From the IMG/VR virus record IMGVR_UViG_3300044213_000107, positions 62,001 to 126,000 of that record: a stretch of 64,000 nucleotides of DNA; one strand, 5' to 3'. Numbering within the stretch: position 1 is the stretch's first letter; every line of letters starts with the position of its first letter. The translations under genes and the position numbers were made by a program. This document shows positions 1 through 64,000 of this stretch, in pieces. The notes below the pieces were generated by a model. That model saw only the letters and a program-made list of their open reading frames with translations. It ran no database searches and had not been told where the DNA came from.

Positions 1-2377
1 TACTTTCCAATCTAGTCTGCATATTCGGAAAACTATTTGGATAAAATGCATTGTAAGAATTAAGGCCATACAGGTACGGGTTATTCTTCATAAAGATTTC
101 TAATCCCGGTCCCATGTCGTTTATGCTTTGATCGTCTATAACATTAACATAAACAACTTCGTATTTTACATTAAAGTTAGCATCAACAGCTCGTGCTACA
201 TTTATATCTCCAAAGTTGATTCGTTTGTTATAATGATTTTTTTGTATAGCATCGATAAATGTTGCAGCAGTACTAGGATGCAATCCTGCTAAAAATAAAA
301 ACTTAATTTCTTTTGCAATACCAAACCAAGGATCATCTGGACGATATATTAACTCTCTAGGGAAAATATCATTGTCTGTAACAATATTTTGAAATTGTTG
401 ACGTTGGTCAGCAGTAGTTAGTGCTTTTAAATAAACATTTTCGTAAGGACCCAGATTGTAATTTTGTACTGTTAAGGTAAAATTATTTGTAGTAGATATT
501 GCACCATCTGCGGTAACCGCCTGCACGCCAAATCGATATGTGTTATCAAATGTAGTCGCACCACCATCTATTGTGGTACTTTGAGAATTGGAAACAACTG
601 TTACTGTATACTGATTGCCGTTGGTGTTGCTTATTACTAATTCTGTACCTTGAGCCACAAAAATACTTGGACTAACAACAATAATGTCATTGACTTGATC
701 AATAGCAATAATAGTACATCCAGATGCAACACCAGGGCCAGTGACCGACATGCCATTAGATAAATTTAAAACAGAACTTACTGTAATTTTTGCCGAAGTA
801 CTGTCTAAACTGAAGTATTCAAAACTAGCACGACCAACAAGTCTTCCCGAAGGTAATAGTTTTATGCCATTAGGTAATCTTGCGTAAGGTTCATCAATTA
901 ATGAATAAACTAAATTAGTTTCGCCATTACTGCGTACTGCACTCACTGATAATTCACTAACTGCACCATTTTGTATAGTTCCAATGTTGGCAGGAGAAGT
1001 CCATGTAACTATATCGTTGGCATTCTTGAAAACCGTGATTGAAAAATTCTTTGGCAAACTGCTATAATTTTTATTATATGTAATAGGTTGGTTAGGAGTT
1101 ATATGTACAGGACTGTTTACTTCGATTACTTCGTATTGACTGGTATTTAAAATGTCATTTTTATAAAATGCAATAGCATTAACTGGGGGAGTAATACCAG
1201 TTAGTAAATCGCCCACTGACAAATTACTAGGAATTCTAGAAACTAAAATGTTTGCATTTGAAGTAGTAATATTTGCGGTAATAAAACTATATTCTACAGT
1301 TTTGCTAGCAACTACACTAAAGTCATAAGATTTTTGTGTTTCAGTTTGACTTGGTAGTATCCCAGTTAACCAACCTGTGTTAGGATTGATGCTTACATTG
1401 GCAGGTAAACTCTGGAGTCCTTGGTCAAATTTATAAACTACACCATTTGTATCTGTATAGTCAAATGGTATTTGGTCAAACCCGTAGACATCCTGCACCA
1501 ATAATTCCCATGTTAGTGGATAACCTTCGATGTCATATCCTTGGAACTTATATGCAAAATTGCTATTCTGTACTAGATTTGGTATTGCGGCAGGATTACT
1601 TGTAATAATCGGTACATAAACATTGTCGGTATCAACTGGTATGTAGGTGTTATTGACATTTGTTAGATTATTATCAGCACTAAATCTTGCCTTGCTAATA
1701 ATCCATATTTTTACATCTTTGGTTGTGTAGTTGTTGCCATCAAATAACTGTACAGTAAAATTAAAATATTTGTCTACGCTCAATTGAACTGGGTCGTACT
1801 GTGTTATATCGCTAAGATTTGTGTCAAACCCATCACTGTTAATTGTGCTTGCTATTGGATCTGCATACCCAGATAATACCCCATCTGAACTAAGACTTAG
1901 CCCCGGCGGTAGTTCTCCTGCGGCCACAGACCAAACTAATACAGCGTTTGAGTTTGTCTGACTGCTGTTAAATTTATATTCAATATAAGTGCCGTCAAAA
2001 TATGCACCAACAAAGTCATTTGGCACAATTATTTCAACCGCGTTAATATTTGATACACTTAGTGTAAATGATCTGTCAGCAACTGCACCGTTGGTATCTG
2101 TAGCACGTATTGTAAACACATACTTAACTGTTGTTTCTGTACTACGATTAATAACAGGGACACCTTGTAGTGTACCAGCCGGTATTATTACTGTTCCTGT
2201 GCCGTTAACAACATCACGTTGTATTATTTCAATACCTGGTGGCAAGCTACCACTTAAAAATGAATATACTACTGGCGAACCACTGTTGCTGACCGCATAC
2301 AGTTGAAACCTATAAAATTGTGTTTCTGGTATAGTTCCTAAACTTCCAGAATTGGTATACCAGGTAATATAACTCAT
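1..2377 (-). CDS. Large virion structural protein, probably baseplate-associated, with Ig-like/cadherin-like repeats; 3' end runs off the window
   Basis: Absent from the ORF track because it is truncated. Starts at ATG 2377 (TAATG overlap with the tail-fibre stop) with MSYITWYTNSGSLGTIPETQFYRFQL; contains LPPGIEI and LPPGLSLSSDGV repeats. The same frame is open at the window start (YPNSFPNMQTRLES); the middle was not translated codon by codon. Confidence 0.7.
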   Translation of the reverse strand, partial: MSYITWYTNSGSLGTIPETQFYRFQLYAVSNSGSPVVYSFLSGSLPPGIEIIQRDVVNGTGTVIIPAGTLQGVPVINRSTETTVKYVFTIRATDTNGAVADRSFTLSVSNINAVEIIVPNDFVGAYFDGTYIEYKFNSSQTNSNAVLVWSVAAGELPPGLSLSSDGVLSGYADPIASTINSDGFDTNLSDITQYDPVQLSVDKYFNFTVQLFDGNNYTTKDVKIWIISKARFSADNNLTNVNNTYIPVDTDNVYVPIITSNPAAIPNLVQNSNFAYKFQGYDIEGYPLTWELLVQDVYGFDQIPFDYTDTNGVVYKFDQGLQSLPANVSINPNTGWLTGILPSQTETQKSYDFSVVASKTVEYSFITANITTSNANILVSRIPSNLSVGDLLTGITPPVNAIAFYKNDILNTSQYEVIEVNSPVHITPNQPITYNKNYSSLPKNFSITVFKNANDIVTWTSPANIGTIQNGAVSELSVSAVRSNGETNLVYSLIDEPYARLPNGIKLLPSGRLVGRASFEYFSLDSTSAKITVSSVLNLSNGMSVTGPGVASGCTIIAIDQVNDIIVVSPSIFVAQGTELVISNTNGNQYTVTVVSNSQSTTIDGGATTFDNTYRFGVQAVTADGAISTTNNFTLTVQNYNLGPYENVYLKALTTADQRQQFQNIVTDNDIFPRELIYRPDDPWFGIAKEIKFLFLAGLHPSTAATFIDAIQKNHYNKRINFGDINVARAVDANFNVKYEVVYVNVIDDQSINDMGPGLEIFMKNNPYLYGLNSYNAFYPNSFPNMQTRLES

Positions 2378-4482
2378 TATATAATTACAGCTTCTATTAA
2401 TTTTTCACCAAAGTCGTCACTGGCCTGTATGGCCTTGGCAAATACAGCCGCACCAACTGCAGTTCTTCCACCACTTTGTGCACATCCAGGATGTCTACTT
2501 GTTATAAGTAAATCACCTTTGGCTACAGGTCCCATTACACGAACAGGAACACGGCCTCGTAATGCAACTGCAACACTGGTTCCTTCGATCATACTATTCA
2601 TTAGATATGCAGGTTCCGTTGATACTGCTCCTGCGACCCTAGTGTCGCCTACGATATCAGTTACAGTGACTTCGGCATCGCCACCAAATATAAGAACAGT
2701 ACCCGGAGGATATTCTGCATCGCTGGTATACATTTCTGCTAAGTCGGCGTACTGTGCGTGTACTGCAGTTCCGTAGATGTTATTCCACCATGCTGTAGTA
2801 GAACCAAGATTAACACTTGTGTTAGAACTTGGAATGATTGTTCCAGTACCATTAGCCAAATAAGCTGCAACATTAACATTAGAGTATGTGTTTACATTTG
2901 CCTGTAGATTACCTAACCAGGTTGTATGAGTTGTTACATTAGATTGTAAATTGCCCAGCCAGGTTGTATGAGTTGCAATAACTGCATTAGCAGCAGTAAC
3001 GTTTGCATTAATAGTATTAATCGTTGGCGTAATATTTGCCAACATCTGTGCGTTACCATAATTACTAGTACCAAAATTTATGTTGGCCCATGTATAAAAT
3101 GAGCCTATGTTGGCATTAATTGTGTTTACATTAGACTGCAAAACTGCAATCGTTGCATTTGCTGCAGTGATATTATTCTGTAGTGTTGTTATCTGTCCAG
3201 CCTGTATTGTGTTAGCAGACAACCAAGAACTGTTGATACTACTTACAACAGAAACACCGTTTGCAAAATAATAGCCATCTGTTACAATGCCGGCACCTGC
3301 GGCAATGTTTCCAGCAACAGACAATGCACTAAGAGTACCCACACTTGTAATATATGGTTGCGTGGCCGTTGCCACCGTACCATTTAGATTAGTTGCCCAT
3401 ATGTTAACGTATGGTTGACCACTTTGCCCAATACTCCATGATCCAGCATTAGGAATAAGGTTATGAGTAGTGGTATCACCATTTATTGCTAAACTTAGTA
3501 ATGTTCCCAGCGTAGTAATATTAGGTTGCGCCGCAGTAGCAAGAGTTCCAGTAATAGATCCGTCTACAGTTATACTACTAAGAAAATGTGTAGAACCTGT
3601 GATATTTCCACCGCCGCCACCAATACCAGTTAATACACCAACGCCATTGATATAAACACCGTCGTTGCCTGAAAAATTCAAATTACCTTTAATATTTACA
3701 TTATTTGTTGTACTAACAATATATCCATTGCCGTCCAACATTAAATTACCATAAAATCCTGCACCCGTGTATACATTACCTGCAGCACCAATGCCGCCAC
3801 TGGCAACTAAAGATCCGGTAGTATAACTTGTACTTGGGGTAGTGTTGACTGCATGCACATCACCAATTTTTAATGTACCGTAGGTAGCAGGTTGTGTGTA
3901 GGTGTTACCAACAAAAACATTTCCACCAGAAACAGGATTTGTTAAAACTTGTCCATTTGCATAAAATTCCCAGGCCTGACTATCGTTTGCCCATCCAAAG
4001 AAAGCGTTTTTACTTGTACCTTTATAGTAATTAACAACAACTCCAATATCACTGTAATCATCACTGACTAACGGGGATCCGTCGCTGGTAACATGCAAAT
4101 AAATTTTACTGGCTTGAATACTTTGTGTGCTTAATGCCGTTCCTGTACCGCCTTGAAAAATATTTCCAGTAACGTATAAATCGCCGCCGACTGTGGTACG
4201 TCCATACACAGACATATACCCGTCAACTATGGCATTTCCTGTTACTGTAGCATTAGCAACAGTTAAACTAGAGCCAGTGAATGTTTGTGCAGTTACGCTG
4301 GTATTACAAGTAATACTCTGCGATGTAATACCAAGTTGGTTTACAATTGTGGGGAAAATACCCTGGTAAATGTAATTATTAAGTGTGGAAAAGTTAGAGT
4401 TTACGATGTCAAATGCTGATCGTATTGGATCACCTGTACCATCGTTAGGGTTATTTCCTATGTAAACGTTTGCGACTGCCAT
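2377..4482 (-). CDS. Tail fibre/spike protein with T4 gp9/gp10-like N-terminus and C-terminal autocleaving chaperone-like domain
   Basis: N-terminal PNDGTGDPIRSAF motif; G/N/T-rich beta-repeat body; C-terminal QYADLAEMY...GRVPVRV...GDLL motif. Confidence 0.8.
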   Translation of the reverse strand: MAVANVYIGNNPNDGTGDPIRSAFDIVNSNFSTLNNYIYQGIFPTIVNQLGITSQSITCNTSVTAQTFTGSSLTVANATVTGNAIVDGYMSVYGRTTVGGDLYVTGNIFQGGTGTALSTQSIQASKIYLHVTSDGSPLVSDDYSDIGVVVNYYKGTSKNAFFGWANDSQAWEFYANGQVLTNPVSGGNVFVGNTYTQPATYGTLKIGDVHAVNTTPSTSYTTGSLVASGGIGAAGNVYTGAGFYGNLMLDGNGYIVSTTNNVNIKGNLNFSGNDGVYINGVGVLTGIGGGGGNITGSTHFLSSITVDGSITGTLATAAQPNITTLGTLLSLAINGDTTTHNLIPNAGSWSIGQSGQPYVNIWATNLNGTVATATQPYITSVGTLSALSVAGNIAAGAGIVTDGYYFANGVSVVSSINSSWLSANTIQAGQITTLQNNITAANATIAVLQSNVNTINANIGSFYTWANINFGTSNYGNAQMLANITPTINTINANVTAANAVIATHTTWLGNLQSNVTTHTTWLGNLQANVNTYSNVNVAAYLANGTGTIIPSSNTSVNLGSTTAWWNNIYGTAVHAQYADLAEMYTSDAEYPPGTVLIFGGDAEVTVTDIVGDTRVAGAVSTEPAYLMNSMIEGTSVAVALRGRVPVRVMGPVAKGDLLITSRHPGCAQSGGRTAVGAAVFAKAIQASDDFGEKLIEAVII

Positions 4483-4525
4483 GTTCTATCCCAATATGCT
4501 TTATGTTATTTAGCAGTATTGAGAT

Positions 4526-4849
4526 TTAGATATTAGCGGCAAAAAGTCGTGCTGCAAGTTGATTTAGTGCATCACTGACGGTATAAACATTGCTGGTCCA
4601 ATGTGTATAGTCGGCCATAACAAATTGTGTTGCAGCGGTGATACTGGCTGCACCGTAGATGTCATTGACTGTTAAGGTTACATTTCCTGAGCGACCTGCA
4701 ACAGTTGTGACTCCAATGTTGGCGTTAATAGAAACATTTCCGTTGTAGATTTCTGTAAAATTATCATTTATTTTACCAAATGCAGTTCGCAACGGATCAC
4801 CAGTGTGATCACTGGGAAAAGTTCCTATATTAATGATTTCTTGCGCCAT
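4526..4849 (-). CDS. Small structural protein with gp9/gp10-like N-terminal motif
   Basis: PSDHTGDPLRTAFGKINDNF; likely start MAQEII at 4849, after TAAATA and an AAGGA RBS. Confidence 0.7.
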   Translation of the reverse strand: MAQEIINIGTFPSDHTGDPLRTAFGKINDNFTEIYNGNVSINANIGVTTVAGRSGNVTLTVNDIYGAASITAATQFVMADYTHWTSNVYTVSDALNQLAARLFAANI

Positions 4850-4892
4850 TTCAAGTCCTTGTATTTCGTATTTATACAAGAACTGCTAGGGA

Positions 4893-5231
4893 TTAGCCTG
4901 GACTAAAACTGCTGCCACATCCGCAGGTGGTTTGTGCATTAGGGTTATCAATGCTGAAACTAGCACCCATAATGTCTTCTTTATAGTTGATTTTTGCTCC
5001 AGTAAGATACTGACTGCTCATAGCATCCACTAATACTTCAACACCATCAAACTCTAGTGCAAAATCGTCTTCGTTGGCTGCATCGTCAAATGTAAATCCA
5101 TACTGCATGCCCGAGCATCCGCCGCCTTGCACAAATATACGTAGTTTAAGTGTGGGATTATTTTCTTCTTTGATTATTTCTTTTAATCGTATGGTTGCTG
5201 ATTCTGTTAGTTCTAGCATTGTATTCTCCAT
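4893..5231 (-). CDS. erpA: Iron-sulfur cluster insertion protein, A-type carrier (ErpA/IscA family)
   Basis: [11 protein letters not shown] and C-terminal TCGCGSSF motifs. Confidence 0.95.
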
Positions 5232-5243
5232 TAAGTAAGTAGT

Positions 5244-5789
5244 TTATTGGCCTGAATATATGCGACGGTTAACCATTTCCCAGTTAACAATTCGCCATTG
5301 TGCAGACAAGTATTTTTTCTTGTTTGCAGCATAATCCAGTATCCAAGCGTGTTCCCACCAATCAACTAGTAGTGCTATATCAGTTTTGATAGTATGATTG
5401 CGGATAGTTTTAATAGCGCCATCGCGTGCCAAGTAAATCCATCCAGCACCCTGAAACGCCATTGCTGTACTTTCAAATTCTCGTTTAAATGTAAGGAAAT
5501 TAGTATAGTGTTTGTTTATTAACGCTAGACTAGCACCAAATGGTGTGTTGGCGTTTTTTGGCGGTCTTAGTTGTTTAAACCAAATATTGTGCAGGTAAGC
5601 ACCGGCTCGATTAAAAGCTGCATCGCCTTCACCTTGATTAAAACGATCTACATAACCTTTGTAGAGTTTATCATAGTGATTTTCGATATTAGGTTTACTA
5701 AGTACAGGTGCAAAAGAACCACAACCGTATGCAAGTTCGTATCTTTCAAGTTGTTCTTTTTCTTCTAATAAATCAATTATTTCACGCAT
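5244..5789 (-). CDS. Fe/Mn superoxide dismutase family protein
   Basis: Metal-ligand motifs ENHY, LHNIWF and DWWEHAW are present. Confidence 0.85.
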   Translation of the reverse strand: MREIIDLLEEKEQLERYELAYGCGSFAPVLSKPNIENHYDKLYKGYVDRFNQGEGDAAFNRAGAYLHNIWFKQLRPPKNANTPFGASLALINKHYTNFLTFKREFESTAMAFQGAGWIYLARDGAIKTIRNHTIKTDIALLVDWWEHAWILDYAANKKKYLSAQWRIVNWEMVNRRIYSGQ

Positions 5790-5792
5790 ATA

Positions 5793-6011
5793 TTATTTAT
5801 TGCGATATATGATGCGTCCACGGTTTATATCGTAAGGGCTCATTTCTATTTCTACGCTATCGCCCAATAATATACGTATATTATTTTGTCTAAGTTTACC
5901 ACCTAGTGTGGCTAGTACTACATGCCCAGTTTCTAATTGAACTCTAAACATCGCACTGGGCAGTACTTCGTCTATAGTGCCAGACATTTTAATTAAATCT
6001 TGTTTCGCCAT
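5793..6011 (-). CDS. infA: Translation initiation factor IF-1
   Basis: [24 protein letters not shown]...[16 protein letters not shown]...SPYD...GRIIYR. Confidence 0.97.
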
Positions 6012-6174
6012 CGTTTACTTTCGTAAGGAACCACGTGCCATCACCTTTGTCTGTCCACTTCAACGTATCTCCTTCTTTCCATCCTTTTAAATCAAGTAAT
6101 TCTTGCGGTAGTGGTAAAATCAAATCATCACTGCCGTCATCTGCTTCTTCAATTGCAACCGTCCATTGTGTCAT
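5989..6174 (-). CDS. AbrB/MazE/SpoVT-like small DNA-binding protein
   Basis: [25 protein letters not shown] swapped-hairpin pattern. Confidence 0.6.
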
Positions 6175-6187
6175 ATAGTATTTACAC

Positions 6188-6580
6188 TTATCCGCGACGC
6201 ATACGGCTAATTTCTACTGCTTCTTCTTCGGCAAAAACAGGTACAGCATTGCTCTTGTGCATGGTAGCAATACCCAATACCTTAGTGCCAGTATAAACTT
6301 TATGAACTGGAGCAGTAGAATGTCCGGGTGTTGACACGCTAGGTAAATGATTGAGATTGCCACGACCTGCGGGTGCGGATAATTTATATGATAACGGCTC
6401 TGCGGTCATTGCTCGGCGTTGGCGACGTGCATCTGCTTCAGCACCTTGGCGTTTAAGAAGTTCTTGCCATTCGCGATCTAACTGCTCGTGACGACGTTTG
6501 TCTTCGGCTGATTTGAATTTAACTTTACCTCGGCGCTTGCCTGTTAAACTTAGTGCAGGGTGTGCTAGATGCATGGTCAT
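6188..6580 (-). CDS. Phage hypothetical protein
   Basis: C-terminal YTGTKVLGIATMHKSNAVPVF motif recalled from T4-like phages; has its own sigma70 promoter. Confidence 0.6.
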   Translation of the reverse strand: MTMHLAHPALSLTGKRRGKVKFKSAEDKRRHEQLDREWQELLKRQGAEADARRQRRAMTAEPLSYKLSAPAGRGNLNHLPSVSTPGHSTAPVHKVYTGTKVLGIATMHKSNAVPVFAEEEAVEISRMRRG

Positions 6581-6607
6581 AGAAGTATCTCCGCTTAATA
6601 TAATTGT

Positions 6608-6636
6608 ATTATAACATTAGACGCAGAAACCGTCAA
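6608..6636 (-). promoter_or_regulatory. sigma70-type promoter TTGACG-17-TATAAT
   Basis: Read directly on the minus strand upstream of 6580. Confidence 0.8.
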
Positions 6637-7010
6637 GACTGTTGTTGTTTTTTAGCAACATCTTCATTTAGTGGTTGAGGAACAAAATCTGGGCTAACCA
6701 GTGCATAGTTAGCAGTAATAAACACATGATCAACAAATCTTGATTTCAATACTGAGACAATTTCATCTGTGTTTTTGCCTTGTGCAATAAATTGATTGGT
6801 GTCTTTATCAAACCAATAGTAGATATCACCAATTTTTTCTTGGTTTACCATATGTATTCGACGGTTTACTTCTTCGGCTACTTTATTATAAAATTTACCG
6901 CGACGATCAAAATAATTGTCCACTAGTGCCAATAAAAAAGAAAGCACAAAATACCAAAGTACACATTGTAAGACAAAGTCGATAAATTCCATAGTTGTAT
7001 TTATGTCCAT
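6633..7010 (-). CDS. Hypothetical protein with N-terminal transmembrane helix
   Basis: Hydrophobic N-terminus; coupled to neighbouring genes. Confidence 0.6.
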   Translation of the reverse strand: MDINTTMEFIDFVLQCVLWYFVLSFLLALVDNYFDRRGKFYNKVAEEVNRRIHMVNQEKIGDIYYWFDKDTNQFIAQGKNTDEIVSVLKSRFVDHVFITANYALVSPDFVPQPLNEDVAKKQQQS

Positions 7011-7831
7011 AATGATTTACGTATTTTAATGAGACGCATTAGCATATCATTGTCTTCTTGCTCGGCGTTGTTTTCTAACTCGGAGATACAATCATATAAC
7101 TTGCGTTTACGATCTTTTTCTTTTTGTGTTAGATTAACACGATTTTCAAATTCCCAATCCGAACCATACTTTTCAGTTATTTCTTTGCTAAATTCTCTAT
7201 AACCAGATTCTATCCAGGCAAAATCTTCATCACGATCTCGCCGCACCTGTGTCCACCATGTGTATAACAACAATACTTCCCTTGCGTAATCGGCTTGGCC
7301 CGGATTCCTTTCTTGCGGATCTTTGTCGGCACTGTCTAGGTCAATTTGCCATTTTAATTGTGCTATACCCGCACCCGGAGATCTCCATAGACTCCAACGT
7401 AATAGGCCATAATGTCTCCACCACGGGACTCGATATCGTCGGGCATTTTCATCATTCCATATACAAAACATCCACGCACATTCTACTTCAACAAAGTTTG
7501 TTAATTCAGTAAATGCACCCCGGAGTATTTTTTCATCAAATTCATGATGGCGTCCGGGCTCAAGATTTGTGTGAACATAATGGCTACGATACACAAATCG
7601 CATACGTAAATAGTAGGCTAGATCATTTATAGGATCAACTATCCAATCTCTGGGTTTTTCCAACAAGTCTGGCAAGGTTTCTGTTAGCCAAAAAGCAACA
7701 GGTCGTGCGGATTTAAGATCCTGCTCCCATACTTCCCACTGTCCAAAAGGTAGTGCAGCTGGTTTGTTGATTCCAAGTAGTGATCTAAACCAAATGAAAA
7801 ATTTTGAATTGCTGTAGCATCTACTCATCAC
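7001..7831 (-). CDS. Hypothetical Trp-rich protein
   Basis: 276-aa ORF in a coupled operon. Confidence 0.65.
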   Translation of the reverse strand: MMSRCYSNSKFFIWFRSLLGINKPAALPFGQWEVWEQDLKSARPVAFWLTETLPDLLEKPRDWIVDPINDLAYYLRMRFVYRSHYVHTNLEPGRHHEFDEKILRGAFTELTNFVEVECAWMFCIWNDENARRYRVPWWRHYGLLRWSLWRSPGAGIAQLKWQIDLDSADKDPQERNPGQADYAREVLLLYTWWTQVRRDRDEDFAWIESGYREFSKEITEKYGSDWEFENRVNLTQKEKDRKRKLYDCISELENNAEQEDNDMLMRLIKIRKSLWT

Positions 7832-8102
7832 TGCCGGCCTCTTTTAAGATATCAAATACACTACCAATTTCAAACTCAACGGTGTTATCGTCGATTACTT
7901 GAATTTTTTTGTGTGTAAAAAAACTTCTCATATACATTTCTAAAAATTCCGCAACAGTCATTTCTGCAGTTTGAAAAAATTCAGAATTGAGTTTTTTATT
8001 TGTTGCAACCAAATAGTAGTAATTATCTCTGTGGTCCAAAGAAAATTCTATGGCCAAAGGCCGAAACTTTTGGTTTAATTGATCAACAAACTCAAAATCC
8101 AT
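7821..8102 (-). CDS. Hypothetical protein
   Basis: Overlaps both neighbours within the operon. Confidence 0.55.
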   Translation of the reverse strand: MDFEFVDQLNQKFRPLAIEFSLDHRDNYYYLVATNKKLNSEFFQTAEMTVAEFLEMYMRSFFTHKKIQVIDDNTVEFEIGSVFDILKEAGSDE

Positions 8103-9120
8103 TTTTTATTCCGTATTCATATAATTCAAAACTGGCCAGGTTCTTGGCCTTGCTTTCGCACATGATATCAAACTGATCCCAAAAACTCAATGCCCACTGA
8201 TTCACTGGGCGATTCCAATAAAAGTTACTGTGTGCTCGTAGTTTTGCCTTTTTATAGCCTTCTGTGAGCAATTGTGCATGATCGGGCATTGTATCCGCAC
8301 AGTGATCAACTAAGACATCTTCTCGACTAACACTATAATGCATAGTAGGGCGTACGCCACGCCAACTATCAACCACTCGCTTAACGCTATCGCTATTTGG
8401 ATCAATGTAAACCCCTTCACGTATCCAATGATGATGTACATCAAGCACAATAGGAACAATATCGCTAATGGATAAGCAATCGTCGAGTCCATGTGTCATC
8501 TCCTCGTTTTCGATGGTGATTGTATTGCGGGCTTCAGGCGACAGTTTTGGATATGCCAACCTAATGCCGTTGGGGCCTTGACGGCCTGCGATGTGTACAT
8601 TGATTTTGAAGTCTTGGAACCGTTGTCCAAAACCCATCCAACGGGCCATGTCAACATGATATTCAAACTCCTCTATACTTCTGCGGACAATATCTGGGTT
8701 GTCACTAGCCAAGACAGTAAACTGCCCAGGGTGCATACTACAGCGAACACTCCGCAAGCGAGCCAGATCGCCGATGGTCGCAAAGTGTTTTGCACAGTAT
8801 TCACGAACGTCAGGCCGACGCCAAAAATACTGATATTCAGCATGAGTATACATAGGGAGTACGTCACTACTAAGCCGTACCATACGAAGGGATTCATCTA
8901 AGTTACCTACTCTTTCTACAAGTTTACGAACAGATTCGATATTGCCAGTCATCAAGTCCCAGAGTTTTTGCTCAGCGACTTCTCGAGTTTGGCGATTAAG
9001 CCAAGCCACAGTTGTAGTACCAGTGTTAAATTCTTTGGCGGTATCTGTTTGACGAATACCGTTGATTTGACTGGGACCGTCAATCCATTTACAGCAAAAC
9101 CCCATACGTTTAATGGTCAT
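8092..9120 (-). CDS. uvsE: UV damage endonuclease UvsE/UVDE
   Basis: RLSSD, SMHPGQFTVL, TIENEE and VLDVHHHW motifs. Confidence 0.92.
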   Translation of the reverse strand: MTIKRMGFCCKWIDGPSQINGIRQTDTAKEFNTGTTTVAWLNRQTREVAEQKLWDLMTGNIESVRKLVERVGNLDESLRMVRLSSDVLPMYTHAEYQYFWRRPDVREYCAKHFATIGDLARLRSVRCSMHPGQFTVLASDNPDIVRRSIEEFEYHVDMARWMGFGQRFQDFKINVHIAGRQGPNGIRLAYPKLSPEARNTITIENEEMTHGLDDCLSISDIVPIVLDVHHHWIREGVYIDPNSDSVKRVVDSWRGVRPTMHYSVSREDVLVDHCADTMPDHAQLLTEGYKKAKLRAHSNFYWNRPVNQWALSFWDQFDIMCESKAKNLASFELYEYGIKNGF

Positions 9121-9157
9121 AGTGTTATTATACTACAAAAACTTGAATTTTTTACAC

Positions 9158-10330
9158 TTATGTAAAAAGCATCCCACATAAATTTTCCATAATATTACCA
9201 GAATTTTTTTGCTTAGAAACCATTTTTGATAATCCTGGTTTGTTTCTTTCGATCAATTTCATTGAAATACTACTATCAAGAATTTGTTTAATTAAAATAT
9301 CTGGCGGTAATCTCAATAATGTTTTAAAAATTTCGATATCTCTCAACGGAGTCCATGTTAGTGTATTCCCAAGATGCCAATGCTGAAAATCATTTATATT
9401 AATATTACACAATTCCAACATCATTCTTCTATTAGACCAATTTGGATTTATTTTTCGTGTTTCGAATATTTTATAGTTTTCTGGTTTGTTAAAATATGTA
9501 TGTTGCATATAAGATATATTTTTAGGATCATTTAATAAATCAACCATAGAAATTTTATAATGTTTAAGAAACAAATCTACAGTCAAAGGACTACGCATCA
9601 TAAATTCGTCCCCGGGTGTGCCCGAAGTTATAATACATGGAGTAGTCCAATGATGAATTTGTTTATAGCCCCAATTATTTTTTAAAATTTCATATGAGTT
9701 TAACATCCAAAATTTATCATATTCAAAATGGCTATAGTTGCATAATTCATAATTATCTGTAAATCTTTGAAGATAACTATAAACTAACATACTATCAACA
9801 CCGCCACTTAAAAACACTCGAATTGGTAATTTATTATGTTGTATAAAAGAACGTGTTCGATCAATTAAAATTTTTTCTATAATTTTTATAGCATCTTCTT
9901 CGCTTAGACTAGTTTCGTTAAACACTCCGATAATATTAAATGTAGATATGTATGTTTTTATATCAGAATCTATACTTATTAAATTATTGGCCCAGCACAC
10001 TTTATCGTATTTTTGCAAATTAGTAACTTCAACAAATTCATTTACATAAACAGGAAAACTTCTATATCTATCAGTTTTTAAATGTATTAACTTATTATAT
10101 GGATCATATACAATGGCGCAAAAATTACCTGTAAAACTAGGTCGATCTTGATTTATTATCATATCTAATACTTGATCTATATCATAAGAATCAAGATATC
10201 CTTTATAGATAACTATTTTGTTATCAATATTTTTTTTGTTCCATCCAGAGTCGACATTAATATATAAATTGCCAACATTGTATGATTGGATGAAATTATT
10301 TTTTGGGTCGTGTGAAATTGAAAAAAACAT
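9158..10330 (-). CDS. Asparagine synthase-like protein (N-type ATP pyrophosphatase), AT-rich
   Basis: FLSGGVDS PP-loop; N-terminal FTGNFCAIV...DRYRSFPV resembles an Ntn-like domain. Confidence 0.65.
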   Translation of the reverse strand: MFFSISHDPKNNFIQSYNVGNLYINVDSGWNKKNIDNKIVIYKGYLDSYDIDQVLDMIINQDRPSFTGNFCAIVYDPYNKLIHLKTDRYRSFPVYVNEFVEVTNLQKYDKVCWANNLISIDSDIKTYISTFNIIGVFNETSLSEEDAIKIIEKILIDRTRSFIQHNKLPIRVFLSGGVDSMLVYSYLQRFTDNYELCNYSHFEYDKFWMLNSYEILKNNWGYKQIHHWTTPCIITSGTPGDEFMMRSPLTVDLFLKHYKISMVDLLNDPKNISYMQHTYFNKPENYKIFETRKINPNWSNRRMMLELCNININDFQHWHLGNTLTWTPLRDIEIFKTLLRLPPDILIKQILDSSISMKLIERNKPGLSKMVSKQKNSGNIMENLCGMLFT

Positions 10331-11434
10331 TTAGGTAATATTTAAAACTTGTGCCAAATAAGGATCGTAGTCAAGGAGAGATTTTCTAATAGGACTAAAT
10401 TGTACAATGTATTCTCTTAACTTTTCTATAGATGATGGATCTTGATTTTTGCCAATAAGTTGATAATAGTGGTCAAACTTTGAGTTAGAATTTGCTATAT
10501 CAATTAAAGAACTATTTTGAGGCCATTGAATTAAAGACATAAAACTTGGATTATTTAATGTATAAATTTTTAAATTTAAATTTAAAGAATTACAATATGT
10601 ATCAAGTTTGTGCAAATCATTTATATTTAACACACTTAAGGTACAATGTACCTGTAGATAATCTACTGTAGATTTGTAAAATTTTATATTACGATCTATA
10701 TCGTTCCATACACTTCCGTATCGTAACCACTCCGATTTCCGCCCAACTGCATCTAGACTTATAAACACGCAAACATAATTCCATATATTTTTTTCAAATA
10801 ATGTAGAATTAATTTTAGTTCCGTTAGTATGAAATTCAATCCTTGTTCTTTTAGATAAATTTAATTTTACTAACATTGATAAAAAATCTAATACAGATGG
10901 ATTATAAATAGGTTCTCCGCCGATTAGTGTCAGTGTAACAATATCGTGATAATCATAACTTTTAAGTATATTCTTTTTAAGATCAGGCCAATTCTTATTG
11001 AATTCTTTATTCGGATCAGTAAATGACACTGGTAGTATACCGATTAATCGTTTATGTTGAGCAATAACAGAACTCGAAGATTCGCCGCAAGTCCAGCAGG
11101 CTAGATTGCATATATTTCCAAATTTTAAATTCCACCTACTAGGCCATAATCCAAAATTTTTGTTTATAATAACCTGATCGTCAACTGCAGTTCTAAAACT
11201 ACTACCACTAAAAGATTCTTGTATCTTACAGCTGGCACATTCGTTTAACCAAGTCTGATTGTATAAACTATTTTTAAATGCTAATAGTCGATCATCCGCC
11301 CACCATTCTTCAAATGATTGATCTTCTAAACTATTGATTGTTGGAGATGCACTACAACAATTTCTAAATTGTGTATTTAATCCTGAAAATGCTTCAACGA
11401 ATGGAACCACACAAAATGGTTTATTAAAACTCAT
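10331..11434 (-). CDS. Radical SAM protein with N-terminal SPASM/twitch-like Cys cluster
   Basis: CNLACWTC (CxxxCxxC), GGEP and TNGT motifs; N-terminal FCVVPF...NCC...CASC. Confidence 0.9.
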   Translation of the reverse strand: MSFNKPFCVVPFVEAFSGLNTQFRNCCSASPTINSLEDQSFEEWWADDRLLAFKNSLYNQTWLNECASCKIQESFSGSSFRTAVDDQVIINKNFGLWPSRWNLKFGNICNLACWTCGESSSSVIAQHKRLIGILPVSFTDPNKEFNKNWPDLKKNILKSYDYHDIVTLTLIGGEPIYNPSVLDFLSMLVKLNLSKRTRIEFHTNGTKINSTLFEKNIWNYVCVFISLDAVGRKSEWLRYGSVWNDIDRNIKFYKSTVDYLQVHCTLSVLNINDLHKLDTYCNSLNLNLKIYTLNNPSFMSLIQWPQNSSLIDIANSNSKFDHYYQLIGKNQDPSSIEKLREYIVQFSPIRKSLLDYDPYLAQVLNIT

Positions 11435-11481
11435 ACTATATACTTATATACATTTTTAAGCAAGTTCTCAAGAGTGTTCGT

Positions 11482-11667
11482 TCATTCTTCCACCCCAAGA
11501 TCAAAATCCTGCTGTACCATATCAACCATGCTACTATAACAAAAAGGACAAAATGCCACAGGCAACATTCCAAAGTATCCTAACACTCCGCCTTCGTCGT
11601 CGGTAAAATCAGTGCCGCAAACATTACACTGGTGTTCTTCGCCTTCGTGTGCAAAACCTTTGATCAT
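11482..11667 (-). CDS. Small zinc-finger-like protein
   Basis: CNVC...FCPFC. Confidence 0.55.
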   Translation of the reverse strand: MIKGFAHEGEEHQCNVCGTDFTDDEGGVLGYFGMLPVAFCPFCYSSMVDMVQQDFDLGVEE

Positions 11668-11873
11668 TTTTCAACTCCAAAATGTTCTTCAATCAAACTA
11701 GCACCATAGTAGTAAGGTTCTTGACCAGTTTCGGCACCTTTAATCTCTAAAACTTTAGCACATTCCCGAACAATCAACTCGGCGAGCTTGTTAGCACGAC
11801 CTGCAAGTTCAGGTGCCGCATACCCAGCTTCAAGCATTAACTGTTTTAATCGTTCGTTCATCACATACTCCAA
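11664..11873 (-). CDS. Phage hypothetical protein
   Basis: NERLKQL...AELIVREC...HFGVE pattern common in phage early genes. Confidence 0.55.
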   Translation of the reverse strand: MEYVMNERLKQLMLEAGYAAPELAGRANKLAELIVRECAKVLEIKGAETGQEPYYYGASLIEEHFGVEK

Positions 11874-12124
11874 TATGATTCAGAACTGGCTGAGCAAAAA
11901 TTAGGAGTATCATAGCGTTCTTGATACTCTAGGCCCGACATTAGATTGGTACGGGTTACATATGTTTTGTGAATCTCAAAACGATAGCCTTTGGCTACAG
12001 GATAATGTGTAGCGTAGTATTCACGTATAGCCGACTCCATTGCACTTGAGTGATCGGTACTACGTACAAATCTTTCTCCAGATTTTGATCTACGGTCTGT
12101 TTTATATAATTCTACTGTATACAT
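11861..12124 (-). CDS. Hypothetical early protein
   Basis: Has its own promoter and an AAGGAG RBS; ends TPNFCSASSESYWSM. Confidence 0.65.
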   Translation of the reverse strand: MYTVELYKTDRRSKSGERFVRSTDHSSAMESAIREYYATHYPVAKGYRFEIHKTYVTRTNLMSGLEYQERYDTPNFCSASSESYWSM

Positions 12125-12155
12125 TGTCTGCTCCTTTTTTGTTTACTATGTGTAT

Positions 12156-12184
12156 ATTATACAACCAAAATCTTTTGTTGTCAA
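12156..12184 (-). promoter_or_regulatory. Consensus sigma70 promoter TTGACA-17-TATAAT
   Basis: Exact consensus, followed by ATACACATAGTAAAC and an AAGGAG RBS. Confidence 0.9.
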
Positions 12185-12190
12185 CAACGG

Positions 12191-12775
12191 TTAATCTTCT
12201 TCATTTTCCTCGTCTTCATAGTTGGCAATTGATTCCGAAATACCCATGAGTTCATCAAGGTCTTCGGGGATTGTCTCACGAACTTCTGAGCTGGACATAT
12301 CTTCGAGATTATAGTAATCATCGTCACCGTCTTCGTATTTGCCACAGTAGTTCATGCCACCTTCGTAATAGTAAGCAGAAACTGTGTAGCCTTGTTCCTC
12401 AAGTGCTCGATAAACACCCAAAGGTGGTGCCCAGGCACTGTCAAAGCCAAATGTAATTGAGCAACCATCACGCTGGTCGTCGTAGTCTATGGCATCGTAG
12501 GGCTCGATGTCCCACTTAGTGCCCCACTCATTGGTGCAGAAGTCATACCAGTTCTTGTAGCCGTGCTCTGCTAAGTTCCGGTTCTCTGACTCTACCAAAG
12601 CCTTCTGCTCCGGAGTATCATCACCGCCGACAACTCCTGCTACAATCTGTAGGCTCTCAGGCACTGGAATAGCAAAATTACAGAACTTGCCTGCGTTGAT
12701 AGCCTCTACCAATTTATACATTGCCCTAGGACTAGGGCCTTGAATTTTTACTGTGTTATCGCACCAGTTTGGAAT
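12191..12775 (-). CDS. DUF1281/YubB-like ferredoxin-fold protein, apparently starting at ATT
   Basis: WYDFCTNEWGTKWD and FDSAWAPP motifs. The frame extends 18 codons above the tracked ATG to ATT-CCA-AAC-TGG-TGC (xPNWC), behind GAGGA. Confidence 0.7.
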   Translation of the reverse strand: MPNWCDNTVKIQGPSPRAMYKLVEAINAGKFCNFAIPVPESLQIVAGVVGGDDTPEQKALVESENRNLAEHGYKNWYDFCTNEWGTKWDIEPYDAIDYDDQRDGCSITFGFDSAWAPPLGVYRALEEQGYTVSAYYYEGGMNYCGKYEDGDDDYYNLEDMSSSEVRETIPEDLDELMGISESIANYEDEENEED

Positions 12776-12812
12776 TTTGGGTTCCTCGCTTTCTTTAAGG
12801 TTAAAAAATCAA

Positions 12813-13082
12813 TTAAGAAAATTCGTAAAAGGTTACAGTGGAATCAATGCTCATCAACTCTTGAGCACAACGAGTCAAACGATTATAGCGTTGACGAACC
12901 ATATTAGCGGGCAGTTCGCCATCACAGGTCAAATTCTCTGGACTGAGTTCACCGTCAATACTGTTAGCAATAGTTTGACGATCTTTGGCACTCTGCAGAC
13001 TCAGTGCGGGCTTCTTCCAAACGGCACGCCATGTGTTCATTTGTGCTACATAAGCCTCTAGTGTTTGTATATTTGTAAACAT
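12813..13082 (-). CDS. Hypothetical early protein
   Basis: LSPENLTCDGEL motif; own promoter and RBS. Confidence 0.65.
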   Translation of the reverse strand: MFTNIQTLEAYVAQMNTWRAVWKKPALSLQSAKDRQTIANSIDGELSPENLTCDGELPANMVRQRYNRLTRCAQELMSIDSTVTFYEFS

Positions 13083-13110
13083 GTTGCTCCTTTTTGTTTA
13101 ATATGTGTAT

Positions 13111-13139
13111 ATTATAACCGAAATTGTCTTTATGGACAA
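13111..13139 (-). promoter_or_regulatory. sigma70-type promoter TTGTCC-17-TATAAT
   Basis: Followed by ATACACATATTAAAC and an RBS. Confidence 0.75.
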
Positions 13140-13158
13140 CCAAAATTTGTAGTACTTT

Positions 13159-13386
13159 TTAAGTAAGTTCTACACGAAACATCTTCAAAGAACCGTTGTC
13201 TGCTGGAATTTGGACTTTATTTTCAAACTTAACACCAGTTTGCACAGGGATAAGCAAAGTGATCCAAGTGTTTAGGAATCCTGGCTTTGCAGTAGGGCCA
13301 ACTTTGATTGCATCAATGATCGCAGTGCGAGTACCTGCGGCGCTAGTGTAACGAATTTTGGTTCCGACTGTAAGTTCCATTTCCAA
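13159..13386 (-). CDS. Hypothetical SH3/KOW-like early protein
   Basis: LTVGTKIRY...G.R...I pattern. Confidence 0.55.
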   Translation of the reverse strand: MEMELTVGTKIRYTSAAGTRTAIIDAIKVGPTAKPGFLNTWITLLIPVQTGVKFENKVQIPADNGSLKMFRVELT

Positions 13387-13410
13387 CTCCGTTTTGTTTA
13401 ATATGTGTAT

Positions 13411-13439
13411 ATTATAACCGAAAACCTATAACCCGTCAA
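13411..13439 (-). promoter_or_regulatory. sigma70-type promoter TTGACG-17-TATAAT
   Basis: Same downstream module as at 13111. Confidence 0.85.
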
Positions 13440-13465
13440 ACTCTAGGATCGACGGTGTTGTATTT

Positions 13466-13777
13466 TTACAACACTAACTCTCGTGGGCTGTATGTAATAC
13501 GACCTTCGTAGTCCAACTGATCCTGCTCAAACTCTGTAAGGTAGTCGTCTACAACAACACGCCAGTCAATGATAGTTTCTTTGAAGAACTCGTTGTTTTG
13601 CTCAATTTGACTGCTGAAGGCCATTACAGCCTCAGTGGCTGATTCTGCGATGCTAGAACGAGCGTTAGACTTGAAGTTCTTAACCACATAATCCTCAGAG
13701 CCTTTGGCTTTCCAGTAGGTATTGTCTGCCGTACCGTAATTTTCGTACACTTGGGTGGTGATTAGTAGTTTAGCCAT
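13466..13777 (-). CDS. Phage hypothetical early protein
   Basis: TQVYENYG...YWKAKGSEDY; own promoter and AAGGAG. Confidence 0.65.
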   Translation of the reverse strand: MAKLLITTQVYENYGTADNTYWKAKGSEDYVVKNFKSNARSSIAESATEAVMAFSSQIEQNNEFFKETIIDWRVVVDDYLTEFEQDQLDYEGRITYSPRELVL

Positions 13778-13809
13778 TTTGTGCTCCTTTTTTGCTTTAC
13801 TATGTGTAT

Positions 13810-13838
13810 ATTATAGCATTTTGAACAATTTGGATCAA
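13810..13838 (-). promoter_or_regulatory. sigma70-type promoter TTGATC-17-TATAAT
   Basis: Followed by ATACACATAGTAAAG and an RBS. Confidence 0.8.
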
Positions 13839-13896
13839 GAAAAATAGCCAAAAAACAACACTTTTTCTGTTGTTTTTATGCAACAAAACCACAATT

Positions 13897-14193
13897 TTAG
13901 GACCAACGTAGCAAAAATGCCGTAATATCTTCAGGTCTTTTGAACTTCCACATATCAAAACTAACCCTAACCCCACACTCGTTTTTTTCCGACCACTGTT
14001 GTATTTCCACCATATCTTCTTCGCTAATTGCTACTTCAAACCCACGTGGTCCGGGGTTCCATGTTGCTTTAAGTTTAAAGCCTGGAAGTTGGTTCCATAG
14101 TATTTTTGGTTTTCTATTTTTCATACTCTTGATCCATTTTATAAAGTCTTGGTTCCAGTGTCTTATCACAGGATTGTATGTGCCGTGGTTCAT
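13897..14193 (-). CDS. LRWS-family small protein
   Basis: Ends WKFKRPEDITAFLLRWS. Confidence 0.75.
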   Translation of the reverse strand: MNHGTYNPVIRHWNQDFIKWIKSMKNRKPKILWNQLPGFKLKATWNPGPRGFEVAISEEDMVEIQQWSEKNECGVRVSFDMWKFKRPEDITAFLLRWS

Positions 14194-14453
14194 TGTCGTT
14201 GCCAGTGTTGTATAAATTGATCTAATTCCGCTCGAGTCCTAAAATAAAACTCATTATATCGTGTTCTACAATGACGCCGAAACTGGTACTCGCACCATCC
14301 AGCAATATCCTGATACACCTGCGGATCGTAGTTTTGGTGGAACAACTCGTCAGTTGTGGGATGTCTACGCCACAAGCCGGTATCTACCCTACAAAACCAA
14401 TACACTGGGTAAGGTGGGTGATCGATCTTTTCCTGACGAACAGTGAATCTCAT
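14190..14453 (-). CDS. LRWS-family small protein (diverged end)
   Basis: DIAGWCEYQF...FYFRTRAELDQFIQHW; ATG lies inside the previous gene's TCATGA. Confidence 0.65.
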   Translation of the reverse strand: MRFTVRQEKIDHPPYPVYWFCRVDTGLWRRHPTTDELFHQNYDPQVYQDIAGWCEYQFRRHCRTRYNEFYFRTRAELDQFIQHWQRQ

Positions 14454-14689
14454 GACCACTTCAACGATACAAATGCCGCATCTCGTTCATTCTTAAGTTT
14501 TACTCCGACAAAGAAGTGTTGACTGATGCCGTCTTCTGCTATAGGATATGACTTCCAATCTAGATAAGGTTCGCCTATGTTGACCCACAACCAATGAAAG
14601 AATTCTTCCTTCTCGGGACGGTGCCATGCTACACTGGTAGCAACTGCATAAGGCCAATTTATTTTTTCTGGGTCTTTAAGGTATTTCAT
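14450..14689 (-). CDS. LRWS-family small protein
   Basis: Ends VKLKNERDAAFVSLKWS. Confidence 0.7.
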   Translation of the reverse strand: MKYLKDPEKINWPYAVATSVAWHRPEKEEFFHWLWVNIGEPYLDWKSYPIAEDGISQHFFVGVKLKNERDAAFVSLKWS

Positions 14690-14940
14690 TGTGATTTTAA
14701 TGCTAACCAAGTTACAAAGTCATGATCCAAACAATCTCGGCGAATCCAAACACCATCTGCGTCGGTGAACCATTTGCGCAGGTGCAGTAGTTCGTATAAC
14801 CCTGTGCGACCCAACCGCTGTTCGCATAGTTGGCCCAGAGCATTGCCCCACACTCCAGGATTGGTAGGATCGTCGATCTTAACCTTAAAATGTTGGTGGG
14901 TTTGTTTGTATAGTTGCATATAATACTCGGTTAACTCCAC
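14686..14940 (-). CDS. Small protein, weak LRWS-family member
   Basis: Ends DFVTWLALKSQ; start codon uncertain. Confidence 0.55.
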   Translation of the reverse strand: MELTEYYMQLYKQTHQHFKVKIDDPTNPGVWGNALGQLCEQRLGRTGLYELLHLRKWFTDADGVWIRRDCLDHDFVTWLALKSQ

Positions 14941-15176
14941 TTTAATGTAAACAATACAGCATCTTCTTCGTGAGTAAAATGGAATCTGTAATATTTAGTA
15001 CGGTCTCCATCTGCACGAAAACCGTTCCATAAGCATTGCCAGCGGCCTCCACGATGATCAACAATGCTCCACCGCGGGCCAAATGTTGCCCGGCACCATT
15101 GCTCGGCCCGTCTACTCTTTTCTTTTGACACGTAAACAGTATACTCGAATAAAGGTGTACGCTTATAATTGCCCAT
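14931..15176 (-). CDS. LRWS-family small protein
   Basis: RAEQWCRATFG...FHFTHEEDAVLFTLKWS. Confidence 0.75.
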   Translation of the reverse strand: MGNYKRTPLFEYTVYVSKEKSRRAEQWCRATFGPRWSIVDHRGGRWQCLWNGFRADGDRTKYYRFHFTHEEDAVLFTLKWS

Positions 15177-15557
15177 TTAACGGTGTCTTAATAAATTTAA
15201 CAATGTTTGGTAAGCATGATATGCGTCAGCAACGACAGGATTAGCACTCACTATTCGTTCATCTTCTCTGAGTCGTGCTACAATTTCTCTTTCTTGGGCA
15301 TACGTAGTTTCCAGGTTTTCGTAATGCTTATACATACGAATCATATGATTAAATGTATCTACGGGAACGGTAACATTTACACATTCAACTTCTTCGATTT
15401 TAGTTGATTGGTAGAACGCCGCATCCGAAATTTCTCCCTGCCAGGGGTTATAATTTAGTTGGTATGATCGGGGGATTCGCCTATATCGCTGGCTAGTAGG
15501 ACGAACCTGCATTTCAAATTCATTTAAGAATCTTTGATCTTCTATGGGATTATTCAT
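15177..15557 (-). CDS. Hypothetical protein inside the array (not LRWS family)
   Basis: Coupled ORF lacking the C-terminal motif. Confidence 0.65.
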   Translation of the reverse strand: MNNPIEDQRFLNEFEMQVRPTSQRYRRIPRSYQLNYNPWQGEISDAAFYQSTKIEEVECVNVTVPVDTFNHMIRMYKHYENLETTYAQEREIVARLREDERIVSANPVVADAYHAYQTLLNLLRHR

Positions 15558-15566
15558 TGTTTTAAT

Positions 15567-15824
15567 TTAACTCCAACGTAACACAAACCACATAAACTTT
15601 TGTTCATCTGTGATTGTGTACTCTTTGATATTAAGACGGGATGCACCAGGTGCAAATTTTAACTGAACTCCGCAATCAGTGGTCAAATAATACAAGTACG
15701 CATCTTTGTGTTGATCTCCGGTGACAATGGGCGTTCCTGGTGGGCAAACAAACGGTTGCTTTTCCCATTCAGTCTCCCACTGTCGCTGGCACATTTGATA
15801 CATTTCTTTTAGACCAATCGTCAT
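15567..15824 (-). CDS. LRWS-family small protein
   Basis: Ends YTITDEQKFMWFVLRWS. Confidence 0.75.
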   Translation of the reverse strand: MTIGLKEMYQMCQRQWETEWEKQPFVCPPGTPIVTGDQHKDAYLYYLTTDCGVQLKFAPGASRLNIKEYTITDEQKFMWFVLRWS

Positions 15825-16021
15825 GAATACCTCAATACAAATAGTGTGTACAGTTTTTCATCGTGCCACTTGACATTCAACTTATGATTCTTATTCTTGC
15901 TTTTACCGATTGTGGCTTTATAAGGCTCAAGACCTTCTTCAATAATGCCTTCGGGATCATTGCTGTCAATGAAATTCTTAAAATACCCAGGGGTTATTCT
16001 ATAGTATTGTTTCTTTATCAT
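15821..16021 (-). CDS. LRWS-family small protein
   Basis: Ends VKWHDEKLYTLFVLRYS. Confidence 0.7.
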   Translation of the reverse strand: MIKKQYYRITPGYFKNFIDSNDPEGIIEEGLEPYKATIGKSKNKNHKLNVKWHDEKLYTLFVLRYS

Positions 16022-16398
16022 GACCACCTCAACGACATTATTGTAGCATATCTGGCGTATTTTTGTCTAACTCGTATAGTTAAACAATTGTCCGCCGCAT
16101 CGTTGCCGACAAATCCCCAATTCCAATCCCAACCCTGACGACCCACATTTTCTTCAAGCCACGGGCGGTAAAAATCGTTGGGGTCGGCACTTTCTAACTC
16201 TACACATACAGCACCTCCGAGATCGACCCATCTAGGATCCGTATGGTCTACTACTATTTTTCCTTTGGGCCAACGAACCTTGACAACAACTCCGGGCACA
16301 AAACTCCACCAGAGTTTTTCCCAAAACCTAAATCCCGTTGGGTAGTAATGTGTAAACTTACCCTTTATTCTAAATAGTTTTTTAATTTCCCACTTCAT
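16018..16398 (-). CDS. LRWS-family protein
   Basis: YRPWLEENVG...ATIMSLRWS. Confidence 0.75.
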   Translation of the reverse strand: MKWEIKKLFRIKGKFTHYYPTGFRFWEKLWWSFVPGVVVKVRWPKGKIVVDHTDPRWVDLGGAVCVELESADPNDFYRPWLEENVGRQGWDWNWGFVGNDAADNCLTIRVRQKYARYATIMSLRWS

Positions 16399-16646
16399 GA
16401 CCACCTCAACAAAAATAAAGTTTTGTATTTCTCATCCTCAAATACCAGCGACACTGCGGGATCATCCCAGTAAGCACGGTAAGGCTCTAATACTTTATTA
16501 ATGTATTCAATGGTGATATCACCAACCCTATCTCGCGGTATATAATCCTCACTGGCGATTATATCCAATAAAAAATTCTGCCAGGCAATGGGGCATTGAC
16601 TGAGATTGTCACCTAGTTTAAGAGTTACTAACATTTTTATGTCCAT
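16395..16646 (-). CDS. LRWS-family small protein
   Basis: Ends LVFEDEKYKTLFLLRWS. Confidence 0.75.
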   Translation of the reverse strand: MDIKMLVTLKLGDNLSQCPIAWQNFLLDIIASEDYIPRDRVGDITIEYINKVLEPYRAYWDDPAVSLVFEDEKYKTLFLLRWS

Positions 16647-16888
16647 TTTAATACAAACATGGTGTAGTCAGCATCATTATTGAATGTAACTCGGAATTTG
16701 TAACCATTATCTGTGTAAGTGTAAGACGCATTGATCTTAGCAAGTTCTTGCGTCATAAAACGTTCCACTATACCAGGTGGAGCATTTGGGGCATTAATGA
16801 ATTTACGCCACATATCCGCATACCAACGCTCAAAATAATTTCTGGGTTGGTAAGTGTTAATGTTTTGGTAATATTCTCTTACTATCAT
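16637..16888 (-). CDS. LRWS-family small protein
   Basis: Ends VTFNNDADYTMFVLKWT; start MIVREYY overlaps the upstream stop. Confidence 0.75.
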   Translation of the reverse strand: MIVREYYQNINTYQPRNYFERWYADMWRKFINAPNAPPGIVERFMTQELAKINASYTYTDNGYKFRVTFNNDADYTMFVLKWT

Positions 16889-17136
16889 GTCCACCTCAAT
16901 ACAAACATAGTATGATTTGCCTCGCTGTCCCACCGCAAATACCAACCACCAGTTTTAGTCTGGATCAATCGGCCACCCTGCGGTTTTAATTCGTAGTTGG
17001 CCACTGTAACGGGATTCCAGTCATTGGCCTGGGCTTTGTCTCTACAATGAGTCCAGAATCGCTGAAAATATGCAGAGTACCAACCCAGTCCAGGATTTAT
17101 AATTTCTACTCTAAACTTGCCGTCTGTGTTCTTCAT
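16885..17136 (-). CDS. LRWS-family small protein
   Basis: Ends LRWDSEANHTMFVLRWT. Confidence 0.75.
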   Translation of the reverse strand: MKNTDGKFRVEIINPGLGWYSAYFQRFWTHCRDKAQANDWNPVTVANYELKPQGGRLIQTKTGGWYLRWDSEANHTMFVLRWT

Positions 17137-17378
17137 GACCATTTCAACTTACAAAGCATGGCATCTTTTTCATACAAGAACCAAACACTGCGGAGAAATA
17201 CAGCATAAGTGTGAGCGTCATAAGTTTGCTTGCACCATTTGCTGATTTTATCGTGTAGAGAATTATCATGAAGAGGACTACTATAGTCCACGCCCTTGTG
17301 CCAGCCAAACTCTTCGGCCTCGTAAGGCATCATAGGGAAACGATGCCGCTGACCTTCTACAAACATATATGCTTCCAT
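17133..17378 (-). CDS. LRWS-family small protein
   Basis: KISKWCKQTY...VWFLYEKDAMLCKLKWS. Confidence 0.75.
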   Translation of the reverse strand: MEAYMFVEGQRHRFPMMPYEAEEFGWHKGVDYSSPLHDNSLHDKISKWCKQTYDAHTYAVFLRSVWFLYEKDAMLCKLKWS

Positions 17379-17527
17379 TATGCCCACCTCAATAAAAACA
17401 ATGTGTAATCTTGCTCGTCGTCGAAAATGATTGTTTCATACGTCCATCTCCAAGGGCCCTTGAGATTATCACAGCACCATAAGTAAATATCTTCGGTAGG
17501 AGCAAAACCATTGTATTGCCAACTCAT
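17378..17527 (-). CDS. LRWS-family minimal member (49 aa, not in the ORF track)
   Basis: Translated by hand: MSWQYNGFAPTEDIYLWCCDNLKGPWRWTYETIIFDDEQDYTLFLLRWA; GAGGT RBS. Confidence 0.75.
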   Translation of the reverse strand: MSWQYNGFAPTEDIYLWCCDNLKGPWRWTYETIIFDDEQDYTLFLLRWA

Positions 17528-17534
17528 GACAACC

Positions 17535-17783
17535 TCAAAAATCACCGCTCAAAAGATACATTGTCAAATCGGGACCCTCTACTCGAACACATTGGCTACT
17601 ATGCCGAATAGTGTCCCGACTATGAACTTGTCCCTTCCATTTGTAAGTCCATTCCACGCGGATTTGTTGCGGAGTAAATTTAACAACCTTGCCAAGTTTC
17701 ATGCCGCTGGCATAAGGTCCCGGAAAAACAACATAGTCCCCGACTGCTAACTCGCGATTTAGAAAATCTCTGAAAACTGTCAT
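17535..17783 (-). CDS. Hypothetical KOW/SH3-like protein
   Basis: DFLNRELAVGDYVVF...GKVVKFT. Confidence 0.6.
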   Translation of the reverse strand: MTVFRDFLNRELAVGDYVVFPGPYASGMKLGKVVKFTPQQIRVEWTYKWKGQVHSRDTIRHSSQCVRVEGPDLTMYLLSGDF

Positions 17784-17794
17784 TATAACACCTT

Positions 17795-18085
17795 TTATTT
17801 TGCGTTTTTAAACATGCTGAGCAAATAGCCTGCACGATTTAAGTCAAAATTCTCTTGACGATAATGCCAATTCTTTTTACGCTCTGCAATTTCAAGTGCG
17901 GCTACTAATTTATACTTTTCGTTAGATGTAGCGGTGCGAAGCATATTTGTCATTGTAATTATGTCTGCGGCATACTCTACCCATTTTAACGTGCTGTTTA
18001 TTTTGTCTCGTTTTATTATTGCACGTTCTGAGTTGGGGCTAAAATTTGAACTAGAATACTTGCGTGTAATTTGTGCAAAATTCAT
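17795..18085 (-). CDS. Hypothetical early protein
   Basis: Own promoter (18111-18139) and AAGGAG RBS. Confidence 0.65.
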   Translation of the reverse strand: MNFAQITRKYSSSNFSPNSERAIIKRDKINSTLKWVEYAADIITMTNMLRTATSNEKYKLVAALEIAERKKNWHYRQENFDLNRAGYLLSMFKNAK

Positions 18086-18110
18086 GCTTTTACTCCTTTT
18101 CTATATGTAT

Positions 18111-18139
18111 ATTATAACAGAAAAGTCGTTATTCAGCAA
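18111..18139 (-). promoter_or_regulatory. sigma70-type promoter TTGCTG-17-TATAAT
   Basis: Followed by ATACATATAG and an RBS. Confidence 0.7.
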
Positions 18140-18169
18140 GTCAAAAAAGTAGTACTAAAGTATTACTTT

Positions 18170-18397
18170 TTAACTCCAACGCAAAGCAAATAATGTCAGG
18201 GTAGCATCATTGGGAATTTCTACGGTCATACCCTTGACCGTACACAAATGATCACTACACCATTGGTCTAATTCTTCAAGATGTTCGGCCCAAAATGATA
18301 TATCAGTCAGTAGAATCAAGATGCAGTCGGCGTGATCAACAAACTCCGATCCAATGACAAACCTGTTGCGTTTCCAATGCGCAAATATATCAGTCAT
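18170..18397 (-). CDS. LRWS-family small protein
   Basis: ELDQWCSDH...PNDATLTLFALRWS. Confidence 0.75.
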   Translation of the reverse strand: MTDIFAHWKRNRFVIGSEFVDHADCILILLTDISFWAEHLEELDQWCSDHLCTVKGMTVEIPNDATLTLFALRWS

Positions 18398-18621
18398 AGA
18401 TATTTTAGCACAAAAAACGATTCTGCTTCGGCATTGTAAAAATCAAGATGCACTGTTTCGGTGGTTCCGGATTCTTCGGTATATGTTGTGTGTAATCTAG
18501 GAGTAAATCCCAACTCACGACGCATGACTTCGCGGATCAAGAACACACTAGGTTTCCACTGATATTCTTCTTGTAATTGGTTACGAATACGAGTCCAATC
18601 TTTAACGCTTAAAACTAACAT
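18394..18621 (-). CDS. LRWS-family small protein
   Basis: Ends LDFYNAEAESFFVLKYL. Confidence 0.7.
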   Translation of the reverse strand: MLVLSVKDWTRIRNQLQEEYQWKPSVFLIREVMRRELGFTPRLHTTYTEESGTTETVHLDFYNAEAESFFVLKYL

Positions 18622-18865
18622 GACCTTGCCACTTTAGTTGATGAAATGTATAATCTTGTTCTTCTAAGTCGCCATAAACTGTACACCGATAACCATATGT
18701 TGTCATGTCTGGAGATATTTGATAACTAGGCTGTCCAGTAGTATGAGCCATACACCACTTACCGTAGTCAGTCTGTTGCCAATCCCAAATCGGTGAGGCG
18801 CAGTAAATTTCCGGGTCTTCAACATCACCCATGTTGAACTGATAGAAAATAGTTCTTATCGCCAT
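18602..18865 (-). CDS. LRWS-family small protein (extended end)
   Basis: YGKWCMAH...LEEQDYTFHQLKWQ. Confidence 0.7.
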   Translation of the reverse strand: MAIRTIFYQFNMGDVEDPEIYCASPIWDWQQTDYGKWCMAHTTGQPSYQISPDMTTYGYRCTVYGDLEEQDYTFHQLKWQGHVSFKR

Positions 18866-19026
18866 TTTAATGCAAAGTAAGTGGCCTGCAGTGGATCTTG
18901 AAACTCAAAAGTCCAGTACCAGCTAGGGAATTGATTTTTCACTGAAAAAGCATTGTGTCCAAACTCAGATTGGCACCATAATATGGCATCGTGTACATTA
19001 TTATTAGCAAAAGTCACAGAGTTCAT
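18856..19026 (-). CDS. LRWS-family small protein, first gene of the operon
   Basis: DAILWCQSEFG...FEFQDPLQATYFALKWR; ATG 6 nt after TATAAT. Confidence 0.75.
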   Translation of the reverse strand: MNSVTFANNNVHDAILWCQSEFGHNAFSVKNQFPSWYWTFEFQDPLQATYFALKWR

Positions 19027-19032
19027 ATCTAT

Positions 19033-19061
19033 ATTATAACACAAAAGTGTTTAGTTGTCAA
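19033..19061 (-). promoter_or_regulatory. Consensus sigma70 promoter TTGACA-17-TATAAT driving the array
   Basis: Exact consensus. Confidence 0.88.
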
Positions 19062-19470
19062 AATCTTTAGCCAGTGTGTCCCAGACCTGTTGTTTTTCTT
19101 TGTATTCTTTAAGCAACATTTCATAGTGTTTTCTTGCGGCCTGTAACTCCTCCCAATCATGTTCAAGTTCTGGATTGCTGGCCAGTTTACTTGGTATGCG
19201 TAGTAATTCTTTGATTTCTTTTAAAGTTTCCGTTAAGCTTTCGCCGTTTATAACAATATCTGCATCTTTGCCAGTTAAGTCAAGTTTTCCGCTTTGACTG
19301 ATTAGTGCCGGTGTAGCAGAACCCCAGTTGGTGGAAGTAGAGTAATAAGGTGAATTAGGTGTAATGGCTAACCCTGCACCACCGCCAGTACCACTGCCAG
19401 TAATAACATAAGGAATGTTTGACAATGATATATTGCCCGATGTGCCAAATGTTACATTTGCGTAAGTCAT
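19051..19470 (-). CDS. Phage hypothetical protein with coiled-coil C-terminus
   Basis: G/T-rich N-terminus, then DADIVINGESL...NPELE..W..L. Confidence 0.65.
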   Translation of the reverse strand: MTYANVTFGTSGNISLSNIPYVITGSGTGGGAGLAITPNSPYYSTSTNWGSATPALISQSGKLDLTGKDADIVINGESLTETLKEIKELLRIPSKLASNPELEHDWEELQAARKHYEMLLKEYKEKQQVWDTLAKDFDN

Positions 19471-20306
19471 AGAACTATTTCGTATAATTTGGAGTCAAAC
19501 TCCTCAGCACGTTTTTCATAGCCTTTGTATCCACGTGGGTTACAGACAACGCGAGTTTGGCCAATCATATAATCAAAGGTGTCATGAGTGTGCCCGTGAG
19601 TCCACACTTGGATTTCTGGGTGATCCAAAATAAACTCGCTCAAATCACTACTGTATGCTCCGTTCATGAGAGTATCACTGGCATAACGTGGATGTGTGCT
19701 TAGTTTGCTGGGACTATGGTGTGTGACAACCACAACTGGCCGTGCACCGGCGTTGTTTGCTAATGCTTGACTAAAATACGCTAGGGTCTTTTCATGCTGA
19801 GCCACGGTATATTCCGGAGTCATTCGGTGATACATGTTTGTACTTTCGTTGAACATGGTAATCTGACGATAGTCATTCATAGCACTGGCCACGTGATACA
19901 TAGTCAACGCATCACGCCGATTCATGTCTGTCCACAATGTTGCCCCAAGGAATAACACACCATCAATTTCTAGACTTTCGTTTTCCAACAGGTGTACATT
20001 TTCGGGCAGTTGTTCCCGAATGTGATCGTAGGTTTTTTGAACTTGGAAACGATAGTGTTCGTGATTTCCCATAACTAAAATAGTTTTACGATATTTTTGA
20101 CTGCATTCTTCGAGTAAAAATCTGTAAAACCGATCGGGTCTTTGGTCAGCACGCTCGTGCTCCAACAATACCATGTCGGGGTTATACCAGTTTTTCTTGA
20201 TGCTTTTGGCTTCGCATAAATCGCCGGAGATGATCAAAACGTCACCACCTGGTAACGTTAGGTCAGCAAAGTCGATGTGTAGGTCTGAGATTACATTTAT
20301 ACGCAT
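19467..20306 (-). CDS. Calcineurin-like metallophosphoesterase
   Basis: SDLH, GDL, GNHEHY, THH and HGHTH motifs. Confidence 0.92.
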   Translation of the reverse strand: MRINVISDLHIDFADLTLPGGDVLIISGDLCEAKSIKKNWYNPDMVLLEHERADQRPDRFYRFLLEECSQKYRKTILVMGNHEHYRFQVQKTYDHIREQLPENVHLLENESLEIDGVLFLGATLWTDMNRRDALTMYHVASAMNDYRQITMFNESTNMYHRMTPEYTVAQHEKTLAYFSQALANNAGARPVVVVTHHSPSKLSTHPRYASDTLMNGAYSSDLSEFILDHPEIQVWTHGHTHDTFDYMIGQTRVVCNPRGYKGYEKRAEEFDSKLYEIVL

Positions 20307-20316
20307 AAGTTTATAT

Positions 20317-20340
20317 AAAAAAAGGCTCCGAAGAGCCTTT
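20317..20340. terminator. Intrinsic terminator hairpin
   Basis: AAAGGCTC-CGAA-GAGCCTTT flanked by an A/T tract. Confidence 0.8.
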
Positions 20341-20357
20341 GTATTTAACTCTTTGGA

Positions 20358-20630
20358 TTAGAGAGAAATTCCCATTGATTTGGCTTTGTATCCAAGTGCA
20401 ACGATTTCACGGCTTGGACGTCCAATTTCGTACTCTGTGGTCATAACGCCATTGCCTGCACGGCGTGTGTTAGCATAAACTGCATAACCCAATTGACGCA
20501 AACGAGTTGCTTCGGCTGCAAGATTGCCAACGCCAAAACGCTTTCTGGCTTCTGCTTTAGTTAGTTTTTGACCAGCTTGTAATGCAGAAAATACTTTACC
20601 AGTTTTTGTTTTTGGATTAACACGTTTCAT
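20358..20630 (-). CDS. Winged-helix-like DNA-binding protein
   Basis: KVFSALQAG...LTKAEA...NLAAEATRLRQLGY; own promoter TTGCTT-17-TATAAT at 20679-20707. Confidence 0.55.
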   Translation of the reverse strand: MKRVNPKTKTGKVFSALQAGQKLTKAEARKRFGVGNLAAEATRLRQLGYAVYANTRRAGNGVMTTEYEIGRPSREIVALGYKAKSMGISL

Positions 20631-20724
20631 TTTTGATTTCCTTTATAAAAATTTGCAGTATTCTTAACTGCTGAGTGTATTATAATCTATTTGTAACAGA
20701 AAAGCAACAACTAATTTAGCCATT

Positions 20725-21261
20725 TTAATCTTTTTCTGGCCATTCGCTCCAGTGCCAGCCCAACAGCTCAAAATCTGCCGACACTTCTTTGGTCACAACA
20801 CCTTCAGGTACAAAGCCTGTGAGTTTAGCCCACTCCTCGGGGTCGGTATCGTAGTCGGCTACTCCGCCCGATCCAGAACAGTACCAATCCATGTAATCAC
20901 CCTGGCCAAGCATGTCTGCCACAATGCCACCTGCACTACGCCAACTACAGGTCCACCATTGATCTTTAAGAATCGGCATTACATCAATTCGTTGCCAACG
21001 AATGTTACAGAGAGCCGCATAGATATTCTGGGCATAGGCTTCACTGGTACGTGCTTTGTGCAGGATCCAGTCTGCGGATCTTAGATCGTATTCAAGATTA
21101 TCATTTTGCCATTCTGGATCGTTTTCATGCAGTCTCGCAGCCGCCATTTTTAAAAATTCAACATAAGCCTCAGAAGGATTTTGATTTTGATCTTGACAGC
21201 GTTGTAGATATCGGTTGAGACCGTTTACATCCTTGTCTGGACTATGGCTTATATCGGTCAT
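20725..21261 (-). CDS. Phage hypothetical protein
   Basis: YAQNIYAALCN...SWRSAGGIVADM...YMDWYCSG. Confidence 0.65.
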   Translation of the reverse strand: MTDISHSPDKDVNGLNRYLQRCQDQNQNPSEAYVEFLKMAAARLHENDPEWQNDNLEYDLRSADWILHKARTSEAYAQNIYAALCNIRWQRIDVMPILKDQWWTCSWRSAGGIVADMLGQGDYMDWYCSGSGGVADYDTDPEEWAKLTGFVPEGVVTKEVSADFELLGWHWSEWPEKD

Positions 21262-21509
21262 TACACCAATTCCTCTAAGATTCCTAGGCCTTCTGCTAGG
21301 ATTATTAACGATCCCGCTACATAAAAGTTTCCATCAATTAAGAAAACTCCTGCTATAATTCGTAGCCCACTTTTAACGAGGCTCACGTAAAAATGGCCAC
21401 GACTTGTATCTTTTGGTTGTATATTTAACATAGGTTTATGATGTGGACATCGTCCTTGGTTATAGTTGCATTCCGGAGTGTACTCTTGGCGACAAACTTC
21501 ACATTTCAT
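21261..21509 (-). CDS. Zn-ribbon plus membrane hairpin protein
   Basis: CEVC...C...CPHH, then HFYVSLVKSGLRI...AEGLGILEELV. Confidence 0.6.
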   Translation of the reverse strand: MKCEVCRQEYTPECNYNQGRCPHHKPMLNIQPKDTSRGHFYVSLVKSGLRIIAGVFLIDGNFYVAGSLIILAEGLGILEELV

Positions 21510-21742
21510 GATCGCAGTACCTTTATAATTTTTTCTTGCTCTTGTTCTTTAAGCCATTCATCTTCGCCGGCATAGGTGCTCGCCTGCGCAAGCGTTTCAT
21601 CAACCAGCCATTTAAGTCGATACAGATCTTGTTTAATAGCCCAGGTGGTGAAACCATCGTTATAGCCACTGTTCATTTCGGCTCGCATCATCCAGATTTG
21701 ATGCCGCATGGCATTTAAGTCCCAATCTTTTTGAAAGCCCAT
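21506..21742 (-). CDS. Hypothetical protein
   Basis: Coupled ORF, YNDGFTTWAIKQDLY. Confidence 0.6.
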   Translation of the reverse strand: MGFQKDWDLNAMRHQIWMMRAEMNSGYNDGFTTWAIKQDLYRLKWLVDETLAQASTYAGEDEWLKEQEQEKIIKVLRS

Positions 21743-21972
21743 TATGAAGTTAAACCTTTCATAACTAAATCTTTGGCCCGAGCATCTAATTCTCGTTGTT
21801 CGGTTTCTTGTATCATAGGAGCAAACATATGCAACAGTTCTTTTGCTGCCTGCTCACCGTCTTCGGTAAAATGACTATAGCCTTTGATAGCACTAGTGTA
21901 AAAATACTGTTTATTTTTAATTAATTCTAATAAACTACCATACATAACATCTTTGATTGCTCGACTATCCAT
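21742..21972 (-). CDS. Hypothetical protein
   Basis: Likely start MDSRAIKD just after the ligase stop. Confidence 0.6.
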   Translation of the reverse strand: MDSRAIKDVMYGSLLELIKNKQYFYTSAIKGYSHFTEDGEQAAKELLHMFAPMIQETEQRELDARAKDLVMKGLTS

Positions 21973-21988
21973 AATATACTTTCTTATG

Positions 21989-23308
21989 TTAGAGTTTTTC
22001 TCCAGGAACGAAGCCACGGAAATGTAAGAACCTCGGAAAGCGAAGACTATAAGTGCCATCTTGATTTTGTGTAACGGCATCGGCACGGACTTCAACAACA
22101 TTACCCACCATTGCCGCACGACTGGCCCAGTAATTGTCGCGGTCGGCATCACTAAACCCACTGCCGACATTAACCCGAATAGTTCTACCATCGTCTTCTC
22201 CTTCGCAGATTATAGCACCTAGTCGTCCCGCATTGCGACCTGTCCCTTCTTCTACTGCCACCACACTTAAACTAACTTCAATAAATGGTTTGAGTTTAAG
22301 CCATGCTACACTACGCTTGCATTCATAAACTGCCTCGGGATCCTTGATCATAATGCCTTCGTAGCCGCCAGCAACTGCCTGCGTATTAATCATTTTAAAT
22401 CTTTCTTGACCTTTGGCAGTATCAAGATCGACTAGTTCTTGGCCCACAACCGCAACATTTGGCATGTGTTCACGCAATGGGTTATACCATGCTATTAATC
22501 CACGACTGCGTTCTAATTGTGTTCGTGTGCTGCGACCTTGTTGAAATTCCTTGAGTGTCAGTGCATCAAATACATGTAACACCGCATCATTGGCCGCAAC
22601 ATCTGTTTTACGATGCACCTGTTTCATTAGGTCTTGGAAACTTGAACTCATAACTTCGCCATCAAGCACCACAGGTTCTGCAGCAAATAATACCGCATGT
22701 TTGGCTATTTGTTTTTTGATATGCTCAAAGTTTACCAACTCTTTACCATTGCGACTATACTGATCAACTTGTCCATTGGGATATACAACGGTGATAACAC
22801 GCACACCATCAAGTTTAACTTCAATTAATTTTTCGCCTGTGATCTTACTTTCGTGATTTGCACTATCGTACGCAAGTTGGCAAGCAAAAACCGGAATCAC
22901 ATATTCGGTGTTAATTTTTTCTACAGCTTTGTTAATTGTTTTTTCGCTTACACCGCATCGTAGATCTTTAATTAAAATACGACGATACCAACCATTCCAT
23001 TGTAGTTGGGTGGCTCGAGACATCATCATGTTAACTGCGGTAATAGCCGCATTGCCAGTCAATTTTCGTTCTGCTAGTTGTTGAGCAGTTTTCCAAAATG
23101 ATTCTGCAGGTAATCCTGCAGTTTTGGTTTCTTTTGTTTTTTCTGGTACTTGTTTAATGCCGTAGGTGATCAAAGAATCTAATGCGGCACGGGCACCACG
23201 GAAAAATTCTGCGTTACCTGCGGCTGCTTCACGAGCAACTACAGATTCTTTAAATAAACGACTATTGTCAGACTCTAATTCTGAAACAACTTCCCAAGGG
23301 TTAAGCAT
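21989..23308 (-). CDS. lig: ATP-dependent DNA ligase
   Basis: Motif I KLDGVR; LDGE, EGIMIKD and WLKLKP motifs; C-terminal OB fold with SLRFPRF. Confidence 0.95.
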   Translation of the reverse strand: MLNPWEVVSELESDNSRLFKESVVAREAAAGNAEFFRGARAALDSLITYGIKQVPEKTKETKTAGLPAESFWKTAQQLAERKLTGNAAITAVNMMMSRATQLQWNGWYRRILIKDLRCGVSEKTINKAVEKINTEYVIPVFACQLAYDSANHESKITGEKLIEVKLDGVRVITVVYPNGQVDQYSRNGKELVNFEHIKKQIAKHAVLFAAEPVVLDGEVMSSSFQDLMKQVHRKTDVAANDAVLHVFDALTLKEFQQGRSTRTQLERSRGLIAWYNPLREHMPNVAVVGQELVDLDTAKGQERFKMINTQAVAGGYEGIMIKDPEAVYECKRSVAWLKLKPFIEVSLSVVAVEEGTGRNAGRLGAIICEGEDDGRTIRVNVGSGFSDADRDNYWASRAAMVGNVVEVRADAVTQNQDGTYSLRFPRFLHFRGFVPGEKL

Positions 23309-23335
23309 ATTGGCGCTCCTTAATATATTATACTA

Positions 23336-23524
23336 TTAATCAATTTGTATGTCAACTAAACGACCTTTATCAAAAATCCAATAGGTTTCAAGTTGGTTAT
23401 AACTAACCCAAACACAACGGTTTCCGGGACGTATAGTGGCAAATTTTACATTCAGTTTTCTTAGTTCATCTAAGACAACAAGTGCTTCAAACTCATTTAC
23501 CGCAGGATCGATTACTATACTCAT
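23336..23524 (-). CDS. Hypothetical protein
   Basis: Short ORF in the operon. Confidence 0.5.
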   Translation of the reverse strand: MSIVIDPAVNEFEALVVLDELRKLNVKFATIRPGNRCVWVSYNQLETYWIFDKGRLVDIQID

Positions 23525-23526
23525 GT

Positions 23527-23883
23527 TTATCCTTGAGATTTTTTAACTGCATGCTTACATGCGCCACGAAAACGAAATCCTGCACAACTGCAGGTCAATT
23601 GACCATCTTCTTCGGTTACTGTATAAGTGTCACCTTTGGAACCGGTGACGGTCCATGATTGACTGACCATTTTTAGCTCTTCTCGGGGAAAAAATCCCCA
23701 GGTGTTTGTAACCTCTTTAAATTTTCGTCCACGCACATCTAATTTCAACGGTGCTTTAAATTCAAATATATTTTTTTTACCTACTGGTAGATAAGCATAG
23801 GCCTTGCTCTTGCCGTCGTCCATGAAGTAGATGTGATTGGGAGTGGTGTCTTCCCATGCAGTGATTTCTTGAAACACTTTCAT
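23527..23883 (-). CDS. SWIM zinc-finger protein
   Basis: CSCAGFRFRGACKH. Confidence 0.8.
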   Translation of the reverse strand: MKVFQEITAWEDTTPNHIYFMDDGKSKAYAYLPVGKKNIFEFKAPLKLDVRGRKFKEVTNTWGFFPREELKMVSQSWTVTGSKGDTYTVTEEDGQLTCSCAGFRFRGACKHAVKKSQG

Positions 23884-24092
23884 TTAACAAAGATTCCTAC
23901 AATGTAGATGGCCAACAAAATACCGTTTACAATTATCAAGTTGGTTTCACGAATTCTAACAGCCCAGATTAAGTATAACACAGCACCAAGGTTAAGTAAA
24001 TAGATGTTTACAGGATCTATACGAAAACTGGTGCAGACTGCACCAAAAACAACACAGGCACAGCCCAACCATTTTAACGCAAAATTCAACAT
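23880..24092 (-). CDS. Small membrane protein
   Basis: Three hydrophobic segments; promoter TTGCCC-18-TATAAT at 24122-24151. Confidence 0.6.
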   Translation of the reverse strand: MLNFALKWLGCACVVFGAVCTSFRIDPVNIYLLNLGAVLYLIWAVRIRETNLIIVNGILLAIYIVGIFVK

Positions 24093-24167
24093 TTCTAACC
24101 TTTTTTCCTTACTATGTGTATATTATAACACATTTTGGGTATTTTGGGCAAAGTTTGGGTGTTGCGT

Positions 24168-24749
24168 TTATGCAACAAACTTTTTTGAAAATTTTTGTTT
24201 TGATAACCAATCACTATATATTTTTACGCCATCATCTGACAAATTATAGTTTAAATTTATTAAATCTGTCAATATATCACCGTTGAGTATATTTTCTAAT
24301 TTAATTATGTGTTGAGTATGAGTTTCAATCATACTAGAATACTCAATTAGTTTTTGTGTGTACTCTTTAATATTGTTTGCTCCGCATTGTTTTTGCATTT
24401 CTTCCCAAACATGAGCACGATGGCATTTTTTAAAGCGTTCAGCTGCCCAGATTGCATAGTCAAAATCTTTAACTATTATTGATAAAAAGTCATGCTTTTG
24501 TGCTATATGATAGGTCGCGTCATGACTTGATATACTTTTATATTTTCCAGTAACTGAGTCAATATATAGTTGTTTTTTGCTGTCCGAATCAAATAAATGT
24601 GGTTTTTTCAATCTCGTACGTTCAGGGTTATGTATTATTGTACCAAAATTTGCAGATATTGCACAGTCCGTTGGGTCTATGATTGCAGATATTAAATCCC
24701 CACAAGTTCCGCCGGTATAACAAACAATAGTTAAATTATCAATGTCCAA
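24168..24749 (-). CDS. AT-rich hypothetical protein (sulfotransferase/P-loop-like N-terminus)
   Basis: IVCYTGGTCGDLI motif; low GC. Confidence 0.55.
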   Translation of the reverse strand: MDIDNLTIVCYTGGTCGDLISAIIDPTDCAISANFGTIIHNPERTRLKKPHLFDSDSKKQLYIDSVTGKYKSISSHDATYHIAQKHDFLSIIVKDFDYAIWAAERFKKCHRAHVWEEMQKQCGANNIKEYTQKLIEYSSMIETHTQHIIKLENILNGDILTDLINLNYNLSDDGVKIYSDWLSKQKFSKKFVA

Positions 24750-24777
24750 GGATCTCCTTTATATACAAACCAAAATT

Positions 24778-24912
24778 TTAAATTACTACATAATCTTCTT
24801 TACCGCAACCGCACTCTGGACAAGTAAAATCTTCGGACAATTCATCCCATGCTCCTTCAGCAGCTTCATCGTGTTCGTGTCCGCAGACTACGCATACATG
24901 TGTTTCACTCAT
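24778..24912 (-). CDS. Rubredoxin (44 aa, not in the ORF track)
   Basis: MSETHVCVVCGHEHDEAAEGAWDELSEDFTCPECGCGKEDYVVI; two CxxCG knuckles; ATGA overlap with rubrerythrin. Confidence 0.9.
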   Translation of the reverse strand: MSETHVCVVCGHEHDEAAEGAWDELSEDFTCPECGCGKEDYVVI

Positions 24913-25361
24913 TTCAATTCTCCTAGTTTAGTTTGATATGCTGCCGCATGACGCTTCTCTACTTTTGCTAGAGCCGCAAAACGCTTTTCTGCTTTGGCCA
25001 AAACTTCGGCAAACTGTTCGGCGTGTTCTTTAGATTCGTCAATTTGTTCCTGTGCTACTTGTGCCGCTTCTAAAGCACCTTCTGCAACTGCTTTTGCATG
25101 AAACTCTGGGTACATAGTAGTAAACTCGTATGTTTCACCTTCGATTGCTTTTTCAAGACATTCTTTGGTTGTTGGTTTGCCAATCAGCAATTCCAAATGA
25201 CCCCAAGCATGTAGCAGTTCTTGGTCTGCTGTATGCCAAAAGTGTTTAGCAATATCTTCATATCCTTCTTCACGAGCAATCTTAGCAAAGTAACGATACT
25301 TTATATGTGCTTGTGATTCTCCGGCCAATGCGGCTTCTAAATTTTTAATAGTAATTGACAT
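24909..25361 (-). CDS. rbr: Rubrerythrin family ferritin-like protein
   Basis: NLEAALAGESQAHIKYRYFAKIAREEG...ELLHA...GETYEFTTMYPEF...EHA; promoter TTGACA-18-TATAAT at 25393-25422. Confidence 0.92.
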   Translation of the reverse strand: MSITIKNLEAALAGESQAHIKYRYFAKIAREEGYEDIAKHFWHTADQELLHAWGHLELLIGKPTTKECLEKAIEGETYEFTTMYPEFHAKAVAEGALEAAQVAQEQIDESKEHAEQFAEVLAKAEKRFAALAKVEKRHAAAYQTKLGELK

Positions 25362-25476
25362 AAGTCCTCCTTTGATTAGTATTAATACTAATATTATATA
25401 TGACAAAAATACCTATTGTCAACTTGGTTTCAATAGTTTTTTACTGAATATTTTTTTATGGGCCTAATAGAAGAAA

Positions 25477-26595
25477 TCAATTATCGCCCATTAATTCGTA
25501 TAGTTCTGGCAAGTACTCTCGCCAATCCATACCGTGATAATTTCGTGTATGTTCCATGTATCTGTAAAATTTTTTTCTACATTGTAGATCAAATGCACTA
25601 TTATCTATATATGCTTTTAAAAAATGTAAATCATTGTCATTTAAATAGCTAGATATTTTATCTTTTTCTTGTTCTGTTAAAATTGAATATGTTAAATATG
25701 GTGGATAACTCACAAAACCTATTTCATTAGTTAAAGAGATGCCAAGATTTTTCATATATTCGATATATTCTACTACACCAAATAAATTTAATATACTGTG
25801 TGTTGGATGAGATGCTAGATTAAATCCTTGAGATTTAAAATCAATTAAATTTAGATTGAATTTATTCCAGTCAGCACCTGTTCGTATAAATTCAAATTTT
25901 TTCTCAATTGCTTCAAAACTAACAACTAAATTAATTTTATTAAATTTTTTTAATATCGGAATATCTTTATAACTTACTGTTCCGTTTGTGTTAATATTTA
26001 AACAAGTATCGGGCCCTGCTGAATCTAATACCTTTTCTAAAAAAATACTTAACTTATTCATATTATACAACGGCTCTCCACCTATTATATTAACAAATTT
26101 TAAATTTTTAAAATCATCATCAGTGTAATCATAAACTGCAGATGGCCAAACATCTAAATTTTCAATTGACACACTAATGTCGTAATTATAAATTGTATTC
26201 GGTAATTTTAAAGCTTCGGGTATCCAACTACTGCTAGATGACGGGCGGCAATATCTACATTGGATATTACAATATCTTCCTGTATCAACAGTTAATTGCA
26301 TAAAATCTTGTACATTTGATTCTGTAGAATATAAATCTATGTAATTGGCTAAACTTAATCGTTTGCTGAAATTTTTCCCAGGGTGTAGAATTTCAGCATT
26401 ACGACATGTAGTACAATATTTTTCTGGCCATTCACCTTGGTCAAACGACTGTTTTATTTCATTGTAAACAGGACTTTGCAGCATTTTAGTGCGACTTGTT
26501 ATATTGGGTATGGGTTGAAAGCAGCACGGACCTTGGAATTGAGCATCGTATGCGTGTTCGAAATACCAGCAACGTATAGGTTCTTTTTGATTCAT
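25477..26595 (-). CDS. Radical SAM protein with N-terminal twitch/SPASM-like cluster, AT-rich
   Basis: CNIQCRYC, GGEPL and TNGT motifs; N-terminal C...PCC...CTTC. Confidence 0.9.
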   Translation of the reverse strand: MNQKEPIRCWYFEHAYDAQFQGPCCFQPIPNITSRTKMLQSPVYNEIKQSFDQGEWPEKYCTTCRNAEILHPGKNFSKRLSLANYIDLYSTESNVQDFMQLTVDTGRYCNIQCRYCRPSSSSSWIPEALKLPNTIYNYDISVSIENLDVWPSAVYDYTDDDFKNLKFVNIIGGEPLYNMNKLSIFLEKVLDSAGPDTCLNINTNGTVSYKDIPILKKFNKINLVVSFEAIEKKFEFIRTGADWNKFNLNLIDFKSQGFNLASHPTHSILNLFGVVEYIEYMKNLGISLTNEIGFVSYPPYLTYSILTEQEKDKISSYLNDNDLHFLKAYIDNSAFDLQCRKKFYRYMEHTRNYHGMDWREYLPELYELMGDN

Positions 26596-26613
26596 ACAAA
26601 TATTTAGTATATA

Positions 26614-26636
26614 AGAAACCCGCCGAAGCGGGTTCT
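26614..26636 (-). terminator. Intrinsic terminator after the tmRNA
   Basis: AACCCGC-TTCG-GCGGGTT followed by TCTT on the minus strand. Confidence 0.85.
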
Positions 26637-26958
26637 GGTTGTTTCTGTTACGAGGTATTTCCTACCCTAAGCAGTGTTTAGGCTGCTAAGGCAAATAGTG
26701 AGTCATTTGCATTTACTTGTTTTGCTTCTTTTACGGAGATCGCCTACCGAGCGCCATTATTCCTACTCCTGACCCTGTCGAACCTATTTCCGGCCCATCA
26801 AAAACATACTATCCTACACTCACTTACGATCGGCGTAACCAGCGGTAGTTAAAAACCTGCTCATGCGTTCCTATAGTATGCTTTTGGTGGACCGGGCGGG
26901 GAACCGCCCCCCGCGTCCAGAATCCATTTCCTAATAACAGTTTACGCTGTTCTTTGTA
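26637..26958 (-). ncRNA. ssrA: Circularly permuted (two-piece) tmRNA; tag (A)ANDSLFALAA
   Basis: The acceptor piece ends CCGGTCC-A-CCA (26885) and is followed by an 88-nt intervening hairpin. The coding piece starts GGGCCGG (26796), giving a 7-bp stem with G3:U70. Tag ORF GCA AAT GAC TCA CTA TTT GCC TTA GCA GCC TAA at 26710-26678. Outer boundaries are approximate. Confidence 0.92.
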
Positions 26959-27004
26959 GTATATATTTATTTCTAATAGGAGTCAAGTCTATAGGCAATA
27001 AATG

Positions 27005-27592
27005 TTAAATAGCTCGATTAATTCTTTCAATAATAATATCTACTGTTTTGTTTGACAATACAACTTCATAGTGATTTAATGGCATTTCAATCGTTTCAAA
27101 ATCGGTTCTACTACGTTGACTTTTTAATGTGACTACTCCATCATTTTCTTCGTGTATCCATGGACTTTGTCCTTTTGTAGTCACAACCTGTGTCCAATTT
27201 TTAGGTGCTGAAATATATCGCGCTTCACGCATCGGAGTACTCATTGTGCCTATATCTCGCATCAATCTATTAAACGGTAAAAAATATTGAGCAAAATCTG
27301 CTTGTGCACTACCACCATAAGGAGTACTAAGACTTATGCCACCGCAGGTTATGTCTTTATAGTAATCTGCTAGATACAGTGAATATATGCCACCCAAACT
27401 ATGACTTATGAAATACAATCGTTCAGTGTCTTCTAAACTTTTTTTCATTGTCGCAAGATTATTATGAAATCCATCGCCACTGCTGTATTCTAGCATAATA
27501 TCAGGAAACTCAAAATGATCTCTAATATACTGCCTGATGTGTGTGAAGCTTTCTGCAGTCGCACTGGCTCCATGAATATACACAATATGCAT
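27005..27592 (-). CDS. Alpha/beta hydrolase
   Basis: YIHG, nucleophile elbow SHSLGG, NDGVV and C-terminal His (NHYEV). Confidence 0.88.
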   Translation of the reverse strand: MHIVYIHGASATAESFTHIRQYIRDHFEFPDIMLEYSSGDGFHNNLATMKKSLEDTERLYFISHSLGGIYSLYLADYYKDITCGGISLSTPYGGSAQADFAQYFLPFNRLMRDIGTMSTPMREARYISAPKNWTQVVTTKGQSPWIHEENDGVVTLKSQRSRTDFETIEMPLNHYEVVLSNKTVDIIIERINRAI

Positions 27593-27593
27593 T

Positions 27594-28034
27594 TTAATTA
27601 TAACCGAGAACTACATTATCAGGCCAAGGTGCAGGGTCTGGTATTGCACATGGACCTTCTGCTGGCTCAGTTCCATAATCTGCCGGCAGAACAATTTCAA
27701 GATACTCCATATCTGGACTATAATCAAAAAGATAGTGTACTATCCCGGGTCGTTGATGTACACAGTCTCCGGCTTCTACCAAATGTATTTTATCTTCATA
27801 CATGAATTTAGCCCAACCTTTGAGCATGTATACAATCTGGAATTCTGCTATGTGTATGTGCCAGCCGGTGCCTCCTGAACTTTCTGGAGGTAAATTAGCT
27901 CGTGTAACATGAGCTAATACAGCTCCGTTGGTAGCATCTTTTACACCTAGGTCTTTGTAGACAAAAAAATCTCTCAAACCACCACCAACAAATGGTAGTT
28001 GATTTCCTTTTACATGACTAAATTTTGTTTGCAT
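27594..28034 (-). CDS. Cupin domain protein
   Basis: GWHIH...FQIVYMLKGW...GDCVHQRPGIVH. Confidence 0.9.
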   Translation of the reverse strand: MQTKFSHVKGNQLPFVGGGLRDFFVYKDLGVKDATNGAVLAHVTRANLPPESSGGTGWHIHIAEFQIVYMLKGWAKFMYEDKIHLVEAGDCVHQRPGIVHYLFDYSPDMEYLEIVLPADYGTEPAEGPCAIPDPAPWPDNVVLGYN

Positions 28035-28037
28035 GGT

Positions 28038-28928
28038 TTATCCTTTGTTTATGGCCTGCCATTTTTCAGCGATATGATCAACAAAGTCTTTTATGGTATT
28101 AAGGCCATGTTGTCGCATGTAGGTAATAATCTTAACTGCAGTTTCGCGTTCTTGACCAGCATCGGGTTTACGAGCATTTGACATGTCGTTGTTTAATGAT
28201 TCTATAGCCGATTGTCGATCATAGGTATAATTTAAATTATAACGCATTTGATCGGCTTCTCGGCTTAAACGCTCAGGATCGTTCAGCACCATTAACTCAA
28301 CCCAGGACTGCATGTATCCGCGTTTTCTTTTTGGTCTGTGCCATGCTTTGTCCCGAGCGCCAGTTAGCGTACCAACATCGCCAGGATGTCTAGTATCCAT
28401 GTTTTGCCAAGCGGCTTTGTTAGTGTAAAAATAAGTTTTAATTCCTTGGGTCTTTGCTGAAATCAACAATTCTCGGGTCATAGCATTAACGTGATTATCT
28501 ATTAGAGACTTTTTTGTGTCCGGCACTAATAATACATGCACAGACTTTACACCACCAATTGGTATAGCGGGTTCACTGCTAAAAACACGGTCTTCGGCTT
28601 CGTGACTTCTGTGATGTGATTGTGCAGGATCTCTGTTGCCCCAATAGTCCAAAGGTTGACTACGATATCTTTGATTAAACCAGGTGCCATCGAGTTCAAA
28701 TAACACTCCTTGAGTCCTGCCGGCATTTTCATGATAGCCACCTCTGCGTGTTCGTGTAGTACTTAAAAAGTAAGGTTTACCTTGTGGCATGTATTGTTGC
28801 TCAACACTGCCTAACGCACTACTTAATTCAAACTGTCCTGATTGTAGAATCTTTAATGCCGTGGGAATATTGGTATAATGAAATACAATAGGACTTAGAC
28901 TTTCTAATAGAAATTCCGTGGCTCGCAT
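28038..28928 (-). CDS. Putative virion-internal protein with ADP-ribosyltransferase-like motifs
   Basis: MRATEFLLES leader; FHYT, LSTTR and EAEDR motifs (inference). Confidence 0.45.
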   Translation of the reverse strand: MRATEFLLESLSPIVFHYTNIPTALKILQSGQFELSSALGSVEQQYMPQGKPYFLSTTRTRRGGYHENAGRTQGVLFELDGTWFNQRYRSQPLDYWGNRDPAQSHHRSHEAEDRVFSSEPAIPIGGVKSVHVLLVPDTKKSLIDNHVNAMTRELLISAKTQGIKTYFYTNKAAWQNMDTRHPGDVGTLTGARDKAWHRPKRKRGYMQSWVELMVLNDPERLSREADQMRYNLNYTYDRQSAIESLNNDMSNARKPDAGQERETAVKIITYMRQHGLNTIKDFVDHIAEKWQAINKG

Positions 28929-30562
28929 TATTTTTTACGACCTGCTTTCATGTTAGCACACCAATGATACATTCGGCCACGTTCGCCACCTGCACGTTTG
29001 GCTCGGGCTCGCAAATCTGTAACAGAACCTTGACAACTGGCGCCAGCACGAGCTACACGACCTGGACGACTTTTTCCTTTGCGTTTACCATCAGCAAAGT
29101 TTTCCGCCACAGCTTGCTTTAGAAACTGTTCACCAGAGCCAGTCACATACCAGCGGTCATCGTCATTTACAATATAACCAGCATCTGCTAAACTATCCAA
29201 GGTACGGTCAAACATTTCAGTTCTAGACTCATCTTCTACATAGTCCATGCCCAACATTGCTGCAGTATAGATACCTTTTAGTATAAGTCTTTGTCCTAAT
29301 CCTTGACCTCTAAACTCAGGATCAAGCTCAGTAATAGTCCTTCCGGTATCGGCATCATATTGAAATACGCCTGCTGATTTACCATTCACTAACATTTCAA
29401 CAGAAAATTTATTTTTACCTTTTTGTTGTTGATATGTAATGTTGTTAGAGCCTTCCGCCACACCTCGACCTAAATCACCCAATCCAAAATCTGTTGGTGG
29501 CACATACTTACCATCGTGTTGTTTAATATGGTCTGCTAAGTCTGCTAAATCTCTAAACCCACGATCTTGTAATTCTTGATCCACATCAACTAATTCTTTA
29601 CCACCCCACTTGTATAGATCGAGTTCCATACGACCTATATCCTGATGCTTTTTTAAACCACTGATAACATATCCTACAATACTATCAAAGTTTACATCTT
29701 GACGGTCTTGATCCAAGTCGCTCACGACGCCTTCCGCCACACCTTGCTTAACAAACTGAACATTTAATTTAGCATTTTTCCACAATGGATTTTTAGGATC
29801 CATTCGTTGTTGTAGCAACCATATAGCGGATACTCTATGTGCTCCATCTTCAAACTTACTATTCAGTACCAATATAGGAGGTAACTTTGATAAACTTTCT
29901 GGATGATCCTTTAAGTAAGCGGCATACTCTATAACCTTTTTAGTGACGCCCCAGCTGTAATCTTTAGCGTCCCAATCATCTACCACATTGTTATAATAAG
30001 GTAATCCTGGTACTGAATCTATAAGTTGTTTTGCAGTCATCTGCCTGGTTTGTATTTTAGCGTCAGAGCCAAACTGTTTTGGTGCACCTGAACTTGGACC
30101 AGGTTGTGGAATATCTTCCGCCACATCTTGATTACGATACAAATCAAACTCTACTTGATCGCCTTGATCATGTGCTCTTACACCATATCCCAAATTGGTT
30201 GCGTAACGGTCAACTAATTTCTTATAAAGTTTAGCACGACTCTCGGGATTTTGCCCGGGTTCAACTTCTTTTGTGGCTGAAAAATTTATGTTATACGGTT
30301 GTTCTTTTTTTACAAACTGTTGAATAGCAAACAACACCGTGGCAAACACTCGTTGTGCATCACCAGCACCAGTGACATCTATACTGTGATCTCTGGTAAA
30401 ACTTACAAGTACTTCGTAAGGGGTTGAATATTCAAATGATATACTCAATGGTGAACCATCTGGCAAGCGAGCAAACGCATCATTGTCCCCGTGATCACCT
30501 CGGCTCCACGTTAATGGGTAAGGTTGGTCAAAAGATTCTAAAATAATTTCTTTAATACGCAT
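28928..30562 (-). CDS. Modular putative virion polyprotein (ParB/Srx-like and GNAT-like modules) with VAE linkers
   Basis: MRIKEIILES leader; four VAE linkers; LPPILV...EDGAHR; PEFRGQGLG; basic C-terminal module NFADGKRKGKSRPG...HWCANMK. Confidence 0.65.
   Translation of the reverse strand: MRIKEIILESFDQPYPLTWSRGDHGDNDAFARLPDGSPLSISFEYSTPYEVLVSFTRDHSIDVTGAGDAQRVFATVLFAIQQFVKKEQPYNINFSATKEVEPGQNPESRAKLYKKLVDRYATNLGYGVRAHDQGDQVEFDLYRNQDVAEDIPQPGPSSGAPKQFGSDAKIQTRQMTAKQLIDSVPGLPYYNNVVDDWDAKDYSWGVTKKVIEYAAYLKDHPESLSKLPPILVLNSKFEDGAHRVSAIWLLQQRMDPKNPLWKNAKLNVQFVKQGVAEGVVSDLDQDRQDVNFDSIVGYVISGLKKHQDIGRMELDLYKWGGKELVDVDQELQDRGFRDLADLADHIKQHDGKYVPPTDFGLGDLGRGVAEGSNNITYQQQKGKNKFSVEMLVNGKSAGVFQYDADTGRTITELDPEFRGQGLGQRLILKGIYTAAMLGMDYVEDESRTEMFDRTLDSLADAGYIVNDDDRWYVTGSGEQFLKQAVAENFADGKRKGKSRPGRVARAGASCQGSVTDLRARAKRAGGERGRMYHWCANMKAGRKK
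29102..30127 (-). repeat. Four copies of GTGGCGGAA (V-A-E) at module junctions
   Basis: TTCCGCCAC on the plus strand begins at 29102, 29453, 29732 and 30116. Confidence 0.9.
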
Positions 30563-30605
30563 CTAAATATTTATCGGACTTTTGGCTAAAAAGAAGTAAA
30601 GTAAA

Positions 30606-31319
30606 TTAGCGATTGCGACGGGGTTTAGCCAGACCTAATATTTCGAGTATTCTTATGTACATCCAGCCAATATCAAACTCCCACCATTTACGACTAAATT
30701 TTGGATTTGATCCATCGCCATGATGCGAATTATGGAGCTCTTCGCCGCCAATCCATATACCGATAGGAATCAAATTTCTCGATGTGTCGTTTGTATCATA
30801 ATTTCTATAACCCCACCAGTGTGCCAGTCCGTTAATAACACCCGCTGCCCAAAAGGGTATCCAAATCATTTGTATTCCCCATACTACGAATCCCGCGGAA
30901 CCAAAAAACAACAAGTCCATGACCAGCATCAAAAGAATTCCATAAAGATTATATGGAGTATATAAATGTCGTTCGATCCAGTCGTTAGGAGTACCAATGC
31001 CTAACTTTAATACTTCTGGATCTCGTTTAGCCTTTACATAATAAAATGCACCGCCAAATAATATATGCCAAATTCCATAGATTTTAGGACTATGTGGATC
31101 TGCCGGTGTATCGCTGGCCTGATGATGTCGGCGATGTACTGCTACCCATTCCCGTGTGGTCATACCAGTTGTAAGCCACAGCCAAAATCTCATCACATGT
31201 GATATTACTGGATGAAATGTAACTGCACGATGTGCTTGGCTACGATGTAGGTATAGAGTTACACACATGATTGTGATGTGTGTCATTATTAGTGTGGCTA
31301 TGATTTCTTGTACCGGCAT
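30606..31319 (-). CDS. desA: Membrane fatty acid (acyl-CoA/lipid) desaturase
   Basis: His boxes HRSQAH, HRRHH and HNSHH. Confidence 0.93.
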   Translation of the reverse strand: MPVQEIIATLIMTHITIMCVTLYLHRSQAHRAVTFHPVISHVMRFWLWLTTGMTTREWVAVHRRHHQASDTPADPHSPKIYGIWHILFGGAFYYVKAKRDPEVLKLGIGTPNDWIERHLYTPYNLYGILLMLVMDLLFFGSAGFVVWGIQMIWIPFWAAGVINGLAHWWGYRNYDTNDTSRNLIPIGIWIGGEELHNSHHGDGSNPKFSRKWWEFDIGWMYIRILEILGLAKPRRNR

Positions 31320-31343
31320 CTAATATTTAGCGGTAACTGCGGT

Positions 31344-31439
31344 TTATTTTCTGTGGTTTTGGTACCAGTCCCATGCCCAACACACTGCTAAAATTACAAC
31401 AAAGCCTAATACAATTGGGGTTACGTCATCGTTTAACAT
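31344..31439 (-). CDS. 31-aa single-pass membrane peptide
   Basis: MLNDDVTPIVLGFVVILAVCWAWDWYQNHRK with an AAGGAG RBS. Confidence 0.55.
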   Translation of the reverse strand: MLNDDVTPIVLGFVVILAVCWAWDWYQNHRK

Positions 31440-31450
31440 ATCAACTCCTT

Positions 31451-31762
31451 TTAATCATCTATAAATTTTATTACACAAGTTTGTTCAGTTTCTTGCAAAA
31501 ATTGTTGAAAATATGATTCCCATACTGGATCATTTGGCGGTCTAAACCCTTCGGGAATAGTATTGCTCCATACATAATCACGACGCGAACTTGTTTGATC
31601 TATAACCATATATCCTTGATCAATCATTGATTGCCGTATACCTTTTTTGCGGCGATTGGCTGCATGCCAATCTTCTTGAGTCGCAGAGTCTTTGGTTGCT
31701 ATCCAATCTTCGATGTTGATTCGAGCGCCATCTGCACGTTCTATTACATGTTGTTCTCTCAT
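31451..31762 (-). CDS. Hypothetical protein
   Basis: Follows a TAAATA late-type motif. Confidence 0.6.
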   Translation of the reverse strand: MREQHVIERADGARINIEDWIATKDSATQEDWHAANRRKKGIRQSMIDQGYMVIDQTSSRRDYVWSNTIPEGFRPPNDPVWESYFQQFLQETEQTCVIKFIDD

Positions 31763-31781
31763 AGAAATATTTAGCCGTAGA

Positions 31782-31802
31782 AAAAGGGCCGAAGCCCTTT
31801 TC
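31782..31802. terminator. Intrinsic terminator
   Basis: AAAAGGGC-CGAA-GCCCTTTT. Confidence 0.85.
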
Positions 31803-31822
31803 GCACACTTGCAAAAAACCGT

Positions 31823-32155
31823 TTATGCTGCGTCTTTGCTTTCTGCACGCTCCTTGAGAGCGGTAAGGCTAGGTTTAGCTTTGGCAGTTGCCTTAACTGT
31901 GGCTACTGCGTTATATTTTGCATCTGCAGCATCAATAGCCTCGCGATACTCTGTGTTGTTATACAACTCAGTTGTTTTAAGATGTGCAACCAATGCAGCC
32001 TTGGTCATTGCAGACGGCAACTCAATTAAGTTGATATCTGTATCAGTTTTAGCAAGAATTTTGACACGGGTCATGTCGTTGGCAAAACGAACTTTGTACT
32101 GGCCTTTAGTTTTACTAACGCCACCAACGGAAAAAAGTTTATTGTCTGTAGACAT
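31823..32155 (-). CDS. Hypothetical protein with K/A-rich tail, possibly nucleic-acid binding
   Basis: GVSKTKGQYKVRFANDMTRVKIL...KATAKAKPS; AGGAG RBS. Confidence 0.65.
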   Translation of the reverse strand: MSTDNKLFSVGGVSKTKGQYKVRFANDMTRVKILAKTDTDINLIELPSAMTKAALVAHLKTTELYNNTEYREAIDAADAKYNAVATVKATAKAKPSLTALKERAESKDAA

Positions 32156-32278
32156 TGAAATACTCCTAGAAGTTAAATTGAAAAAACATATGTATACTAT
32201 TCATTTAGTATACCATAATTATATTGCCTTTTGATAGTGGCGTCAACCACATTTTGGCGGCAATAATACCAAAATTCT

Positions 32279-32404
32279 TCATTCTGCGGCTGCTTGAGCA
32301 GCGTGTTGTACTTGCGCAACACCTTTTTCGGCGATGTTAACAACGCCATGAACACCAATGGTGGCAATAGCAATACCCACAATGATACCTATGACGAAAT
32401 TCAT
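32279..32404 (-). CDS. 41-aa membrane peptide
   Basis: MNFVIGIIVGIAIATIGVHGVVNIAEKGVAQVQHAAQAAAE; ATGA overlap. Confidence 0.55.
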   Translation of the reverse strand: MNFVIGIIVGIAIATIGVHGVVNIAEKGVAQVQHAAQAAAE

Positions 32405-32568
32405 TTGTGCTTCTCCTGTGATTGTTCTGGATACAAAGGAACTTCGGATTTTGGTTCAATCCATTTACCTGCGGCACTAATATCTTTTCCTGCGCCTTGT
32501 AAGGTGCCCGAAACGGTATTACATGCCACGAGATTTAATAACAATAAAATACCAAATAATGCTTTCAT
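32401..32568 (-). CDS. Entericidin A/B-like small lipoprotein (55 aa, not in the ORF track)
   Basis: MKALFGILLLLNLVA-CNTVSGTLQGAGKDI: lipobox plus CNT..G.GKDI. Confidence 0.65.
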   Translation of the reverse strand: MKALFGILLLLNLVACNTVSGTLQGAGKDISAAGKWIEPKSEVPLYPEQSQEKHK

Positions 32569-32801
32569 ACATCTGCTCCTGGGTTGAAAAATCTAAACAT
32601 GTCTTCCATTTCCGCATCTGTGATTTCATCATCTAAAGGACGATCATGTTGTGCCTCAATGGCTTCGGCTTCGTCATAGGCCATCTCAAAGTTTCGAGCC
32701 TTGAGCGGAATACGTTCTAAATTAATATAGTGATTGCCTTCCAAGGTAACACGAACCTGCATGGAAAAGTTATCACCATCTTTTATGATAGAATACTCCA
32801 T
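32565..32801 (-). CDS. Hypothetical acidic protein
   Basis: AAGGAG RBS; coupled to the next gene. Confidence 0.55.
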   Translation of the reverse strand: MEYSIIKDGDNFSMQVRVTLEGNHYINLERIPLKARNFEMAYDEAEAIEAQHDRPLDDEITDAEMEDMFRFFNPGADV

Positions 32802-32965
32802 GATATTACTCCTTCTCTGTTGTCTAACTCAACTGCACAAAATTCTTGCATAATCTCATCTCTAACACTTTTGCTCGGTGATTCTACAAGAGACTGATAC
32901 AACTGCTCAAGTTCTGAGGTTGTTAAACTTGAGATTTCAGCGTGTATTTCTTTAAGTTTACCCAT
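32783..32965 (-). CDS. Hypothetical early protein
   Basis: Promoter TTGACG-17-TATAAT at 32997-33025. Confidence 0.55.
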   Translation of the reverse strand: MGKLKEIHAEISSLTTSELEQLYQSLVESPSKSVRDEIMQEFCAVELDNREGVISWSILS

Positions 32966-33021
32966 TTTTAACTCTGTTTTGCGTTAACATGTGTTTATTA
33001 TACTAGATTTTGAATAACCCG

Positions 33022-33183
33022 TCAATCCAAAGGGTTGTTTTTTGTGTGTTTTTTGTGGCGTCGATACAACTTTTTGCTATTTTCCACACGGTTTTTGAAC
33101 GGCAGATTTGCGTCAAAAAGTGCACGATGTGCACGAATTTTCTGTGGTATTTTTACAACAACGGTGATTTTGGTGCGTTTCAT
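33022..33183 (-). CDS. Small basic protein, distantly ArfA-like
   Basis: Start MKRTKI after TTGACA-17-TATAAT (33193-33221); LFDANLPFKNRVENSKKLYRRHKKH. Confidence 0.45.
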   Translation of the reverse strand: MKRTKITVVVKIPQKIRAHRALFDANLPFKNRVENSKKLYRRHKKHTKNNPLD

Positions 33184-33232
33184 AATAGTTGTATTATAAC
33201 ACCAAACGAATTCCCTGTCAAGAGCCAGGGTT

Positions 33233-35449
33233 TTATGCCATAACTGGTACAACTTCTGCTAGACCCGAATACTGAGTTCTCCGCATCCATTCTGCGGCAA
33301 CTCTGTTAGCATCGTGCTGACTATTGCCTATTCCACCAAATCTATATAACTCTTGGCCATTACCATTAAGTATCTTCCACGAACCAGTAAATGCACCTGA
33401 TGCTTGTTGTTGTCGAACATCTTGTGTTGATCCAGGTACACTCAACTCTCGACCAGTTTCAGAATCGCGAATACCAAACTGTGCACCGCTCAAATTGTTT
33501 GCTTGATAGCGTCTTAGTTGATCTAATGCCGCAGCATCATTTGATGAAAGGATCGATGCTACTCCTGGATTATTCTCCGACCTACGGAATATCTCATACC
33601 TTCTGGGAGCGGTTGCAGGAAGCTCTGGGAATAGATCAATGGTACCAGGGTCTGCATGTTGTCCTACGGCCTGCGGCTCACCTGCCGTGGCACGCCAAGG
33701 TGCTGGTGCAGTATCTCCGTTTTTGATATCGCCTGGTTGTCCACGGTGCTTTGTGGGATCGTGGCTGACCAATACTTGGAAATCAGGCCGGTATTCTCTG
33801 ACATATTGATCTTGTACTATTCCTGCATCTTTGCCATTGGCGGCATTAAAACGATATAGAACTTCAACATCGTATGGCTGATTAACATCACCAATTCGGC
33901 GATGTTGTCTAAACAAAATCCATTCACCTTCGGGATTACTACGACGACCGCCCACTACAATGCCTTCGCCGGGCTTGCGTAACTGGCGTTCCAGTTGTGC
34001 TTGTTTGATAAAACTACGCAATGCAGCCTTGGGCATTTCGCCGGCTACATATCGTGCAAAATACAGTATAGTATCTTTATTTTCTCCTTTGGGTGCTAGG
34101 AGTTTATACAGTTTCTTTAGATATTCTTCACGATGTAGTTCAGGTTTGACTGCAGCATCCAGGGCCACAACAAATCGCAACATGGTGTTTTCAATTTGAT
34201 CAAAGTTAACGTCCAACCAATCGCCACCAGCACTACGAAACTCAATGTAATTGCTTTTAACATTGATACTGGTGTATTTGTCCGTGGATGGAGCATGTAT
34301 GGCCCGGCTGGCAAATTCATCTAAGTGATTACGCATTTTGTCTAACAAACCTTGAGCTTCGTCGGGGTTTCCTTGCACACGGTTCTTTACTTTTTCTATG
34401 GCAGATTTACAATAATGATTGCTAGTACGACCGAACTTTTCTAGCACATATTGGTCGCCTAGCAATACTGCAAGTTTAACATAATCCAATTTGTAGCGTT
34501 CAAAGTCTGGAACACTGACATTGATGTGTAGACCGGTACTGTCGTTGGTGTAGCATCCATAACTTTTTGCCCAGGCTTTGACCTTTTTAAGTTGGTCAAT
34601 CATTTCATCAACTGGCATTGGGGGACTAACAAACTCCAGGCCCGATTCTGAAGATTCATCATCGGGACTTAGACTGCCATCAGGTTCAACCACATAGTGC
34701 CCGGGTTCGCGACGTCCACCGTGATAATTACGGCTGGCATTCACCGGCATGCCTATTGCTTTGCTAAAACTATTGGCTACTGCATCAATGTCTGCTTCGG
34801 CGTCATCATCGTTGTAACTGTTGGCCCAATAAGGCCACATCAAACCAAAATGGTTTTCAATGTCGGTCATGTAAGGATAGTTTTGCTGAAGCCAATTGCC
34901 CGAATCGTCAAAGAGATCTTGTTGTTGTTCTTCACGAAATTCATCATAAGCGTCATGTTTGGTACTGTCATTGTCTTCCCAGAGATGATTGGCATAGTCT
35001 AAGATATCGTTTTTACCTGGTGTGTAATCTTCGTCGTCGGCCTTGCCTAACCAGTCTTTGATTTGAGTTTCATCAATATTGTTGGCTACCCATTCCACAA
35101 AATAGTCAAACCCATCACGGTCCCACCGATTGTCGATTTGTTCATCGCAGTCTTCATAAAATTTTTGTTCCAATTCTTCTATCGCCCGCTGAACAGTTCG
35201 GGTACTATTGTAATCACCGTCATTGAAAAATTCGTATATGTCACTAAAACTGCGAGTTCTTGTGTCTTGGTCGTAGTCGGGTTCCTGTTCATTATCACCG
35301 TTGCTGCTTTTGTCAACTGGAACAATCATTTCAAACTCCATGCCAGCCCGGGCATCGATTTTCTTTGCCTGACTACGAAGGCTGGTGGGGCTCATGGCAA
35401 TTTCTGATAACTGCTGTTCTGATAATGGTTTAATGTCTGTGTAACGCAT
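33233..35449 (-). CDS. Putative amidoligase (COOH-NH2 ligase type 2) domain protein, probably virion-packaged
   Basis: GMEFEM, GLEFVSPP, STGLHINVS and IEFR motifs; acidic insert; MRYTDIKPLSE leader. Confidence 0.75.
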   Translation of the reverse strand: MRYTDIKPLSEQQLSEIAMSPTSLRSQAKKIDARAGMEFEMIVPVDKSSNGDNEQEPDYDQDTRTRSFSDIYEFFNDGDYNSTRTVQRAIEELEQKFYEDCDEQIDNRWDRDGFDYFVEWVANNIDETQIKDWLGKADDEDYTPGKNDILDYANHLWEDNDSTKHDAYDEFREEQQQDLFDDSGNWLQQNYPYMTDIENHFGLMWPYWANSYNDDDAEADIDAVANSFSKAIGMPVNASRNYHGGRREPGHYVVEPDGSLSPDDESSESGLEFVSPPMPVDEMIDQLKKVKAWAKSYGCYTNDSTGLHINVSVPDFERYKLDYVKLAVLLGDQYVLEKFGRTSNHYCKSAIEKVKNRVQGNPDEAQGLLDKMRNHLDEFASRAIHAPSTDKYTSINVKSNYIEFRSAGGDWLDVNFDQIENTMLRFVVALDAAVKPELHREEYLKKLYKLLAPKGENKDTILYFARYVAGEMPKAALRSFIKQAQLERQLRKPGEGIVVGGRRSNPEGEWILFRQHRRIGDVNQPYDVEVLYRFNAANGKDAGIVQDQYVREYRPDFQVLVSHDPTKHRGQPGDIKNGDTAPAPWRATAGEPQAVGQHADPGTIDLFPELPATAPRRYEIFRRSENNPGVASILSSNDAAALDQLRRYQANNLSGAQFGIRDSETGRELSVPGSTQDVRQQQASGAFTGSWKILNGNGQELYRFGGIGNSQHDANRVAAEWMRRTQYSGLAEVVPVMA

Positions 35450-35484
35450 TTACAATATTCTGATAATATTGTATTTAGCGTCAG

Positions 35485-36048
35485 TTATTGATAAAGGCTA
35501 GCGAAGATTTCTTCTTGGCTTTGCAGGATTAAACGATACAAATTACGGTTTTTATGAGCAATTTCTTGTCCTAAACTTACCAATGTGGGTGGTGGCAGTT
35601 TGATGCGACTTTCAACTTCCTGCCCGTCAGTGAAGTTTTTGACCGCAAGTCCGTGCTTTTCAGCCAAGTGACGTATGGGACGATTCCAGGTCAAACAGTG
35701 CATGTAGAGATTTGAGTAGCCGCGATTGCGTGCCCAAACAATGGCTTCTTGCATAAGTTGATCAGCAATGCCTTGGTTACGGTGCTCATGTGCAACAATA
35801 ACCCCAAATTCAATATCAGTTTCGTTAACTACTGCAATGTGTACGGTGCCTACCCATAAACCCCTACTTTCAGCAACTAAAAAATAGTTATTGTCGGGGT
35901 GGTTGACAAAACTTTCAGTTAGATGTTCTAGATAAAAATCAGTAACAGGCACACCAAAAAACAATCTTAGTGTTTCTTCGTCTTGCCCTTTGAGCCAATC
36001 GGCATACCAACCGTACTCTTTTTCGCTTAAAAATCTTGTGGTTATCAT
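35485..36048 (-). CDS. GNAT family N-acetyltransferase
   Basis: EFGVIVAHEHRNQGIADQLM...N..IRHLAEKHG. Confidence 0.88.
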   Translation of the reverse strand: MITTRFLSEKEYGWYADWLKGQDEETLRLFFGVPVTDFYLEHLTESFVNHPDNNYFLVAESRGLWVGTVHIAVVNETDIEFGVIVAHEHRNQGIADQLMQEAIVWARNRGYSNLYMHCLTWNRPIRHLAEKHGLAVKNFTDGQEVESRIKLPPPTLVSLGQEIAHKNRNLYRLILQSQEEIFASLYQ

Positions 36049-36056
36049 ACGAATAT

Positions 36057-36344
36057 TTATTGTGGTTTTACTACTAATTGATTGTCGCTGGCAAAATTTA
36101 ACACAAAGTTTAGTGCCAGTGGTTCTACTTCACCTAACTCATCGTCTAAGACTACACTACGAACACCATCTATGACCATAGGCATAAGATATTTAGAATA
36201 AGTTAATGCATGTTGTCTAACATCATGTTGCGACGTAAATGTAGCAGATTTGTAGTGTGCAAAAACTGAACATAAACGATCTGCCCAGTCGCTGGGACGA
36301 AACACCATACCAGACTGTGTTCGTCCGTAAATTATGTACTTCAT
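36057..36344 (-). CDS. DUF3579-like protein
   Basis: G.T..G.VFRPSDWADRL...FVLNFASDNQL. Confidence 0.75.
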   Translation of the reverse strand: MKYIIYGRTQSGMVFRPSDWADRLCSVFAHYKSATFTSQHDVRQHALTYSKYLMPMVIDGVRSVVLDDELGEVEPLALNFVLNFASDNQLVVKPQ

Positions 36345-36454
36345 TATCTTGTGATAAACAAATAGATTATGGTTAATATTATGCCAGCAAAAGCCAGTAG
36401 TTGACCTTTTGCATTTGCGGTATTGACAGCAGATCGCATAAAATCAGTGTCCAT
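36344..36454 (-). CDS. 36-aa membrane peptide
   Basis: MDTDFMRSAVNTANAKGQLLAFAGIILTIIYLFITR; TAATG coupling to the next gene. Confidence 0.5.
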   Translation of the reverse strand: MDTDFMRSAVNTANAKGQLLAFAGIILTIIYLFITR

Positions 36455-36533
36455 GATTTCTTAATCTTGCTTCTGCGGCTGCACCACGTATTTCTTTAAT
36501 GGCGTTCCATAGGTTAATAAAAAATTGTTTCAT
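36444..36533 (-). CDS. 29-aa amphipathic peptide
   Basis: MKQFFINLWNAIKEIRGAAAEARLRNHGH. Confidence 0.45.
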   Translation of the reverse strand: MKQFFINLWNAIKEIRGAAAEARLRNHGH

Positions 36534-36534
36534 A

Positions 36535-36690
36535 TTATAGTTCTCTCGCGGCTTGGCGTCTATTGTATTGGTTTAACCAAAAATCTACTTCTGCGGCATT
36601 TGTTGGACGTTTGCTGATAATAAATTGCTCTAATGCACTGGCTTGGTTTATTTTAAAAAACTCGGTAAGTTTTTTTACAAGTTTTGTCAT
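36535..36690 (-). CDS. 51-aa helical protein (possibly DUF3563-like)
   Basis: MTKLVKKLTEFFKINQASALEQFIISKRPTNAAEVDFWLNQYNRRQAAREL; AGGAG RBS. Confidence 0.55.
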   Translation of the reverse strand: MTKLVKKLTEFFKINQASALEQFIISKRPTNAAEVDFWLNQYNRRQAAREL

Positions 36691-36759
36691 TGTGTGACTC
36701 CTATTATATAAGTGTTTGTACTAAGATATTTATCTCAGTGTTTCTACTAATATATAATA

Positions 36760-36778
36760 TTATATTGCGTTGCCGCAA
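36760..36778 (-). promoter_or_regulatory. Operator-like motif TTGCGGCAACGCAATATAA inside a TTGACT-16-TATAAT promoter
   Basis: Matches 42759-42777 at 16 of 19 positions. Confidence 0.55.
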
Positions 36779-36787
36779 AAAGTCAAA

Positions 36788-37396
36788 CTATTTGGCAATT
36801 ACTGATTCAGTATAATCGTAGTTGGCCATAAACCCCCAGGACTGTTGCAGTCTTCGTGGGCTTGCATCTGCATTCGGGATGATACGATGTACACGAGCTC
36901 CGTTGTTTGTATGGAATCGTGCCACTGGATCTTGACGATTTTCCAAGTATCCGCGGATTTGCTCGGGATCTGTTGGTGCAACTGTAAAATCTGTGCTTAA
37001 CGCAGGAATTGGACTCATAGTCACAAAATTACGTATAGCCGGCATGTTTTCTCGTATCCATGCGCTGGACATACGAATAATTTTTGCTCCGGGATTTGCG
37101 ATTATAGTAGTTGCATCAGTTTTAAACACACTATAAAAGATAGCGTATCTTGGCTCGGTATTGATGTTGCTGCCAGCATTTAGAATTTCATCAATAACAT
37201 CGGGTAGTGTGTTGGTATAAGCTACACACAAAACTGCTGCCGGGATCGAATTCTCAACAAGCATGAATATTTCGCGATCTTCGCTCATTCTGCGACTTAA
37301 CGGACGTTCATCAGTAATACTATGCACAGGATCTTGGTGCATGTATTCTAGCCAGTTGTTATTAAAATCATCAGAATGTAGTCGTTGAAGTGTCAT
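36788..37396 (-). CDS. Malonyl-CoA decarboxylase catalytic-domain-like protein
   Basis: IFYSV, FVTMSPIP and DPVARFHTNNGARVHRI...ADAS...QSWGFMANYDY motifs. Confidence 0.8.
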   Translation of the reverse strand: MTLQRLHSDDFNNNWLEYMHQDPVHSITDERPLSRRMSEDREIFMLVENSIPAAVLCVAYTNTLPDVIDEILNAGSNINTEPRYAIFYSVFKTDATTIIANPGAKIIRMSSAWIRENMPAIRNFVTMSPIPALSTDFTVAPTDPEQIRGYLENRQDPVARFHTNNGARVHRIIPNADASPRRLQQSWGFMANYDYTESVIAK

Positions 37397-37442
37397 AATC
37401 GTGCCTTATTTTTAGATATTTATAAAAATTTACAAATACCAT

Positions 37443-37468
37443 AAAAAAACGCCCTTGCGGGCGTTTTA
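37443..37468. terminator. Intrinsic terminator
   Basis: AAAACGCCC-TTGC-GGGCGTTTT. Confidence 0.85.
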
Positions 37469-37486
37469 GTGAGAACGATTAACTTA

Positions 37487-38308
37487 TTAATCGTCCGATG
37501 CATTAGCGCCGCACTTGGCACGTTTAGCATTGGTCAATGCACCAAAGTCAACTTTCCATTCTTGTCCTGGAGCAAGTTCTTTAACACCGGCCGGTAGTTG
37601 ATAACCAACACCTGCTTGTTGTTCAATTTGTGCAATTGGCATACGGAACTTGGTCAAATCATTGCCTAAGTTAGGATATGGAGCTGTGTGTGGGAACATC
37701 CATCCTGCGGCTTCTTTGGTTTGATTGTTAACTACAATTTTGTAGAAAGCGTGCGGAACAACTACACCTTTGCCGATTTGTTTATCTTGTGCATTATAAA
37801 CACCACCCGCTACGATCCAGTAACTCTGATTGCGTTGAACTGCCCATCCGCGCACTGAAGTCTCTAGTAGTTTCCAAATGCCACGATTCAACGAGCCTGC
37901 TTGTGGACTCATGTTGGTCATCAAGAATGATTCATATTCAACTTGTGGATCCCATGACAAATCTCCGTCTGGAGCCATGTGTCCTTTGTCGTAACCAGTT
38001 GCGGCATAATCTTGTGGCGTAGCGCCGTTAGGAACAAACTGATTTGCAGCAAAAGCATTTGTACGAGCAACACAGCCTAATGCGTTTTGTGGTAATAGTT
38101 CGTACATAACAAAACGTGGAAGCTTTGCTGGTGCATCATATCCTACCAAGTATGCTTGTTGGCATAATGGCTGAATCTGACCTTGAACTTGTGGGAATCC
38201 ATAAGGTGCATGTGCTTGACATTGTGCTACAGGGAATGGAGCACGTTGTGTCCATGCAAAAGAAAAAACTGGGATTAGCGCGAACGCTAGAAATAATAAA
38301 CGTTTCAT
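37487..38308 (-). CDS. Secreted DNA/RNA non-specific endonuclease (NucA/Serratia type)
   Basis: Signal peptide; YDKGHMAP; NMSPQ...LNRGIW..LE. Confidence 0.92.
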   Translation of the reverse strand: MKRLLFLAFALIPVFSFAWTQRAPFPVAQCQAHAPYGFPQVQGQIQPLCQQAYLVGYDAPAKLPRFVMYELLPQNALGCVARTNAFAANQFVPNGATPQDYAATGYDKGHMAPDGDLSWDPQVEYESFLMTNMSPQAGSLNRGIWKLLETSVRGWAVQRNQSYWIVAGGVYNAQDKQIGKGVVVPHAFYKIVVNNQTKEAAGWMFPHTAPYPNLGNDLTKFRMPIAQIEQQAGVGYQLPAGVKELAPGQEWKVDFGALTNAKRAKCGANASDD

Positions 38309-38371
38309 TGAAACTCCTTGTTAACGTAAGAGTATTTATGAACTGTTTATGTGGATTACAAAATCTTTACA

Positions 38372-39283
38372 TTACTGGTAAGGAACATATGCAGGAATGG
38401 TTTCTAGGCCAAGTTGGCGTGCACGAGTAATCCTATGATTGCCATCTAATGCCCAACCATTGCCATCTACTACCACTGGCTTTTTGGCAATATCTTCGGG
38501 AGTAATTCGATTTATGTGTTCCCAGTCTAGACTAATATATCTACGATGTGGGTCATCTTGATGGTAGTATTCTGGAGTATTAATATCCGACAATGGTAGT
38601 TCTACAAATTGCCAAAATGGATGTTCTAGCACCGGATCATCTAAATGAAACTCATTGTGAATACCTTTAACAAACTTTAATAGTCGGCGTCCACTAACCA
38701 CATGTGGAAATTTACGATGTTCTATTTCCACGGTATGATCAATCATGTGTGGATGGATACGCCCTACCAGTGCAAGATCTAATTCTTTTAATACACGATC
38801 ACATTCGGCGTCTTTGTATAATATACCAATTCCGCCCCAGCTACGCCATAGTGCAATATTAGTAGGGTAATCGTCTATTAGTATGTTAGGTGTGCTGTCT
38901 GGACGTTTAGCATATTGATATTTTTCGTGTGTAAACAATATTTCTTCAGGCGGCATGTTTTTAAAATAATGATTTAACCATTGAGTTTTTTCATCACTGC
39001 TGCCTTCTACATCACTCATCAGCGGACTGCTTAAAATATTGTATTCGCCGGCACGTTGTAGTATGCCTTTGATTAAATGTGTGGCGTTTGGTAATAATGG
39101 TAAATTACGAAAGAAGCCCGACTTTTTTGCATGTTGACTTATTCCACCACCTTTGTGTACATCACGAAACTTTTTAACATGATGCTGGCGTGCAACTTCC
39201 CCAAAAAAGTCCGCTAACACGCCATCCATGTCTACATAGATAAGTGAATCTGTTTTGGTACTAGATACTTCAAAAGCTTTCAT
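38372..39283 (-). CDS. HAD-family 5'(3')-nucleotidase-like domain fused to a ParB/Srx-like domain
   Basis: YVDMDGVLADF and LIDD motifs; C-terminal PVVV...LDGNHR. Confidence 0.8.
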   Translation of the reverse strand: MKAFEVSSTKTDSLIYVDMDGVLADFFGEVARQHHVKKFRDVHKGGGISQHAKKSGFFRNLPLLPNATHLIKGILQRAGEYNILSSPLMSDVEGSSDEKTQWLNHYFKNMPPEEILFTHEKYQYAKRPDSTPNILIDDYPTNIALWRSWGGIGILYKDAECDRVLKELDLALVGRIHPHMIDHTVEIEHRKFPHVVSGRRLLKFVKGIHNEFHLDDPVLEHPFWQFVELPLSDINTPEYYHQDDPHRRYISLDWEHINRITPEDIAKKPVVVDGNGWALDGNHRITRARQLGLETIPAYVPYQ

Positions 39284-39301
39284 ATAGTAGATATTTATCT
39301 A

Positions 39302-39892
39302 CTATCTTCGCTCCACAATACGATCCGCAAGTCCATACGCAACTGCTTGCTCTGCACTCATAAAGAAATCACGTTCCATATCTGCAGAAATTTCATCAAA
39401 TGTTTTTCCTGCACTATTGTGGCTAACATAAATCTGTGTAAGATTCTTCTTTAAAGCTAAGATTTCCTCAACTTGGATCAGCATATCTGTGGCTTGTCCA
39501 CGTGCGCCGCCCGATGGCTGATGAATCATGTGACGAGCATTTGGCAAGATCAATCGTTTCCCGGCAGCACCGGCGTTTGCAAGTAAGCTTCCCATACTGC
39601 AGGCCTGGCCCATAACAATGGTAGATACATCAGGCTTAATGAACTGCATAGTATCATAGATTGCCATGCCAGCAGTGACAACTCCACCGGGTGAGTTGAT
39701 GTAAAAGAGGATGTCTGCATCTGGATCTTCGCTTTCTAAAAAAAGTAATTGACTAACAACAAGACTAGCAGAATGTTCGTTAACATCTGTGTCTAGCATT
39801 ACAATGCGGTCTTTGAGTAAACGACTATAGATGTCGTAAGCTCGTTCACCGTTTGAAGTTTTTTCTAGTACGGTTGGTACAAAATTTGGCAT
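39302..39892 (-). CDS. clpP: ATP-dependent Clp protease proteolytic subunit
   Basis: [33 protein letters not shown] and ERDFFM. Confidence 0.97.
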
Positions 39893-39931
39893 AGGTTACC
39901 TGTTAAGTTGTAACACTATTTTAACAGACAA

Positions 39932-40417
39932 TCAGCACTTTGTAAAGTCTTGATGGCGAAACCAACGTCGTTGTCCGTGGCTTGTTTTAAGATGTAGCCC
40001 ATAATATTCAAATTCTTCTCGCCAGGCAAAAAAACTAGGTCCGTGCCCTCCCGAATACTCATGTATGTGCCCGCCCTGTGCCCAACGATGAATGTCCCAT
40101 TGCCACTGATGCACCATTTCATGAGCGAGTGTGTTTAAACACCATTGAGCGCAAAACCATTTATCGCTCATCCGTATTATGGTATGCGACCCAGACTCTT
40201 GTTCTTGATCTTCCCAACTGCAGTTTGCCCAGCATTTATGAATTATGCCTAATTTAATTTCGGGCTTTTGTAATTGATTTTTAAATAAATGACGATTAAT
40301 TATATTATATGCGTAGTTAATATCAGCGTCAGAAGGGCGGAATAATTTGCGTCTTTGATAGGTTTTTGGTGGCAGTGGTGCCAGCATAATTGAACGTATT
40401 GGATTGGGTCTAGCCAT
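39932..40417 (-). CDS. SprT-like zinc metalloprotease
   Basis: TLAHEMVHQ...HGPSF. Confidence 0.85.
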   Translation of the reverse strand: MARPNPIRSIMLAPLPPKTYQRRKLFRPSDADINYAYNIINRHLFKNQLQKPEIKLGIIHKCWANCSWEDQEQESGSHTIIRMSDKWFCAQWCLNTLAHEMVHQWQWDIHRWAQGGHIHEYSGGHGPSFFAWREEFEYYGLHLKTSHGQRRWFRHQDFTKC

Positions 40418-40478
40418 ATTAAAGCCTCCAAGGTATTTAGTACCAAGGAGGCTTTAATTTTATTACAAGTTTTTTACA

Positions 40479-41222
40479 TTAGCGAACGGTAACCTGTCCA
40501 ATAACTGCCCCGGGTTTTTGGAGTGCTTCGTCCCGTTTTTGTTTGTAATCCGCATTGTCTACATCAAGTAGATTAATTGTGGTTACTGTTGATTGAGCAG
40601 GAGCAGAACTAACTGGCACCGGATCTTTATTTTTATCAATAAACAAGTCCAACTCTTTTAACTGTTCAGTATGGTTGCCTACCGCTTTTTCCTGCATTTT
40701 GTCAGCCTGTTTAGTACGACTTAGTACATTGGCTTCACCTAGTGGTAAAGATACTAAAACAAACGCCTGGAACCTACTACCATCACGCACAAAATGTGTT
40801 CGTTCTACTGTGGCACCTGTAATATCTACATCTGGGCAGAAGTTACGAATAGCAGTTGTGGTTACATTAGTACTAGAATTTTCAGTGTCTGTTCTAGTAA
40901 TATCGGTTTTACCTCTAACTCGGCCACCTGCAGATTGACAAATACTAAAAAACGCTTCGGCTCTGGCATTGGCTAATGCGGCACTGGGACTACCACTTTT
41001 ACCATCACCTACAGCAAAAATCTTGTTAGGTTGGCTAGGTAAGTTGCCAAACCATTCTGGTACTGCAGATTCTGTGCGCACCGCGCTGATCTCTTGACGT
41101 TGTTGGATTGTGGGCATAGCCTGCGGTGCAGTCATCTGCGTTGCCACAGGAGCAGGCGGGGTAGCAGTACTACAAGCAGACACAATACCAGCCAATGCGG
41201 CTACAAATAAAAGTTTTCTCAT
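40479..41222 (-). CDS. Lipoprotein (LPP20-like)
   Basis: Lipobox VSA-C; VPEWF...AVGDG...A...ARAE; promoter TTGACA-17-TATACT at 41258-41286. Confidence 0.7.
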   Translation of the reverse strand: MRKLLFVAALAGIVSACSTATPPAPVATQMTAPQAMPTIQQRQEISAVRTESAVPEWFGNLPSQPNKIFAVGDGKSGSPSAALANARAEAFFSICQSAGGRVRGKTDITRTDTENSSTNVTTTAIRNFCPDVDITGATVERTHFVRDGSRFQAFVLVSLPLGEANVLSRTKQADKMQEKAVGNHTEQLKELDLFIDKNKDPVPVSSAPAQSTVTTINLLDVDNADYKQKRDEALQKPGAVIGQVTVR

Positions 41223-41272
41223 ATCAACACCTTTCGGTAGTAGTTAAACATAAAACAAGTATAACAAACTTT

Positions 41273-41728
41273 TTACCGTTTGTCAACCAAAGCTTCCCAT
41301 CTATTCACAATAGGACGGAGATCCTGGCGAGTATAACAAAGCGCACCTTGACTTTCACCTGCCGGAAACTGTTCCCTGACGTATGTACAATTTTGTGGTT
41401 TTGGTACATCGGCGGGGCAATTTTGCTCAATCATTCGTATCCAATATAACGCATAAGCACTTTGTTTGTCATCAAATACTACACGTTGGTCCTGGAAAGT
41501 ATGGTCAAAATAAGAATTTGCAACTCCAGCAACCGTTGTCATCTGTATAGAATTTGTAATACGGTCACGCTGGCTGGGAATTTGACTGCGTAAAAATGCC
41601 AATTGATTGTATCTGTTTGAACAATCCACATGAAAGTTATTTAAGTCGGCGACTGGCATTGTTACTGGCGTAGTACAACCAACCATGGTACCTAACACAC
41701 AAATGGCTAGAACAGTTTTCATTGGCAA
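41273..41728 (-). CDS. Lipoprotein
   Basis: Lipobox MVG-C; Cys-rich. Confidence 0.6.
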   Translation of the reverse strand: MPMKTVLAICVLGTMVGCTTPVTMPVADLNNFHVDCSNRYNQLAFLRSQIPSQRDRITNSIQMTTVAGVANSYFDHTFQDQRVVFDDKQSAYALYWIRMIEQNCPADVPKPQNCTYVREQFPAGESQGALCYTRQDLRPIVNRWEALVDKR

Positions 41729-41955
41729 TAATACCCTAATCTTTGAATTTGCAATGCAATTGTTTGATCGTAAACTGACCGGTTGCTATTACCGTCGGTA
41801 TCAAATCTCAACATCTTTTGCAGATAACGAATTTGACCATCACGGTTGGCACAATCAGGAACTAAAACAGTTACCTGTTCATAGTCGGGCCTATGCTGAG
41901 ATGCACAGCCAACCATGAACATGAAACTTACTAACAAACAATTACGAGCTAACAC
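41719..41955 (-). CDS. Small lipoprotein, paralogous to the neighbour's N-terminal part
   Basis: MVG-C; PDCANRDGQIRYL resembles VDCSNRYNQLAFL. Confidence 0.6.
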   Translation of the reverse strand: MLARNCLLVSFMFMVGCASQHRPDYEQVTVLVPDCANRDGQIRYLQKMLRFDTDGNSNRSVYDQTIALQIQRLGYYCQ

Positions 41956-42109
41956 GATTTTGTTTATGGAATGTGATAGTGTTTTTAAAAACTGTTTCTG
42001 CAGTTTTTTGATCTACCCCGGCGTTGCGTTGGATGTATCTAATAGCATCACGACTATTAAATTGCAATTGAAAAACTGCTTCATTTGCGGCACGTGCAAC
42101 ATCAATCAT
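41942..42109 (-). CDS. 55-aa hypothetical protein (not in the ORF track)
   Basis: MIDVARAANEAVFQLQFNSRDAIRYIQRNAG...; AGGAG RBS. Confidence 0.55.
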   Translation of the reverse strand: MIDVARAANEAVFQLQFNSRDAIRYIQRNAGVDQKTAETVFKNTITFHKQNRVSS

Positions 42110-42374
42110 TTTTAACTCCTAAAGTTGATTTTTTGGATTTTGTGCTAGGCACTCGTTTTTTACCAGTAGCGGTAAATTCTTGACTAACATAGTATGTTAG
42201 CATTTTTTGATTTATATGGGTTACTAAGTCTGTGTTTAGACTTTCGGCCATAAATCTAACTGGACAATTACCCCAAGTACCTTTTGTTAGGAACTCAAAA
42301 TAATATTTTCTGTGCACGGGATTCTTTTCATCAAATGCAAGAGCAGGTCTTGCACGAAGATATAATATTGACAT
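42102..42374 (-). CDS. Phage hypothetical protein
   Basis: FDEKNPVHRKYY..FL....WGNCPVRF; promoter TTGACA-17-TATAAT at 42408-42436. Confidence 0.65.
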   Translation of the reverse strand: MSILYLRARPALAFDEKNPVHRKYYFEFLTKGTWGNCPVRFMAESLNTDLVTHINQKMLTYYVSQEFTATGKKRVPSTKSKKSTLGVKND

Positions 42375-42472
42375 AATTTAAGCCATTATTAGTTAAACAC
42401 AAAGTCTATTATACGCAAAAGAAAAAACCCTGTCAAATGCAGGGTTTTTTGGTGTTGTTTTTTAGCAACAGC

Positions 42473-42724
42473 TTATTTTTTAGCAAAAGTATCAAAAATC
42501 TTTGTGTAATCAAATTTTGAAACTTTTTGTACGGTTTTTGTAGTTTCGTCGGCCAAAACTGTAGCGGTATCAGCAGTGGCTTTAAATGCTTTTTTTGTAT
42601 ATTCAGTTTGTGCATCTACAAACGAATTCATTGCCTTGGCAATAGCTTCATTGGTTACAAATGTGCTAACCCACATTTTCTTACCACTTTGAACGCTGTC
42701 AATAACTGTATCAAATCCAAACAT
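42473..42724 (-). CDS. All-helical amphipathic protein, possibly phasin-like
   Basis: Start MFGFD with an AAGGAG RBS; upstream TGC-N3-GCA box. Confidence 0.45.
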   Translation of the reverse strand: MFGFDTVIDSVQSGKKMWVSTFVTNEAIAKAMNSFVDAQTEYTKKAFKATADTATVLADETTKTVQKVSKFDYTKIFDTFAKK

Positions 42725-42758
42725 AATGTTCTCCTTAAAAATTATATTATACAATTAT

Positions 42759-42777
42759 TTATATTGCGATGCAACAA
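42759..42777 (-). promoter_or_regulatory. Operator-like motif TTGTTGCATCGCAATATAA overlapping TTGCAT-17-TATAAT and TATAAATA
   Basis: Read directly; matches the 36760 motif. Confidence 0.55.
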
Positions 42778-42849
42778 AAATCTAGGATTTTTTTAGTGAA
42801 TGGTCACTAAAAGTGTAAATACAATTATCCATAAAACAAGGAGTTCAAA

Positions 42850-43122
42850 ATGGAATTAATTATTGGTCTAATCGTTGTGGTTGTTATTTTGGCATTATTG
42901 CTTACCCAAAGAAAATTGTCAACAACAGAAACAAACACTAACGAACACAAAGAAGAAATATCTTCAGACAACGGTATCAAATTTGTTGCCCCAGAGCCTG
43001 CACCTGAGCCGGTTGCAGTAAAAGAAGAAGCACCAGCTAAAGCACCGCGTACCAAAAAACCAGCTGCGCCAAAAGCCGCAAAAGCACCACGTAAACCAGC
43101 TAAACCTAAAAAATCAGCCTAA
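42850..43122 (+). CDS. Membrane-anchored protein with K/A/P-rich histone-like tail
   Basis: N-terminal TM; KAPRTKKPAAPKAAKAPRKPAKPKK; AGGAG RBS. Confidence 0.7.
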   Translation: MELIIGLIVVVVILALLLTQRKLSTTETNTNEHKEEISSDNGIKFVAPEPAPEPVAVKEEAPAKAPRTKKPAAPKAAKAPRKPAKPKKSA

Positions 43123-44237
43123 TGTTTGATTTAGAAAATGTCAGGGTCTATCACGACTCTGACACTTCTCGTTATCATTTTGATCAACTTCCTAATCTAC
43201 GTTTTAATGATTTAAATTATTATACATTTAGATTAGATGATTTTATAAATTCCACCGGCACTAAAGTTGCCGGTTTTCATGTTCCCTTTCCTGCAGAAAC
43301 AACATGGTTAAATCGTTTACAACAAGTATATGATCAATGCATTGCCATTTATATTTTTTGTAGTGAGCTACACGACTCTACCGTTTCGCAATTAAAGACA
43401 TTAAATTTACCAAAAATAAATTTATTTGTCTGCGGTACATTTAATTTTTCATTTCAATCAGCAAAAGTTTATCATTGGTTAGATTGGTTTTATACCAGCA
43501 GTTATTTTTATACCAAAACTAATCCTGGGTTTTTAGATGATAAAATTTTTCCTTACGCCAAAAAACCTAAATCATTTGATGTACTATTAGGTAATCAACG
43601 AGAACACAGAGATCTAGTGTTTAACTATATAAATGAAAATGCGTTAACAGACAGAGTCATAATGACTTATGTTTACTATGCAAATAAATCACTATTGAAT
43701 AATTCTAACTTTATTTTAGAAACAACAGGTGTTGAGTTTGATACCAATCGCAATTATAATCACAGCATCGAATCTATAAAATACTATGGGCGATACATGA
43801 CTCTAAGTCAATTGATTCCGTTACAAGTTTATAATCAAACTGCATATTCTATTGTTGCAGAAACAAACTTCAATAACACATACAATTTCTACACTGAAAA
43901 AATTGTCAAGCCAATCCTAGCTCGTAGACTGTTTATTGCAATAGCCGGGAAAAATTATTTAAAAAATCTACGTACAATTGGGTTTAAAACTTTTGATTGT
44001 GTAATAGATGAATCTTACGACGAAATAGAAGACAACAACATACGATGGCAAGCTGCAATGTCCCAAGTAAAATTTTTAACCCGGCAACCGCAAGAAATGG
44101 TATTAGAAAAAATAAAAGACATAGTCGAATATAACTATGCCTTATTACGTGACGGTGATTTTTATCGAGAATTCAGCGATCAGTTAGAACAATCGTTAAT
44201 CAATAATACCAAAATTTGCCCAACTTGGCCCACCTAA
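43122..44237 (+). CDS. AT-rich hypothetical protein, possibly glycosyltransferase-related; paralog of 48614
   Basis: SIVAET...FYTEKIVKPI...F...G..NYLKNL...GFKTF...DESYD. Confidence 0.6.
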   Translation: MFDLENVRVYHDSDTSRYHFDQLPNLRFNDLNYYTFRLDDFINSTGTKVAGFHVPFPAETTWLNRLQQVYDQCIAIYIFCSELHDSTVSQLKTLNLPKINLFVCGTFNFSFQSAKVYHWLDWFYTSSYFYTKTNPGFLDDKIFPYAKKPKSFDVLLGNQREHRDLVFNYINENALTDRVIMTYVYYANKSLLNNSNFILETTGVEFDTNRNYNHSIESIKYYGRYMTLSQLIPLQVYNQTAYSIVAETNFNNTYNFYTEKIVKPILARRLFIAIAGKNYLKNLRTIGFKTFDCVIDESYDEIEDNNIRWQAAMSQVKFLTRQPQEMVLEKIKDIVEYNYALLRDGDFYREFSDQLEQSLINNTKICPTWPT

Positions 44238-45266
44238 ACAAATCCAACCCAATGGTCCTCCTAGACTAGGATTCGCATTAAATACCACTGTTCCTTTGGT
44301 ACTGGAATAATTAGGTACTGTGTCGCTGCTGGAAAAAGACATTGTGCCAAGATTTAATTGTTTAACGTCAGTGGAACCATCTGTGTTCAATATAATATTG
44401 TCTTTGCTATTACTGCCTAATATTAATGTCTGAGCACGCGGAGTTTGTATAACTGCAATATTCTTTTTATTTTTACCTAGAGTTAATTCAACTTCTTCAT
44501 CCCAGATAGATAACGCTGCACTAGGCTCTAAGGTATTAATTCCAACACGTTTATTTCCAACGTAGAAACTATCGTAAATTAGTGCTTCACCTTGAACTTG
44601 TAGTTCTCTGAGGTACCCAACTTTTTGAAGATTGCTTTCTGTGATTTTAATTCCTAAACTATTCCCACTAACAAATACTTCATTATCAAGCGTGATACGA
44701 TTAAGATCGATACCTGTTTCTTGTATTTGTTTAAAAATAATATCACTATAACTAGAAAACAAGTCTTGATCTAAATTATTTCTAACATTTGTTTCTACAC
44801 CTGCAACTATGCTTTGCAAAAATTCGCCTTCGGCAATTTCGCCGTTGACTACGAAATTGCCATCGATAATCATCGATCCTTTAACTGTAAGGTCTTGTGT
44901 GGTTAGATTGTTTTCTACCACCGTGTCATCATCTAGAATAGTAACAATACATTTAGTAGCACGATCATCTATACCGGTACTACCAAAGTTTGTAATTATG
45001 CCACCAGTTACTTGATCGCCCGATATTTGTAATTCTTGATTGCGAATAGCTGTACCGGCAATACTATTTTCCGGAAACTCAAATTCTTGTAGTTTTTCAG
45101 CAAGTATTGATCTTACAGCTTCTTTGTATGTGGCATTAAAATCAATCCTACCTAGATGAGCTGCAATGTCAGCAGCAAGTTGGCGGTCAGCTTGTTGTTT
45201 AACTTCTAGGGCAACTTCTTCAACTAACTTTTTAACTAATATATCTAAGGTCTGTTTGTCTTTCAT
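44196..45266 (-). CDS. Hypothetical protein, probably structural
   Basis: ESNLQKVGYL and RVGINT..P repeats typical of fibre proteins. Confidence 0.55.
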   Translation of the reverse strand: MKDKQTLDILVKKLVEEVALEVKQQADRQLAADIAAHLGRIDFNATYKEAVRSILAEKLQEFEFPENSIAGTAIRNQELQISGDQVTGGIITNFGSTGIDDRATKCIVTILDDDTVVENNLTTQDLTVKGSMIIDGNFVVNGEIAEGEFLQSIVAGVETNVRNNLDQDLFSSYSDIIFKQIQETGIDLNRITLDNEVFVSGNSLGIKITESNLQKVGYLRELQVQGEALIYDSFYVGNKRVGINTLEPSAALSIWDEEVELTLGKNKKNIAVIQTPRAQTLILGSNSKDNIILNTDGSTDVKQLNLGTMSFSSSDTVPNYSSTKGTVVFNANPSLGGPLGWICLGGPSWANFGIID

Positions 45267-45267
45267 C

Positions 45268-46002
45268 TTAATCGAATCGTATGCTAATTACATGTTCGTA
45301 ATTCTTCTTGATTAAACTCTTGTACATTAAATTTTTATGTACAGTAAATCCAAATGCCCCGGCTGCAGATGTAAAATTTGCTAACTGTTTAAAAAACATA
45401 CTGCGGCGATCAAATGGACCAACTGTGGTTAAATCTGTACCTGATATACCATATACCATAGTTGTCCAACTGTTGCGATCTATAGTGCTGTATTCATGGG
45501 CTTCTAGATAAATGGTTTTTTCTGCGTCGGATCTAATAACACTTGGATAACTAAACTCGCGCTCTTTGTAATCTTGGTTTTTATAATCCTTACAAGTAGT
45601 TATCACTAAATCTGTGGCCAGGCTGCAAATTTCAGTAACGCTATCACGTTGGTTTTGATCTGTTTTTGCAAAAGTAAAATATTCATCAAATGCTACCACA
45701 GTGTTAAAAGATTTTCTATGATCGGCTAAATCGCCAAACTCGATTCTAGTAAACTTTATATCACGACTGGTAATATAATCGGCTACTTCATCACTGATAA
45801 GAGTAACTGATATATTTTTTGCATAGCCAGAAAGTATGGCCGGATTAAAGCCTACATATAATGTATTACCTAACGAAGTATTATGGTAAGCACTAACTTC
45901 CTCTAATATCTGAACTTTTTTATCTATTAATTCTGATTTTTTTGTTTGTTTTGCATATGCGGAAAACAAACAATCATTATAATCTAAAAACGACGCCATC
46001 AC
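45268..46002 (-). CDS. Hypothetical protein (possible methyltransferase-like fold)
   Basis: 244-aa ORF in the cluster; the fold is a weak inference. Confidence 0.5.
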   Translation of the reverse strand: MMASFLDYNDCLFSAYAKQTKKSELIDKKVQILEEVSAYHNTSLGNTLYVGFNPAILSGYAKNISVTLISDEVADYITSRDIKFTRIEFGDLADHRKSFNTVVAFDEYFTFAKTDQNQRDSVTEICSLATDLVITTCKDYKNQDYKEREFSYPSVIRSDAEKTIYLEAHEYSTIDRNSWTTMVYGISGTDLTTVGPFDRRSMFFKQLANFTSAAGAFGFTVHKNLMYKSLIKKNYEHVISIRFD

Positions 46003-46032
46003 TACCCTTTTATTATTATTTAGATATTTAGT

Positions 46033-46962
46033 TTATTTGCGTACCAAATCTAATGTCACACAATGGAATCCGCCACCTAAGGTGCGACTATGACGTAATT
46101 CGTGTGGGACTGCAGTGATTTTGTGTTGTTCTAAAGTTTTTATTAGTTTTGTTTGACAGCGATCAACTATAACGGTATCGGGATCGATACTTAGCATATT
46201 CATAGCAATCCATTTGCTAGCATAGGGATACTGGTAAAATTCTTGCGCCACAATACCATCATCGTGCACCCAAATTTTTTCCCAGTCTGCAAAGACATCA
46301 GGGCAATTTTCTTCGGTAACACGACTAGCATTTAGCATTACTAGGCCTTCACGGAGTGCAACTATAGTACTGTCGATATGTACCCCACTATAAAAGTTAC
46401 AGACTTCGATGCTGGTGTCGGCAGGCAAGTTTTTAGATAACCAACGCCATGCTGCTAGGTTACCACTGGGGCTTTCTAAGTATAACAGTTTGTTGGGACC
46501 TAATCTTAGTATATTTGCGGCATCTAATACTAGTCCTTGATCCCGGGGCATTGTATATACTTTTCGTGCACTGTCAACCACAAAGTCCAGTGATTCTAAT
46601 TCCATATCCCGGCAAGGATACATCATAGCAGGATCAATAATATCTTCACCAAATACAATTAGTCTATCTCTGGGGCAGTAGTTATACATACCGTCTAAGT
46701 CTTGATAGTTTAATTGATGTGGTCTATAAACTGTTGCGCCTGCGTCTCTAAGTATGTTAACCAGTCCTTCGAGGTCTTCGTTTGTTTCGTCAATGACCCA
46801 TTGTGGCACAGGCCCACTAGGTACCGGAGTTTCTCGCCAGGTTGTTTTTTCACTTTCTAGTGCAAACACAGGATCAGTAGTTGGCCAGTTTGCATATGTA
46901 GCAGATCCTACTACTATTTCTCTTATCTTGTCCCATTCATTAAAGCTACTTATCATACCCAT
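46033..46962 (-). CDS. Amidinotransferase (glycine/inosamine-phosphate amidinotransferase family)
   Basis: SFNEWD, YNYCPRD, DAAN, HIDST and GGGFHCVTLD catalytic motifs. Confidence 0.92.
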   Translation of the reverse strand: MGMISSFNEWDKIREIVVGSATYANWPTTDPVFALESEKTTWRETPVPSGPVPQWVIDETNEDLEGLVNILRDAGATVYRPHQLNYQDLDGMYNYCPRDRLIVFGEDIIDPAMMYPCRDMELESLDFVVDSARKVYTMPRDQGLVLDAANILRLGPNKLLYLESPSGNLAAWRWLSKNLPADTSIEVCNFYSGVHIDSTIVALREGLVMLNASRVTEENCPDVFADWEKIWVHDDGIVAQEFYQYPYASKWIAMNMLSIDPDTVIVDRCQTKLIKTLEQHKITAVPHELRHSRTLGGGFHCVTLDLVRK

Positions 46963-47471
46963 CCTGTAATCTGTAATGTATATCTATCTTCTATGCCAAT
47001 ATTAGCTGCTGCATGTGGTAAGTCATATGCCCATTCAACAATATCACCTGCCGACCAATTAACTATGCCTTCGCCATTGACTTCACTGTAATGTCCCGGT
47101 TGCCAGTCTTCTAAAAAAACTACAGCACGACGAATGCGATGTTCCTGTCCCTGCAAGTTAAATATTTTAACATACTTAACATATAAATCAGAATGAGTTG
47201 GTAATATTGTACCAGTCTTCATTCGATAGTAACTGGTACCAATATCTTTCCAACTATATTTTGTAAACAAGTCAACAAATCTATAGTTCCACACAGGTTG
47301 TGTGCTACGCATATCGCACATTTCTCCTGTAAACTGTCCAGTATAGCCTTGCTCCCTCCATCGATTAACACTCGCTTGGTCATTAAAAGATTCTCGATTG
47401 TAGTCTAATGTTTTAAAATCATCGGTCCAGAATGGTGTTATTTTAAATTTACTGTAAGCGGGTGTTGCCAT
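46953..47471 (-). CDS. Cupin/2OG-Fe(II) oxygenase-like protein
   Basis: LPTHSD (HxD) ... HAAAN ... RYTLQITG; likely start MATPAY. Confidence 0.65.
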   Translation of the reverse strand: MATPAYSKFKITPFWTDDFKTLDYNRESFNDQASVNRWREQGYTGQFTGEMCDMRSTQPVWNYRFVDLFTKYSWKDIGTSYYRMKTGTILPTHSDLYVKYVKIFNLQGQEHRIRRAVVFLEDWQPGHYSEVNGEGIVNWSAGDIVEWAYDLPHAAANIGIEDRYTLQITGWV

Positions 47472-48690
47472 AATGAATAACCTTAACTCCTTGAATGTTA
47501 GATGAATATGTGCGCCACGGATCAACAATAACGCTGCCTTCTGAGATTTCGCAGTACATACCTTGTTGTTCGACAACTCCAGCATAGCCATAAGTGATTT
47601 GTTTATTATGAGCTAACAAAACAACACCCTTTACTGGCTTGTCTGGCGCCGGATCGCCTGTTAATGGATCAATGTATGTAGGTTTGTAACCAAATTCTTG
47701 ACAATAATATCCAACTAATAAACTATAACTACCTTCTGTGTATGCTACATCGGGTTTGTATGCTTTACCGTGAATATAAATCGGTAGGTCGTATAACTTT
47801 GCTTGTTCTACCAATGACTGTGCCATTAATCGTGCTTGTTTTTCTCTGGCATGCATGATAGCATCAAACAAATCATAACCTAAATCAAGTTCTTGGGCGA
47901 GATATCTTAATGCAATATTATCGCGCGGATGACACGGACCTGCATCTCCAAGTCCTGCAGTCATATACTTAGGCCCCATGATCCGCATATTAGATTTAGC
48001 AAGTGCTGCAGTCACAACATCAACATTAATGTTTCCTTGTCGAATAGCAACGTCTTGAATCATGTTAGCTAGACCAATTTTGGCACTAATGAATGTATTA
48101 TAAAATACCTTGATACATTCAGCTTCGTCCCAGGTTCCAACTTCGTAGCGCGGATCATTTTCCATTATAGTTTGATAAAATTCAATTAGTTCCTGTGCAT
48201 CACCGGTTACGGATCCATCTTCGGTTCCAATAATAACCATTTCGGGATTGACCATATCCCACTCTACTGTGCCCATGGCAATCAAATATGGGTTATATAC
48301 AAATCGTGCGTTGGTGATATGATTTCGCAATTGTTTTCTTGTAGTACCAGGCAACACAGTTGAAATCAAAACAATCAATTGATCTGCAACAGCATATTGA
48401 TTAATATCTTGCAAAACTTGATTAACTAATGTATAATCGAAGTCTTTATTAGGTAAATGTGTAATTGGCTGTTCGCCACCATAAACAGGGTCGTGTGGTG
48501 TTTGGACTGCAATAAAGACTATGTCTTTGCCAACTACTGCTTCTTTTAAGGTATTAGCTATTTTGATTTTGTTGCTGGTGCGTGGATAAATATCATACCC
48601 AGTAACATCGTGTTTGCTAGCCATAACTTCGGCGCAGGCCAAACCTAATTTTCCAATTCCTATAAACCCTACGTTTTTTCTATTACTCAT
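47449..48690 (-). CDS. UDP-glucose/GDP-mannose dehydrogenase family protein
   Basis: GIGKLG, AVQTP, ISTV.PGT, KVFYNTF, GPCHPRD and YKP motifs. Confidence 0.92.
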   Translation of the reverse strand: MSNRKNVGFIGIGKLGLACAEVMASKHDVTGYDIYPRTSNKIKIANTLKEAVVGKDIVFIAVQTPHDPVYGGEQPITHLPNKDFDYTLVNQVLQDINQYAVADQLIVLISTVLPGTTRKQLRNHITNARFVYNPYLIAMGTVEWDMVNPEMVIIGTEDGSVTGDAQELIEFYQTIMENDPRYEVGTWDEAECIKVFYNTFISAKIGLANMIQDVAIRQGNINVDVVTAALAKSNMRIMGPKYMTAGLGDAGPCHPRDNIALRYLAQELDLGYDLFDAIMHAREKQARLMAQSLVEQAKLYDLPIYIHGKAYKPDVAYTEGSYSLLVGYYCQEFGYKPTYIDPLTGDPAPDKPVKGVVLLAHNKQITYGYAGVVEQQGMYCEISEGSVIVDPWRTYSSNIQGVKVIHYGNTRLQ

Positions 48691-49816
48691 GAATGTCCTT
48701 GTTAATTGGTATCGTATAATATATCAAAATTTTTTACAAAATTTAGATTGTCTGTCTATATATCCTGCTGAGTTTGATAAAGAGTTTCCTTACTATAAAT
48801 TTAATGGTCTTCCGGAATATTCTAAAACCATGACCAAATATAGAGCTTTGTTTTTTGATCAAGAGCCGATATATATAAACCTGATGACAAAAATGCTAGA
48901 TAATTTTAAATTTCATATAAAGCATAAATCATTATTATTTTTTAGCACAGAAATTAGTAAAGATAAAGACATTGTCGTTGAAAAATATAAAATGAACGAC
49001 GTGTATTATTTTTATCATGCAATTGCTGCGCAAGAAATGTATCTAGATGGATTTTACTTGAATCAAGATTTCAATTTAAATTTTGATAAAGTATTTATAT
49101 CATACAATAATTTAATTAATAATAATAGAGTCTATAGATCAGATTTTGTTGCTAGATTGTATGAAAAGAATCTAATTAACGAAGGATATTTAAGTTATAA
49201 CACCAATGGCAACAATTCTATTTTAGAAGATATTGGTTTTCCGTTATTGCCTACTTCAAGTAAAGAAATTATACTTAAAAATATAGACGACCTAAATAAA
49301 AAACTCATAATTGACCACGAAGTTGTTACAGGTGCTATGAGCAGTTCATCGGGATTAGAAAACAATCTACGTGCATTTGTTCATGTAGTAACAGAAACTA
49401 TTTTTTATGAACAAAAATTACATCTAACAGAAAAGATCTTTAAACCAATAGTTAGTAAGCAACCTTTTCTGCTATTAGCTGCACCGGGTAATCTAGAATA
49501 TCTAAAAGGGTACGGATTTAAAACATTCAGTGATTTTTGGGACGAAGGGTACGATAAAATCATCAATCCTGCAAAAAGGATCGAAGCGGTTGTTGCAATA
49601 CTTGAATCTCTTGCAGGTAAATCGCACTGCGAGTTAGTGGCAATGAAATCAGCGATGAGAGATATACTAGAACACAATCATTATCATTTTTATCATACAC
49701 TGAGGCCTATGGTAGTAACAGAACTTACTGACAATATGGCCAAAGGGTTAGCGTCTGCAGAAATACCATATAACACTAACGATTTACAACACCTTAATCA
49801 AATTCTTTGCTACTAA
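48614..49816 (+). CDS. AT-rich hypothetical protein; paralog of 43122
   Basis: HVVTET...HLTEKIFKPI...PF...NLEYLK.YGFKTF...WDEGYD; start uncertain. Confidence 0.6.
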   Translation: MLAITSAQAKPNFPIPINPTFFLLLMNVLVNWYRIIYQNFLQNLDCLSIYPAEFDKEFPYYKFNGLPEYSKTMTKYRALFFDQEPIYINLMTKMLDNFKFHIKHKSLLFFSTEISKDKDIVVEKYKMNDVYYFYHAIAAQEMYLDGFYLNQDFNLNFDKVFISYNNLINNNRVYRSDFVARLYEKNLINEGYLSYNTNGNNSILEDIGFPLLPTSSKEIILKNIDDLNKKLIIDHEVVTGAMSSSSGLENNLRAFVHVVTETIFYEQKLHLTEKIFKPIVSKQPFLLLAAPGNLEYLKGYGFKTFSDFWDEGYDKIINPAKRIEAVVAILESLAGKSHCELVAMKSAMRDILEHNHYHFYHTLRPMVVTELTDNMAKGLASAEIPYNTNDLQHLNQILCY

Positions 49817-49823
49817 ATACTAG

Positions 49824-50744
49824 ATGAAAATTAGTGATGTATTGAATGATGATATTTCTCGCCGTGGTTTTTTGCGTGGACTAGCAGGAGCTGCCGCAGT
49901 AGGTGCAACCGGGGCTCATGCTACTGCAAAATCTATTGTGTATCAAGTAGTAGAACCCGGTGACACTGTTTATTCAATTGCACAGCAAAATGGCATGCGG
50001 CCCGAAGATTTATTTCGGTTAAACAATCTAAACAAGAACTCTAAATTGATTCCCGGACAAAAAATACGTGTGCCGGATACATCAAAAATGATTCCTGATC
50101 CTGCGGTACAAATTCCCACTGATGAATTAGGAAACTTTATTTCTAGCATTGATCAACACAAAGTTGATCAAATAATGCATAGATATGTTACAGCCAAAGA
50201 AAAAGAATCGATCATCCCACCTCCCGCAGACTCACACAAAAAATCAACTGCTAAATCTCACGAATACAAGCCAGTGACAAACAGTCCGTTTGAGTTGGTG
50301 TTGCGCAATGTTGCCATGCGTGCAGGAATTATTAAATCAGAATTGGCTGCATTTATGGGGCAATGTGCACACGAATCAGCAAAATTTACCACAGTAAAAG
50401 AACTAGACAGTGGCAGTAAATATGAAGGTCGTCGTGACATAGGAAACATTTATCCCGGGGATGGACAAAAATACAAAGGTCGTGGATTTATACAAATTAC
50501 CGGCAGATATAATTATACAGAAGCGTCCAAGGATCTGGGAATAGATCTAGTCAATCATCCCGAGCTAGCCGAAAGACCTGATGTAGCAGCTCGTGTGAGT
50601 ATTTGGTTCTGGCAAAAATTTGTTCAACCAAAGATTAAAAATTGGGCCGATAATCGTGCAGTTACTCGTGTAATCAATCCAGGATTACGTGGTGAAAAAA
50701 ATCGAGAAAAATATACTCAAAGTTTTAAAACAGCCGGGCTATAA
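49824..50744 (+). CDS. LysM plus glycoside hydrolase family 19 peptidoglycan hydrolase with a twin-arginine motif
   Basis: SRRGFL; VEPGDTVYSIA LysM; AAFMGQCAHES...YKGRGFIQITGRYNY. Confidence 0.9.
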   Translation: MKISDVLNDDISRRGFLRGLAGAAAVGATGAHATAKSIVYQVVEPGDTVYSIAQQNGMRPEDLFRLNNLNKNSKLIPGQKIRVPDTSKMIPDPAVQIPTDELGNFISSIDQHKVDQIMHRYVTAKEKESIIPPPADSHKKSTAKSHEYKPVTNSPFELVLRNVAMRAGIIKSELAAFMGQCAHESAKFTTVKELDSGSKYEGRRDIGNIYPGDGQKYKGRGFIQITGRYNYTEASKDLGIDLVNHPELAERPDVAARVSIWFWQKFVQPKIKNWADNRAVTRVINPGLRGEKNREKYTQSFKTAGL

Positions 50745-51121
50745 TTAAACAAAGTTTTTAAAACTTTACCTGCCGGTTCAAAATTTTCTTCCATGATATG
50801 TTCAGCAAGTCCATATGCTGTTGTGCCCATATCTTTATAATAAGTTTCGCTAGGCCATTTATTTCGACGCAATGGATAACTATGAATTAGTAAACATTCG
50901 TCGCCGACTGATAATAAATTTTCTTTTCTATTAGAATTAACCGCTAGCAATAGTTGCATAGCAACGGCTTCATTGCCAATATTGATCCGTTCAAAGTTTC
51001 GTGCCATTAGATGCACAACATAAGCCTCAACGTCGTGATCTAAAATAATATTGCTACGACTTTCACTTTCAATAACTAAATCGTAACAACTCTTTACATA
51101 TTCAAACCAGTGTTTGCTCAT
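50717..51121 (-). CDS. Hypothetical protein
   Basis: VEAYVVHL...LLSVGDECL; TAAATA motif upstream. Confidence 0.6.
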   Translation of the reverse strand: MSKHWFEYVKSCYDLVIESESRSNIILDHDVEAYVVHLMARNFERINIGNEAVAMQLLLAVNSNRKENLLSVGDECLLIHSYPLRRNKWPSETYYKDMGTTAYGLAEHIMEENFEPAGKVLKTLFNYSPAVLKL

Positions 51122-51132
51122 GTAAATATTTA

Positions 51133-51342
51133 TTATGCGTACGAATCTAAAGAGTTATGATAACTCATTGGCAAATGATTTGCAACGTGTGCAAGCATAC
51201 CGTTGTCTGCGTACACTTTTACTGTATGTGAACGATTTTTAGCAGCATATTTCAATGCTAAATCTAAGCTGGCAAAAAAATATTCTTCTGTTGTTAATAC
51301 TCCGCCTAACCAACTATGTGTAACTACCTTATGTTTACTCAT
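51133..51342 (-). CDS. Hypothetical protein
   Basis: Coupled to the upstream glycosyltransferase-like gene. Confidence 0.55.
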   Translation of the reverse strand: MSKHKVVTHSWLGGVLTTEEYFFASLDLALKYAAKNRSHTVKVYADNGMLAHVANHLPMSYHNSLDSYA

Positions 51343-51343
51343 T

Positions 51344-52402
51344 TTATTCCCCTGAAAAATATTTATGCCATACTTTTTTTGTTTTATTTGTATAAGAGTT
51401 TAATGAGTTTCGATTCGTCCAAACATTAAGTCTAGGCCAATTATATGTTGTATGTAATTTTTTAGTGATATCATTACTATCAACTGGGTCAGCAGAAAAT
51501 GTTTCAACACTCCATGGTATTTCGTTACTACCAACAATGGGAACTCCTTGGCTCAACAGATCTGCGGTTACAATATTAAATGTTTCACTAAAACTTACCT
51601 GTAGTCCAATATCCATTTCAGCACACAATTCTAAAAACTGTTCTCTTGGTCGCCATTGATGATTTATTAATTCGTGACCTGTTGTGTATAACTGTTCAAA
51701 CATTCCGCGAAGATTATGTAATACCGGGCCTCCTTGCATTTCTATACGCCCAGTGTTAATGTGAAAACGTAATTTCTTGCCAATTTGTTCAGCAAAATTT
51801 ATGGCCGCATGTGCCTGTAACAGATGATTTTTCAATGGACGTACTGCGCCAAAACATCCAATATCAATAGTGTCTTTATTTTTATCTATTCTTTTTGCAG
51901 ATTGATATTCTTGTGGATAAAAGTTCGGCAAGTAAATTACTCGTTGTTCTGTAGTCAATAAGTCCCACCGATTTTTTATTTGCAAATAACTGCGAGTTTC
52001 TTCTAACATACGAGGTGCATTAACACCAATAATGATATTTTCAAAATTACTGTATTCACCAATCCAATTCATGGCCATGCCTTCGCCGGCCATAAACGGC
52101 ATTTCGCTGTGTAATCGAATGATCCATTTTACCGTTGGGTGTAATTTTTGTAGAATTAAAAACTTTTCTGGTACTACCCATAATGCTTCAATAATAACAT
52201 GAGTTGGTTGATGTTTTGTTACCAATCTATCTATGCAGTTATTATCAATGGCAACTTCAAGAACTGAGTCTATACCTATGTCTCGTAACATTTGATCAAC
52301 GAAACTTGCACTATTATAAAGTCCTGTGCTTAATCCAACATGACTGTGTAATACTGCATGATAATCTTCTCGACGTTTTAATATAAACAATACCTTTGAC
52401 AT
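51344..52402 (-). CDS. Glycosyltransferase-like protein (GT-B)
   Basis: IGCFGAVRPLKN...SFSETFNIVTAD...GVPIV. Confidence 0.75.
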   Translation of the reverse strand: MSKVLFILKRREDYHAVLHSHVGLSTGLYNSASFVDQMLRDIGIDSVLEVAIDNNCIDRLVTKHQPTHVIIEALWVVPEKFLILQKLHPTVKWIIRLHSEMPFMAGEGMAMNWIGEYSNFENIIIGVNAPRMLEETRSYLQIKNRWDLLTTEQRVIYLPNFYPQEYQSAKRIDKNKDTIDIGCFGAVRPLKNHLLQAHAAINFAEQIGKKLRFHINTGRIEMQGGPVLHNLRGMFEQLYTTGHELINHQWRPREQFLELCAEMDIGLQVSFSETFNIVTADLLSQGVPIVGSNEIPWSVETFSADPVDSNDITKKLHTTYNWPRLNVWTNRNSLNSYTNKTKKVWHKYFSGE

Positions 52403-52468
52403 AACTATCCTAATTCAATATGTATTTAAGAGAATATCTGTTACAAATTTATTAATTTATGTAAAGAT

Positions 52469-53194
52469 TTATTGCATATTAGCAATGATAAATTCTGCTT
52501 CGGGAATTCTAGTATGACCGTTTTGACTACCGAGTACCACAACCCGGCGAATACCACGGTCAGTTTTTACAGTTAGTATAATACAACCACCAGCGGCATG
52601 TGTGGTTCCGGTTTTGCTTACAATAAATTCGTAGGTTTTTCCAATTAATGGATTTGTATTTTTGAATATTAAATATTTTTTTCGAAGCTGTATTTCTACT
52701 TTTGTTTGTTTTGCCGCACTAACTATTAACGGATATTGTTCTGCTTGATTTAATAACTTCAGTAAGTCGTTTGCTGTACTTGTATTTTCTGCGTTTAACC
52801 CAGATGCGTCGGCATAGGTAGTATTGTTCATGCCAAATTCACGAGCATACATATTCATGTCTGCAACACACCCTGCATAACTTCGTGTATAGTTTTTACA
52901 TAACATATCAGCGGCATGATTGTCACTGTGCACAAGAGTTAGGTAAATTAACTCCTGCCGTGTTAAACGTAGTTGTCGATTGTATTGAAATGTTTGATCT
53001 AGTGGTTGATTTGCTCGTAATACTGCAATAACTGTCATTACCTTTGTAACACTAGCAATTGACAATACTTCATCTCTGTTTTTACCATCCAATATTACGT
53101 TGTCTTGATCAGCAATCAGCCAAGACTTGGCAGTTAGATCTTTGGCCGACACTGCGCAACTTAGAAAAAATAACAAATATATTAGGTACCGCAT
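52469..53194 (-). CDS. D-alanyl-D-alanine carboxypeptidase/endopeptidase (peptidase S11)
   Basis: SVTK (SxxK), SDN (SxN) and KTG motifs; signal peptide; promoter TTGATA-17-TATAAT at 53201-53229. Confidence 0.92.
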   Translation of the reverse strand: MRYLIYLLFFLSCAVSAKDLTAKSWLIADQDNVILDGKNRDEVLSIASVTKVMTVIAVLRANQPLDQTFQYNRQLRLTRQELIYLTLVHSDNHAADMLCKNYTRSYAGCVADMNMYAREFGMNNTTYADASGLNAENTSTANDLLKLLNQAEQYPLIVSAAKQTKVEIQLRKKYLIFKNTNPLIGKTYEFIVSKTGTTHAAGGCIILTVKTDRGIRRVVVLGSQNGHTRIPEAEFIIANMQ

Positions 53195-53211
53195 GTGCGT
53201 ATTATAACAGA

Positions 53212-54222
53212 TTACTTTGTACTTATCAAGTTATTTTCAAAGATTTCCCAGGCTCTTTGCCAAGTCCAACGTTGACTGCCTGCATGTACCTGTGTTCGGT
53301 CCATTTCTAGACATTTCTCAACTGCCACAGACAAACTCTCACAATCTGGATCTACCATGAATCCGGTTACGCCTTGGTCAACCACATCTGCTGGACCTTG
53401 GCATCGGTAGGCTGCCACCGGAGTACCGCAGGCCATGGCTTCAATCATCACAATACCAAATGTCTCCCATCGACTGGGAAATACAAATACTTCGGCATTG
53501 GCATAGTACTCAGCCAACTCTATGCCGGTTTTGAATCCAGTGAAATGCACTTCAGGATATCGTTTTTTGTAGGTTTCCAACATGGGCCCGTCGCCTACCA
53601 TGATTTTGAGATATCCTGGATAGTCCAACTGAAAAAAATCTTCCAGATTCTTTTCCTTGCTTACTCTGCTAACACACAACAGATATTTTCCTGGAAGATT
53701 TTTTCTAAGCTCAGGATCAAATATAGTTCGATCAACACCGCGAGTCCAGGGTATGATTTCACCATCAAAGCCGTGTGCACGCAGTTCTTTGACCATGCTG
53801 TCTGTGGTGGTCAAGACCTTGCCCGAGTGCTTGTGGAACCAGCGCACAAAACGCCAGGTGATCCATTCAGGAACGCCCAAGATCTTTTTCAACCCTTCAG
53901 GAAACTTAGTATGATAAGCGGTATTGTGCCTAACACCAACCAGTGATAGATATGCTCGAGCCCACAGACCCAAAGGACCTTCTGTTTGGATGTGTATATA
54001 ATCCGGAGCAATCTCCTCGATCTTCTCCCCAATATTGCTAGGCCAGGCCAATTTGACTTCGTTGTAGCCAGGGCAATCAATATAGCTGAAGCACCCGGGG
54101 TGCAGATTATGAACAATATAACCATCCCGTAACGCAAGCGCCTCAATATTTTTGTAAGTAGTAACGACACCATTTATTTGGTCAGGAAGATTATCCCCGA
54201 TCATTAGTATTTTCTTTGACAA
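53212..54222 (-). CDS. Glycosyltransferase family 4
   Basis: DNLPDQINGV, TEGP.G, VSRVSKEKN and ETFGIVMIEAMACGTPV; TTG start inside the endonuclease gene. Confidence 0.92.
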   Translation of the reverse strand: MSKKILMIGDNLPDQINGVVTTYKNIEALALRDGYIVHNLHPGCFSYIDCPGYNEVKLAWPSNIGEKIEEIAPDYIHIQTEGPLGLWARAYLSLVGVRHNTAYHTKFPEGLKKILGVPEWITWRFVRWFHKHSGKVLTTTDSMVKELRAHGFDGEIIPWTRGVDRTIFDPELRKNLPGKYLLCVSRVSKEKNLEDFFQLDYPGYLKIMVGDGPMLETYKKRYPEVHFTGFKTGIELAEYYANAEVFVFPSRWETFGIVMIEAMACGTPVAAYRCQGPADVVDQGVTGFMVDPDCESLSVAVEKCLEMDRTQVHAGSQRWTWQRAWEIFENNLISTK

Positions 54223-54832
54223 CTTTCCATCCTTTATGAATCATGACATCTCCTTTAACTAAATGCCGAACTGCTTTTGGTCTCAAATTATATTTTGTAG
54301 CAAATTCTAATTTAGATCCAGAGAATCTATTACCGTCTTTATGTTCAAACACATGAGAGGTTGGGTCATAATTGGGATTATTCATTCCGCTTTGATTTGG
54401 TCGATTATTTCTAAACTCTGAGTCTTGCCATAATTTCAATGAATTTTCTCTTTGTTTCTGTTTGTATTTCAATGAACTATATGTTGTTTTTCTTGCTTCT
54501 CGAATCTTATCCTTATATCCCGGTTGTAACCATAATTCCTTCATCCATTCCGTTGTATTACCATTACCTTCTTCGGGTTTAAGATTAGCCCACTCTCTTG
54601 AATTTACAATATTCCATAAATCACTATAATGTTTACCCCAATAAATCATTTCATCTCTACTTACACATTCTTTAATAACTTCAGTTGTTACATCATATCC
54701 GTGAACTTTGAGATGTTTTTTCCAATATTTGCCAGACCCAGGGTACTTGTTATAATCTTGTCTTGTAGTCTGACAGAGATATTTTAATCCTGTTTTATTG
54801 TGTGTTTTAACCAGCAGATAAATTGTTTTCAT
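54191..54832 (-). mobile_element. Free-standing GIY-YIG-like (Seg-type) homing endonuclease
   Basis: IYLLVKTHNKTGLKYLCQT...YPGSG..W; C-terminal NUMOD-like NNPNY...F..KY.L; own TAAATA promoter. Confidence 0.8.
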
Positions 54833-54858
54833 ATCTTTATTTATGCTAGACCGGACTC

Positions 54859-54915
54859 TCAGTGGCTAATACATGGCTCCGGCAGATTATCTGTGATGAT
54901 TAGAATTGTTTTCAT
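54859..54915 (-). pseudogene. Orphaned original 5' end of the GT4 gene (MKTILIITDNLPE)
   Basis: Matches the GT4 N-terminus MSKKILMIGDNLPD on the other side of the endonuclease. Confidence 0.7.
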
Positions 54916-54987
54916 TGATTGTTTCTTTCAGTGTCAATAGTAGAGTTAGTCCCACCCATAGTACGTACATGATAACTATAAAGTATT

Positions 54988-55875
54988 TCATTCGTTCATC
55001 CTAAATCTTATGTATTCTGTTAATTTGTCAGCTACATCAATTTCGCAATATTTTTCAAATCCACCAAAACCTGGATTACTATTTGCTTCACAAACAACAA
55101 AACCATTTTCTCCAAATAGTAAATCAACTCCAGCAATGTTTAATCCTAGTACTCGTGCAGTTTCAATGGCCAGGTACTCAATTTCTGGTGTGACTTCAAA
55201 ATTAGCACCTGTACCACCTCCGGTAATATTTGCACGAAAATCACCTTCAGGAGCTGTACGCTTCATGGCACCCAATACCCGCCCGCCAATTACAAACACA
55301 CGCAGATCTTCTCCTGGCCTAGCACTCATATACTCCTGTACAATCATTGTTTTTTTAGCGCCAAGCGTATCAATAAATTCCATTAATTTTTTATAATCTC
55401 TTTTACGTTCGCATAGATATACGCCTTCGCCGTAGCTGCCGGTGACCAATTTTACCACACAAGGAAATCCTATGTGTTGTTCAACTAGGCCGTCATCAAT
55501 AGGATAGCGTACCATCATGGTCTTGGGAATCGGTATGTTACTTGCGGCCAACCGTTGTCCTGTTCTTAATTTGTCACGAACTATATTAATGCTTACACTC
55601 GGATTAACGCACGGAACGCCCATTTGCTCAAATTGTCTAATAATTGCTAACTGAAATGGTAAAATACCAGCACCCAATCTTACTAAAACTAGATTTGGTG
55701 TTGGTAAGTCTTGCCCTTTGTATTTTACAGATTCTTGAAGATTTTTGCTGACTACAATGTCAAAGTCGTCAGGATGTGCAACTGTTGTGGTTATTCCTTT
55801 GCTGGAAAAACTATCTACTAGCCTGCTGGTTTCGTATTCATTACGTTCTTGTTTTGATATTATCAATACTGTCAT
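54988..55875 (-). CDS. rimK: RimK family ATP-grasp alpha-L-glutamate ligase
   Basis: RDKL, IPKT, PCVVK..GSYGEGV, VQEY, DLRVFVIG, FRAN, AGVD and EANSNPG motifs. Confidence 0.9.
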   Translation of the reverse strand: MTVLIISKQERNEYETSRLVDSFSSKGITTTVAHPDDFDIVVSKNLQESVKYKGQDLPTPNLVLVRLGAGILPFQLAIIRQFEQMGVPCVNPSVSINIVRDKLRTGQRLAASNIPIPKTMMVRYPIDDGLVEQHIGFPCVVKLVTGSYGEGVYLCERKRDYKKLMEFIDTLGAKKTMIVQEYMSARPGEDLRVFVIGGRVLGAMKRTAPEGDFRANITGGGTGANFEVTPEIEYLAIETARVLGLNIAGVDLLFGENGFVVCEANSNPGFGGFEKYCEIDVADKLTEYIRFRMNE

Positions 55876-56620
55876 TTGATTGTGTCCATGTTACTATTTC
55901 CCAGGTGCCGTTATGATGTTCAACCAAAGCAGTACACGACTCGACCCAGTCACCATCGTTCATATAAGTTATATCATCTATGTATTTAATCTCAGCATGA
56001 TGTATGTGTCCGCAGATAACACCGTCATATCCACGCTTTTTACAATAATTTGCAATTGTAACTTCAAATTTAAACATAAAGTCTATGGCTTTTTTGACTC
56101 TGTGTTTAAGGTATTTGCTAAGGCTCCAGTAACCGAACCCCAAACGATGGCGGATCCAATTAAATCTGCTATTGACACCAAGAATGAAATCATATGCTTT
56201 ATCTCCAAGAAAACTCAACCACGGTGCCAATCTTGTAATACCATCAAACATATCTCCGTGCACCACAAGATAATGTCGGCGATCCACCCCAATGTGTTCT
56301 GTTTGATTGCATATCTCTACACTGCCAAACGTGGCGGCATAAGGCATCATTGGTCGTAAAAATTCATCGTGATTACCAGCTATGTAAACAACTCGTGTAC
56401 CACGTTTGGCATGACCCAATATACGGCGAATCACATTAGTATGGCTTTGCTTCCATCGAAGTTTGTTTTGTTGTATCTTCCAAGCATCAATTATATCTCC
56501 TACTAGATATAAAGTTTCGCAAGTATTGTGTTTAAGAAAATTGTTTAATTGCTCGGCCTTACAATCTTTTGTGCCAAGATGTACATCACTGACAAAGATA
56601 CTACGATAGGTTTTTTGCAT
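55841..56620 (-). CDS. UDP-2,3-diacylglucosamine diphosphatase-like (LpxH-like) metallophosphoesterase
   Basis: SDVHLG, GDIID, GNHD, HGD, GHIHH and NDGDWVES motifs. Confidence 0.88.
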   Translation of the reverse strand: MQKTYRSIFVSDVHLGTKDCKAEQLNNFLKHNTCETLYLVGDIIDAWKIQQNKLRWKQSHTNVIRRILGHAKRGTRVVYIAGNHDEFLRPMMPYAATFGSVEICNQTEHIGVDRRHYLVVHGDMFDGITRLAPWLSFLGDKAYDFILGVNSRFNWIRHRLGFGYWSLSKYLKHRVKKAIDFMFKFEVTIANYCKKRGYDGVICGHIHHAEIKYIDDITYMNDGDWVESCTALVEHHNGTWEIVTWTQSNDSIDNIKTRT

Positions 56621-56668
56621 ACTAGTATTTACGCAAAAACTTTTGGAGAAATATTACAAGTATATTAC

Positions 56669-56896
56669 CTATCGTTTGGTAGGATGAAAACTGTTGACTT
56701 CTCGCTGACCGTCTCGAACTTTTTTGGTGCAACTTATTCGTAAATCTAAATTGGTAATACGATCGCAATCACCGACATTTAAGGTCGCTATTGCCATACA
56801 TTGTATTTTTTCATTGCCGCGTAATCTTGCACAATCATTAATATCAATTGCGTGAGAAAATACAGGAATTAGTAAAATTACGAGCATGTAATACAT
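56669..56896 (-). CDS. Small secreted Cys-rich protein
   Basis: Signal peptide; four Cys residues. Confidence 0.6.
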   Translation of the reverse strand: MYYMLVILLIPVFSHAIDINDCARLRGNEKIQCMAIATLNVGDCDRITNLDLRISCTKKVRDGQREVNSFHPTKR

Positions 56897-56916
56897 AATG
56901 TATTTACTTGAGACGT

Positions 56917-56941
56917 AAAAAAAGGCTCCGCAGAGCCTTTT
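56917..56941. terminator. Intrinsic terminator
   Basis: AAAAGGCTC-CGCA-GAGCCTTTT. Confidence 0.85.
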
Positions 56942-56955
56942 AAAATAGTAATTGA

Positions 56956-57879
56956 TTATGCTGGGATAAAATCAATACCAGTTCCGGCCAATACACCAGT
57001 TGTTGCTGGAGCGACGCCAACTAAACCAACAGTTTGTTGGAATGCGGTAATGTGTGCGGCTGCGGCTAACATAGCACCTTCAGTTGTAGCACCTGTTGCT
57101 AGTTGTGTAACATAAGGTAATGCTTGTGCTGGAGTTGGTGCAGTACCAACTACATTAGTATAAACATAGTTTACAAAACTTGCGTAATCACTTCCACCTG
57201 CGGCAGCGGCAAATACACTAGAACTTGCAATTGCTTGTGCTACTTGTGCGCTTGTTGAACCACTGTCTTCCATCTTGATGCCAAGACCTTCGTATGTAGT
57301 GTTAACCGTACCACCAAGACCTGCTTTAAGCAATGCATACACATCACCTGCGTGACCAGTAATGTCAAATGCAGTTGACTTGTCTGTGTAGTTAACACGT
57401 TGGTAGTTGTTTAAATTAAAACTTACCAATGTATCTAATGCACTTGTAACCTTAAGAATGTTATCTGCAGTATCATTTACTAAAGTATAGTCAGCACTTT
57501 TATCATTGAAAGTATATGTGTTTACTGCTGCAGTAGCGTCTGGAGTTACATTAACGATTGTTTGAACGATGCCGTTACCAACTGCACCTGTTCCAGCGGT
57601 GCCAAATCCTTTAATAGATCCACCTGTTCCAACGGCAGTTACAATTACTACATCGTTGTTTGCTGGTGCGGCTCCACCTAGGCTGGTTCCTGCAAGCGTG
57701 ATAGTGTCACCCAAGGCATAACCTGTGCCAAGATTTGCAGCTTCGATTGTGGTTGTATAAGCACCGTTTGTTTTTGTTACATCAAACTTAGCACCTGTGC
57801 CTGAACCTGATGTTGTGCCAGTTACGGCCGTGAAAGTTGAATTAATTGGGACTACCCCGATTGTTACTGTTGTTGTCAT
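56956..57879 (-). CDS. T/A/G-rich protein with C-terminal DUF4214/S-layer-like domain
   Basis: GTGYALGDTITL repeat; FVNYVYTNVVG..P......Y...L..G. Confidence 0.6.
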   Translation of the reverse strand: MTTTVTIGVVPINSTFTAVTGTTSGSGTGAKFDVTKTNGAYTTTIEAANLGTGYALGDTITLAGTSLGGAAPANNDVVIVTAVGTGGSIKGFGTAGTGAVGNGIVQTIVNVTPDATAAVNTYTFNDKSADYTLVNDTADNILKVTSALDTLVSFNLNNYQRVNYTDKSTAFDITGHAGDVYALLKAGLGGTVNTTYEGLGIKMEDSGSTSAQVAQAIASSSVFAAAAGGSDYASFVNYVYTNVVGTAPTPAQALPYVTQLATGATTEGAMLAAAAHITAFQQTVGLVGVAPATTGVLAGTGIDFIPA

Positions 57880-57957
57880 TTTTTTCCTTTGTTGAATACA
57901 ATAATCTAATAGTATATAGTATTTATACTGATATGAGCAAGTGATTTTTATACCGTT

Positions 57958-58212
57958 TTATTTGTCTAATCTGCGAAAGGTATCTTCGCAGACATAATCT
58001 GTACCTTTGGTTATAATGACATTATGATTACAACGGTATTCGCAGAGTCTATTACCGTGGTCGTCGATCCTTACGGATGTGATGTGGCAAGACTCTACTT
58101 CGGCTATAATTCCCGGAGGATTGATTGTGATATTAACCGATTTGGGTATTAGCGGGGCAACTGTGGTTGCGGTTACCGTTGCTACTAATATTAGTTTACT
58201 CGGCGTTTTCAT
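57958..58212 (-). CDS. Small secreted Cys-containing protein
   Basis: Likely start MKTPSKL after TAAATA; hydrophobic N-terminus. Confidence 0.55.
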   Translation of the reverse strand: MKTPSKLILVATVTATTVAPLIPKSVNITINPPGIIAEVESCHITSVRIDDHGNRLCEYRCNHNVIITKGTDYVCEDTFRRLDK

Positions 58213-58263
58213 AAATGTATTTACAGCACGAATCACACAATGTTATCTGCTAATAAATCGCCA

Positions 58264-58288
58264 TAAAAAAGAGCCTTTCGGCTCTTTA
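58264..58288. terminator. Intrinsic terminator
   Basis: AAAGAGCC-TTTC-GGCTCTTT. Confidence 0.8.
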
Positions 58289-58342
58289 GTTCTGGTTACG
58301 AGTTCCAGTATCCACTCTATCGGTGTGGTCGGTTTTTATCTA

Positions 58343-58888
58343 TTAGAAACTAACAGCAATACCTAGTCCATATGCATTTTCAGTAATTGTTTGATAACTC
58401 TTACTTGCATTTAGATTAATGGCAAGACCTTTAGTAACCGGAATTGAATATGTACCCCAAGCAACTGATTGCTTTGGATTAGCATCATTCCAATTTACAC
58501 GAGTCTTAACACCAACGATAGCAAAACCAGGACCTGCTGGCATACCTGCGTTAACACCAACTACACCATAATCATACTTAGATGCTGGCTTACCTGATGG
58601 GCCGTTGTCATATCCATATCCAACATATGGCGTGAACATGCCAATTTTTTTACCAACTGTGGTTTCTAGGCTAGAAAATGTACCAGCACCATTATGATAA
58701 ATGCCTGTACGTCCTTGCAAACCTAGTTGAAGACCTGCTAGTTCTTTACCAGCACGAATATATTCGGCGGTAGAGATTGCTTTAGTTGTTGTGTCCTTGA
58801 CGTGGTCAACATCATACTCAACAAAGTTAGCAGCCATTGAAACCATTGCGGTCAAAGACATTAGTGTTGCAATTGCAATTTTTTTCAT
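58343..58888 (-). CDS. Outer-membrane beta-barrel protein
   Basis: Sec signal; alternating beta strands; C-terminal YGLGIAVSF resembling a BAM signal. Confidence 0.75.
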   Translation of the reverse strand: MKKIAIATLMSLTAMVSMAANFVEYDVDHVKDTTTKAISTAEYIRAGKELAGLQLGLQGRTGIYHNGAGTFSSLETTVGKKIGMFTPYVGYGYDNGPSGKPASKYDYGVVGVNAGMPAGPGFAIVGVKTRVNWNDANPKQSVAWGTYSIPVTKGLAINLNASKSYQTITENAYGLGIAVSF

Positions 58889-58962
58889 TTTTGTATTTCC
58901 TTTATTAAATGATTGCTTAGATCATATTATATATTTATGTAAAAGCAAGGTCAAGAATTATA

Positions 58963-59265
58963 TTATATGTTTTTGCCCAATTTGATTAAATGTGCCTCAT
59001 CACCAACTCCAACTACGCAAGCAACACTATCATTATACTCTATCATAGTCCAACTGTGAGTCGTTGGATTTGTAGTTAAAATGTATTTTGAATTATCACC
59101 TGCGCCACGCCAAAATGGTTGTTCTTGAAATTCGCTGGATACGTATTCGATAACCGTTTTCAAACTACTACAAACAACTGGTTTTTCTGCTTTATAAACT
59201 TGGGCGTTGGCTACAAGACTGGTTAAGGCTAATAGGAACGCTACCGAGATTTTCCACATAGCCAC
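58963..59265 (-). CDS. Secreted hypothetical protein
   Basis: Signal peptide; KPVVCS...WTMIE...ACVVGVG. Confidence 0.6.
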   Translation of the reverse strand: MAMWKISVAFLLALTSLVANAQVYKAEKPVVCSSLKTVIEYVSSEFQEQPFWRGAGDNSKYILTTNPTTHSWTMIEYNDSVACVVGVGDEAHLIKLGKNI

Positions 59266-59280
59266 TCCTTAAAATAGTAT

Positions 59281-59454
59281 TTAGTGCCCAGGCCAGGAGA
59301 ACCAACTATATTTTTGTAATTGACGTATTACTTCGTCTTCGTTTTCTCTAAATTCTTTTGCAGCCAGCTCAACAAATACTACCCAACTATTAGCATAATC
59401 ATCACAGCCTTGTTGCCATTGTTGGTACATATCACGGACTACGTATTCATTCAT
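59281..59454 (-). CDS. 57-aa hypothetical protein (not in the ORF track)
   Basis: MNEYVVRDMYQQWQQG...KYSWFSWPGH; ATGA coupling. Confidence 0.5.
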   Translation of the reverse strand: MNEYVVRDMYQQWQQGCDDYANSWVVFVELAAKEFRENEDEVIRQLQKYSWFSWPGH

Positions 59455-59603
59455 TGAGTGGGTGTTTGTTTAGATTGTGCGGGTTCAGTGGGTTTGGTAG
59501 CAGCTTTGGTTTCTTTGAGTAGGCGTGTGGCAGCAGGACTAGAACGATGTACAACAGGTGCAGGTGTGTGTTTCGGGGCGGGATTGCGTTTGAACCAACT
59601 CAT
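59451..59603 (-). CDS. 50-aa Pro/Lys-rich protein (not in the ORF track)
   Basis: MSWFKRNPAPKHTPAPVVH...; TAAATA motif upstream. Confidence 0.5.
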   Translation of the reverse strand: MSWFKRNPAPKHTPAPVVHRSSPAATRLLKETKAATKPTEPAQSKQTPTQ

Positions 59604-59658
59604 GTTTTCTCTCTATATAAAATATTTACAGAGAAAACAATAAATTTATATGCCCAGT

Positions 59659-59964
59659 TTAACCTCGTTCACATACCACGGTATAAAAACTATCTAGTTC
59701 TCCACCAAATTTTCCCATTAGATGTTCAGCAATATCCCTGCACAATTTGTAATTTTCTTGTGCTGCCGAAGCCAAAAACTCGTCATGAAACCGGCGCCAG
59801 TAATCGAGCATTTCTATTTCTTTTGTGGGTATCCTTGCAGTCTCAACTACACAATAGGGTTCTAAGGATTGTCCATTTTCTGCAACTATTGTTTCTAGTT
59901 TAAAAATAGTAAATTGCCCATCTAACTCAGATGGCAACATAGACTTATCAAATATAATATTCAT
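59659..59964 (-). CDS. Hypothetical protein
   Basis: Likely start MNIIFDK; ends GKFGGELDSFY. Confidence 0.6.
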   Translation of the reverse strand: MNIIFDKSMLPSELDGQFTIFKLETIVAENGQSLEPYCVVETARIPTKEIEMLDYWRRFHDEFLASAAQENYKLCRDIAEHLMGKFGGELDSFYTVVCERG

Positions 59965-60497
59965 TGTTTTTGTATTCCTAATTTGCGATAAACCTGTTGA
60001 ACTGCAATGGCTTGGCTTACACAATCTTCTAAAGCGTTATGCAGTCCTGCTTTGCCTTTGACCCTAGGATCACCGTGCACACCAAACAAGGTGCGACTAT
60101 CACGTATTTGCCAAAACTGCCAGGGTGTGGGCCAGCCATATTGACGATATAGGTTTTCTAAGATGGCAATATCAAACACCGGACCTTGTGCCCAAATATT
60201 ATTTACACCAACTAAAAATCTGTTCAATTGACGATACATTTCCTCTACAGGAACGCGACCTTCGGTGCCCAGTGCTTCTTCGCGAACGTCATCGGCTTGG
60301 TCCATCCACCAACGAACAGTATCATCTTGTACTTCACGACCACGAGCAATCTGCTCATCCACATCCGGTCTAATGTATAAACCAGGTCCAGGGTCAGTTA
60401 AAGTAAAAGGATTAAATTTAACTGCGCCCAGTGTAAGTATAACACACTCTGGGCGAGTTCCTAAGGTTTCTAAATCAAGCATACAATCTTGTGTCAT
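59961..60497 (-). CDS. DEDDh 3'-5' exoribonuclease (RNase T/Rv2179c-like)
   Basis: MLDLETLG, WAQGPVFD, RDSRTL and HNALEDC motifs; promoter TTGACA-17-TATAAT at 60504-60532. Confidence 0.9.
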   Translation of the reverse strand: MTQDCMLDLETLGTRPECVILTLGAVKFNPFTLTDPGPGLYIRPDVDEQIARGREVQDDTVRWWMDQADDVREEALGTEGRVPVEEMYRQLNRFLVGVNNIWAQGPVFDIAILENLYRQYGWPTPWQFWQIRDSRTLFGVHGDPRVKGKAGLHNALEDCVSQAIAVQQVYRKLGIQKQ

Positions 60498-60517
60498 GCT
60501 TGTATTATACTGGGTTT

Positions 60518-60994
60518 TTATTTAGTTGTCAAGACTTTCATAGTCTCAGCTGCAGCCACTCGCTTACGCAAACTGGTTGAACTAAAACTATGATCTCGAC
60601 CATTGAATACAATATCAATATTTCGTTTCCAACAGGCTTCATCGCCTGAGAATTGTTTACCTTCGTACTCAACACCCAAAATTCTAACATCAACAGGAAG
60701 GATCAGCAACAAGTCTATCAAATCCTGTTCGGTTGAATATACCACAACTTCGTCCACATAACGGCAAGCCGACAATTGGATTTGTCGCTCAACAATACTT
60801 TGGATTGGTTTGTTTTTGGTATCGGGACGATCGATTGTTGGATCTGTTTGCAATCCGGCAATCAAGTAATCGCAGTGATTTTTAGCGTCCGACAACATAG
60901 CTACATGCCCAGCATGCAGCATATCAAAAGTGCTAAAAGTTATGCCAATTTTTTTACCATCAGCTTTAAGTTTTTTTACATGATTAAATATCAT
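60518..60994 (-). CDS. Cytidylyltransferase (TagD-like, HIGH family)
   Basis: STFDMLHAGHV...ER...YVDEVV...SSTSLR. Confidence 0.9.
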   Translation of the reverse strand: MIFNHVKKLKADGKKIGITFSTFDMLHAGHVAMLSDAKNHCDYLIAGLQTDPTIDRPDTKNKPIQSIVERQIQLSACRYVDEVVVYSTEQDLIDLLLILPVDVRILGVEYEGKQFSGDEACWKRNIDIVFNGRDHSFSSTSLRKRVAAAETMKVLTTK

Positions 60995-61830
60995 AATACT
61001 TCCTATTATCTTTTAATGTATTTTTTGCATAGTATGCAATGTATGCTTGTTCAAATGAATTGGTTGGTATAGTTGTATAGTCTTCATCTGATTCAATTTT
61101 TTTTATAATTTCTTTTACTTTAGACCAAGAATGGTATGCTTTATTTTTACTCATAAATTGATTCCAAAATTCCATCAAACCAACCGTGTCTATGTCTGTA
61201 TCAACATCTAAAAACTTTTTAATTTTTATTAACTCATCTATTAATGATTGAAAATTAAAAAAATTATTCATTTTTACATGTATACATTCCATGCTTGAAT
61301 CCATCCACTCATTAATAAATTTACAATGCGGCGATGCATTTATGAACCAATAGAGCTGAGTTGCCACTTCAAATGTAGTATAATTTTTTTTTATCTCCAC
61401 AATTTTGAATAAAACTATCTACAAATGATTTGCTAATTTTTATAAATTTTTCTTGAGTGTTTATCTCTAAAGTGTCTAAATCTATATTATTATCATTGAC
61501 AGTATACCATGTATTGTATTCTAACAAGTATTCCGTGTCTACGTCTATTCGTATTAAACCATAGATTGGGAAATCGACAATATTATCCGACTTATAAATT
61601 TTTTTATACTCGTCACTAACAAAATGCGAAGCAGATTTATGATATGCAACAGTGTTCTTTGAACGTTGATAATCTAAATTATTGAAAGCATTATGACTAG
61701 AACCAACTTCTGTTAGTGGATTGAATGCTTTAGCACTTGGTAACTCCAACAAAAATCGATTTATCAGGTAATCTAAAAAAATGCCATGAGATCCAGGATA
61801 GTAATCAATTTGAAGTTGAGAAAACCTCAT
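60984..61830 (-). pseudogene. AT-rich gene apparently split by a +1 frameshift in an A9 tract (ORFs 61369-61830 and 60984-61400)
   Basis: GAT AAA AAA AAA TTA: removing one A fuses the two ORFs. The second ORF has no obvious RBS. Confidence 0.55.
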
Positions 61831-62144
61831 TAACTATCCTGTTCCAATTTAATTTGTAAAGGGAACCCGTTATTTCGAGCAAGTAGCGTTGCTTCGACAC
61901 CTTTTTGCTCAGCTAACTCAAAAGGCAAAGTAATAACCACTGCAGAACCTTCTTCGTGTATTTTCATAGTTAACTCAACTGCAGTTTCTTCGGTGTGATC
62001 AAAAATAGTTTTAAGAGATTCAACTACAAATTCCATGGTTGTTTGGTTATCATTTAGATAAATGACATTAAACAATTTTGGAGGTGCAAGATCTAATTTT
62101 GGTTCAATACAAGTACGAGTCAAAGTTTCTGTGTTAGTTGTCAT
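61830..62144 (-). CDS. clpS: Clp protease adaptor ClpS
   Basis: FNVIYLNDNQTTMEFVV...IHEEG.A...AEQK...PL. Confidence 0.95.
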   Translation of the reverse strand: MTTNTETLTRTCIEPKLDLAPPKLFNVIYLNDNQTTMEFVVESLKTIFDHTEETAVELTMKIHEEGSAVVITLPFELAEQKGVEATLLARNNGFPLQIKLEQDS

Positions 62145-62162
62145 AATTTGTCTTTAAGTTAG

Positions 62163-62184
62163 AAAGGGGAGTTGCCTCCCCTTA
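62163..62184. terminator. Intrinsic terminator after hsp20
   Basis: AAGGGGAG-TTGC-CTCCCCTT. Confidence 0.8.
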
Positions 62185-62201
62185 TTATACTGCAACCTAG
62201 A

Positions 62202-62642
62202 TTATTTTGCAAATGTTATTGCAATTTTTTTAGGTTTGTCTTCTTCTGGAACTACTTGTTCAAGAGCAATAGCCAAAATACCATTTTTAACTGTTGCACC
62301 ACGAACTTCAATGTGTTCGGCTAAAGGGAATGTGCGCACAAAATTGCGAGCCGAAATACCTTTGTGTAGATATTCTACATCATCGCGTTTTGCTTGCTCA
62401 CCTTTAACTGTAAGCACATTTTCTTTGAGTTCTACGTCAATTTCACTTTCGTTAAAACCAGCGACTGCAACTTCGATTACATAATGTGTGTCATCAATTT
62501 TGACTACATTATGTGGTGGATAATTGCCGTCTGTTTTGCTGTTTGCAAAAGTGCGATTTAACTGCTCAAACAAGTTGTCAAAGCCAATGGCATGACGGTG
62601 TAAAGAGGGTAAATCAATCGTGTGAAGTGTAAAATTTGTCAT
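62202..62642 (-). CDS. Small heat-shock protein Hsp20 (IbpA/B-like)
   Basis: IGFD, YPPHNV, AVAGF, YLHKGISARNF and NGIL motifs; start MTNFT. Confidence 0.93.
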   Translation of the reverse strand: MTNFTLHTIDLPSLHRHAIGFDNLFEQLNRTFANSKTDGNYPPHNVVKIDDTHYVIEVAVAGFNESEIDVELKENVLTVKGEQAKRDDVEYLHKGISARNFVRTFPLAEHIEVRGATVKNGILAIALEQVVPEEDKPKKIAITFAK

Positions 62643-62733
62643 TTTTGTTTCTCCTTTATAAGCAAGTTTTATGACTAAGTTGTGTAGCCCACTATTGGCA
62701 CTACACATTTATTTATTATACACAGAAAAAATC

Positions 62734-62973
62734 TTAATACAATCTTTTTGGTAAACTATCTGCTTCGATTTTCTTTTGCCAGCGACGCTTGGCTTGACTA
62801 CGTGCTTTTTTACGAGCAGTAGTGGGTTTTTCGTAAAATTCTTTTTCACGAAGTTCTTGTATTAATCCAGTTTCTTGGATTTTCTTTTTAAATTTGCGCA
62901 GGGCTTTTTCTACGTTATCGTAGCTAACGTAAACTGTTAGACCTCGTTTGCGACTTCTATTATCGTATGTCAT
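62734..62973 (-). CDS. rpsU: 30S ribosomal protein bS21
   Basis: NVEKALRKFKK...ELREKEFYEKPT..RK. Confidence 0.93.
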   Translation of the reverse strand: MTYDNRSRKRGLTVYVSYDNVEKALRKFKKKIQETGLIQELREKEFYEKPTTARKKARSQAKRRWQKKIEADSLPKRLY

Positions 62974-62974
62974 A

Positions 62975-64000
62975 TTATGTGTAAATTGGTTCAGTTTTAT
63001 ATTTAACTGTTTCAGCAGTTATTTGTATTTTTTTATAGCCGGCTTGTTTAATTTCGGATATTTTATACAAAAATGGTTGTAAAGTTCTCTCTATGATGCT
63101 TTTTAATGCTCTAGCACCTATTTTCATGCTTGCAGCTTCTTCCGCAATGGTTTTTACAGCTTCTGGTGTAAATTCTAATGCAACCGAGTCTGCTTCAAAA
63201 TAAAACTGCATTTGTTTAATTAAATTGTTTTTTGGTTTAATCAGTATACTAACAAAATCATCTAGAGTTAATTTATTTACAGAAACCAAAACAGGAAATC
63301 TACCTACAAATTCAGGAATCATTCCATACTGTATAAAATCTTCCCAGTCAGCGGTGTCAGAAGTTTTTATGTTATTAGTAGTTGATCTAAACCCTATGCC
63401 GGTTCCGCGGCATCGTTGTTCTATAATTCGATCTAGATCACTAAATGCTCCACTGGCTATAAACAGTATGTTTGTTGTATCTATATCAATTTGGTCCAAG
63501 CTAGGATGTTTTTTGTTATTGCCAATTGGTACTCTGCATACTGTACCTTCAACTAGTTTTAATAGTGCCTGTTGTACACCCTCACCACTAACATCTCGAG
63601 TAATACTAGGCCCTTCGCTTTTACGGCCAATTTTATCTATTTCATCTAAAAATACAATTCCGCGTTGGCATGCTTCTACATCGTAATCTGCTTCAGCAAA
63701 TAAACGAGCAATCATGGTATCTACATCATCGCCAACATACCCCGACTCGGTTAATGTTGTTGCATCGGCAATAACAAACGGTACATTCAAGTATCGTGCA
63801 ATAGTTCGTGCTAATAATGTTTTCCCTGATCCAGTTGAACCAAATAACAATATATTACTTTTTTCTAATTCTACACGACTGTTAAAAAATACACGTTTAT
63901 AATGATTTGTGACCCCGACACTCAATGCTATTTTTGCAGCATCTTGGCCAATTACGTATAAATCTAAAAACTGTTTTATCTTAACAGGATCTAATGCTCG
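62975..64000 (-). CDS. clpX: ATP-dependent Clp protease ATPase ClpX (5' end outside the window)
   Basis: YVIGQD, KSNILLFGSTGSGKT, DATTLTESGYVG, DEIDKI, RDVSGEGVQQALLK and GARAL; frame open to 64000. Confidence 0.95.
   Translation of the reverse strand, partial: RALDPVKIKQFLDLYVIGQDAAKIALSVGVTNHYKRVFFNSRVELEKSNILLFGSTGSGKTLLARTIARYLNVPFVIADATTLTESGYVGDDVDTMIARLFAEADYDVEACQRGIVFLDEIDKIGRKSEGPSITRDVSGEGVQQALLKLVEGTVCRVPIGNNKKHPSLDQIDIDTTNILFIASGAFSDLDRIIEQRCRGTGIGFRSTTNNIKTSDTADWEDFIQYGMIPEFVGRFPVLVSVNKLTLDDFVSILIKPKNNLIKQMQFYFEADSVALEFTPEAVKTIAEEAASMKIGARALKSIIERTLQPFLYKISEIKQAGYKKIQITAETVKYKTEPIYT

What the first reader, a model, noticed from the sequence alone, without database searches (positions are those of the whole stretch)
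14446..17545. Dual-coded junction TTGAGGTGGTCATGA: the LRWS codons are also the next gene's Shine-Dalgarno, start and stop
Seen: at several junctions (about 16018, 16395, 16885 and 17378; variants at 14450, 15821 and 17133) L-R-W-(S/T/A)-stop is written TTG AGG TGG NCA TGA/TAA. This supplies GAGGTG plus an ATGA or TAATG overlap for the next gene. The non-member gene ending at 17535 also ends TGAGGTTGTCATG, so the DNA motif persists without the peptide. Inference: each gene behaves as a self-contained cassette carrying the initiation signal for whatever follows. The shared 12-15 nt junction could act as microhomology for insertion, deletion or shuffling, like an integron without an integrase.
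Basis: partly seen in the sequence, partly recalled or inferred. Interest (0 to 1): 0.7.

Follow-up and report, generated by a model that had tools for sequence, protein, structure and literature searches.

The report
Protein tail doubling as ribosome-binding site
In a freshwater jumbo phage, the last four codons of a large unnamed family of small proteins are spelled so that they also form the ribosome-binding site, start and stop for the next gene; this is a clear case of a known principle (translational coupling), and the phage's genes are swapped in and out at these junctions.

Summary
TTGAGGTGGTCATGA with up to 2 mismatches occurs 8 times, all on the minus strand between 14450 and 17538 (0.16 expected). 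It closes genes of a 14-member paralogous family found only at window 13897-19044.

The dual coding is supported. Arg in the tail is AGG at 5 of 5 overlapped junctions in the window and CGT at 3 of 3 non-overlapped ones. AGG is 4.9% of Arg codons genome-wide. In about 200 relatives' tails, Arg is AGR in 76/78 ATGA-overlap junctions against 12/26 non-overlapped ones. The same orthologue switches spelling with context. YTG-AGG-TGG-TC gives the strongest predicted anti-SD pairing of 48 alternative spellings.

The peptide L-[R/K]-W is a protein feature: it ends the last helix of a confidently modelled beta-alpha-beta-beta-alpha domain. About 7,900 50%-identity clusters match the profile, and no Pfam, PHROG or NCBIfam model does.

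Metagenome contigs at least 95% alike show gene gain, loss and replacement with breakpoints at or beside the motif. However, motif-less gene boundaries in related phages attract breakpoints equally. The motif is therefore not shown to drive recombination. No integrase gene or attC-like inverted-repeat structure was found.

Verdict: a new variant of known kinds (translational coupling, phage mosaicism).

The parts
13897..19044 (-). Array of small early genes. It holds 14 members of the L-[R/K]-W-tail family plus interleaved non-members and degenerate members.
   Evidence: The family is absent from the rest of the 260.7 kb record.
16018..16032 (-). Exact junction TTG AGG TGG TCA TGA. It is the tail of gene 16018-16398 (SLRWS) and the SD, ATG and stop overlap for gene 15821-16021.
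16395..16409 (-). Exact junction. It is the tail of gene 16395-16646 (LLRWS) and the start of gene 16018-16398.
   Evidence: Many contig alignments break at 16392-16415.
16885..16899 (-). Junction TTG AGG TGG ACA TGA (VLRWT), with the start of gene 16637-16888.
17133..17147 (-). Junction TTG AAA TGG TCA TGA (KLKWS). The Lys variant gives a weak SD. AAATGG also makes an in-frame ATG 6 nt upstream.
17378..17392 (-). Junction TTG AGG TGG GCA TAA TG (LLRWA), with a TAATG one-base overlap onto gene 17133-17378.
17524..17538 (-). Motif TTGAGGTTGTCATGA after the non-member gene 17535-17783. That gene's TGA stop lies inside TTGAGG in another frame. The ATG at 17527 starts family gene 17378-17527.
   Evidence: In runs X3 and X4 the same motif plus the downstream gene follow a different upstream sequence, with the break at 17538.
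15821..15835 (-). Junction TTG AGG TAT TCA TGA (VLRYS), with the start of gene 15567-15824. It is one end of the joints 15820->16018 and 15820->17524 seen in other samples.
14450..14464 (-). Junction TTG AAG TGG TCA TGA (SLKWS), with the start of gene 14190-14453.
15567..15581 (-). Non-overlap tail TTA CGT TGG AGT TAA of gene 15567-15824 (VLRWS). The next gene starts 9 nt further on. Strains at least 95% alike carry TTG AGG TGG TCA TGA here, followed by a different downstream gene.
   Evidence: loose ends at 15583 and 15594; L102.
18170..18184 (-). Non-overlap tail TTG CGT TGG AGT TAA (ALRWS), followed by an 84-nt gap.
   Evidence: orthologue cluster c37 switches to AGG/TCA/TGA where the next gene overlaps.
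13897..13911 (-). Non-overlap tail CTA CGT TGG TCC TAA (LLRWS), followed by a 119-nt gap.
   Evidence: cluster c35.
18856..18870 (-). Tail TTA AAA TGG CGA TAA (ALKWR). The next ORF's ATG (18865) is formed by the Lys and Trp codons, giving an 11-nt overlap.
   Evidence: the same arrangement is kept in many relatives.
17782..17811 (-). Sigma-70-like promoter match (10/12, with TG) just upstream of gene 17535-17783, which heads the gap-free run of genes down to 15567.
   Evidence: This is a consensus match only.
19033..19061 (-). Perfect TTGACA-17-TATAAT promoter match in front of the first family gene. Its -10 region belongs to a short repeat also found at 18101-18131 and 13800-13818.
   Evidence: D10, D11.

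Best explanation
The 15-nt motif is the translation-initiation region of each downstream gene, written inside the last four codons of the upstream gene. Read as DNA, G-AGG-TGG is a Shine-Dalgarno sequence that starts 9 nt before the ATG. The last sense codon ends in A, so NNA TGA contains ATG, and the stop and start overlap by 4 nt. A ribosome that finishes one small protein is therefore already positioned on the next start (translational coupling). This lets a run of genes with no intergenic space (17783 down to 15567, and largely on to 13897) be expressed from one early transcript.

The peptide L-[R/K]-W is conserved for protein reasons. It ends the C-terminal helix of a small beta-alpha-beta-beta-alpha domain. 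It is kept where no gene follows, and also where the domain is followed by extra residues. Selection then chooses the spelling. Where a gene overlaps, the tail reads YTG AGG TGG NNA TGA, using a rare Arg codon and giving the strongest anti-SD pairing. Where none does, it reads TTA/CTA CGT TGG AGT/TCC TAA, giving near-minimal pairing. The same pressure also tilts the amino-acid choice towards Arg over Lys and fixes the third base of the last codon.

Because all members share this tail, its last 4-7 codons are interchangeable. A neighbouring gene can be replaced together with its own initiation region without changing the upstream protein. Shown: the motif, the codon dependence and the cassette-level differences between strains. 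Inferred: the coupling itself and the single long transcript.
For: Motif count: 8 found against 0.16 expected.

Window codons: Arg is AGG at 5/5 overlapped tails and CGT at 3/3 non-overlapped tails. Leu is TTG at 7/8 against 1/6.

Genome background: AGG 4.9% of Arg, TTG 19% of Leu, TCA 18% of Ser.

Relatives, 196 non-redundant tails: AGR 76/78 in ATGA-overlap junctions against 12/26 non-overlapped (p about 1e-8). YTG Leu is 78/96 against 25/55. Arg:Lys is 78:21 against 26:30. The last codon is always NNA but encodes S, A, L, T, G or V.

Within orthologue clusters the spelling follows the junction type. The AGG fraction is higher in overlapped members in 9 clusters, lower in 0 and tied in 14 (sign test p = 0.004).

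Predicted duplex with the canonical 16S tail: YTG-AGG is best of 48 spellings at -14.1 kcal/mol with 9 pairs. TTA/CTA-CGT gives -3.5.

The phage uses SDs generally: 39% of long ORFs have one against 11% of random sites, peaking 9-12 nt upstream. Non-family ATGA junctions also carry purine-rich SDs.

Structure model: pLDDT 86.6, with the tail closing helix 70-80. In the top 150 of about 7,900 clusters, the domain sits at the C-terminus in nearly all.

The general phenomenon is published: C-terminal SD-like hexamers serve overlapping downstream genes (PMC4943179).
Against: There is no expression or ribosome data, so coupling is inferred from sequence. The host and its 16S tail are unknown. AGG is still fairly common in tails scored as non-overlapped in relatives (majority codon in 13 of 47 cluster-level non-overlapped tails). 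This may reflect short gaps where the SD still works, gene-call errors, recent context switches, or another use of AGG. Lys variants (AAA/AAG) at overlapped junctions have weak SDs, so an SD is not obligatory. The SD sits about 2 nt closer to the ATG than at non-family junctions.
Confidence: 0.8

Rival explanations
1. Recombination linker. The shared 12-16 nt junction is itself the substrate for homology-assisted insertion, deletion and reshuffling of genes, acting as a translational counterpart of the PeSL cassettes of T4-type phages.
For: Contigs at least 95% alike from other freshwater samples differ from the window by whole genes, and the breaks lie at the motif. The joint 15820->17524 has 6 shared bases and removes seven genes. 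The g16 tail and its downstream gene are replaced from 15583/15594. The upstream partner of the 17524 junction is replaced from 17538. Of 24 listed loose ends, 22 lie within 25 nt of a junction (which lists 15820->16018, the exact loss of gene 15821-16021, at 85% or more likeness). One joint uses the motif copy that follows a non-member gene in another reading frame. In related loci, 13/27 array breakpoints lie within 15 nt of a family tail, against 7% at random.
Against: Outside the arrays, breakpoints hug ordinary motif-less gene boundaries equally: 40/79 within 15 nt, against 10% at random. Selection for intact genes explains the pattern without targeting; this standard alternative is summarised in PMC3233612. 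Every position of the 15-mer is already accounted for by the peptide, the SD and the start/stop overlap, so no residual conservation needs a recombination role. Exact identity between copies is only about 16 nt. Logan contigs are short, and many joints have sides of only 21-23 nt; these may be cross-matches of the motif.
Confidence: 0.3
2. The peptide is a by-product of the DNA signal. The need for an SD plus an ATGA overlap created the L-R-W-x ending, and the protein tail has no function of its own.
For: Arg is favoured over Lys where a gene overlaps, and the last residue is whatever NNA encodes. Among the top 150 family representatives the last residue is S, A, L, V or T, all of which have NNA codons.
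Against: L and W are more than 90% conserved together with two upstream Phe positions. They are also kept in members with CGT/AAA spellings and no following gene, and in members where the domain is followed by extra residues or a second domain. The model places them in the packed C-terminal helix.
Confidence: 0.08
3. Plain shared ancestry. The junctions look alike only because the genes are recent tandem duplicates.
For: The genes are paralogues in one array.
Against: The paralogues share only 13-32% identity, and DNA similarity ends about 20-45 nt from the stop. Orthologues change spelling with context. The motif also follows a non-member gene in another frame.
Confidence: 0.03

Closest known systems
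Translational coupling through ATGA/TAATG stop-start overlaps, with the Shine-Dalgarno sequence inside the upstream ORF. Textbook examples are the E. coli trp operon junctions (from general knowledge); the genome-wide pattern is in Diwan and Agashe 2016 (PMC4943179).
   Same: There is a 4-nt or 1-nt overlap and an SD-like hexamer in the upstream gene's C-terminal codons at the usual distance. The SD is associated with overlapping downstream genes.
   Different: Here the SD, start and stop are written into a conserved peptide motif shared by a very large protein family. The same 15-mer therefore recurs at many junctions. Its spelling toggles between a strong-SD and a weak-SD form within orthologues and between near-identical strains.
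PeSL mobile regulatory cassettes of T4-type phages (Arbiol et al. 2010, PMC2839356; Comeau et al. 2014, PMC4122927).
   Same: Short conserved expression signals are repeated between small ORFan genes in a hyperplastic early region. Insertions, deletions and replacements between close relatives abut them. The exchanged gene arrives with its own expression signal.
   Different: PeSLs are intergenic elements of about 100 bp made of a promoter and a terminator stem-loop. Here the repeat is 15 nt, lies inside coding sequence and acts at the level of translation. A causal role in recombination is not shown, and mini-circles were not looked for.
The conserved-boundary-sequence model against the illegitimate-recombination-plus-selection model of phage mosaicism (summarised in Cresawn et al. 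2011, PMC3233612).
   Same: Module boundaries coincide with gene boundaries.
   Different: This locus offers a boundary sequence that is identifiable and repeated. However, motif-less boundaries in the same phage group behave alike, which fits the selection model at least as well.
Integron gene-cassette arrays.
   Same: Many small, mostly promoterless genes lie in one orientation downstream of a promoter, and gene content varies between relatives.
   Different: No integrase was found, there are no attC hairpin sites, and there is no evidence of site-specific excision. Cassettes here overlap translationally.

Membership tests
Translationally coupled overlapping genes | The stop of the upstream gene overlaps the start of the downstream gene (ATGA or TAATG) on the same strand. 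| tested here: met
   seven family junctions (six ATGA, one TAATG) between 14450 and 17392, and further ATGA overlaps at 18394, 14686 and 14190.
Translationally coupled overlapping genes | An SD-like sequence lies within the upstream ORF at a functional distance from the start. | tested here: met
   GAGG starts 9 nt before the ATG, and the genome-wide SD peak is 9-12 nt. The predicted duplex is -14.1 kcal/mol.
Translationally coupled overlapping genes | Sequence-level selection for the signal (codon choice depends on the presence of the downstream gene). | tested here: met
Translationally coupled overlapping genes | Downstream translation depends on upstream translation. | not testable with these tools
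   This needs reporters or ribosome profiling. No RNA run was examined.
Integron | A tyrosine-recombinase integrase (IntI) next to the array. | tested here: not met
   PF00589 and PF00239 have no match in the 260.7 kb record. The record is estimated to be 74% complete.
Integron | attC sites: imperfect inverted repeats of 60-140 nt at each cassette end. | tested here: not met
   No local inverted repeats flank the genes, and the repeat is a 15-18 nt direct repeat. There are no Rfam hits.
PeSL-type mobile regulatory cassette | An intergenic sigma-70 promoter plus a terminator stem-loop of about 100 bp. | tested here: not met
   The junction lies inside coding sequence and has no promoter or hairpin. 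Separate promoter-like repeats do exist at 13800-13838, 18101-18131 and 19025-19061.
PeSL-type mobile regulatory cassette | Indels and replacements between close relatives abut the repeated element. | tested here: met
PeSL-type mobile regulatory cassette | Excised mini-circles carrying one gene and one chimeric element. | not tested
   This would need raw reads or PCR on an isolate.
Any named protein family for the L-[R/K]-W-tail domain | A significant match to a curated profile or a solved fold. | tested here: not met
   Pfam, PHROGs and NCBIfam give none. The PDB sequence profile gives E > 0.2. Foldseek against PDB gives E > 0.3. Only uncharacterised viral proteins appear in BFVD and the ESM Atlas.

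The most novel reading that the evidence does not exclude
The conserved C-terminal tail of this very large family of small phage proteins has co-evolved with its DNA spelling into a portable translational linker. The last 4-7 codons are interchangeable among members. A gene can therefore be inserted, deleted or swapped by short-homology recombination within the tail, bringing its own ribosome-binding site and leaving the upstream protein intact. On this reading it is a coding-sequence, translation-level analogue of PeSL cassettes, and it would help explain why the family has expanded into long arrays in freshwater jumbo phages.
Probability: 0.3. Interest if true: 0.7.

Novelty: new variant of a known kind. 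Interest (0 to 1): 0.45.

Why it matters
This is an unusually clean natural example of two layers of information in the same codons. A conserved peptide and a complete translation-initiation region share 15 nt. Selection on the second layer is visible as context-dependent synonymous switching, even between strains that are at least 95% alike. The locus also gives a concrete, repeated boundary sequence on which to test a long-standing question: do phage mosaic boundaries arise from targeted recombination at short conserved sequences, or from random recombination followed by selection? Finally, it flags a very large protein family (about 7,900 clusters at 50% identity) of small phage proteins that no curated library names.

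Tried and rejected
- Megablast of the region against GenBank phages found no match.
- The nearest cultured phages share only 35-40% identity in the neighbouring phosphoesterase. They include freshwater Synechococcus phages S-CREM2 and S-CRM01, and jumbo phages of Brevundimonas, Vibrio, Cronobacter and E. coli.
- Exact-protein look-up of gene 15567-15824 returned only the source record and one identical Logan contig.
- The word-indexed homologue search found a single 79% relative.
- The one metagenome scan, using gene 17535-17783, gave only relatives 65-72% identical. Nucleotide-level breakpoint mapping therefore had to rely on Logan contigs and on pairs of related IMG/VR loci.
- HMM iteration on the tail drifted towards relatives and dropped some window members, so the union of seed and iterated hits was used.
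- Joints with sides of only 21-23 nt (16415->16885, 16415->17369, 16978->17376) were discounted as probable cross-matches of the repeated tail.
- Fold searches gave only weak PII-like or ferredoxin-like resemblances (TM about 0.45), which were rejected as non-significant.
- One 1,176-aa helicase hit in the profile search matches only the WCxxNFG helix and was set aside.
- Integrase, resolvase and Rfam searches were all negative.


Full report
CONTEXT. The window is bases 62001-126000 of a 260.7 kb IMG/VR virus record with 38% G+C, estimated to be 74% complete. This makes it a jumbo phage. DNA near-identical to it occurs in several freshwater metagenome runs. Almost all genes run on the minus strand. 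The finding lies in a block of small genes downstream of a metallophosphoesterase gene (19467-20306).

TTGAGGTGGTCATGA with up to 2 mismatches occurs 8 times. All copies are on the minus strand, at 14450, 15821, 16018, 16395, 16885, 17133, 17378 and 17524. Dinucleotide-preserving shuffles give 0.16 on average, and an independent repeat search returns the same eight copies (D1). Seven copies are the last four sense codons plus the stop of ORFs ending L-[R/K]-[W/Y]-[S/T/A]. The next ORF's ATG overlaps the stop as ATGA at six of them and as TAATG at 17378. The eighth copy (17524-17538) follows the unrelated gene 17535-17783, whose TGA stop is the TGA inside TTGAGG, read in a different frame.

THE GENES. 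Fourteen ORFs between 13897 and 19044 share a C-terminal signature of the form F-x-F-(D/E-rich)-D-A-x-x-F-x-L-[R/K]-W-x. They often also carry an upstream W-C-x-x-x-F-G helix. Overall identity among them is only 13-32%. No further member exists elsewhere in the record. Pfam, PHROGs and NCBIfam have no model for the family.

An AlphaFold2 model of the 81-aa member 14931-15176, built with a 71-sequence alignment, is confident (mean pLDDT 86.6, pTM 0.74). It shows a beta-alpha-beta-beta-alpha domain whose last helix (residues 70-80) ends in the L-K-W-S tail. Fold and feature searches find only uncharacterised proteins of uncultured tailed phages, and nothing significant in the PDB.

A profile search of 1.84 billion representatives finds 7,927 clusters at E <= 1e-3. 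Nearly all hits are 56-160 aa with the domain at the very C-terminus. Of the best 150, 140 end [LIMVF]-[KR]-[WYF] plus 0-3 residues, with R:K = 107:33 and the last residue being S, A, L, V or T. Some relatives carry extra residues or a second copy of the domain after the L-[K/R]-W helix. The peptide is therefore a structural feature of a protein domain, not merely a shadow of the DNA signal.

DUAL CODING IS SUPPORTED BY CODON STATISTICS. In the window, all five Arg-containing tails that overlap a downstream start use AGG. All three that do not overlap use CGT. Leu is TTG in 7 of 8 overlapped tails and in 1 of 6 others. Ser is TCA where ATGA is needed and AGT or TCC otherwise. Genome-wide, AGG is only 4.9% of Arg codons, TTG 19% of Leu and TCA 18% of Ser.

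I fetched 94 related loci from IMG/VR and scanned them with tail HMMs. This gave about 280 non-redundant members, of which 196 have a scorable L-[KRQ]-[WYF]-x tail:
- In the 99 ATGA-overlap junctions, Arg is AGG or AGA in 76 of 78, against 12 of 26 where the next start is separate (Fisher p about 1e-8).
- Leu is YTG in 78 of 96, against 25 of 55.
- Arg outnumbers Lys 78:21, against 26:30.
- The last codon is always NNA while encoding S, A, L, T, G or V.

The effect survives phylogenetic control. Within orthologue clusters, the AGG fraction is higher in overlapped members in 9 clusters, lower in none and tied in 14 (p = 0.004). Individual orthologues show the switch directly. The relatives of gene 18170-18397 read CTA CGC TGG TCG TAA, TTA CGT TGG AGT TGA and so on when the next gene is apart, and TTG AGG TGG TCA TGA in the one locus where it overlaps.

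Among 48 alternative spellings of Leu-(Arg/Lys) followed by TGG TC, YTG AGG gives the strongest predicted duplex with the canonical 16S 3' tail (-14.1 kcal/mol, nine consecutive pairs). The TTA/CTA CGT spelling used at non-overlapped tails is among the weakest (-3.5). The 16S tail sequence comes from general knowledge, and the host is unknown.

The phage uses SD sequences in general: 39% of long ORFs have one, against 11% of random sites, with a peak 9-12 nt from the ATG. Non-family ATGA junctions in the relatives carry purine-rich SDs as well. [quoted passage not shown] The principle is therefore known. What is particular here is that it is superimposed on a conserved peptide of a huge family, so one 15-mer recurs.

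TRANSCRIPTION CONTEXT. Consensus scans place a perfect TTGACA-17-TATAAT match at 19061-19033, a 10/12 match at 17811-17782, and further matches in the few intergenic gaps. A short repeat containing the -10 region occurs in three gaps: 13800-13818, 18101-18131 and 19025-19053 (D10 and D11). From 18085 down to 13897 no gap exceeds 11 nt, and from 17783 to 15567 nine genes follow one another with no real spacer. In such a run, initiation has to occur at sites inside the preceding gene. This fits coupling but remains an inference.

GENE TURNOVER AND THE SHUFFLING IDEA. At 45-76% protein identity, only the first few genes after the phosphoesterase keep their order. The rest of the array differs from phage to phage, and even non-family genes have many different neighbours.

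For fine mapping I laid Logan contigs from four other freshwater runs on the window. At 95% or more likeness:
- One contig joins 15820 directly to 17524 with 6 shared bases and 47 nt on the shorter side. It places gene 15567-15824 directly after the non-member gene and removes seven genes.
- In three runs, gene 15567-15824 keeps its body but has the tail TTG AGG TGG TCA TGA followed by a different gene. The window reads TTA CGT TGG AGT TAA there. The homology ends at 15583 or 15594, just upstream of the LRWS codons.
- In two runs, the 17524 junction and the gene after it are preceded by a different sequence, with the break at 17538, the motif's upstream edge.
- Of the 24 listed loose ends, 22 lie within 25 nt of a junction.

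At 85% or more likeness there is also a joint 15820->16018, which is the exact absence of gene 15821-16021. In several cases the motif therefore travels with the downstream gene it serves. The shared protein tail makes that exchange silent for the upstream protein.

This does not show that the motif causes the recombination. I compared 12 pairs of related loci that are 86-97% identical in shared blocks. Thirteen of 27 block ends inside arrays lie within 15 nt of a family tail (7% expected). But 40 of 79 block ends outside arrays lie within 15 nt of an ordinary gene boundary (10% expected). Breakpoints at gene boundaries are thus general in these phages. This is the pattern for which the literature offers two models: targeted recombination at conserved boundary sequences, or random recombination filtered by selection (PMC3233612). 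Every position of the 15-mer is already explained by the peptide, the SD and the overlap. The present repeat is much shorter, lies in coding sequence and acts on translation.

The integron comparison fails on its defining parts. The record has no tyrosine or serine recombinase gene, no attC-like inverted repeats and no Rfam match.

VERDICT. The dual-coding reading is well supported at the sequence level (confidence about 0.8) and is a striking instance of a known mechanism. Cassette-level turnover at the junctions is real. A causal role of the motif as microhomology is possible (about 0.3) but not distinguished from selection. The function of the protein family is unknown. From its position behind strong early-type promoters, its small size and its rapid turnover, I infer accessory early proteins (host takeover or counter-defence), without direct evidence.

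Noticed in passing
window 13897-19044; loci L006-L114: The L-[R/K]-W-tail proteins belong to a very large unnamed family. About 7,900 clusters at 50% identity match the profile. The model is a confident beta-alpha-beta-beta-alpha domain. There is no Pfam, PHROG, NCBIfam or PDB counterpart. Related jumbo phages carry up to about 30 copies in 20 kb (L010-L012).
   Followed up: partly
window 18856-18870 and 16637-16651; many loci: There is a second dual-coded overlap. Lys/Arg codon AAA or AGA followed by TGG creates an ATG 10 nt before the end of the stop, and the next ORF starts there. No obvious SD lies upstream of it. This occurs at 18% of family junctions and 1% of other junctions, and is conserved across relatives for the pair 18856-19026 / 18602-18865.
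   Followed up: partly
window 13800-13838, 18101-18131, 19025-19061 (minus strand): A promoter-like element containing TGTTATAAT recurs in the three largest intergenic gaps of the array. One copy has a perfect TTGACA-17-TATAAT. These are closer in kind to PeSL promoter cassettes than the coding junction is.
   Followed up: no
window 14931-14945, 15567-15581, 18170-18184: Three non-overlapped tails share the ending TGG AGT TAA, which contains GGAG. The next start follows 9, 11 or 84 nt later. This could be a second, weaker junction type.
   Followed up: no
protein P0004: A 141-aa metagenomic protein carries two complete copies of the domain in tandem. The first ILKWL tail is read through into the second copy, as if two neighbouring genes had fused at a junction.
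   Followed up: no
window 17535-17783: The non-member gene inside the array carries a precomputed DUF7205 hit. In six other loci its orthologues end SG[D/E]Y with a one-base TGATG or TAATG overlap onto a different downstream gene. Its junction with the motif in the window is therefore derived.
   Followed up: partly
window 8092-11434, 21989-26595, 33233-35449: The flanking genes include a UvdE-type UV endonuclease, two radical-SAM proteins, an ATP-dependent DNA ligase and a 738-aa protein with an amidoligase domain. These were not examined further.
   Followed up: no

What the first reader, a model, noticed from the sequence alone, without database searches (positions are those of the whole stretch)
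26637..26958. Phage-encoded circularly permuted two-piece tmRNA
Seen: the 3' tRNA-like half (T-arm with loop GGCGGTT, then CCGGTCC-A-CCA) lies upstream of the 5' half (GGGCCGG...GGTTCGAC). They are separated by an 88-nt segment closed by a long stem (AAAAGCATACTAT/ATAGTATGTTTTT). The acceptor stem has the G3:U70 alanine identity pair, and inter-piece pairings CAGGGTC/GATTCTG and CTGTTA/TAACAG are present. The tag ANDSLFALAA ends in the ClpX-recognised LAA, and a terminator follows. Established: permuted two-piece tmRNAs occur in alphaproteobacteria, some betaproteobacteria and some cyanobacteria. The non-canonical T-loop recalls the alphaproteobacterial type, while the tag resembles betaproteobacterial ANDERFALAA. 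It sits behind a TAAATA late-type motif. No smpB lies in this window.
Basis: partly seen in the sequence, partly recalled or inferred. Interest (0 to 1): 0.8.

Follow-up and report, generated by a model that had tools for sequence, protein, structure and literature searches.

The report
Phage-borne two-piece tmRNA gene
An uncultured 260-kb freshwater phage carries a complete, circularly permuted gene for tmRNA, the RNA that rescues stalled ribosomes. This kind of gene is already known from phages; this copy joins an alpha-type tRNA-like core to a beta-type body, and the same phage encodes the ClpXP protease that recognises such tags.

Summary
Rfam gives tmRNA_permuted 125 bits (cut-off 47) and beta_tmRNA 115 bits (cut-off 84). 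ARAGORN calls it "Permuted" with tag ANDSLFALAA, but only at a lowered threshold.

The gene has its own sigma-70-type promoter, an acceptor piece ending in CCA, and an 88-nt intervening sequence closed by a 13-bp stem. It also has a coding piece with G3:U70 and a terminator hairpin. The window is part of a 260,723-bp IMG/VR contig seen in many freshwater metagenomes.

Phage-encoded two-piece tmRNAs are already published, and I parsed 133 further complete permuted genes in IMG/VR contigs. This is therefore a new member of a known kind.

- The gene is a mosaic. The tRNA-like cassette alone scores best as alpha_tmRNA, and the coding body alone scores best as beta_tmRNA.
- The "late TAAATA" reading is not supported, and the CTGTTA/TAACAG pairing is not conserved.
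- The phage also encodes ClpX, ClpP, ClpS, bS21 and an IF-1-like protein. No SmpB was found in the 80 kb examined.

Expression and processing remain untested.

The parts
26958..26986 (-). Sigma-70-type promoter: -35 TTGACT (26986-26981), 17-nt spacer, -10 TATACT (26963-26958). Predicted transcription start near A26951/A26950.
   Evidence: Found by the promoter scan. It is one of 14 TTGAC-N18-TANANT sites in the window against 1.14 expected, and 13 of them are on the coding strand. Relative L142 has TTGACT-17-TATAAT at the same place.
26885..26950 (-). Acceptor piece of about 66 nt. It holds the 5' tail with the P2 strands (AGCGU 26948-44, GUUAUU 26938-33, GAUUCUG 26924-18), the T-arm (stem 26914-09 / 26901-26896, loop GGCGGUU 26908-02), the acceptor 3' strand CCGGUCC 26895-89, discriminator A 26888 and the encoded CCA 26887-85.
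   Evidence: Rfam alignments, the ARAGORN 3' tRNA domain and direct reading.
26797..26884 (-). Intervening sequence of 88 nt, predicted to be removed from the precursor. Its ends pair over 13 bp (26885-73 with 26812-00), which extends the acceptor stem. It holds only an unconserved 14-codon ORF.
   Evidence: The fold has z -3.9. In most of the 134 parsed phage genes with an intervening sequence longer than about 25 nt, the closing stem has 9-10 of 10 pairs. Its sequence matches no relative beyond background.
26612..26796 (-). Coding piece. It starts with the acceptor 5' strand GGGCCGG 26796-90 (G3 pairs with U26891) and the D-loop analogue AAAUAGGUUCGAC. Then come the P2 3' strands (CAGGGUC 26777-71, AAUAAU 26761-56, GCGCU 26754-50), the PK1 hairpin CGG 26749-47 / CCG 26736-34, the tag frame, a P5 hairpin with the stop codon in its loop, the 3' domain containing AACAGAA 26649-43, and the terminator.
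   Evidence: Rfam alignments, ARAGORN and the co-fold.
26678..26710 (-). Tag reading frame: resume codon GCA 26710-08 and stop UAA 26680-78, encoding ANDSLFALAA.
   Evidence: ARAGORN reports a resume consensus and this tag peptide. The Rfam alignment agrees. The closest tags in relatives are ANDSQFALAA and ANDSKFALAA.
26612..26635 (-). Terminator-like hairpin: GAACCCGC, loop UUCG, GCGGGUUU, followed by CUUAUAU.
   Evidence: The hairpin was found by the scan, which reported it on the + strand. It matches the terminal hairpin of the beta_tmRNA model. Relatives have a different GC hairpin plus a U run at the same position.
39302..39892 (-). ClpP, the proteolytic subunit that would degrade LAA-tagged proteins. 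This is functional context, not part of the gene.
   Evidence: Pfam CLP_protease 259.5 bits. NCBIfam ClpP subfamily 298.5 bits against a cut-off of 249. The Ser/His/Asp motifs are present.
62975..64000 (-). ClpX, which runs on to about position 64177 beyond the window. It is the unfoldase that recognises C-terminal LAA tags. This is functional context.
   Evidence: NCBIfam ClpX equivalog 429.5 bits against a cut-off of 359. The full 400-aa product has a zinc-finger domain. GYVG, KKH and IGF motifs are present.

Best explanation
This is an intact, circularly permuted ssrA (tmRNA) gene of a freshwater jumbo phage.

Proposed mechanism:
1. Host RNA polymerase with sigma-70 transcribes one precursor of about 340 nt from the gene's own promoter. 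This step is inferred from the promoter match.
2. In the precursor, the 3' half of the tRNA-like domain lies upstream and the 5' half downstream. The two halves pair into a 7-bp acceptor stem, which the ends of the 88-nt intervening sequence extend by 13 bp. This fold is shown by sequence, by folding and by the covariance models.
3. RNase P would cut 5' of G26796, and 3' trimming would stop at the encoded CCA (A26885). That releases the intervening sequence and leaves an acceptor piece of about 66 nt paired to a coding piece of about 185 nt through the acceptor stem and three P2 helices. This step is inferred by analogy with Caulobacter two-piece tmRNA.
4. G3:U70 and discriminator A direct charging by alanyl-tRNA synthetase. 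SmpB binds the tRNA-like domain; it is probably the host's, because none was found in 80 kb of the phage.
5. The complex enters stalled ribosomes, and translation resumes at GCA 26710. The nascent chain receives (A)ANDSLFALAA. The C-terminal LAA then delivers it to ClpXP, which this phage also encodes.

The likely benefit is that ribosome rescue and amino-acid recycling keep running while host transcription declines and mRNA is being degraded. This benefit is inferred.

In evolutionary terms the gene is a mosaic. An alpha-type tRNA-like cassette sits in a beta-type body, and its modules are shared with different phage relatives.
For: Identity of the gene:
- RF04321 scores 125.1 bits and RF01850 scores 115 bits, both full length.
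- ARAGORN with -ps reports a permuted tmRNA with a resume consensus and tag ANDSLFALAA.
- The fold matches the model, with z -3.9.

An intact transcription unit:
- The promoter is one of a 14-member set against 1.14 expected.
- A terminator hairpin follows the gene.

Family conservation with compensatory change:
- I parsed 134 complete permuted genes in IMG/VR loci. They carry different but fully paired acceptor and T stems, closing stems on the intervening sequence, and tags ending in AA.
- The P2 outer helix varies as AGCGU/GCGCU, GCUGU/ACAGC and GUUGU/GCAAC in this gene, L140 and L137 (read).

Mosaic structure:
- The tRNA-like cassette alone scores best as alpha_tmRNA (48.1 bits, E 5e-13).
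- The body alone scores best as beta_tmRNA (56.4 bits, E 5e-17).
- The best-matching relative differs by module. The tail is 84% identical and the 3' domain 100% identical to L142. The T-arm is 97% and the acceptor-5'/D-loop 100% identical to L175, L172 and L062.
- L175 carries the L029/L172 cassette, including its intervening sequence, inside an L140-like body.

Phage context:
- Contig identity, an adjacent virion structural protein and PHROG matches.

Downstream pathway:
- ClpP and ClpX carry their catalytic, pore and docking motifs.

Precedent:
- Phage two-piece tmRNAs are published (PMC9004378), as are tmRNAs in huge phages (PMC7162821).
Against: - There is no RNA evidence. The RNA libraries that share words with this gene hold only pieces of relatives, not this gene.
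- The T-loop GGCGGUU is non-canonical, and it differs at its last base from the alpha consensus GGCGGUA.
- ARAGORN rejects the gene at its default threshold.
- The beta_tmRNA score falls to 81.4, below the cut-off of 84, when promoter and terminator are trimmed. The 3' hairpin of that model has 4-5 non-standard pairs.
- No SmpB gene was found, and the host is unknown. Compatibility with a host SmpB is therefore assumed.
- The U tract after the terminator hairpin is weak.
- The related loci were collected with exact patterns taken from this gene. That biases which modules look shared.
Confidence: 0.8

Rival explanations
1. The gene is a bacterial tmRNA gene. Either the contig is a misclassified bacterial or plasmid fragment, or the sequence is an attachment-site remnant picked up from a host ssrA locus.
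For: tmRNA genes are common integration sites, and fragments of them occur in prophages (PMC9004378, PMC4383910). The window holds many cell-like genes, including ClpXP, ClpS, SOD, RimK and a desaturase.
Against: The gene is complete and has its own promoter and terminator. No integrase was seen in the 80 kb examined. A virion structural protein, an endolysin and tail-fibre-like genes lie on the same contig. Two signature motifs of this gene give no tmRNA match in representatives of 185,579 bacterial species. One of those motifs, the 3' domain, recurs in 31 IMG/VR contigs in slightly relaxed form, and the tRNA-like 5' half that forms part of the other recurs in 9.
Confidence: 0.03
2. The RNA is a decoy or inhibitor that titrates host SmpB or blocks host trans-translation, rather than a working tmRNA. 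Mycobacteriophage DS6A carries such a molecule, consisting of the tRNA-like domain only.
For: A DS6A-like molecule inhibits tmRNA in E. coli (PMC4131195, PMC11915505). This gene has a non-canonical T-loop and no phage smpB nearby.
Against: A full tag frame is present, with a resume consensus, a stop codon in a hairpin loop and a canonical LAA end. Relatives keep tag frames that end in AA or AV despite extensive sequence change. A decoy would not need these features.
Confidence: 0.07
3. The gene is a decaying, non-functional relic.
For: ARAGORN at its default threshold fails to call it. The middle of P2 and the 3' hairpin fit the Rfam models poorly. The intervening sequence is unique to this gene.
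Against: Every identity element is intact: the 7-bp acceptor stem with G3:U70, the discriminator A, the CCA, the T-arm, the D-loop analogue, the resume codon and the stop codon. The gene scores 125 bits. The tRNA-like cassette is 97-100% identical to cassettes in at least six other contigs. The promoter belongs to the phage's own over-represented set.
Confidence: 0.07
4. The gene works as a tmRNA, but its main role is to re-route quality control. On this view the phage tag is tuned to the phage's own ClpX/ClpP (and ClpS), so that host proteins or stalled products are selectively recycled, or so that it signals host state for lysis timing.
For: ClpX, ClpP, ClpS, bS21, an IF-1-like protein and RimK are encoded in the same 64-kb window. 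Such roles have been speculated for phage tmRNAs (PMC9004378, PMC7162821). Phage G also combines a tmRNA with ClpXP (PMC12484599).
Against: No test links the tag to the phage ClpX. ANDSLFALAA looks like an ordinary proteobacterial tag that host ClpXP would also take. The genes are 12-36 kb apart and are not one operon.
Confidence: 0.3

Closest known systems
Permuted (two-piece) tmRNA, Rfam RF04321 tmRNA_permuted. The experimental model is the Caulobacter crescentus two-piece tmRNA (Keiler, Shapiro and Williams 2000, cited in PMC9004378).
   Same: The gene order is acceptor piece, intervening sequence, coding piece. The tRNA-like domain has G3:U70 and an encoded CCA. P2 helices hold the two pieces together, and the tag frame ends in LAA. 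The model matches at full length with 125 bits.
   Different: It is encoded by a phage. The T-stem has 6 bp and the loop is GGCGGUU. Processing and function are untested here.
beta_tmRNA, Rfam RF01850 (betaproteobacterial two-piece tmRNA)
   Same: It is the best-scoring clan member for the whole gene (115 bits) and for the coding body alone (56.4 bits). The P2a helix xxUUCUG/CAGGGxx, the PK1 region, a tag resembling ANDE(H/R)FA(M/L)AA and the terminal hairpin all fit.
   Different: The T-loop is not UUCGAUU. The D-loop analogue is AAAUAGG rather than uaCUGGU. The 3' hairpin of the model is not formed. Without the flanking promoter and terminator the score is 81.4, below the cut-off of 84.
alpha_tmRNA, Rfam RF01849 (alphaproteobacterial two-piece tmRNA)
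   Same: It is the best-scoring clan member for the tRNA-like cassette alone (48.1 bits). The T-loop GGCGGUU compares with the consensus GGCgGUA, and the D-loop GAAAUAGGUUCGAC with GAAAuAGGAUCGAC. An AACAGAA motif lies near the 3' end, as in the consensus.
   Different: The P2, PK1 and tag regions fit the beta model better. The last T-loop base is U rather than A. The AACAGAA motif is followed by a terminator hairpin, not by the second stem of the alpha pseudoknot.
Two-piece ssrA of Methylophilales phage Melnitz and of other marine and aquatic phages (Buchholz et al. 2022, PMC9004378)
   Same: It is a phage-encoded permuted tmRNA in a large aquatic myophage-like genome, placed behind an early-type promoter. 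Its type need not match the host lineage.
   Different: blastn of the gene and its flanks (601 nt) finds nothing in 50,697 phage records. No glutamine riboswitch is reported here by Rfam. This gene is a chimera at module level, not a whole alpha-type gene.
Bacillus megaphage G (PMC12484599) and the huge phages of Al-Shayeb et al. 2020 (PMC7162821)
   Same: These are very large phage genomes that carry a tmRNA together with translation and proteolysis genes (ClpX and ClpP in phage G).
   Different: The phage G tmRNA is reported as one 308-nt RNA with tag AKLNITNNELQVA. The gene here is permuted and has a proteobacterial-style tag.

Membership tests
tmRNA, permuted gene form (RF04321) | Covariance-model score at or above the curated gathering score | tested here: met
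   125.1 bits against a cut-off of 47, E 5e-24, model positions 1-213 of 213.
tmRNA, permuted gene form (RF04321) | The 3' half of the tRNA-like domain (T-arm, acceptor 3' strand, CCA) lies upstream of the 5' half on the same strand, separated by an intervening sequence | tested here: met
   CCA at 26887-85 and GGGCCGG at 26796-90, with 88 nt between them. ARAGORN labels the gene 'Permuted'.
tmRNA, permuted gene form (RF04321) | Alanine identity: a 7-bp acceptor stem with a G3:U70 wobble, plus discriminator A | tested here: met
   GGGCCGG pairs with CCGGUCC, including G26794:U26891, and A26888 is the discriminator.
tmRNA, permuted gene form (RF04321) | A tag reading frame with an alanine resume codon, an in-frame stop and a hydrophobic C-terminus | tested here: met
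   GCA through UAA encodes ANDSLFALAA. ARAGORN finds the resume consensus.
tmRNA, permuted gene form (RF04321) | The precursor is processed into two base-paired mature RNAs | tested here: inconclusive
   The RNA libraries hold only contigs of relatives. No reads with ends were available for this gene.
tmRNA, permuted gene form (RF04321) | Works with SmpB, is charged with alanine, and tags stalled nascent chains | not testable with these tools
   No SmpB was found in window -7.6 kb to +8.7 kb. Biochemical tests are needed.
beta_tmRNA (RF01850) | Score at or above the gathering score | tested here: met
   115 bits against a cut-off of 84 over 27000-26612, which includes promoter and terminator. 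The score is 81.4 when these flanks are cut off.
beta_tmRNA (RF01850) | Canonical T-loop (UUCGAUU) and the beta-type D-loop analogue of the model consensus | tested here: not met
   The loop is GGCGGUU and the D-loop is AAAUAGG. The tRNA-like cassette alone is assigned to alpha_tmRNA.
beta_tmRNA (RF01850) | The 3' hairpin enclosing the CCUUGuuACcaAA loop | tested here: not met
   4-5 of 6 pairs are flagged as non-standard.
alpha_tmRNA (RF01849) | T-loop GGCRGUA and D-loop GAAAUAGGAUCGAC as in the model consensus | tested here: inconclusive
   GGCGGUU matches 6 of 7 positions, and GAAAUAGGUUCGAC has one mismatch. The cassette scores 48.1 bits, just under the whole-gene cut-off of 50.
alpha_tmRNA (RF01849) | AACAGAA in the loop of the 3'-terminal pseudoknot | tested here: inconclusive
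   AACAGAA is present at 26649-43 after a GGUA/UACC hairpin. The second pseudoknot stem could not be established.
alpha_tmRNA (RF01849) | Best-scoring clan member over the whole gene | tested here: not met
   beta_tmRNA wins the clan competition for the whole gene and for the coding body. The alpha score for the whole gene is not shown by the tool.

The most novel reading that the evidence does not exclude
Circular permutation places both halves of the tRNA-like domain next to each other in the DNA, as one contiguous patch: about 55 nt of functional sequence plus the intervening sequence, about 140 nt in this gene. Phages exchange this patch as a cassette between otherwise unrelated tmRNA bodies. 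On this reading, the gene here is a natural alpha-cassette/beta-body chimera whose cassette was selected to fit the host's SmpB, AlaRS and EF-Tu. Its tag feeds a phage-encoded ClpXP, so the phage runs most of its own tag-and-destroy pathway.
Probability: 0.3. Interest if true: 0.6.

Novelty: new member of a known kind. Interest (0 to 1): 0.4.

Why it matters
Ribosome rescue is one of the host functions that large phages are thought to prop up or take over. This locus adds three things.

- It is a clean example from an uncultured freshwater jumbo phage, and the usual annotation tool misses it (ARAGORN at default settings).
- It shows, with curated models, that the alpha and beta types of two-piece tmRNA are not sealed lineages in phages. 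Instead they are assembled from exchangeable modules.
- It places the tmRNA in a genome that also encodes ClpX, ClpP, ClpS, ribosomal protein bS21 and an IF-1-like protein. That combination makes a phage-run quality-control pathway testable.

It does not change what is known about how tmRNA works.

Tried and rejected
- ARAGORN at default settings found nothing in the whole window or in the region. It finds the gene only with -ps. It also misses relative L175 but finds L142, L140, L062, L152 and L070.
- blastn and megablast against 50,697 phage records found no match for the gene or for 20 kb around it. No cultured relative is available.
- Two scans of representatives of 185,579 bacterial species were used to seek a host-lineage tmRNA. 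A 22-mer of the 3' domain gave 0 hits. A combined D-loop and PK1 pattern gave 10 hits, all chance matches inside high-GC coding genes. The host remains unknown.
- RNA evidence was sought without success. Twelve RNA libraries share 5-13% of the sampled words. Laying four of them showed only short pieces of related tmRNAs with other tags (ANDQKFALAA, ANSSEYALAA, AANDDAYLMAA). No piece spanned this gene.
- The T4-type late promoter reading was rejected. TATAAATA is not enriched, whereas the sigma-70 pattern is enriched 12-fold.
- The CUGUUA/UAACAG inter-piece helix was rejected. It is favoured thermodynamically in this one sequence. However, it is not conserved, and it competes with a nested P2 middle helix (GUUAUU/AAUAAU) that has a counterpart in L142 (UUAUC/GGUAG).
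- SmpB was not found by Pfam on ORFs of 140-259 aa. It does not appear in the precomputed Pfam lists for the 8-9 kb on each side of the window. tblastn with E. coli SmpB against the window, both flanks and all fetched loci (about 1.6 Mb in all) also found nothing.
- My first module-identity table was wrong because of an aligner setting. It was replaced by a hand-written fitting alignment.
- The primary papers on two-piece tmRNA (PMC16621, PMC516066) are not held. The alpha signature motifs were therefore taken from the Rfam consensus printed, not from memory.
Full report
**What is there.** The feature lies on the minus strand. Read 5' to 3' on that strand, the locus contains the following parts.
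- A promoter: TTGACT, a 17-nt spacer, then TATACT (26986-26958).
- An acceptor piece of about 66 nt (about 26950-26885). It carries a 5' tail, a T-arm (stem GCGGGG/CCCCGC, loop GGCGGUU), the acceptor 3' strand CCGGUCC, discriminator A and an encoded CCA.
- An intervening sequence of 88 nt (26884-26797).
- A coding piece that starts at G26796. It holds the acceptor 5' strand GGGCCGG, which gives G3:U70, and the D-loop analogue AAAUAGGUUCGAC. Then follow the 3' strands of three P2 helices, a small PK1 hairpin and the tag frame GCA...UAA (26710-26678, ANDSLFALAA). After the tag come a hairpin with the stop codon in its loop, a 3' domain containing AACAGAA, and a GC-rich terminator hairpin (26635-26616).

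**Is it more than chance?** Rfam reports tmRNA_permuted at 125.1 bits (cut-off 47, E 5e-24). It also reports beta_tmRNA at 115 bits (cut-off 84, E 3e-34). Both matches cover the full model. The segment from P2a through the intervening sequence folds exactly as the model requires: P2a, the T-arm, and the acceptor stem running into a 13-bp closing stem. Its z-score is -3.9 against 200 dinucleotide shuffles. ARAGORN finds nothing at its default threshold. With -ps it reports a 'Permuted' tmRNA with the same domains and tag, and notes that the tag is not in its list. Standard phage annotation would therefore miss this gene.

**Context.** The neighbouring radical-SAM protein matches IMGVR_UViG_3300044213_000107 at 100% identity. 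That contig is 260,723 bp long, and a window position plus 62,000 gives the contig position.
- Genes are dense and lie almost all on one strand.
- PHROG matches include a phage-type DNA ligase, nucleases, an endolysin and tail-fibre-like proteins.
- A 736-aa protein just beyond the window matches a virion structural protein family at 376 bits. It is 45-47% identical to virion proteins of Puniceispirillum phage HMO-2011 and of T4-like cyanophages.
- The DNA is held by at least 13 freshwater metagenome runs from 11 samples.
- There is no nucleotide match in 50,697 phage records.

**Promoter.** TATAAATA occurs 6 times in the window against 7.85 expected. TTGAC-N18-TANANT occurs 14 times against 1.14 expected, and none of 100 shuffles reached that count. 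Thirteen of the 14 sites are on the coding strand, and one of them is the tmRNA promoter. The gene therefore belongs to the phage's set of host-polymerase promoters. This agrees with the early-promoter placement described for phage Melnitz (PMC9004378).

**Relatives.** Three pattern scans of IMG/VR returned many loci.
- A scan for the tRNA-like 5' half returned 9 contigs.
- A scan for the 3' domain returned 31 contigs, including contigs of 342 kb and 344 kb.

A structure-aware parser found 134 complete permuted tmRNA genes in these loci, counting this one. They have varied but fully paired acceptor and T stems, and most longer intervening sequences have closing stems of 9-10 pairs out of 10. 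Their tags mostly end in AA. Rfam confirms a sample of them. Phage-borne permuted tmRNAs are thus common. This matches the 53 unique two-piece forms found among 402 tmRNA-bearing phage genomes by Buchholz et al. (PMC9004378). The tmRNA database also lists 79 unique bacteriophage tmRNA sequences of all forms (PMC11915505), and tmRNAs have been reported in huge phages (PMC7162821).

**Alpha type or beta type?** The gene is both, module by module.
- Over the whole gene beta_tmRNA wins the clan competition. It drops to 81.4 bits once promoter and terminator are trimmed.
- The tRNA-like cassette alone (26775-26926) is assigned to alpha_tmRNA at 48.1 bits, E 5e-13.
- The coding body alone (26600-26774) is assigned to beta_tmRNA at 56.4 bits, E 5e-17.
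- The alpha consensus printed by Rfam has T-loop GGCgGUA, D-loop GAAAuAGGAUCGAC and a 3' AACAGAA motif. This gene has GGCGGUU, GAAAUAGGUUCGAC and AACAGAA.

A module-by-module fitting alignment gives discordant best relatives (the background for unrelated sequence is about 55-70%).
- The tail is 84% identical and the 3' domain 100% identical to L142.
- The T-arm is 97% and the acceptor-5'/D-loop 100% identical to L175, L172, L173 and L062.
- The PK1 region is 85% identical to L137.
- The tag is 85% identical to L152.
- The terminator is 88% identical to L140 and L175.
- The intervening sequence matches nothing.

L175 carries the cassette of L029/L172, including their intervening sequence, inside an L140-like tail and body. 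I read that as a direct cassette swap. Among the 29 genes with the beta-like 3' domain, 7 have GGCNGUN T-loops and the rest have UUCGAYU-like or UGCRAMU loops. The D-loop analogue changes together with the T-loop. One caveat applies: the loci were collected with patterns taken from this gene, which biases which modules appear shared.

**Inter-piece pairing.** The helix GAUUCUG/CAGGGUC (P2a) is in both Rfam models and is conserved. Outside it I find a nested middle helix (GUUAUU/AAUAAU) and an outer helix (AGCGU/GCGCU). The outer helix shows compensatory variants in relatives: GCUGU/ACAGC in L140 and GUUGU/GCAAC in L137 (read). Even so, the duplex energy between the tail and the 3' domain is not better than shuffled tails in this gene (z -1.5). 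The same holds across 23 distinct relatives (mean z +0.28), whereas tail-to-P2 duplexes average z -0.76. I treat this pairing as fortuitous or, at most, an alternative.

**Partners.** No SmpB was found by any of four routes:
- Pfam on ORFs of 140-259 aa;
- the precomputed Pfam lists for about 8 kb on each side of the window;
- tblastn with E. coli SmpB against the window and both flanks;
- the same tblastn against all fetched loci, about 1.6 Mb in all.

About 180 kb of the contig remains unexamined. The window does encode other relevant proteins.
- ClpP at 39302-39892: 259.5 bits in Pfam, and above the NCBIfam subfamily cut-off.
- ClpX at 62975 to about 64177: above the equivalog cut-off, with the zinc finger, GYVG, a KKH loop and IGF.
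- ClpS, ribosomal protein bS21 and Hsp20, next to ClpX.
- RimK and an IF-1-like protein.

ClpX is known to recognise the C-terminal LAA of tmRNA tags. That is established knowledge and was not tested here. Phage G is a precedent for a tmRNA together with ClpXP (PMC12484599).

**Mechanism.** Shown by sequence and models:
- a complete permuted ssrA gene with its own promoter and terminator;
- a precursor fold that juxtaposes the two halves of the tRNA-like domain;
- intact alanine identity elements and an intact tag frame.

Inferred by analogy with bacterial two-piece tmRNA:
- RNase P cleavage at G26796 and 3' trimming to the CCA, which release the intervening sequence;
- alanylation, SmpB binding and delivery by EF-Tu;
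- tagging with (A)ANDSLFALAA, followed by degradation by ClpXP.

Speculative: the benefit to the phage. One possibility is that rescue capacity is sustained while host mRNA decays. Another is that products are routed to the phage's own protease.

**No expression evidence.** RNA libraries sharing words with the gene contain only short pieces of related tmRNAs. Some of these pieces are abundant in lake metatranscriptomes, and they carry tags such as ANDQKFALAA and ANSSEYALAA.

**Verdict.** This is a real, intact, phage-encoded permuted tmRNA gene. It is a new member of a known kind, and its chimeric alpha/beta make-up and its genomic company give it some added interest.

Noticed in passing
window 39302-39892 (-), 61830-62144 (-), 62202-62708 (-), 62734-62973 (-), 62975 to about 64177 (-): The phage encodes a proteostasis and translation set: ClpP, ClpS, Hsp20, ribosomal protein bS21 and a full-length ClpX. 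The ClpX has its zinc finger and its GYVG, KKH and IGF motifs.
   Followed up: partly
window 5793-6011 (-), 5244-5789 (-), 54988-55875 (-): An IF-1/eIF-1a-like protein of 72 aa, an Fe/Mn superoxide dismutase and a RimK-family ligase (226.6 bits against a cut-off of 143.4). These are further translation and stress genes in the same window.
   Followed up: no
whole window, e.g. 6608-6636, 12156-12184, 19033-19061, 33193-33221, 42408-42436 (all -): Near-consensus sigma-70 promoters (TTGACx, 17 nt, TATAAT) are strongly over-represented: 14 against 1.14 expected, and 13 are on the coding strand. This suggests heavy reliance on host RNA polymerase in this part of the genome.
   Followed up: partly
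L099, L058, L066, L076, L080, L113, L016 (one family); L105, L028 (a second family); also L152, L158, L137, L141, L165: In many related phage tmRNA genes the intervening sequence starts with a Shine-Dalgarno-like AAGGA(G) just after the CCA. It then encodes a small, often hydrophobic ORF of 23-78 aa. In many of them, including the first family, the UGA stop ends one base before G1 of the coding piece. In two families most differences between copies fall at third codon positions (for example [5,1,11] and [15,5,35] by codon position). That pattern points to real small proteins inside the excised segment. The gene in this window has only an unconserved 14-codon ORF.
   Followed up: partly
L141, L154, L155, L159-L162, L166, L138, L029/L064: Several phage relatives with the same 3' domain encode unusually long tags of 28-29 aa. 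An example is ANANTGEVTVSGKNVKFSARSVKRQSLAV, which ends in LAV rather than LAA.
   Followed up: no
window 25477-26595 (-) and 10331-11434 (-): Two twitch-domain radical-SAM proteins (about 180 bits each against a cut-off of 170). One lies directly downstream of the tmRNA terminator.
   Followed up: no
window 30606-31319 (-): A 237-aa protein matches the DesA-family fatty-acid desaturase model at 396 bits (cut-off 400), but it covers only the first 241 of 385 model positions. It may be a truncated or split desaturase.
   Followed up: no
L142 4132-14175 and L140 1441-2040: In the closest relatives the tmRNA gene sits inside or beside a tRNA array: 18 tRNAs in L142 and 5 in L140. This 64-kb window has no tRNA gene at all.
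   Followed up: partly
L137, L149, L143 (upstream of the tmRNA gene): In several relatives the tmRNA gene directly follows an ORF whose C-terminus looks like that of a cold-shock protein. This was read by eye and not tested.
   Followed up: no
window 26640-26692 (-) as laid in RNA runs X24, X25, X14 and X15: Lake and wastewater RNA libraries contain abundant short contigs of related tmRNAs. Across the tag end and the 3' domain these are identical or nearly identical to this gene, but they carry other tags. Relatives of this family thus appear in environmental RNA libraries, although such libraries can also contain DNA, so transcription is not shown.
   Followed up: partly
window 47449-48690 (-), 51344-52402 (-), 53212-54222 (-), 52469-53194 (-): A cell-envelope cluster: a UDP-glucose dehydrogenase, two glycosyltransferases and a D-Ala-D-Ala carboxypeptidase.
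   Followed up: no

Follow-up and report, generated by a model that had tools for sequence, protein, structure and literature searches.

Sequence comparison makes it reasonably probable that the five-module ORF analyzed here encodes a polyprotein that is targeted to the phage head and cut by the prohead protease into injected modules, and that recombination at its linkers shuffles the modules and keeps the linker DNA identical. The ORF is located in a window of 64 kb, the whole stretch of DNA that was analyzed, which forms part of a 261-kb freshwater jumbo-phage contig from an uncultured phage. In the proposed process, the start MRIKEIILE would act like the capsid-targeting sequence (CTS) of T4 and bring the polyprotein into the scaffold core of the prohead. 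The phage's own gp21-type protease would cut after Glu in phi-x-E, both behind the targeting peptide and at the four VAE linkers. Cleavage would yield five pieces, in order a GNAT-fold module, a ParB/Srx-like one, one without assignment, a GNAT one and a basic peptide of 57 aa; these would remain inside the head and be delivered to the host together with the DNA. Modules would be exchanged by recombination at the canonical linker, so that the linker DNA stays identical. The features are as follows, with positions in the window.

30568..30574, minus strand: ATAAATA motif resembling a T4 late promoter, ending 5 nt before the ATG; putative promoter
28928..30562, minus strand: whole polyprotein ORF, 544 aa, from the ORF call
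30536..30562, minus strand: N-terminal propeptide MRIKEIILE, CTS-like, predicted cut after Glu9
30116..30535, minus strand: module M1, residues 10-149, DUF6934-like with a GNAT-like fold, its C-terminal end being linker 1
30116-30124, minus strand: linker 1, QDVAE (context QDVAED), in-frame GTGGCGGAA
29732..30115, minus strand: module M2, residues 150-277, 128-aa ParB/Srx-like cassette with a DGAHR motif, its C-terminal end being linker 2
29732-29740, minus strand: linker 2, KQGVAE (context QGVAEG), in-frame GTGGCGGAA
29453..29731, minus strand: module M3, residues 278-370, rare, with no assigned function, its C-terminal end being linker 3
29453-29461, minus strand: linker 3, GRGVAE (context RGVAEG), in-frame GTGGCGGAA
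29102..29452, minus strand: module M4, residues 371-487, GNAT-like with an RGQGLGQRL motif, its C-terminal end being linker 4
29102-29110, minus strand: linker 4, KQAVAE (context QAVAEN), in-frame GTGGCGGAA
28931..29101, minus strand: module M5, residues 488-544, the 57-aa C-terminal module, basic and highly conserved, starting NFADGK
28928-30, minus strand: stop TAA of the polyprotein ORF, sharing one base with the ATG of the next CTS-bearing ORF (TAATG)
28038..28928, minus strand: next tandem ORF, 296 aa, beginning with the CTS-like MRATEFLLE; lacks a linker and matches no known family, from the ORF call and domain searches

The genome has a GC content of 38.5% and carries 25 phage tRNAs. 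A profile search located a Peptidase_S77 gene, the 212-aa prohead protease of T4 gp21 type, at genome positions 259482-260117 (87 bits), and a capsid protein of the Gp23 family is encoded in the same genome as the polyprotein (330 bits). Between these two genes lies a coiled-coil scaffold gene, an ORF of 366 aa. The source, a jumbo phage of fresh water that is uncultured, has a head-assembly core of T4 type. Cultured phages related to it through the capsid protein (Vibrio phage 2.275.O, PA5oct, Phosso and an Erwinia jumbo phage) display neither enrichment of the 9-mer GTGGCGGAA nor MRAxEF starts, and among them there is accordingly no cultured model. The polyprotein gene has 738 homologues, and in INPHARED phages the match is limited to the N-terminal module, in KVP40-like Vibrio phages. 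The ATAAATA motif occurs 58 times on the gene strand versus 17 times on the opposite strand. Its association at -12 with CTS-like starts is not significant (p = 0.056), and no Shine-Dalgarno (SD) sequence lies between the motif and the polyprotein ATG.

Regarding the individual modules, M1 had been described in the initial annotation as a plain N-terminal domain. It stands as a separate module, and the fold that was left out there can now be modeled as GNAT-like: the AF2 model has a pLDDT of 82.3, and its top Foldseek matches in the PDB are nearly all GNATs, at weak values (E 6e-4 to 3e-3, TM 0.42-0.47). The earlier assignment of M2 as ParB/Srx-like is moderately supported. An hhalign comparison with true ParB_N modules of relatives gave 94.7% probability and E = 6e-8 over 50 columns, arising partly from the shared linker tail; the DGAHR motif and the Atlas structural neighbours ParB_N, DndB and GmrSD_N (TM 0.5-0.58) point the same way, whereas Pfam yielded no match in 35 members. 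The AF2 model of M2, built from a shallow alignment, is poor (pLDDT 48.6) and too low for a fold search. For M4, the Pfam matches Acetyltransf_CG (17.9 bits) and Acetyltransf_7 (15 bits) fall below the cut-offs, RGQGLG is present as a motif of the acetyl-CoA type (Q/R-x-x-G-x-G/A), and the counterparts of M4 in relatives match PF00583 and PF13508. A total of 1,485 protein cluster representatives contain M5, and ART-PolyVal clusters are among its carriers; the sole result of the Pfam profile search with M5, an OAR motif match, was rejected as spurious. PDB searches with the whole polyprotein and the neighbouring 296-aa ORF as queries were empty. Beyond the five modules of this ORF, up to eight modules per ORF occur in the family, with GNAT, NUDIX, deaminase, nucleotidyltransferase, GH19+LysM, ParB_N and ASCH domains among the relatives.

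Across hundreds of relatives, the junctions between modules follow one rule. P1 is Glu in 92/92 junctions before M5, in 63/66 before M2 and in 57/57 before M1, and P3 before M5 is V/L/M/I in 85/92. An independent set of junctions, obtained by a profile search of 1.84 billion proteins, displays Glu at P1 in 143/143 and V/L/I/M at P3 in 123/143, with P2 variable. Across the two sets P3 is thus hydrophobic (V/L/I/M) in about 86-92% of junctions, Val being commonest. As judged from the sequences, this pattern is the phi-x-E rule of T4-type prohead proteases; the published rule for the T4 enzyme is (L/I)-x-E, of which Val at P3 is an extension. The prohead proteases of T4, phiKZ and SPN3US all cleave after Glu (PMC5694885). 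Cutting of the linkers by such a protease, as proposed in the initial annotation, gains comparative support from the Peptidase_S77 gene and from the retention of P1 Glu and P3 V/L/I/M in relatives.

An ordinary multidomain enzyme that stays uncleaved, with VAE as flexible spacers made identical by recent internal duplication, would be another reading of the ORF. Multidomain phage proteins are common and cleavage is inferred only; a predicted complex of the prohead protease with a 40-aa linker peptide scored 0.00, which lends cleavage no support and is evidence neither way. Even so, such an enzyme appears quite improbable. Dissimilar junctions that all combine Glu at P1, a hydrophobic P3 and a free P2 bear the signature of protease sites and not of spacers. 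The same hydrophobic-x-Glu rule is found at the end of the N-terminal CTS-like peptide, and the same modules are also found singly, directly behind that peptide. Furthermore, motifs like Tat signals lie 1-6 residues past junctions, internal junctions included, and, not being N-terminal, the internal ones could work only after cleavage. Internal duplication is no explanation either, since the linker is common to more than 100 unrelated contexts in many phages.

The N-terminus indicates where the predicted cleavage may take place. The capsid-targeting start of T4 is MKTYQEFIAE, which the start MRIKEIILE resembles. A strict CTS-like pattern is displayed by 7 ORFs in this genome, and the form MRAxEF(I/V)xE by most of the 120 homologues listed. 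At related loci, 100 distinct CTS-like starts were counted on the gene strand versus 0 on the other, and a relaxed motif is carried by 35/86 linker-bearing ORFs versus 90/934 other ORFs (p = 1e-12). The tag is also fused straight to M5 in two loci (L019, L024) and straight to M2 in another (P0117). The T4 CTS and the diverse internal proteins of T4 are described in PMC3012670, and the CTS concept also in PMC5694885. The CTS-like start of the polyprotein ORF itself had gone unnoticed in the initial annotation. Packaging into the head, which had been proposed there, is supported by comparison, through the resemblance to the T4 CTS in this ORF and in most relatives.

Cytoplasmic cleavage followed by no packaging, whether the prohead protease or a different enzyme did the cutting, would be a different use of the same junctions, the polyprotein serving to supply several auxiliary enzymes in equal amounts and its N-terminus having some other role such as translation or export. 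The cargo domains of relatives do look like metabolic enzymes (NUDIX, dCMP deaminase, NT5C, pterin dehydratase, Cu/Zn SOD), and the polyprotein gene lies away from the head genes, among auxiliary or metabolic neighbours (cupin, hydrolase, desaturase-like, amidoligase). Moreover, the N-terminal decapeptide of one relative, L078, could be the n-region of an ordinary Tat signal. This reading is nevertheless unlikely. Proteases of gp21 type in T4 are active only inside assembled proheads, and the genes of T4 internal proteins are likewise scattered around the genome. The N-terminus is close to the T4 CTS, with MKTYQFITE in the relatives L022 and L027, and a second protease domain was not found in these proteins, no peptidase family being detected in the polyprotein ORF or 10 relatives at E <= 0.001-0.1.

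The linkers are also conserved as DNA, which bears on the exchange of modules in the head-targeted polyprotein. In the window, GTGGCGGAA, coding for V-A-E, has four copies, all on the minus strand, in frame and inside the polyprotein ORF, against 0.18 expected by chance; 0/100 shuffles reached four. The separation of the modules by DVAED, GVAEG, GVAEG and AVAEN with one and the same 9-mer, as first reported, is hereby confirmed. GTG accounts for 13.6% of Val codons in the genome, GCG for 6.9% of Ala and GAA for 82.6% of Glu, from which ~0.8% of VAE tripeptides would be expected as this 9-mer. It encodes 8/30 VAE in the ORFs of the genome, all 8 in linker-like contexts (G/D/A-VAE-G/D/N). Genome-wide there are nine copies, every one on the gene strand and in frame, of which four are located in three adjacent genes at genome positions 28232-33130, outside the window. 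The identity extends beyond 9 nt, with the consensus AAG CAA GGT GTG GCG GAA GGC, and the canonical K-Q-G-V-A-E-G linker is encoded by a nearly fixed element of 15-18 nt. At G-VAE junctions the 9-mer is present in 43/61, where codon usage would predict ~1% (about 1.2%). At least 119 IMG/VR stretches contain the exact 18-mer; its synonym in common codons is present in 10. The fixed codons are limited to the QGVAE form. The earlier claim of invariant VAE codons consequently holds for this 15-18-nt element but not for other VAE junctions, which use ordinary codons.

Fixed codons could in principle serve RNA or translation, as a pause of the ribosome at rare codons, as an SD-like site that separates domains or as a place where RNA is processed. 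Both GTG and GCG are rare codons in this genome, and the pairing of the linker with the anti-SD sequence (-7.2 kcal/mol) ranks in the top 7% of coding 21-mers. A synonym in common codons pairs almost equally (-6.5), however, so that SD-like pausing does not explain the codons. Any rare codon would cause a pause, yet one exact string is kept, and the 25 phage tRNAs do not single out the linker codons. The ordinary codons of non-canonical VAE junctions indicate that cleavage sites as a class obey no codon rule, and they also argue against a role in RNA or translation, which is considered improbable.

The best explanation for the letter-for-letter identity of the linker is descent, with recombination having taken place there repeatedly. 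The flanks of 153 linker sites fall into 105 upstream and 112 downstream clusters, more than 100 unrelated pairs of modules are joined by the canonical linker in phages whose GC content ranges over 34-52%, and M2, the 128-aa cassette, is part of 10 different architectures. In four freshwater metagenomes (runs X1-X4, from four studies), 17/22 listed loose contig ends are within about 13 nt of linkers 2-4, and one contig has M4 only, with unrelated sequence on both sides. In blastn comparisons, homology between the polyprotein gene and its relatives begins or ends at linkers, although selection against recombinants broken inside modules would give the same breakpoints, which are therefore no proof that the 18 nt promote exchange. 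L022 and L027 are 97-98% identical apart from an inserted 131-aa module adjoining a linker, with the canonical linker on one side only and 3-4 nt of microhomology on the other; among near-identical loci, only one of three recent indel events is at a linker. An exchange at the canonical linker is always in frame and recreates the cleavage site. Module swapping had been suggested at the outset from the DNA identity, and the comparison of orthologs speaks for it, modules varying while the codons of the canonical linker are fixed, the reverse of the outcome named there as refuting. As a whole, all three suggestions, namely protease sites, head targeting and module swapping, are supported by comparison of sequences.

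Shuffling would be unreal if a short repeat had led to chimeric contigs during metagenome assembly. The data are all metagenomic and Logan contigs break at linkers. A repeat of 15-21 nt, however, is shorter than the k-mers that decide the final contigs, and every ORF is open across the junctions. The same architectures recur in independent samples, as in the X3 contig, which covers all four linkers with 6 differences, and in four pairs (L011/L012, L045/L046, L064/L070, L074/L078) that are 99.8-100% identical, each from different metagenomes. An assembly artefact is thus extremely improbable.

More tentatively, the 18-nt linker may be a dedicated site of in-frame domain shuffling for co-infecting phages, at once a hotspot and the code of a protease site, with released modules that bear Tat signals being re-exported to the periplasm; we regard this extension as possible but doubtful. 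By analogy, the linker may be likened to a protein-level counterpart of an integron attachment site. A phage nuclease or a recombination pathway of T4 type might drive exchange there.

The polyprotein is classed as a variant of the polyvalent proteins and the internal head proteins. As in the T4 internal proteins (IPI-III, Alt), an N-terminal peptide of ~10 residues ends in hydrophobic-x-Glu, diverse and fast-evolving cargo follows a conserved tag, and a protease of the gp21 family is encoded in the genome; the route of packaging, cleavage and injection would also be shared, being proposed here from sequence alone. T4, in contrast, has one cargo per gene and no repeated internal linkers, whereas up to eight modules per ORF occur here, the commonest P3 residue is Val, and the basic C-terminal M5 forms a second conserved tag behind its own predicted cleavage site. 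Polyvalent proteins of phages and conjugative elements (Iyer et al. 2017, PMC5512222) unite between two and 15 effector-type domains, unrelated to one another, in a single polypeptide. They share the many-domain mosaic, the delivery by virions that is thought to occur, the proposed processing into units, and domains of ParB-like, acetyltransferase, NUDIX, ART and lysozyme type, but their processing is attributed to a zincin-like MPTase domain of their own; here no MPTase was found in the ORF or the 10 relatives searched, and the prohead protease is proposed to act at linkers of one type. The literature searched contains no description of a linker whose DNA is conserved, nor any paper on phages that refers to GVAEG or the 9-mer.

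PeSL cassettes mediate modular gene shuffling in T4-like phages (PMC2839356, PMC4122927). Both they and the linker are short conserved DNA motifs repeated many times in one genome and common to several phages, and insertions, deletions and replacements occur at both. PeSLs, however, are intergenic, consist of a sigma-70-like promoter and a stem-loop terminator, and shuffle whole genes, whereas the linker has 15-18 nt, lies within ORFs in a fixed frame, encodes a predicted cleavage site and would shuffle protein domains. By its possible mode of action, the linker would be an intragenic counterpart of PeSLs and not a member. Ejection and inner-body proteins of phiKZ-like phages and SPN3US are likewise head proteins of giant phages that a T4-related protease cleaves behind Glu, and numerous packaged proteins of these phages reach the host. 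They differ in losing long propeptides, in being processed at (S/A/G)-x-E, in not being chains of unrelated enzymes, in the absence of a uniform linker and in belonging to a different phage lineage.

If the proposed mechanism is true, a large clade of uncultured jumbo phages would pack its first-minute toolkit as strings of interchangeable modules, using three standardised parts: a tag at the N-terminus that gives the address, a linker that marks the cut, and a basic tail that the proteins have in common. The ideas of T4 internal proteins and of polyvalent proteins would thereby come to include a genuine polyprotein strategy of the kind otherwise characteristic of RNA viruses, and domain shuffling in phages would gain a concrete mechanism at the level of DNA. 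The hypothesis is directly testable, because the linker site is a defined 18-mer. If the linker is a shuffling site, exchange between co-infecting phages would create a new working set of packaged effectors; if the Tat signals become N-terminal after cleavage, injected phage proteins would be exported by the new host into its periplasm. Finally, tag, linker and protease could offer a natural template for packing phage heads with several cargo proteins.

The putative polyprotein ORF, its modules and the copies of GTGGCGGAA, the 9-mer encoding V-A-E in the linkers, are as follows.

Putative polyprotein ORF, its modules and the 9-mer copies
Window 28928-30562, minus strand: polyprotein ORF, 544 aa
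Residues 10-149: M1, weak DUF6934 match, PHROG families of unknown function
Residues 150-277: M2, ParB/Srx-like (moderate support)
Residues 278-370: M3, rare, three homologues, no family match
Residues 371-487: M4, GNAT-like
Residues 488-544: M5, 57 aa, very basic
Window 30116-30124, 29732-29740, 29453-29461 and 29102-29110: copies of GTGGCGGAA in the polyprotein ORF

All four copies of GTGGCGGAA in the 64-kb window are located in frame within this ORF, in the contexts QDVAED, QGVAEG, RGVAEG and QAVAEN, compared with 0.18 expected by chance and with none of 100 shuffles reaching four; the in-frame VAE linkers sharing an identical 9-mer, as described in the initial annotation, are therefore real. 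From the genome codon shares (GTG 0.136, GCG 0.069, GAA 0.826), about 0.8% of VAE tripeptides would be expected to use the 9-mer, while 8 of 30 do so genome-wide, all eight in G/D/A-VAE-G/D/N contexts. Nine copies are found in the whole genome, every one in frame on the gene strand, and the repeat extends beyond the polyprotein ORF to other genes, with four copies outside the window within three adjacent genes (genome 28232-33130). The polyprotein stop and the start of the next ORF overlap as TAATG (window 28926-28930), and a stop/start overlap after M5 is likewise seen in related loci, suggesting translationally coupled tandem arrays of such genes.

In a set of 80 related loci, collected by protein similarity, the gene strand carries 65 copies of the 9-mer and the opposite strand one, with 4 for the reversed control. 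Among distinct G-VAE-[GDNAES] sites, 43 of 61 use GTGGCGGAA against about 1.2% predicted by codon usage, and most of the others differ by one base. Nucleotide identity around the 9-mer reaches AAG CAA GGT GTG GCG GAA GGC. The exact 18-mer CAAGGTGTGGCGGAAGGC was found in at least 119 IMG/VR stretches, compared with 10 for a synonymous 18-mer carrying the commonest Val and Ala codons. The 153 18-mer sites lie in loci of 34-52% GC, and their flanks form 105 clusters upstream and 112 downstream, so that they are mostly unrelated. It should be noted that fixation of the 9-mer in relatives holds for QGVAE junctions, where the canonical letters nearly always appear, but not for AVAE, SVAE, DVAE, TVAE or PVAE junctions, which use ordinary codons. 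There is thus no codon rule for cleavage sites as a class; the sequences point instead to one particular 15-18-nt string that has been copied and kept. A translation-level or RNA-level role for the fixed codons is weakened by these ordinary codons, and also by the nearly equal anti-SD pairing of a synonymous common-codon linker.

Module exchange at the linker, anticipated in the initial annotation, is supported by comparison with relatives, in which modules vary and breakpoints fall at linkers. The polyprotein is matched by 738 proteins at E <= 1e-5, and the 128-aa M2 cassette occurs in ten different architectures when related ORFs are cut at the linker. In blastn comparisons of the gene with related loci, M2 matches begin at nt 429-444 and end at 831-835 (linkers at 439-447 and 823-831), and M5 matches begin at nt 1433-1459 (linker at 1453-1461). 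Other domains that accompany these modules in the 738 matching proteins are NUDIX, dCMP deaminase, nucleotidyltransferase, GH19 plus LysM, true ParB_N and ASCH. The related loci L022 and L027, 97-98% identical in DNA, are distinguished by a 131-aa module whose insertion point lies directly 5' of GGTGTGGCGGAA; on the other side of the insertion there is no linker, only 3-4 nt of microhomology. When contigs of four freshwater runs (X1-X4) were aligned to the gene, 17 of the 22 loose ends listed lay no more than about 13 nt from linker 2, 3 or 4. M4 alone is present in one contig (X4 record 24), at ~90% identity and with unrelated flanks on both sides, and another contig (X1 record 3) shares only two linkers with the gene, with a different insert between. 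That such shuffling is an assembly artefact is made less credible by a single contig (X3 record 17) that runs through all four linkers with six differences and so speaks against chimeric contigs, and by architectures shared between samples: L011/L012, L045/L046, L064/L070 and L074/L078 are pairs from different metagenomes with 99.8-100% identity. Repeated exchange at the linker would carry along and homogenise the linker DNA element. This is the most economical explanation of the linker identity and is advanced tentatively, because selection against broken modules would also put breakpoints at linkers. Such exchange would correspond, within genes, to the shuffling that PeSLs mediate in T4-like phages (PMC2839356, PMC4122927).

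Cutting C-terminal to Glu in an X-x-E motif is common to the prohead proteases of T4, phiKZ, 201phi2-1 and SPN3US (PMC5694885). M1, M2 and M5 were located in 120 homologues through their conserved first residues, and the preceding residues were read. Glu occupies P1, the residue preceding the presumed cut, in 92 of 92 junctions before M5, 63 of 66 before M2 and 57 of 57 before M1; before M5, P3 is V/L/M/I in 85 of 92 and P2 is variable. A search of 1.84 billion proteins with an M5 profile gave 1,485 representatives (E <= 1e-10 for 1,012), and an independent set was formed by the 143 newly found among the 150 matches listed. All 143 of these have Glu at P1 and 123 have V/L/I/M at P3, with at least eight different residues at P2; M5 is C-terminal in 138/143, and 72 of 132 Met-starting proteins carry the strict pattern of a capsid-targeting sequence (CTS). 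Both sets indicate that the junction constraint is phi-x-E (phi, hydrophobic), regardless of the remaining linker sequence, and this P1/P3 rule is difficult to reconcile with a multidomain protein that stays uncleaved. The N-terminal peptide follows the same rule at its end. Single modules stand directly behind a CTS, as in MRASEFITE followed by NFADG (loci L019, L024) and MRASEFVVAE followed by GVPQPG (homologue P0117), and M1 can follow either a CTS or an internal linker.

The polyprotein ORF begins MRIKEIILE-S and the next ORF MRATEFLLE-S; seven ORFs in this genome match the pattern M-[RK]-x-x-[ED]-phi-phi-x-E. Among the 120 best homologues, the majority start with MRAxEF(I/V)xE, and 100 distinct MRAxEF-type starts lie on the gene strand of the 80 related loci, against none on the other. 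A relaxed CTS motif starts 35 of 86 canonical-linker ORFs versus 90 of 934 other ORFs from the same loci (Fisher p = 1e-12). The start MKTYQFITE in L022 and L027 is close to MKTYQEFIAE of T4. In T4, a CTS of 10-20 residues directs internal proteins of great diversity to the scaffold core, after which the prohead protease removes it (PMC3012670, PMC5694885). Further head-targeting-like genes form a second cluster, which also includes a Dps-like ORF, outside the window at genome 24365-34492; loci L001-L004 cover 27827-34303.

Head-targeting-like ORFs of the second cluster
MYIKDIIES start: 630 aa
MFISDLFEKE start: 992 aa, two canonical linkers
MDMRKLLES start: 474 aa, one canonical linker
MKTTDFIVE start: 165 aa, one canonical linker
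MFIAEMFIKE start: 358 aa, nucleotidyltransferase-like GRFQPFHRGH

The source IMG/VR record (260,723 bp, 74% complete, 38.5% GC), in which the window occupies bases 62001-126000, encodes three consecutive T4-type head genes.

Head genes
Genome 259482-260117: prohead protease, Peptidase_S77 family, 87 bits
Scaffold-like protein: 366 aa, coiled-coil
Major capsid protein: Gp23 family, 330 bits

Four cultured jumbo phages (Vibrio phage 2.275.O, Pseudomonas phage PA5oct, Sinorhizobium phage Phosso and Erwinia phage pEa_SNUABM_19) have capsid proteins 65-69% identical to this one; in their genomes neither 9-mer enrichment nor MRAxEF-type gene starts were found. All public runs that contain the polyprotein gene are freshwater metagenomes, and they represent at least four studies. 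Cleavage without packaging is possible, since many of the cargo domains resemble metabolic ones and the genes are distant from the head genes. The best-supported reading, and a probable one on the sequence evidence, is a head-targeted polyprotein that is cleaved by the prohead protease and packaged: it would be directed to the head and then split into separate modules, which would enter the host together with the DNA.

Other features of the genome were also observed. ATAAATA at window 30568-30574 resembles a T4 late promoter; 58 copies lie on the gene strand versus 17 on the other, either at -11 to -14 before start codons without a Shine-Dalgarno, which suggests leaderless mRNAs, or at -23 to -34 with GGAG in between. 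A 237-aa membrane protein (window 30606-31319, minus strand) with histidine boxes HRRHH and HNSHH has the look of a fatty-acid desaturase, with no Pfam match at E <= 0.1. Same-strand auxiliary genes encode a UvdE UV endonuclease, two radical-SAM proteins, an ATP-dependent DNA ligase, a 738-aa amidoligase_2 protein and UDP-glucose dehydrogenase (window 8092-11434, 21989-23308, 25477-26595, 33233-35449 and 47449-48690); amidoligase and GH19 genes likewise adjoin the homologue in a 368-kb relative (L225). Clustered on the gene strand outside the window are 25 tRNA genes (genome 195743-204218).

Regarding the cargo, M1 relatives are present in KVP40-like Vibrio phages, and its AF2 model (pLDDT 82.3) resembles GNAT acetyltransferases (Foldseek E from 6e-4, TM 0.42-0.47). 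Vibrio phage KVP40 (L091) has two adjacent M1 paralogues with MKFSEYQ-type starts, KVP40.0115 and KVP40.0116, the latter annotated to start 11 codons upstream of the motif; in this cultured phage they offer a possible experimental handle on M1. The earlier ParB/Srx assignment of M2 receives moderate support: there is no Pfam match, but M2 aligns with true ParB_N modules of relatives via PPILV...DGxHR (hhalign probability 94.7%, to which the shared linker tail partly contributes), and its Atlas structural neighbours are ParB_N, DndB and GmrSD_N. M4 matches GNAT families below threshold; it contains an acetyl-CoA motif, and its homologues among the modules of relatives do reach GNAT families. 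M5 is highly conserved (mean column identity 91%) and matched no known family; viral ESM Atlas clusters that end in M5 include NUDIX, NT5C, pterin dehydratase, ART-PolyVal, GNAT and Cu/Zn-SOD proteins. The wider family plan, as read from these sequences, would be CTS - cargo - phi-x-E - M5, with the polyprotein gene as a multi-cargo elaboration.

CTS-tagged internal proteins and Glu-specific prohead proteases are already known, as are polyvalent proteins (PMC5512222). The novelty seems to lie in joining these elements into a true polyprotein that has a standard linker and a shared basic tail and, most of all, in a linker whose nucleotide sequence is conserved at more than 100 unrelated junctions; no description of this arrangement was found in the searchable literature. 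Tat-signal-like motifs lie 1-6 residues past CTS or linker junctions in four cases, the fourth being at locus L082.

Tat-signal-like motifs
L022:9170-10693 ORF: internal, below Pfam cut-off
Homologue P0112, residues 321-339: internal, below Pfam cut-off
L078:3944-4339: after CTS, Pfam TAT_signal 28.8 bits

Only L078 passes the Pfam TAT_signal cut-off among the four. Since an internal Tat signal is usable only once cleaved, these motifs are a further hint of cleavage; should they be real, modules could, once cleaved and injected, undergo export to the periplasm of the new host.
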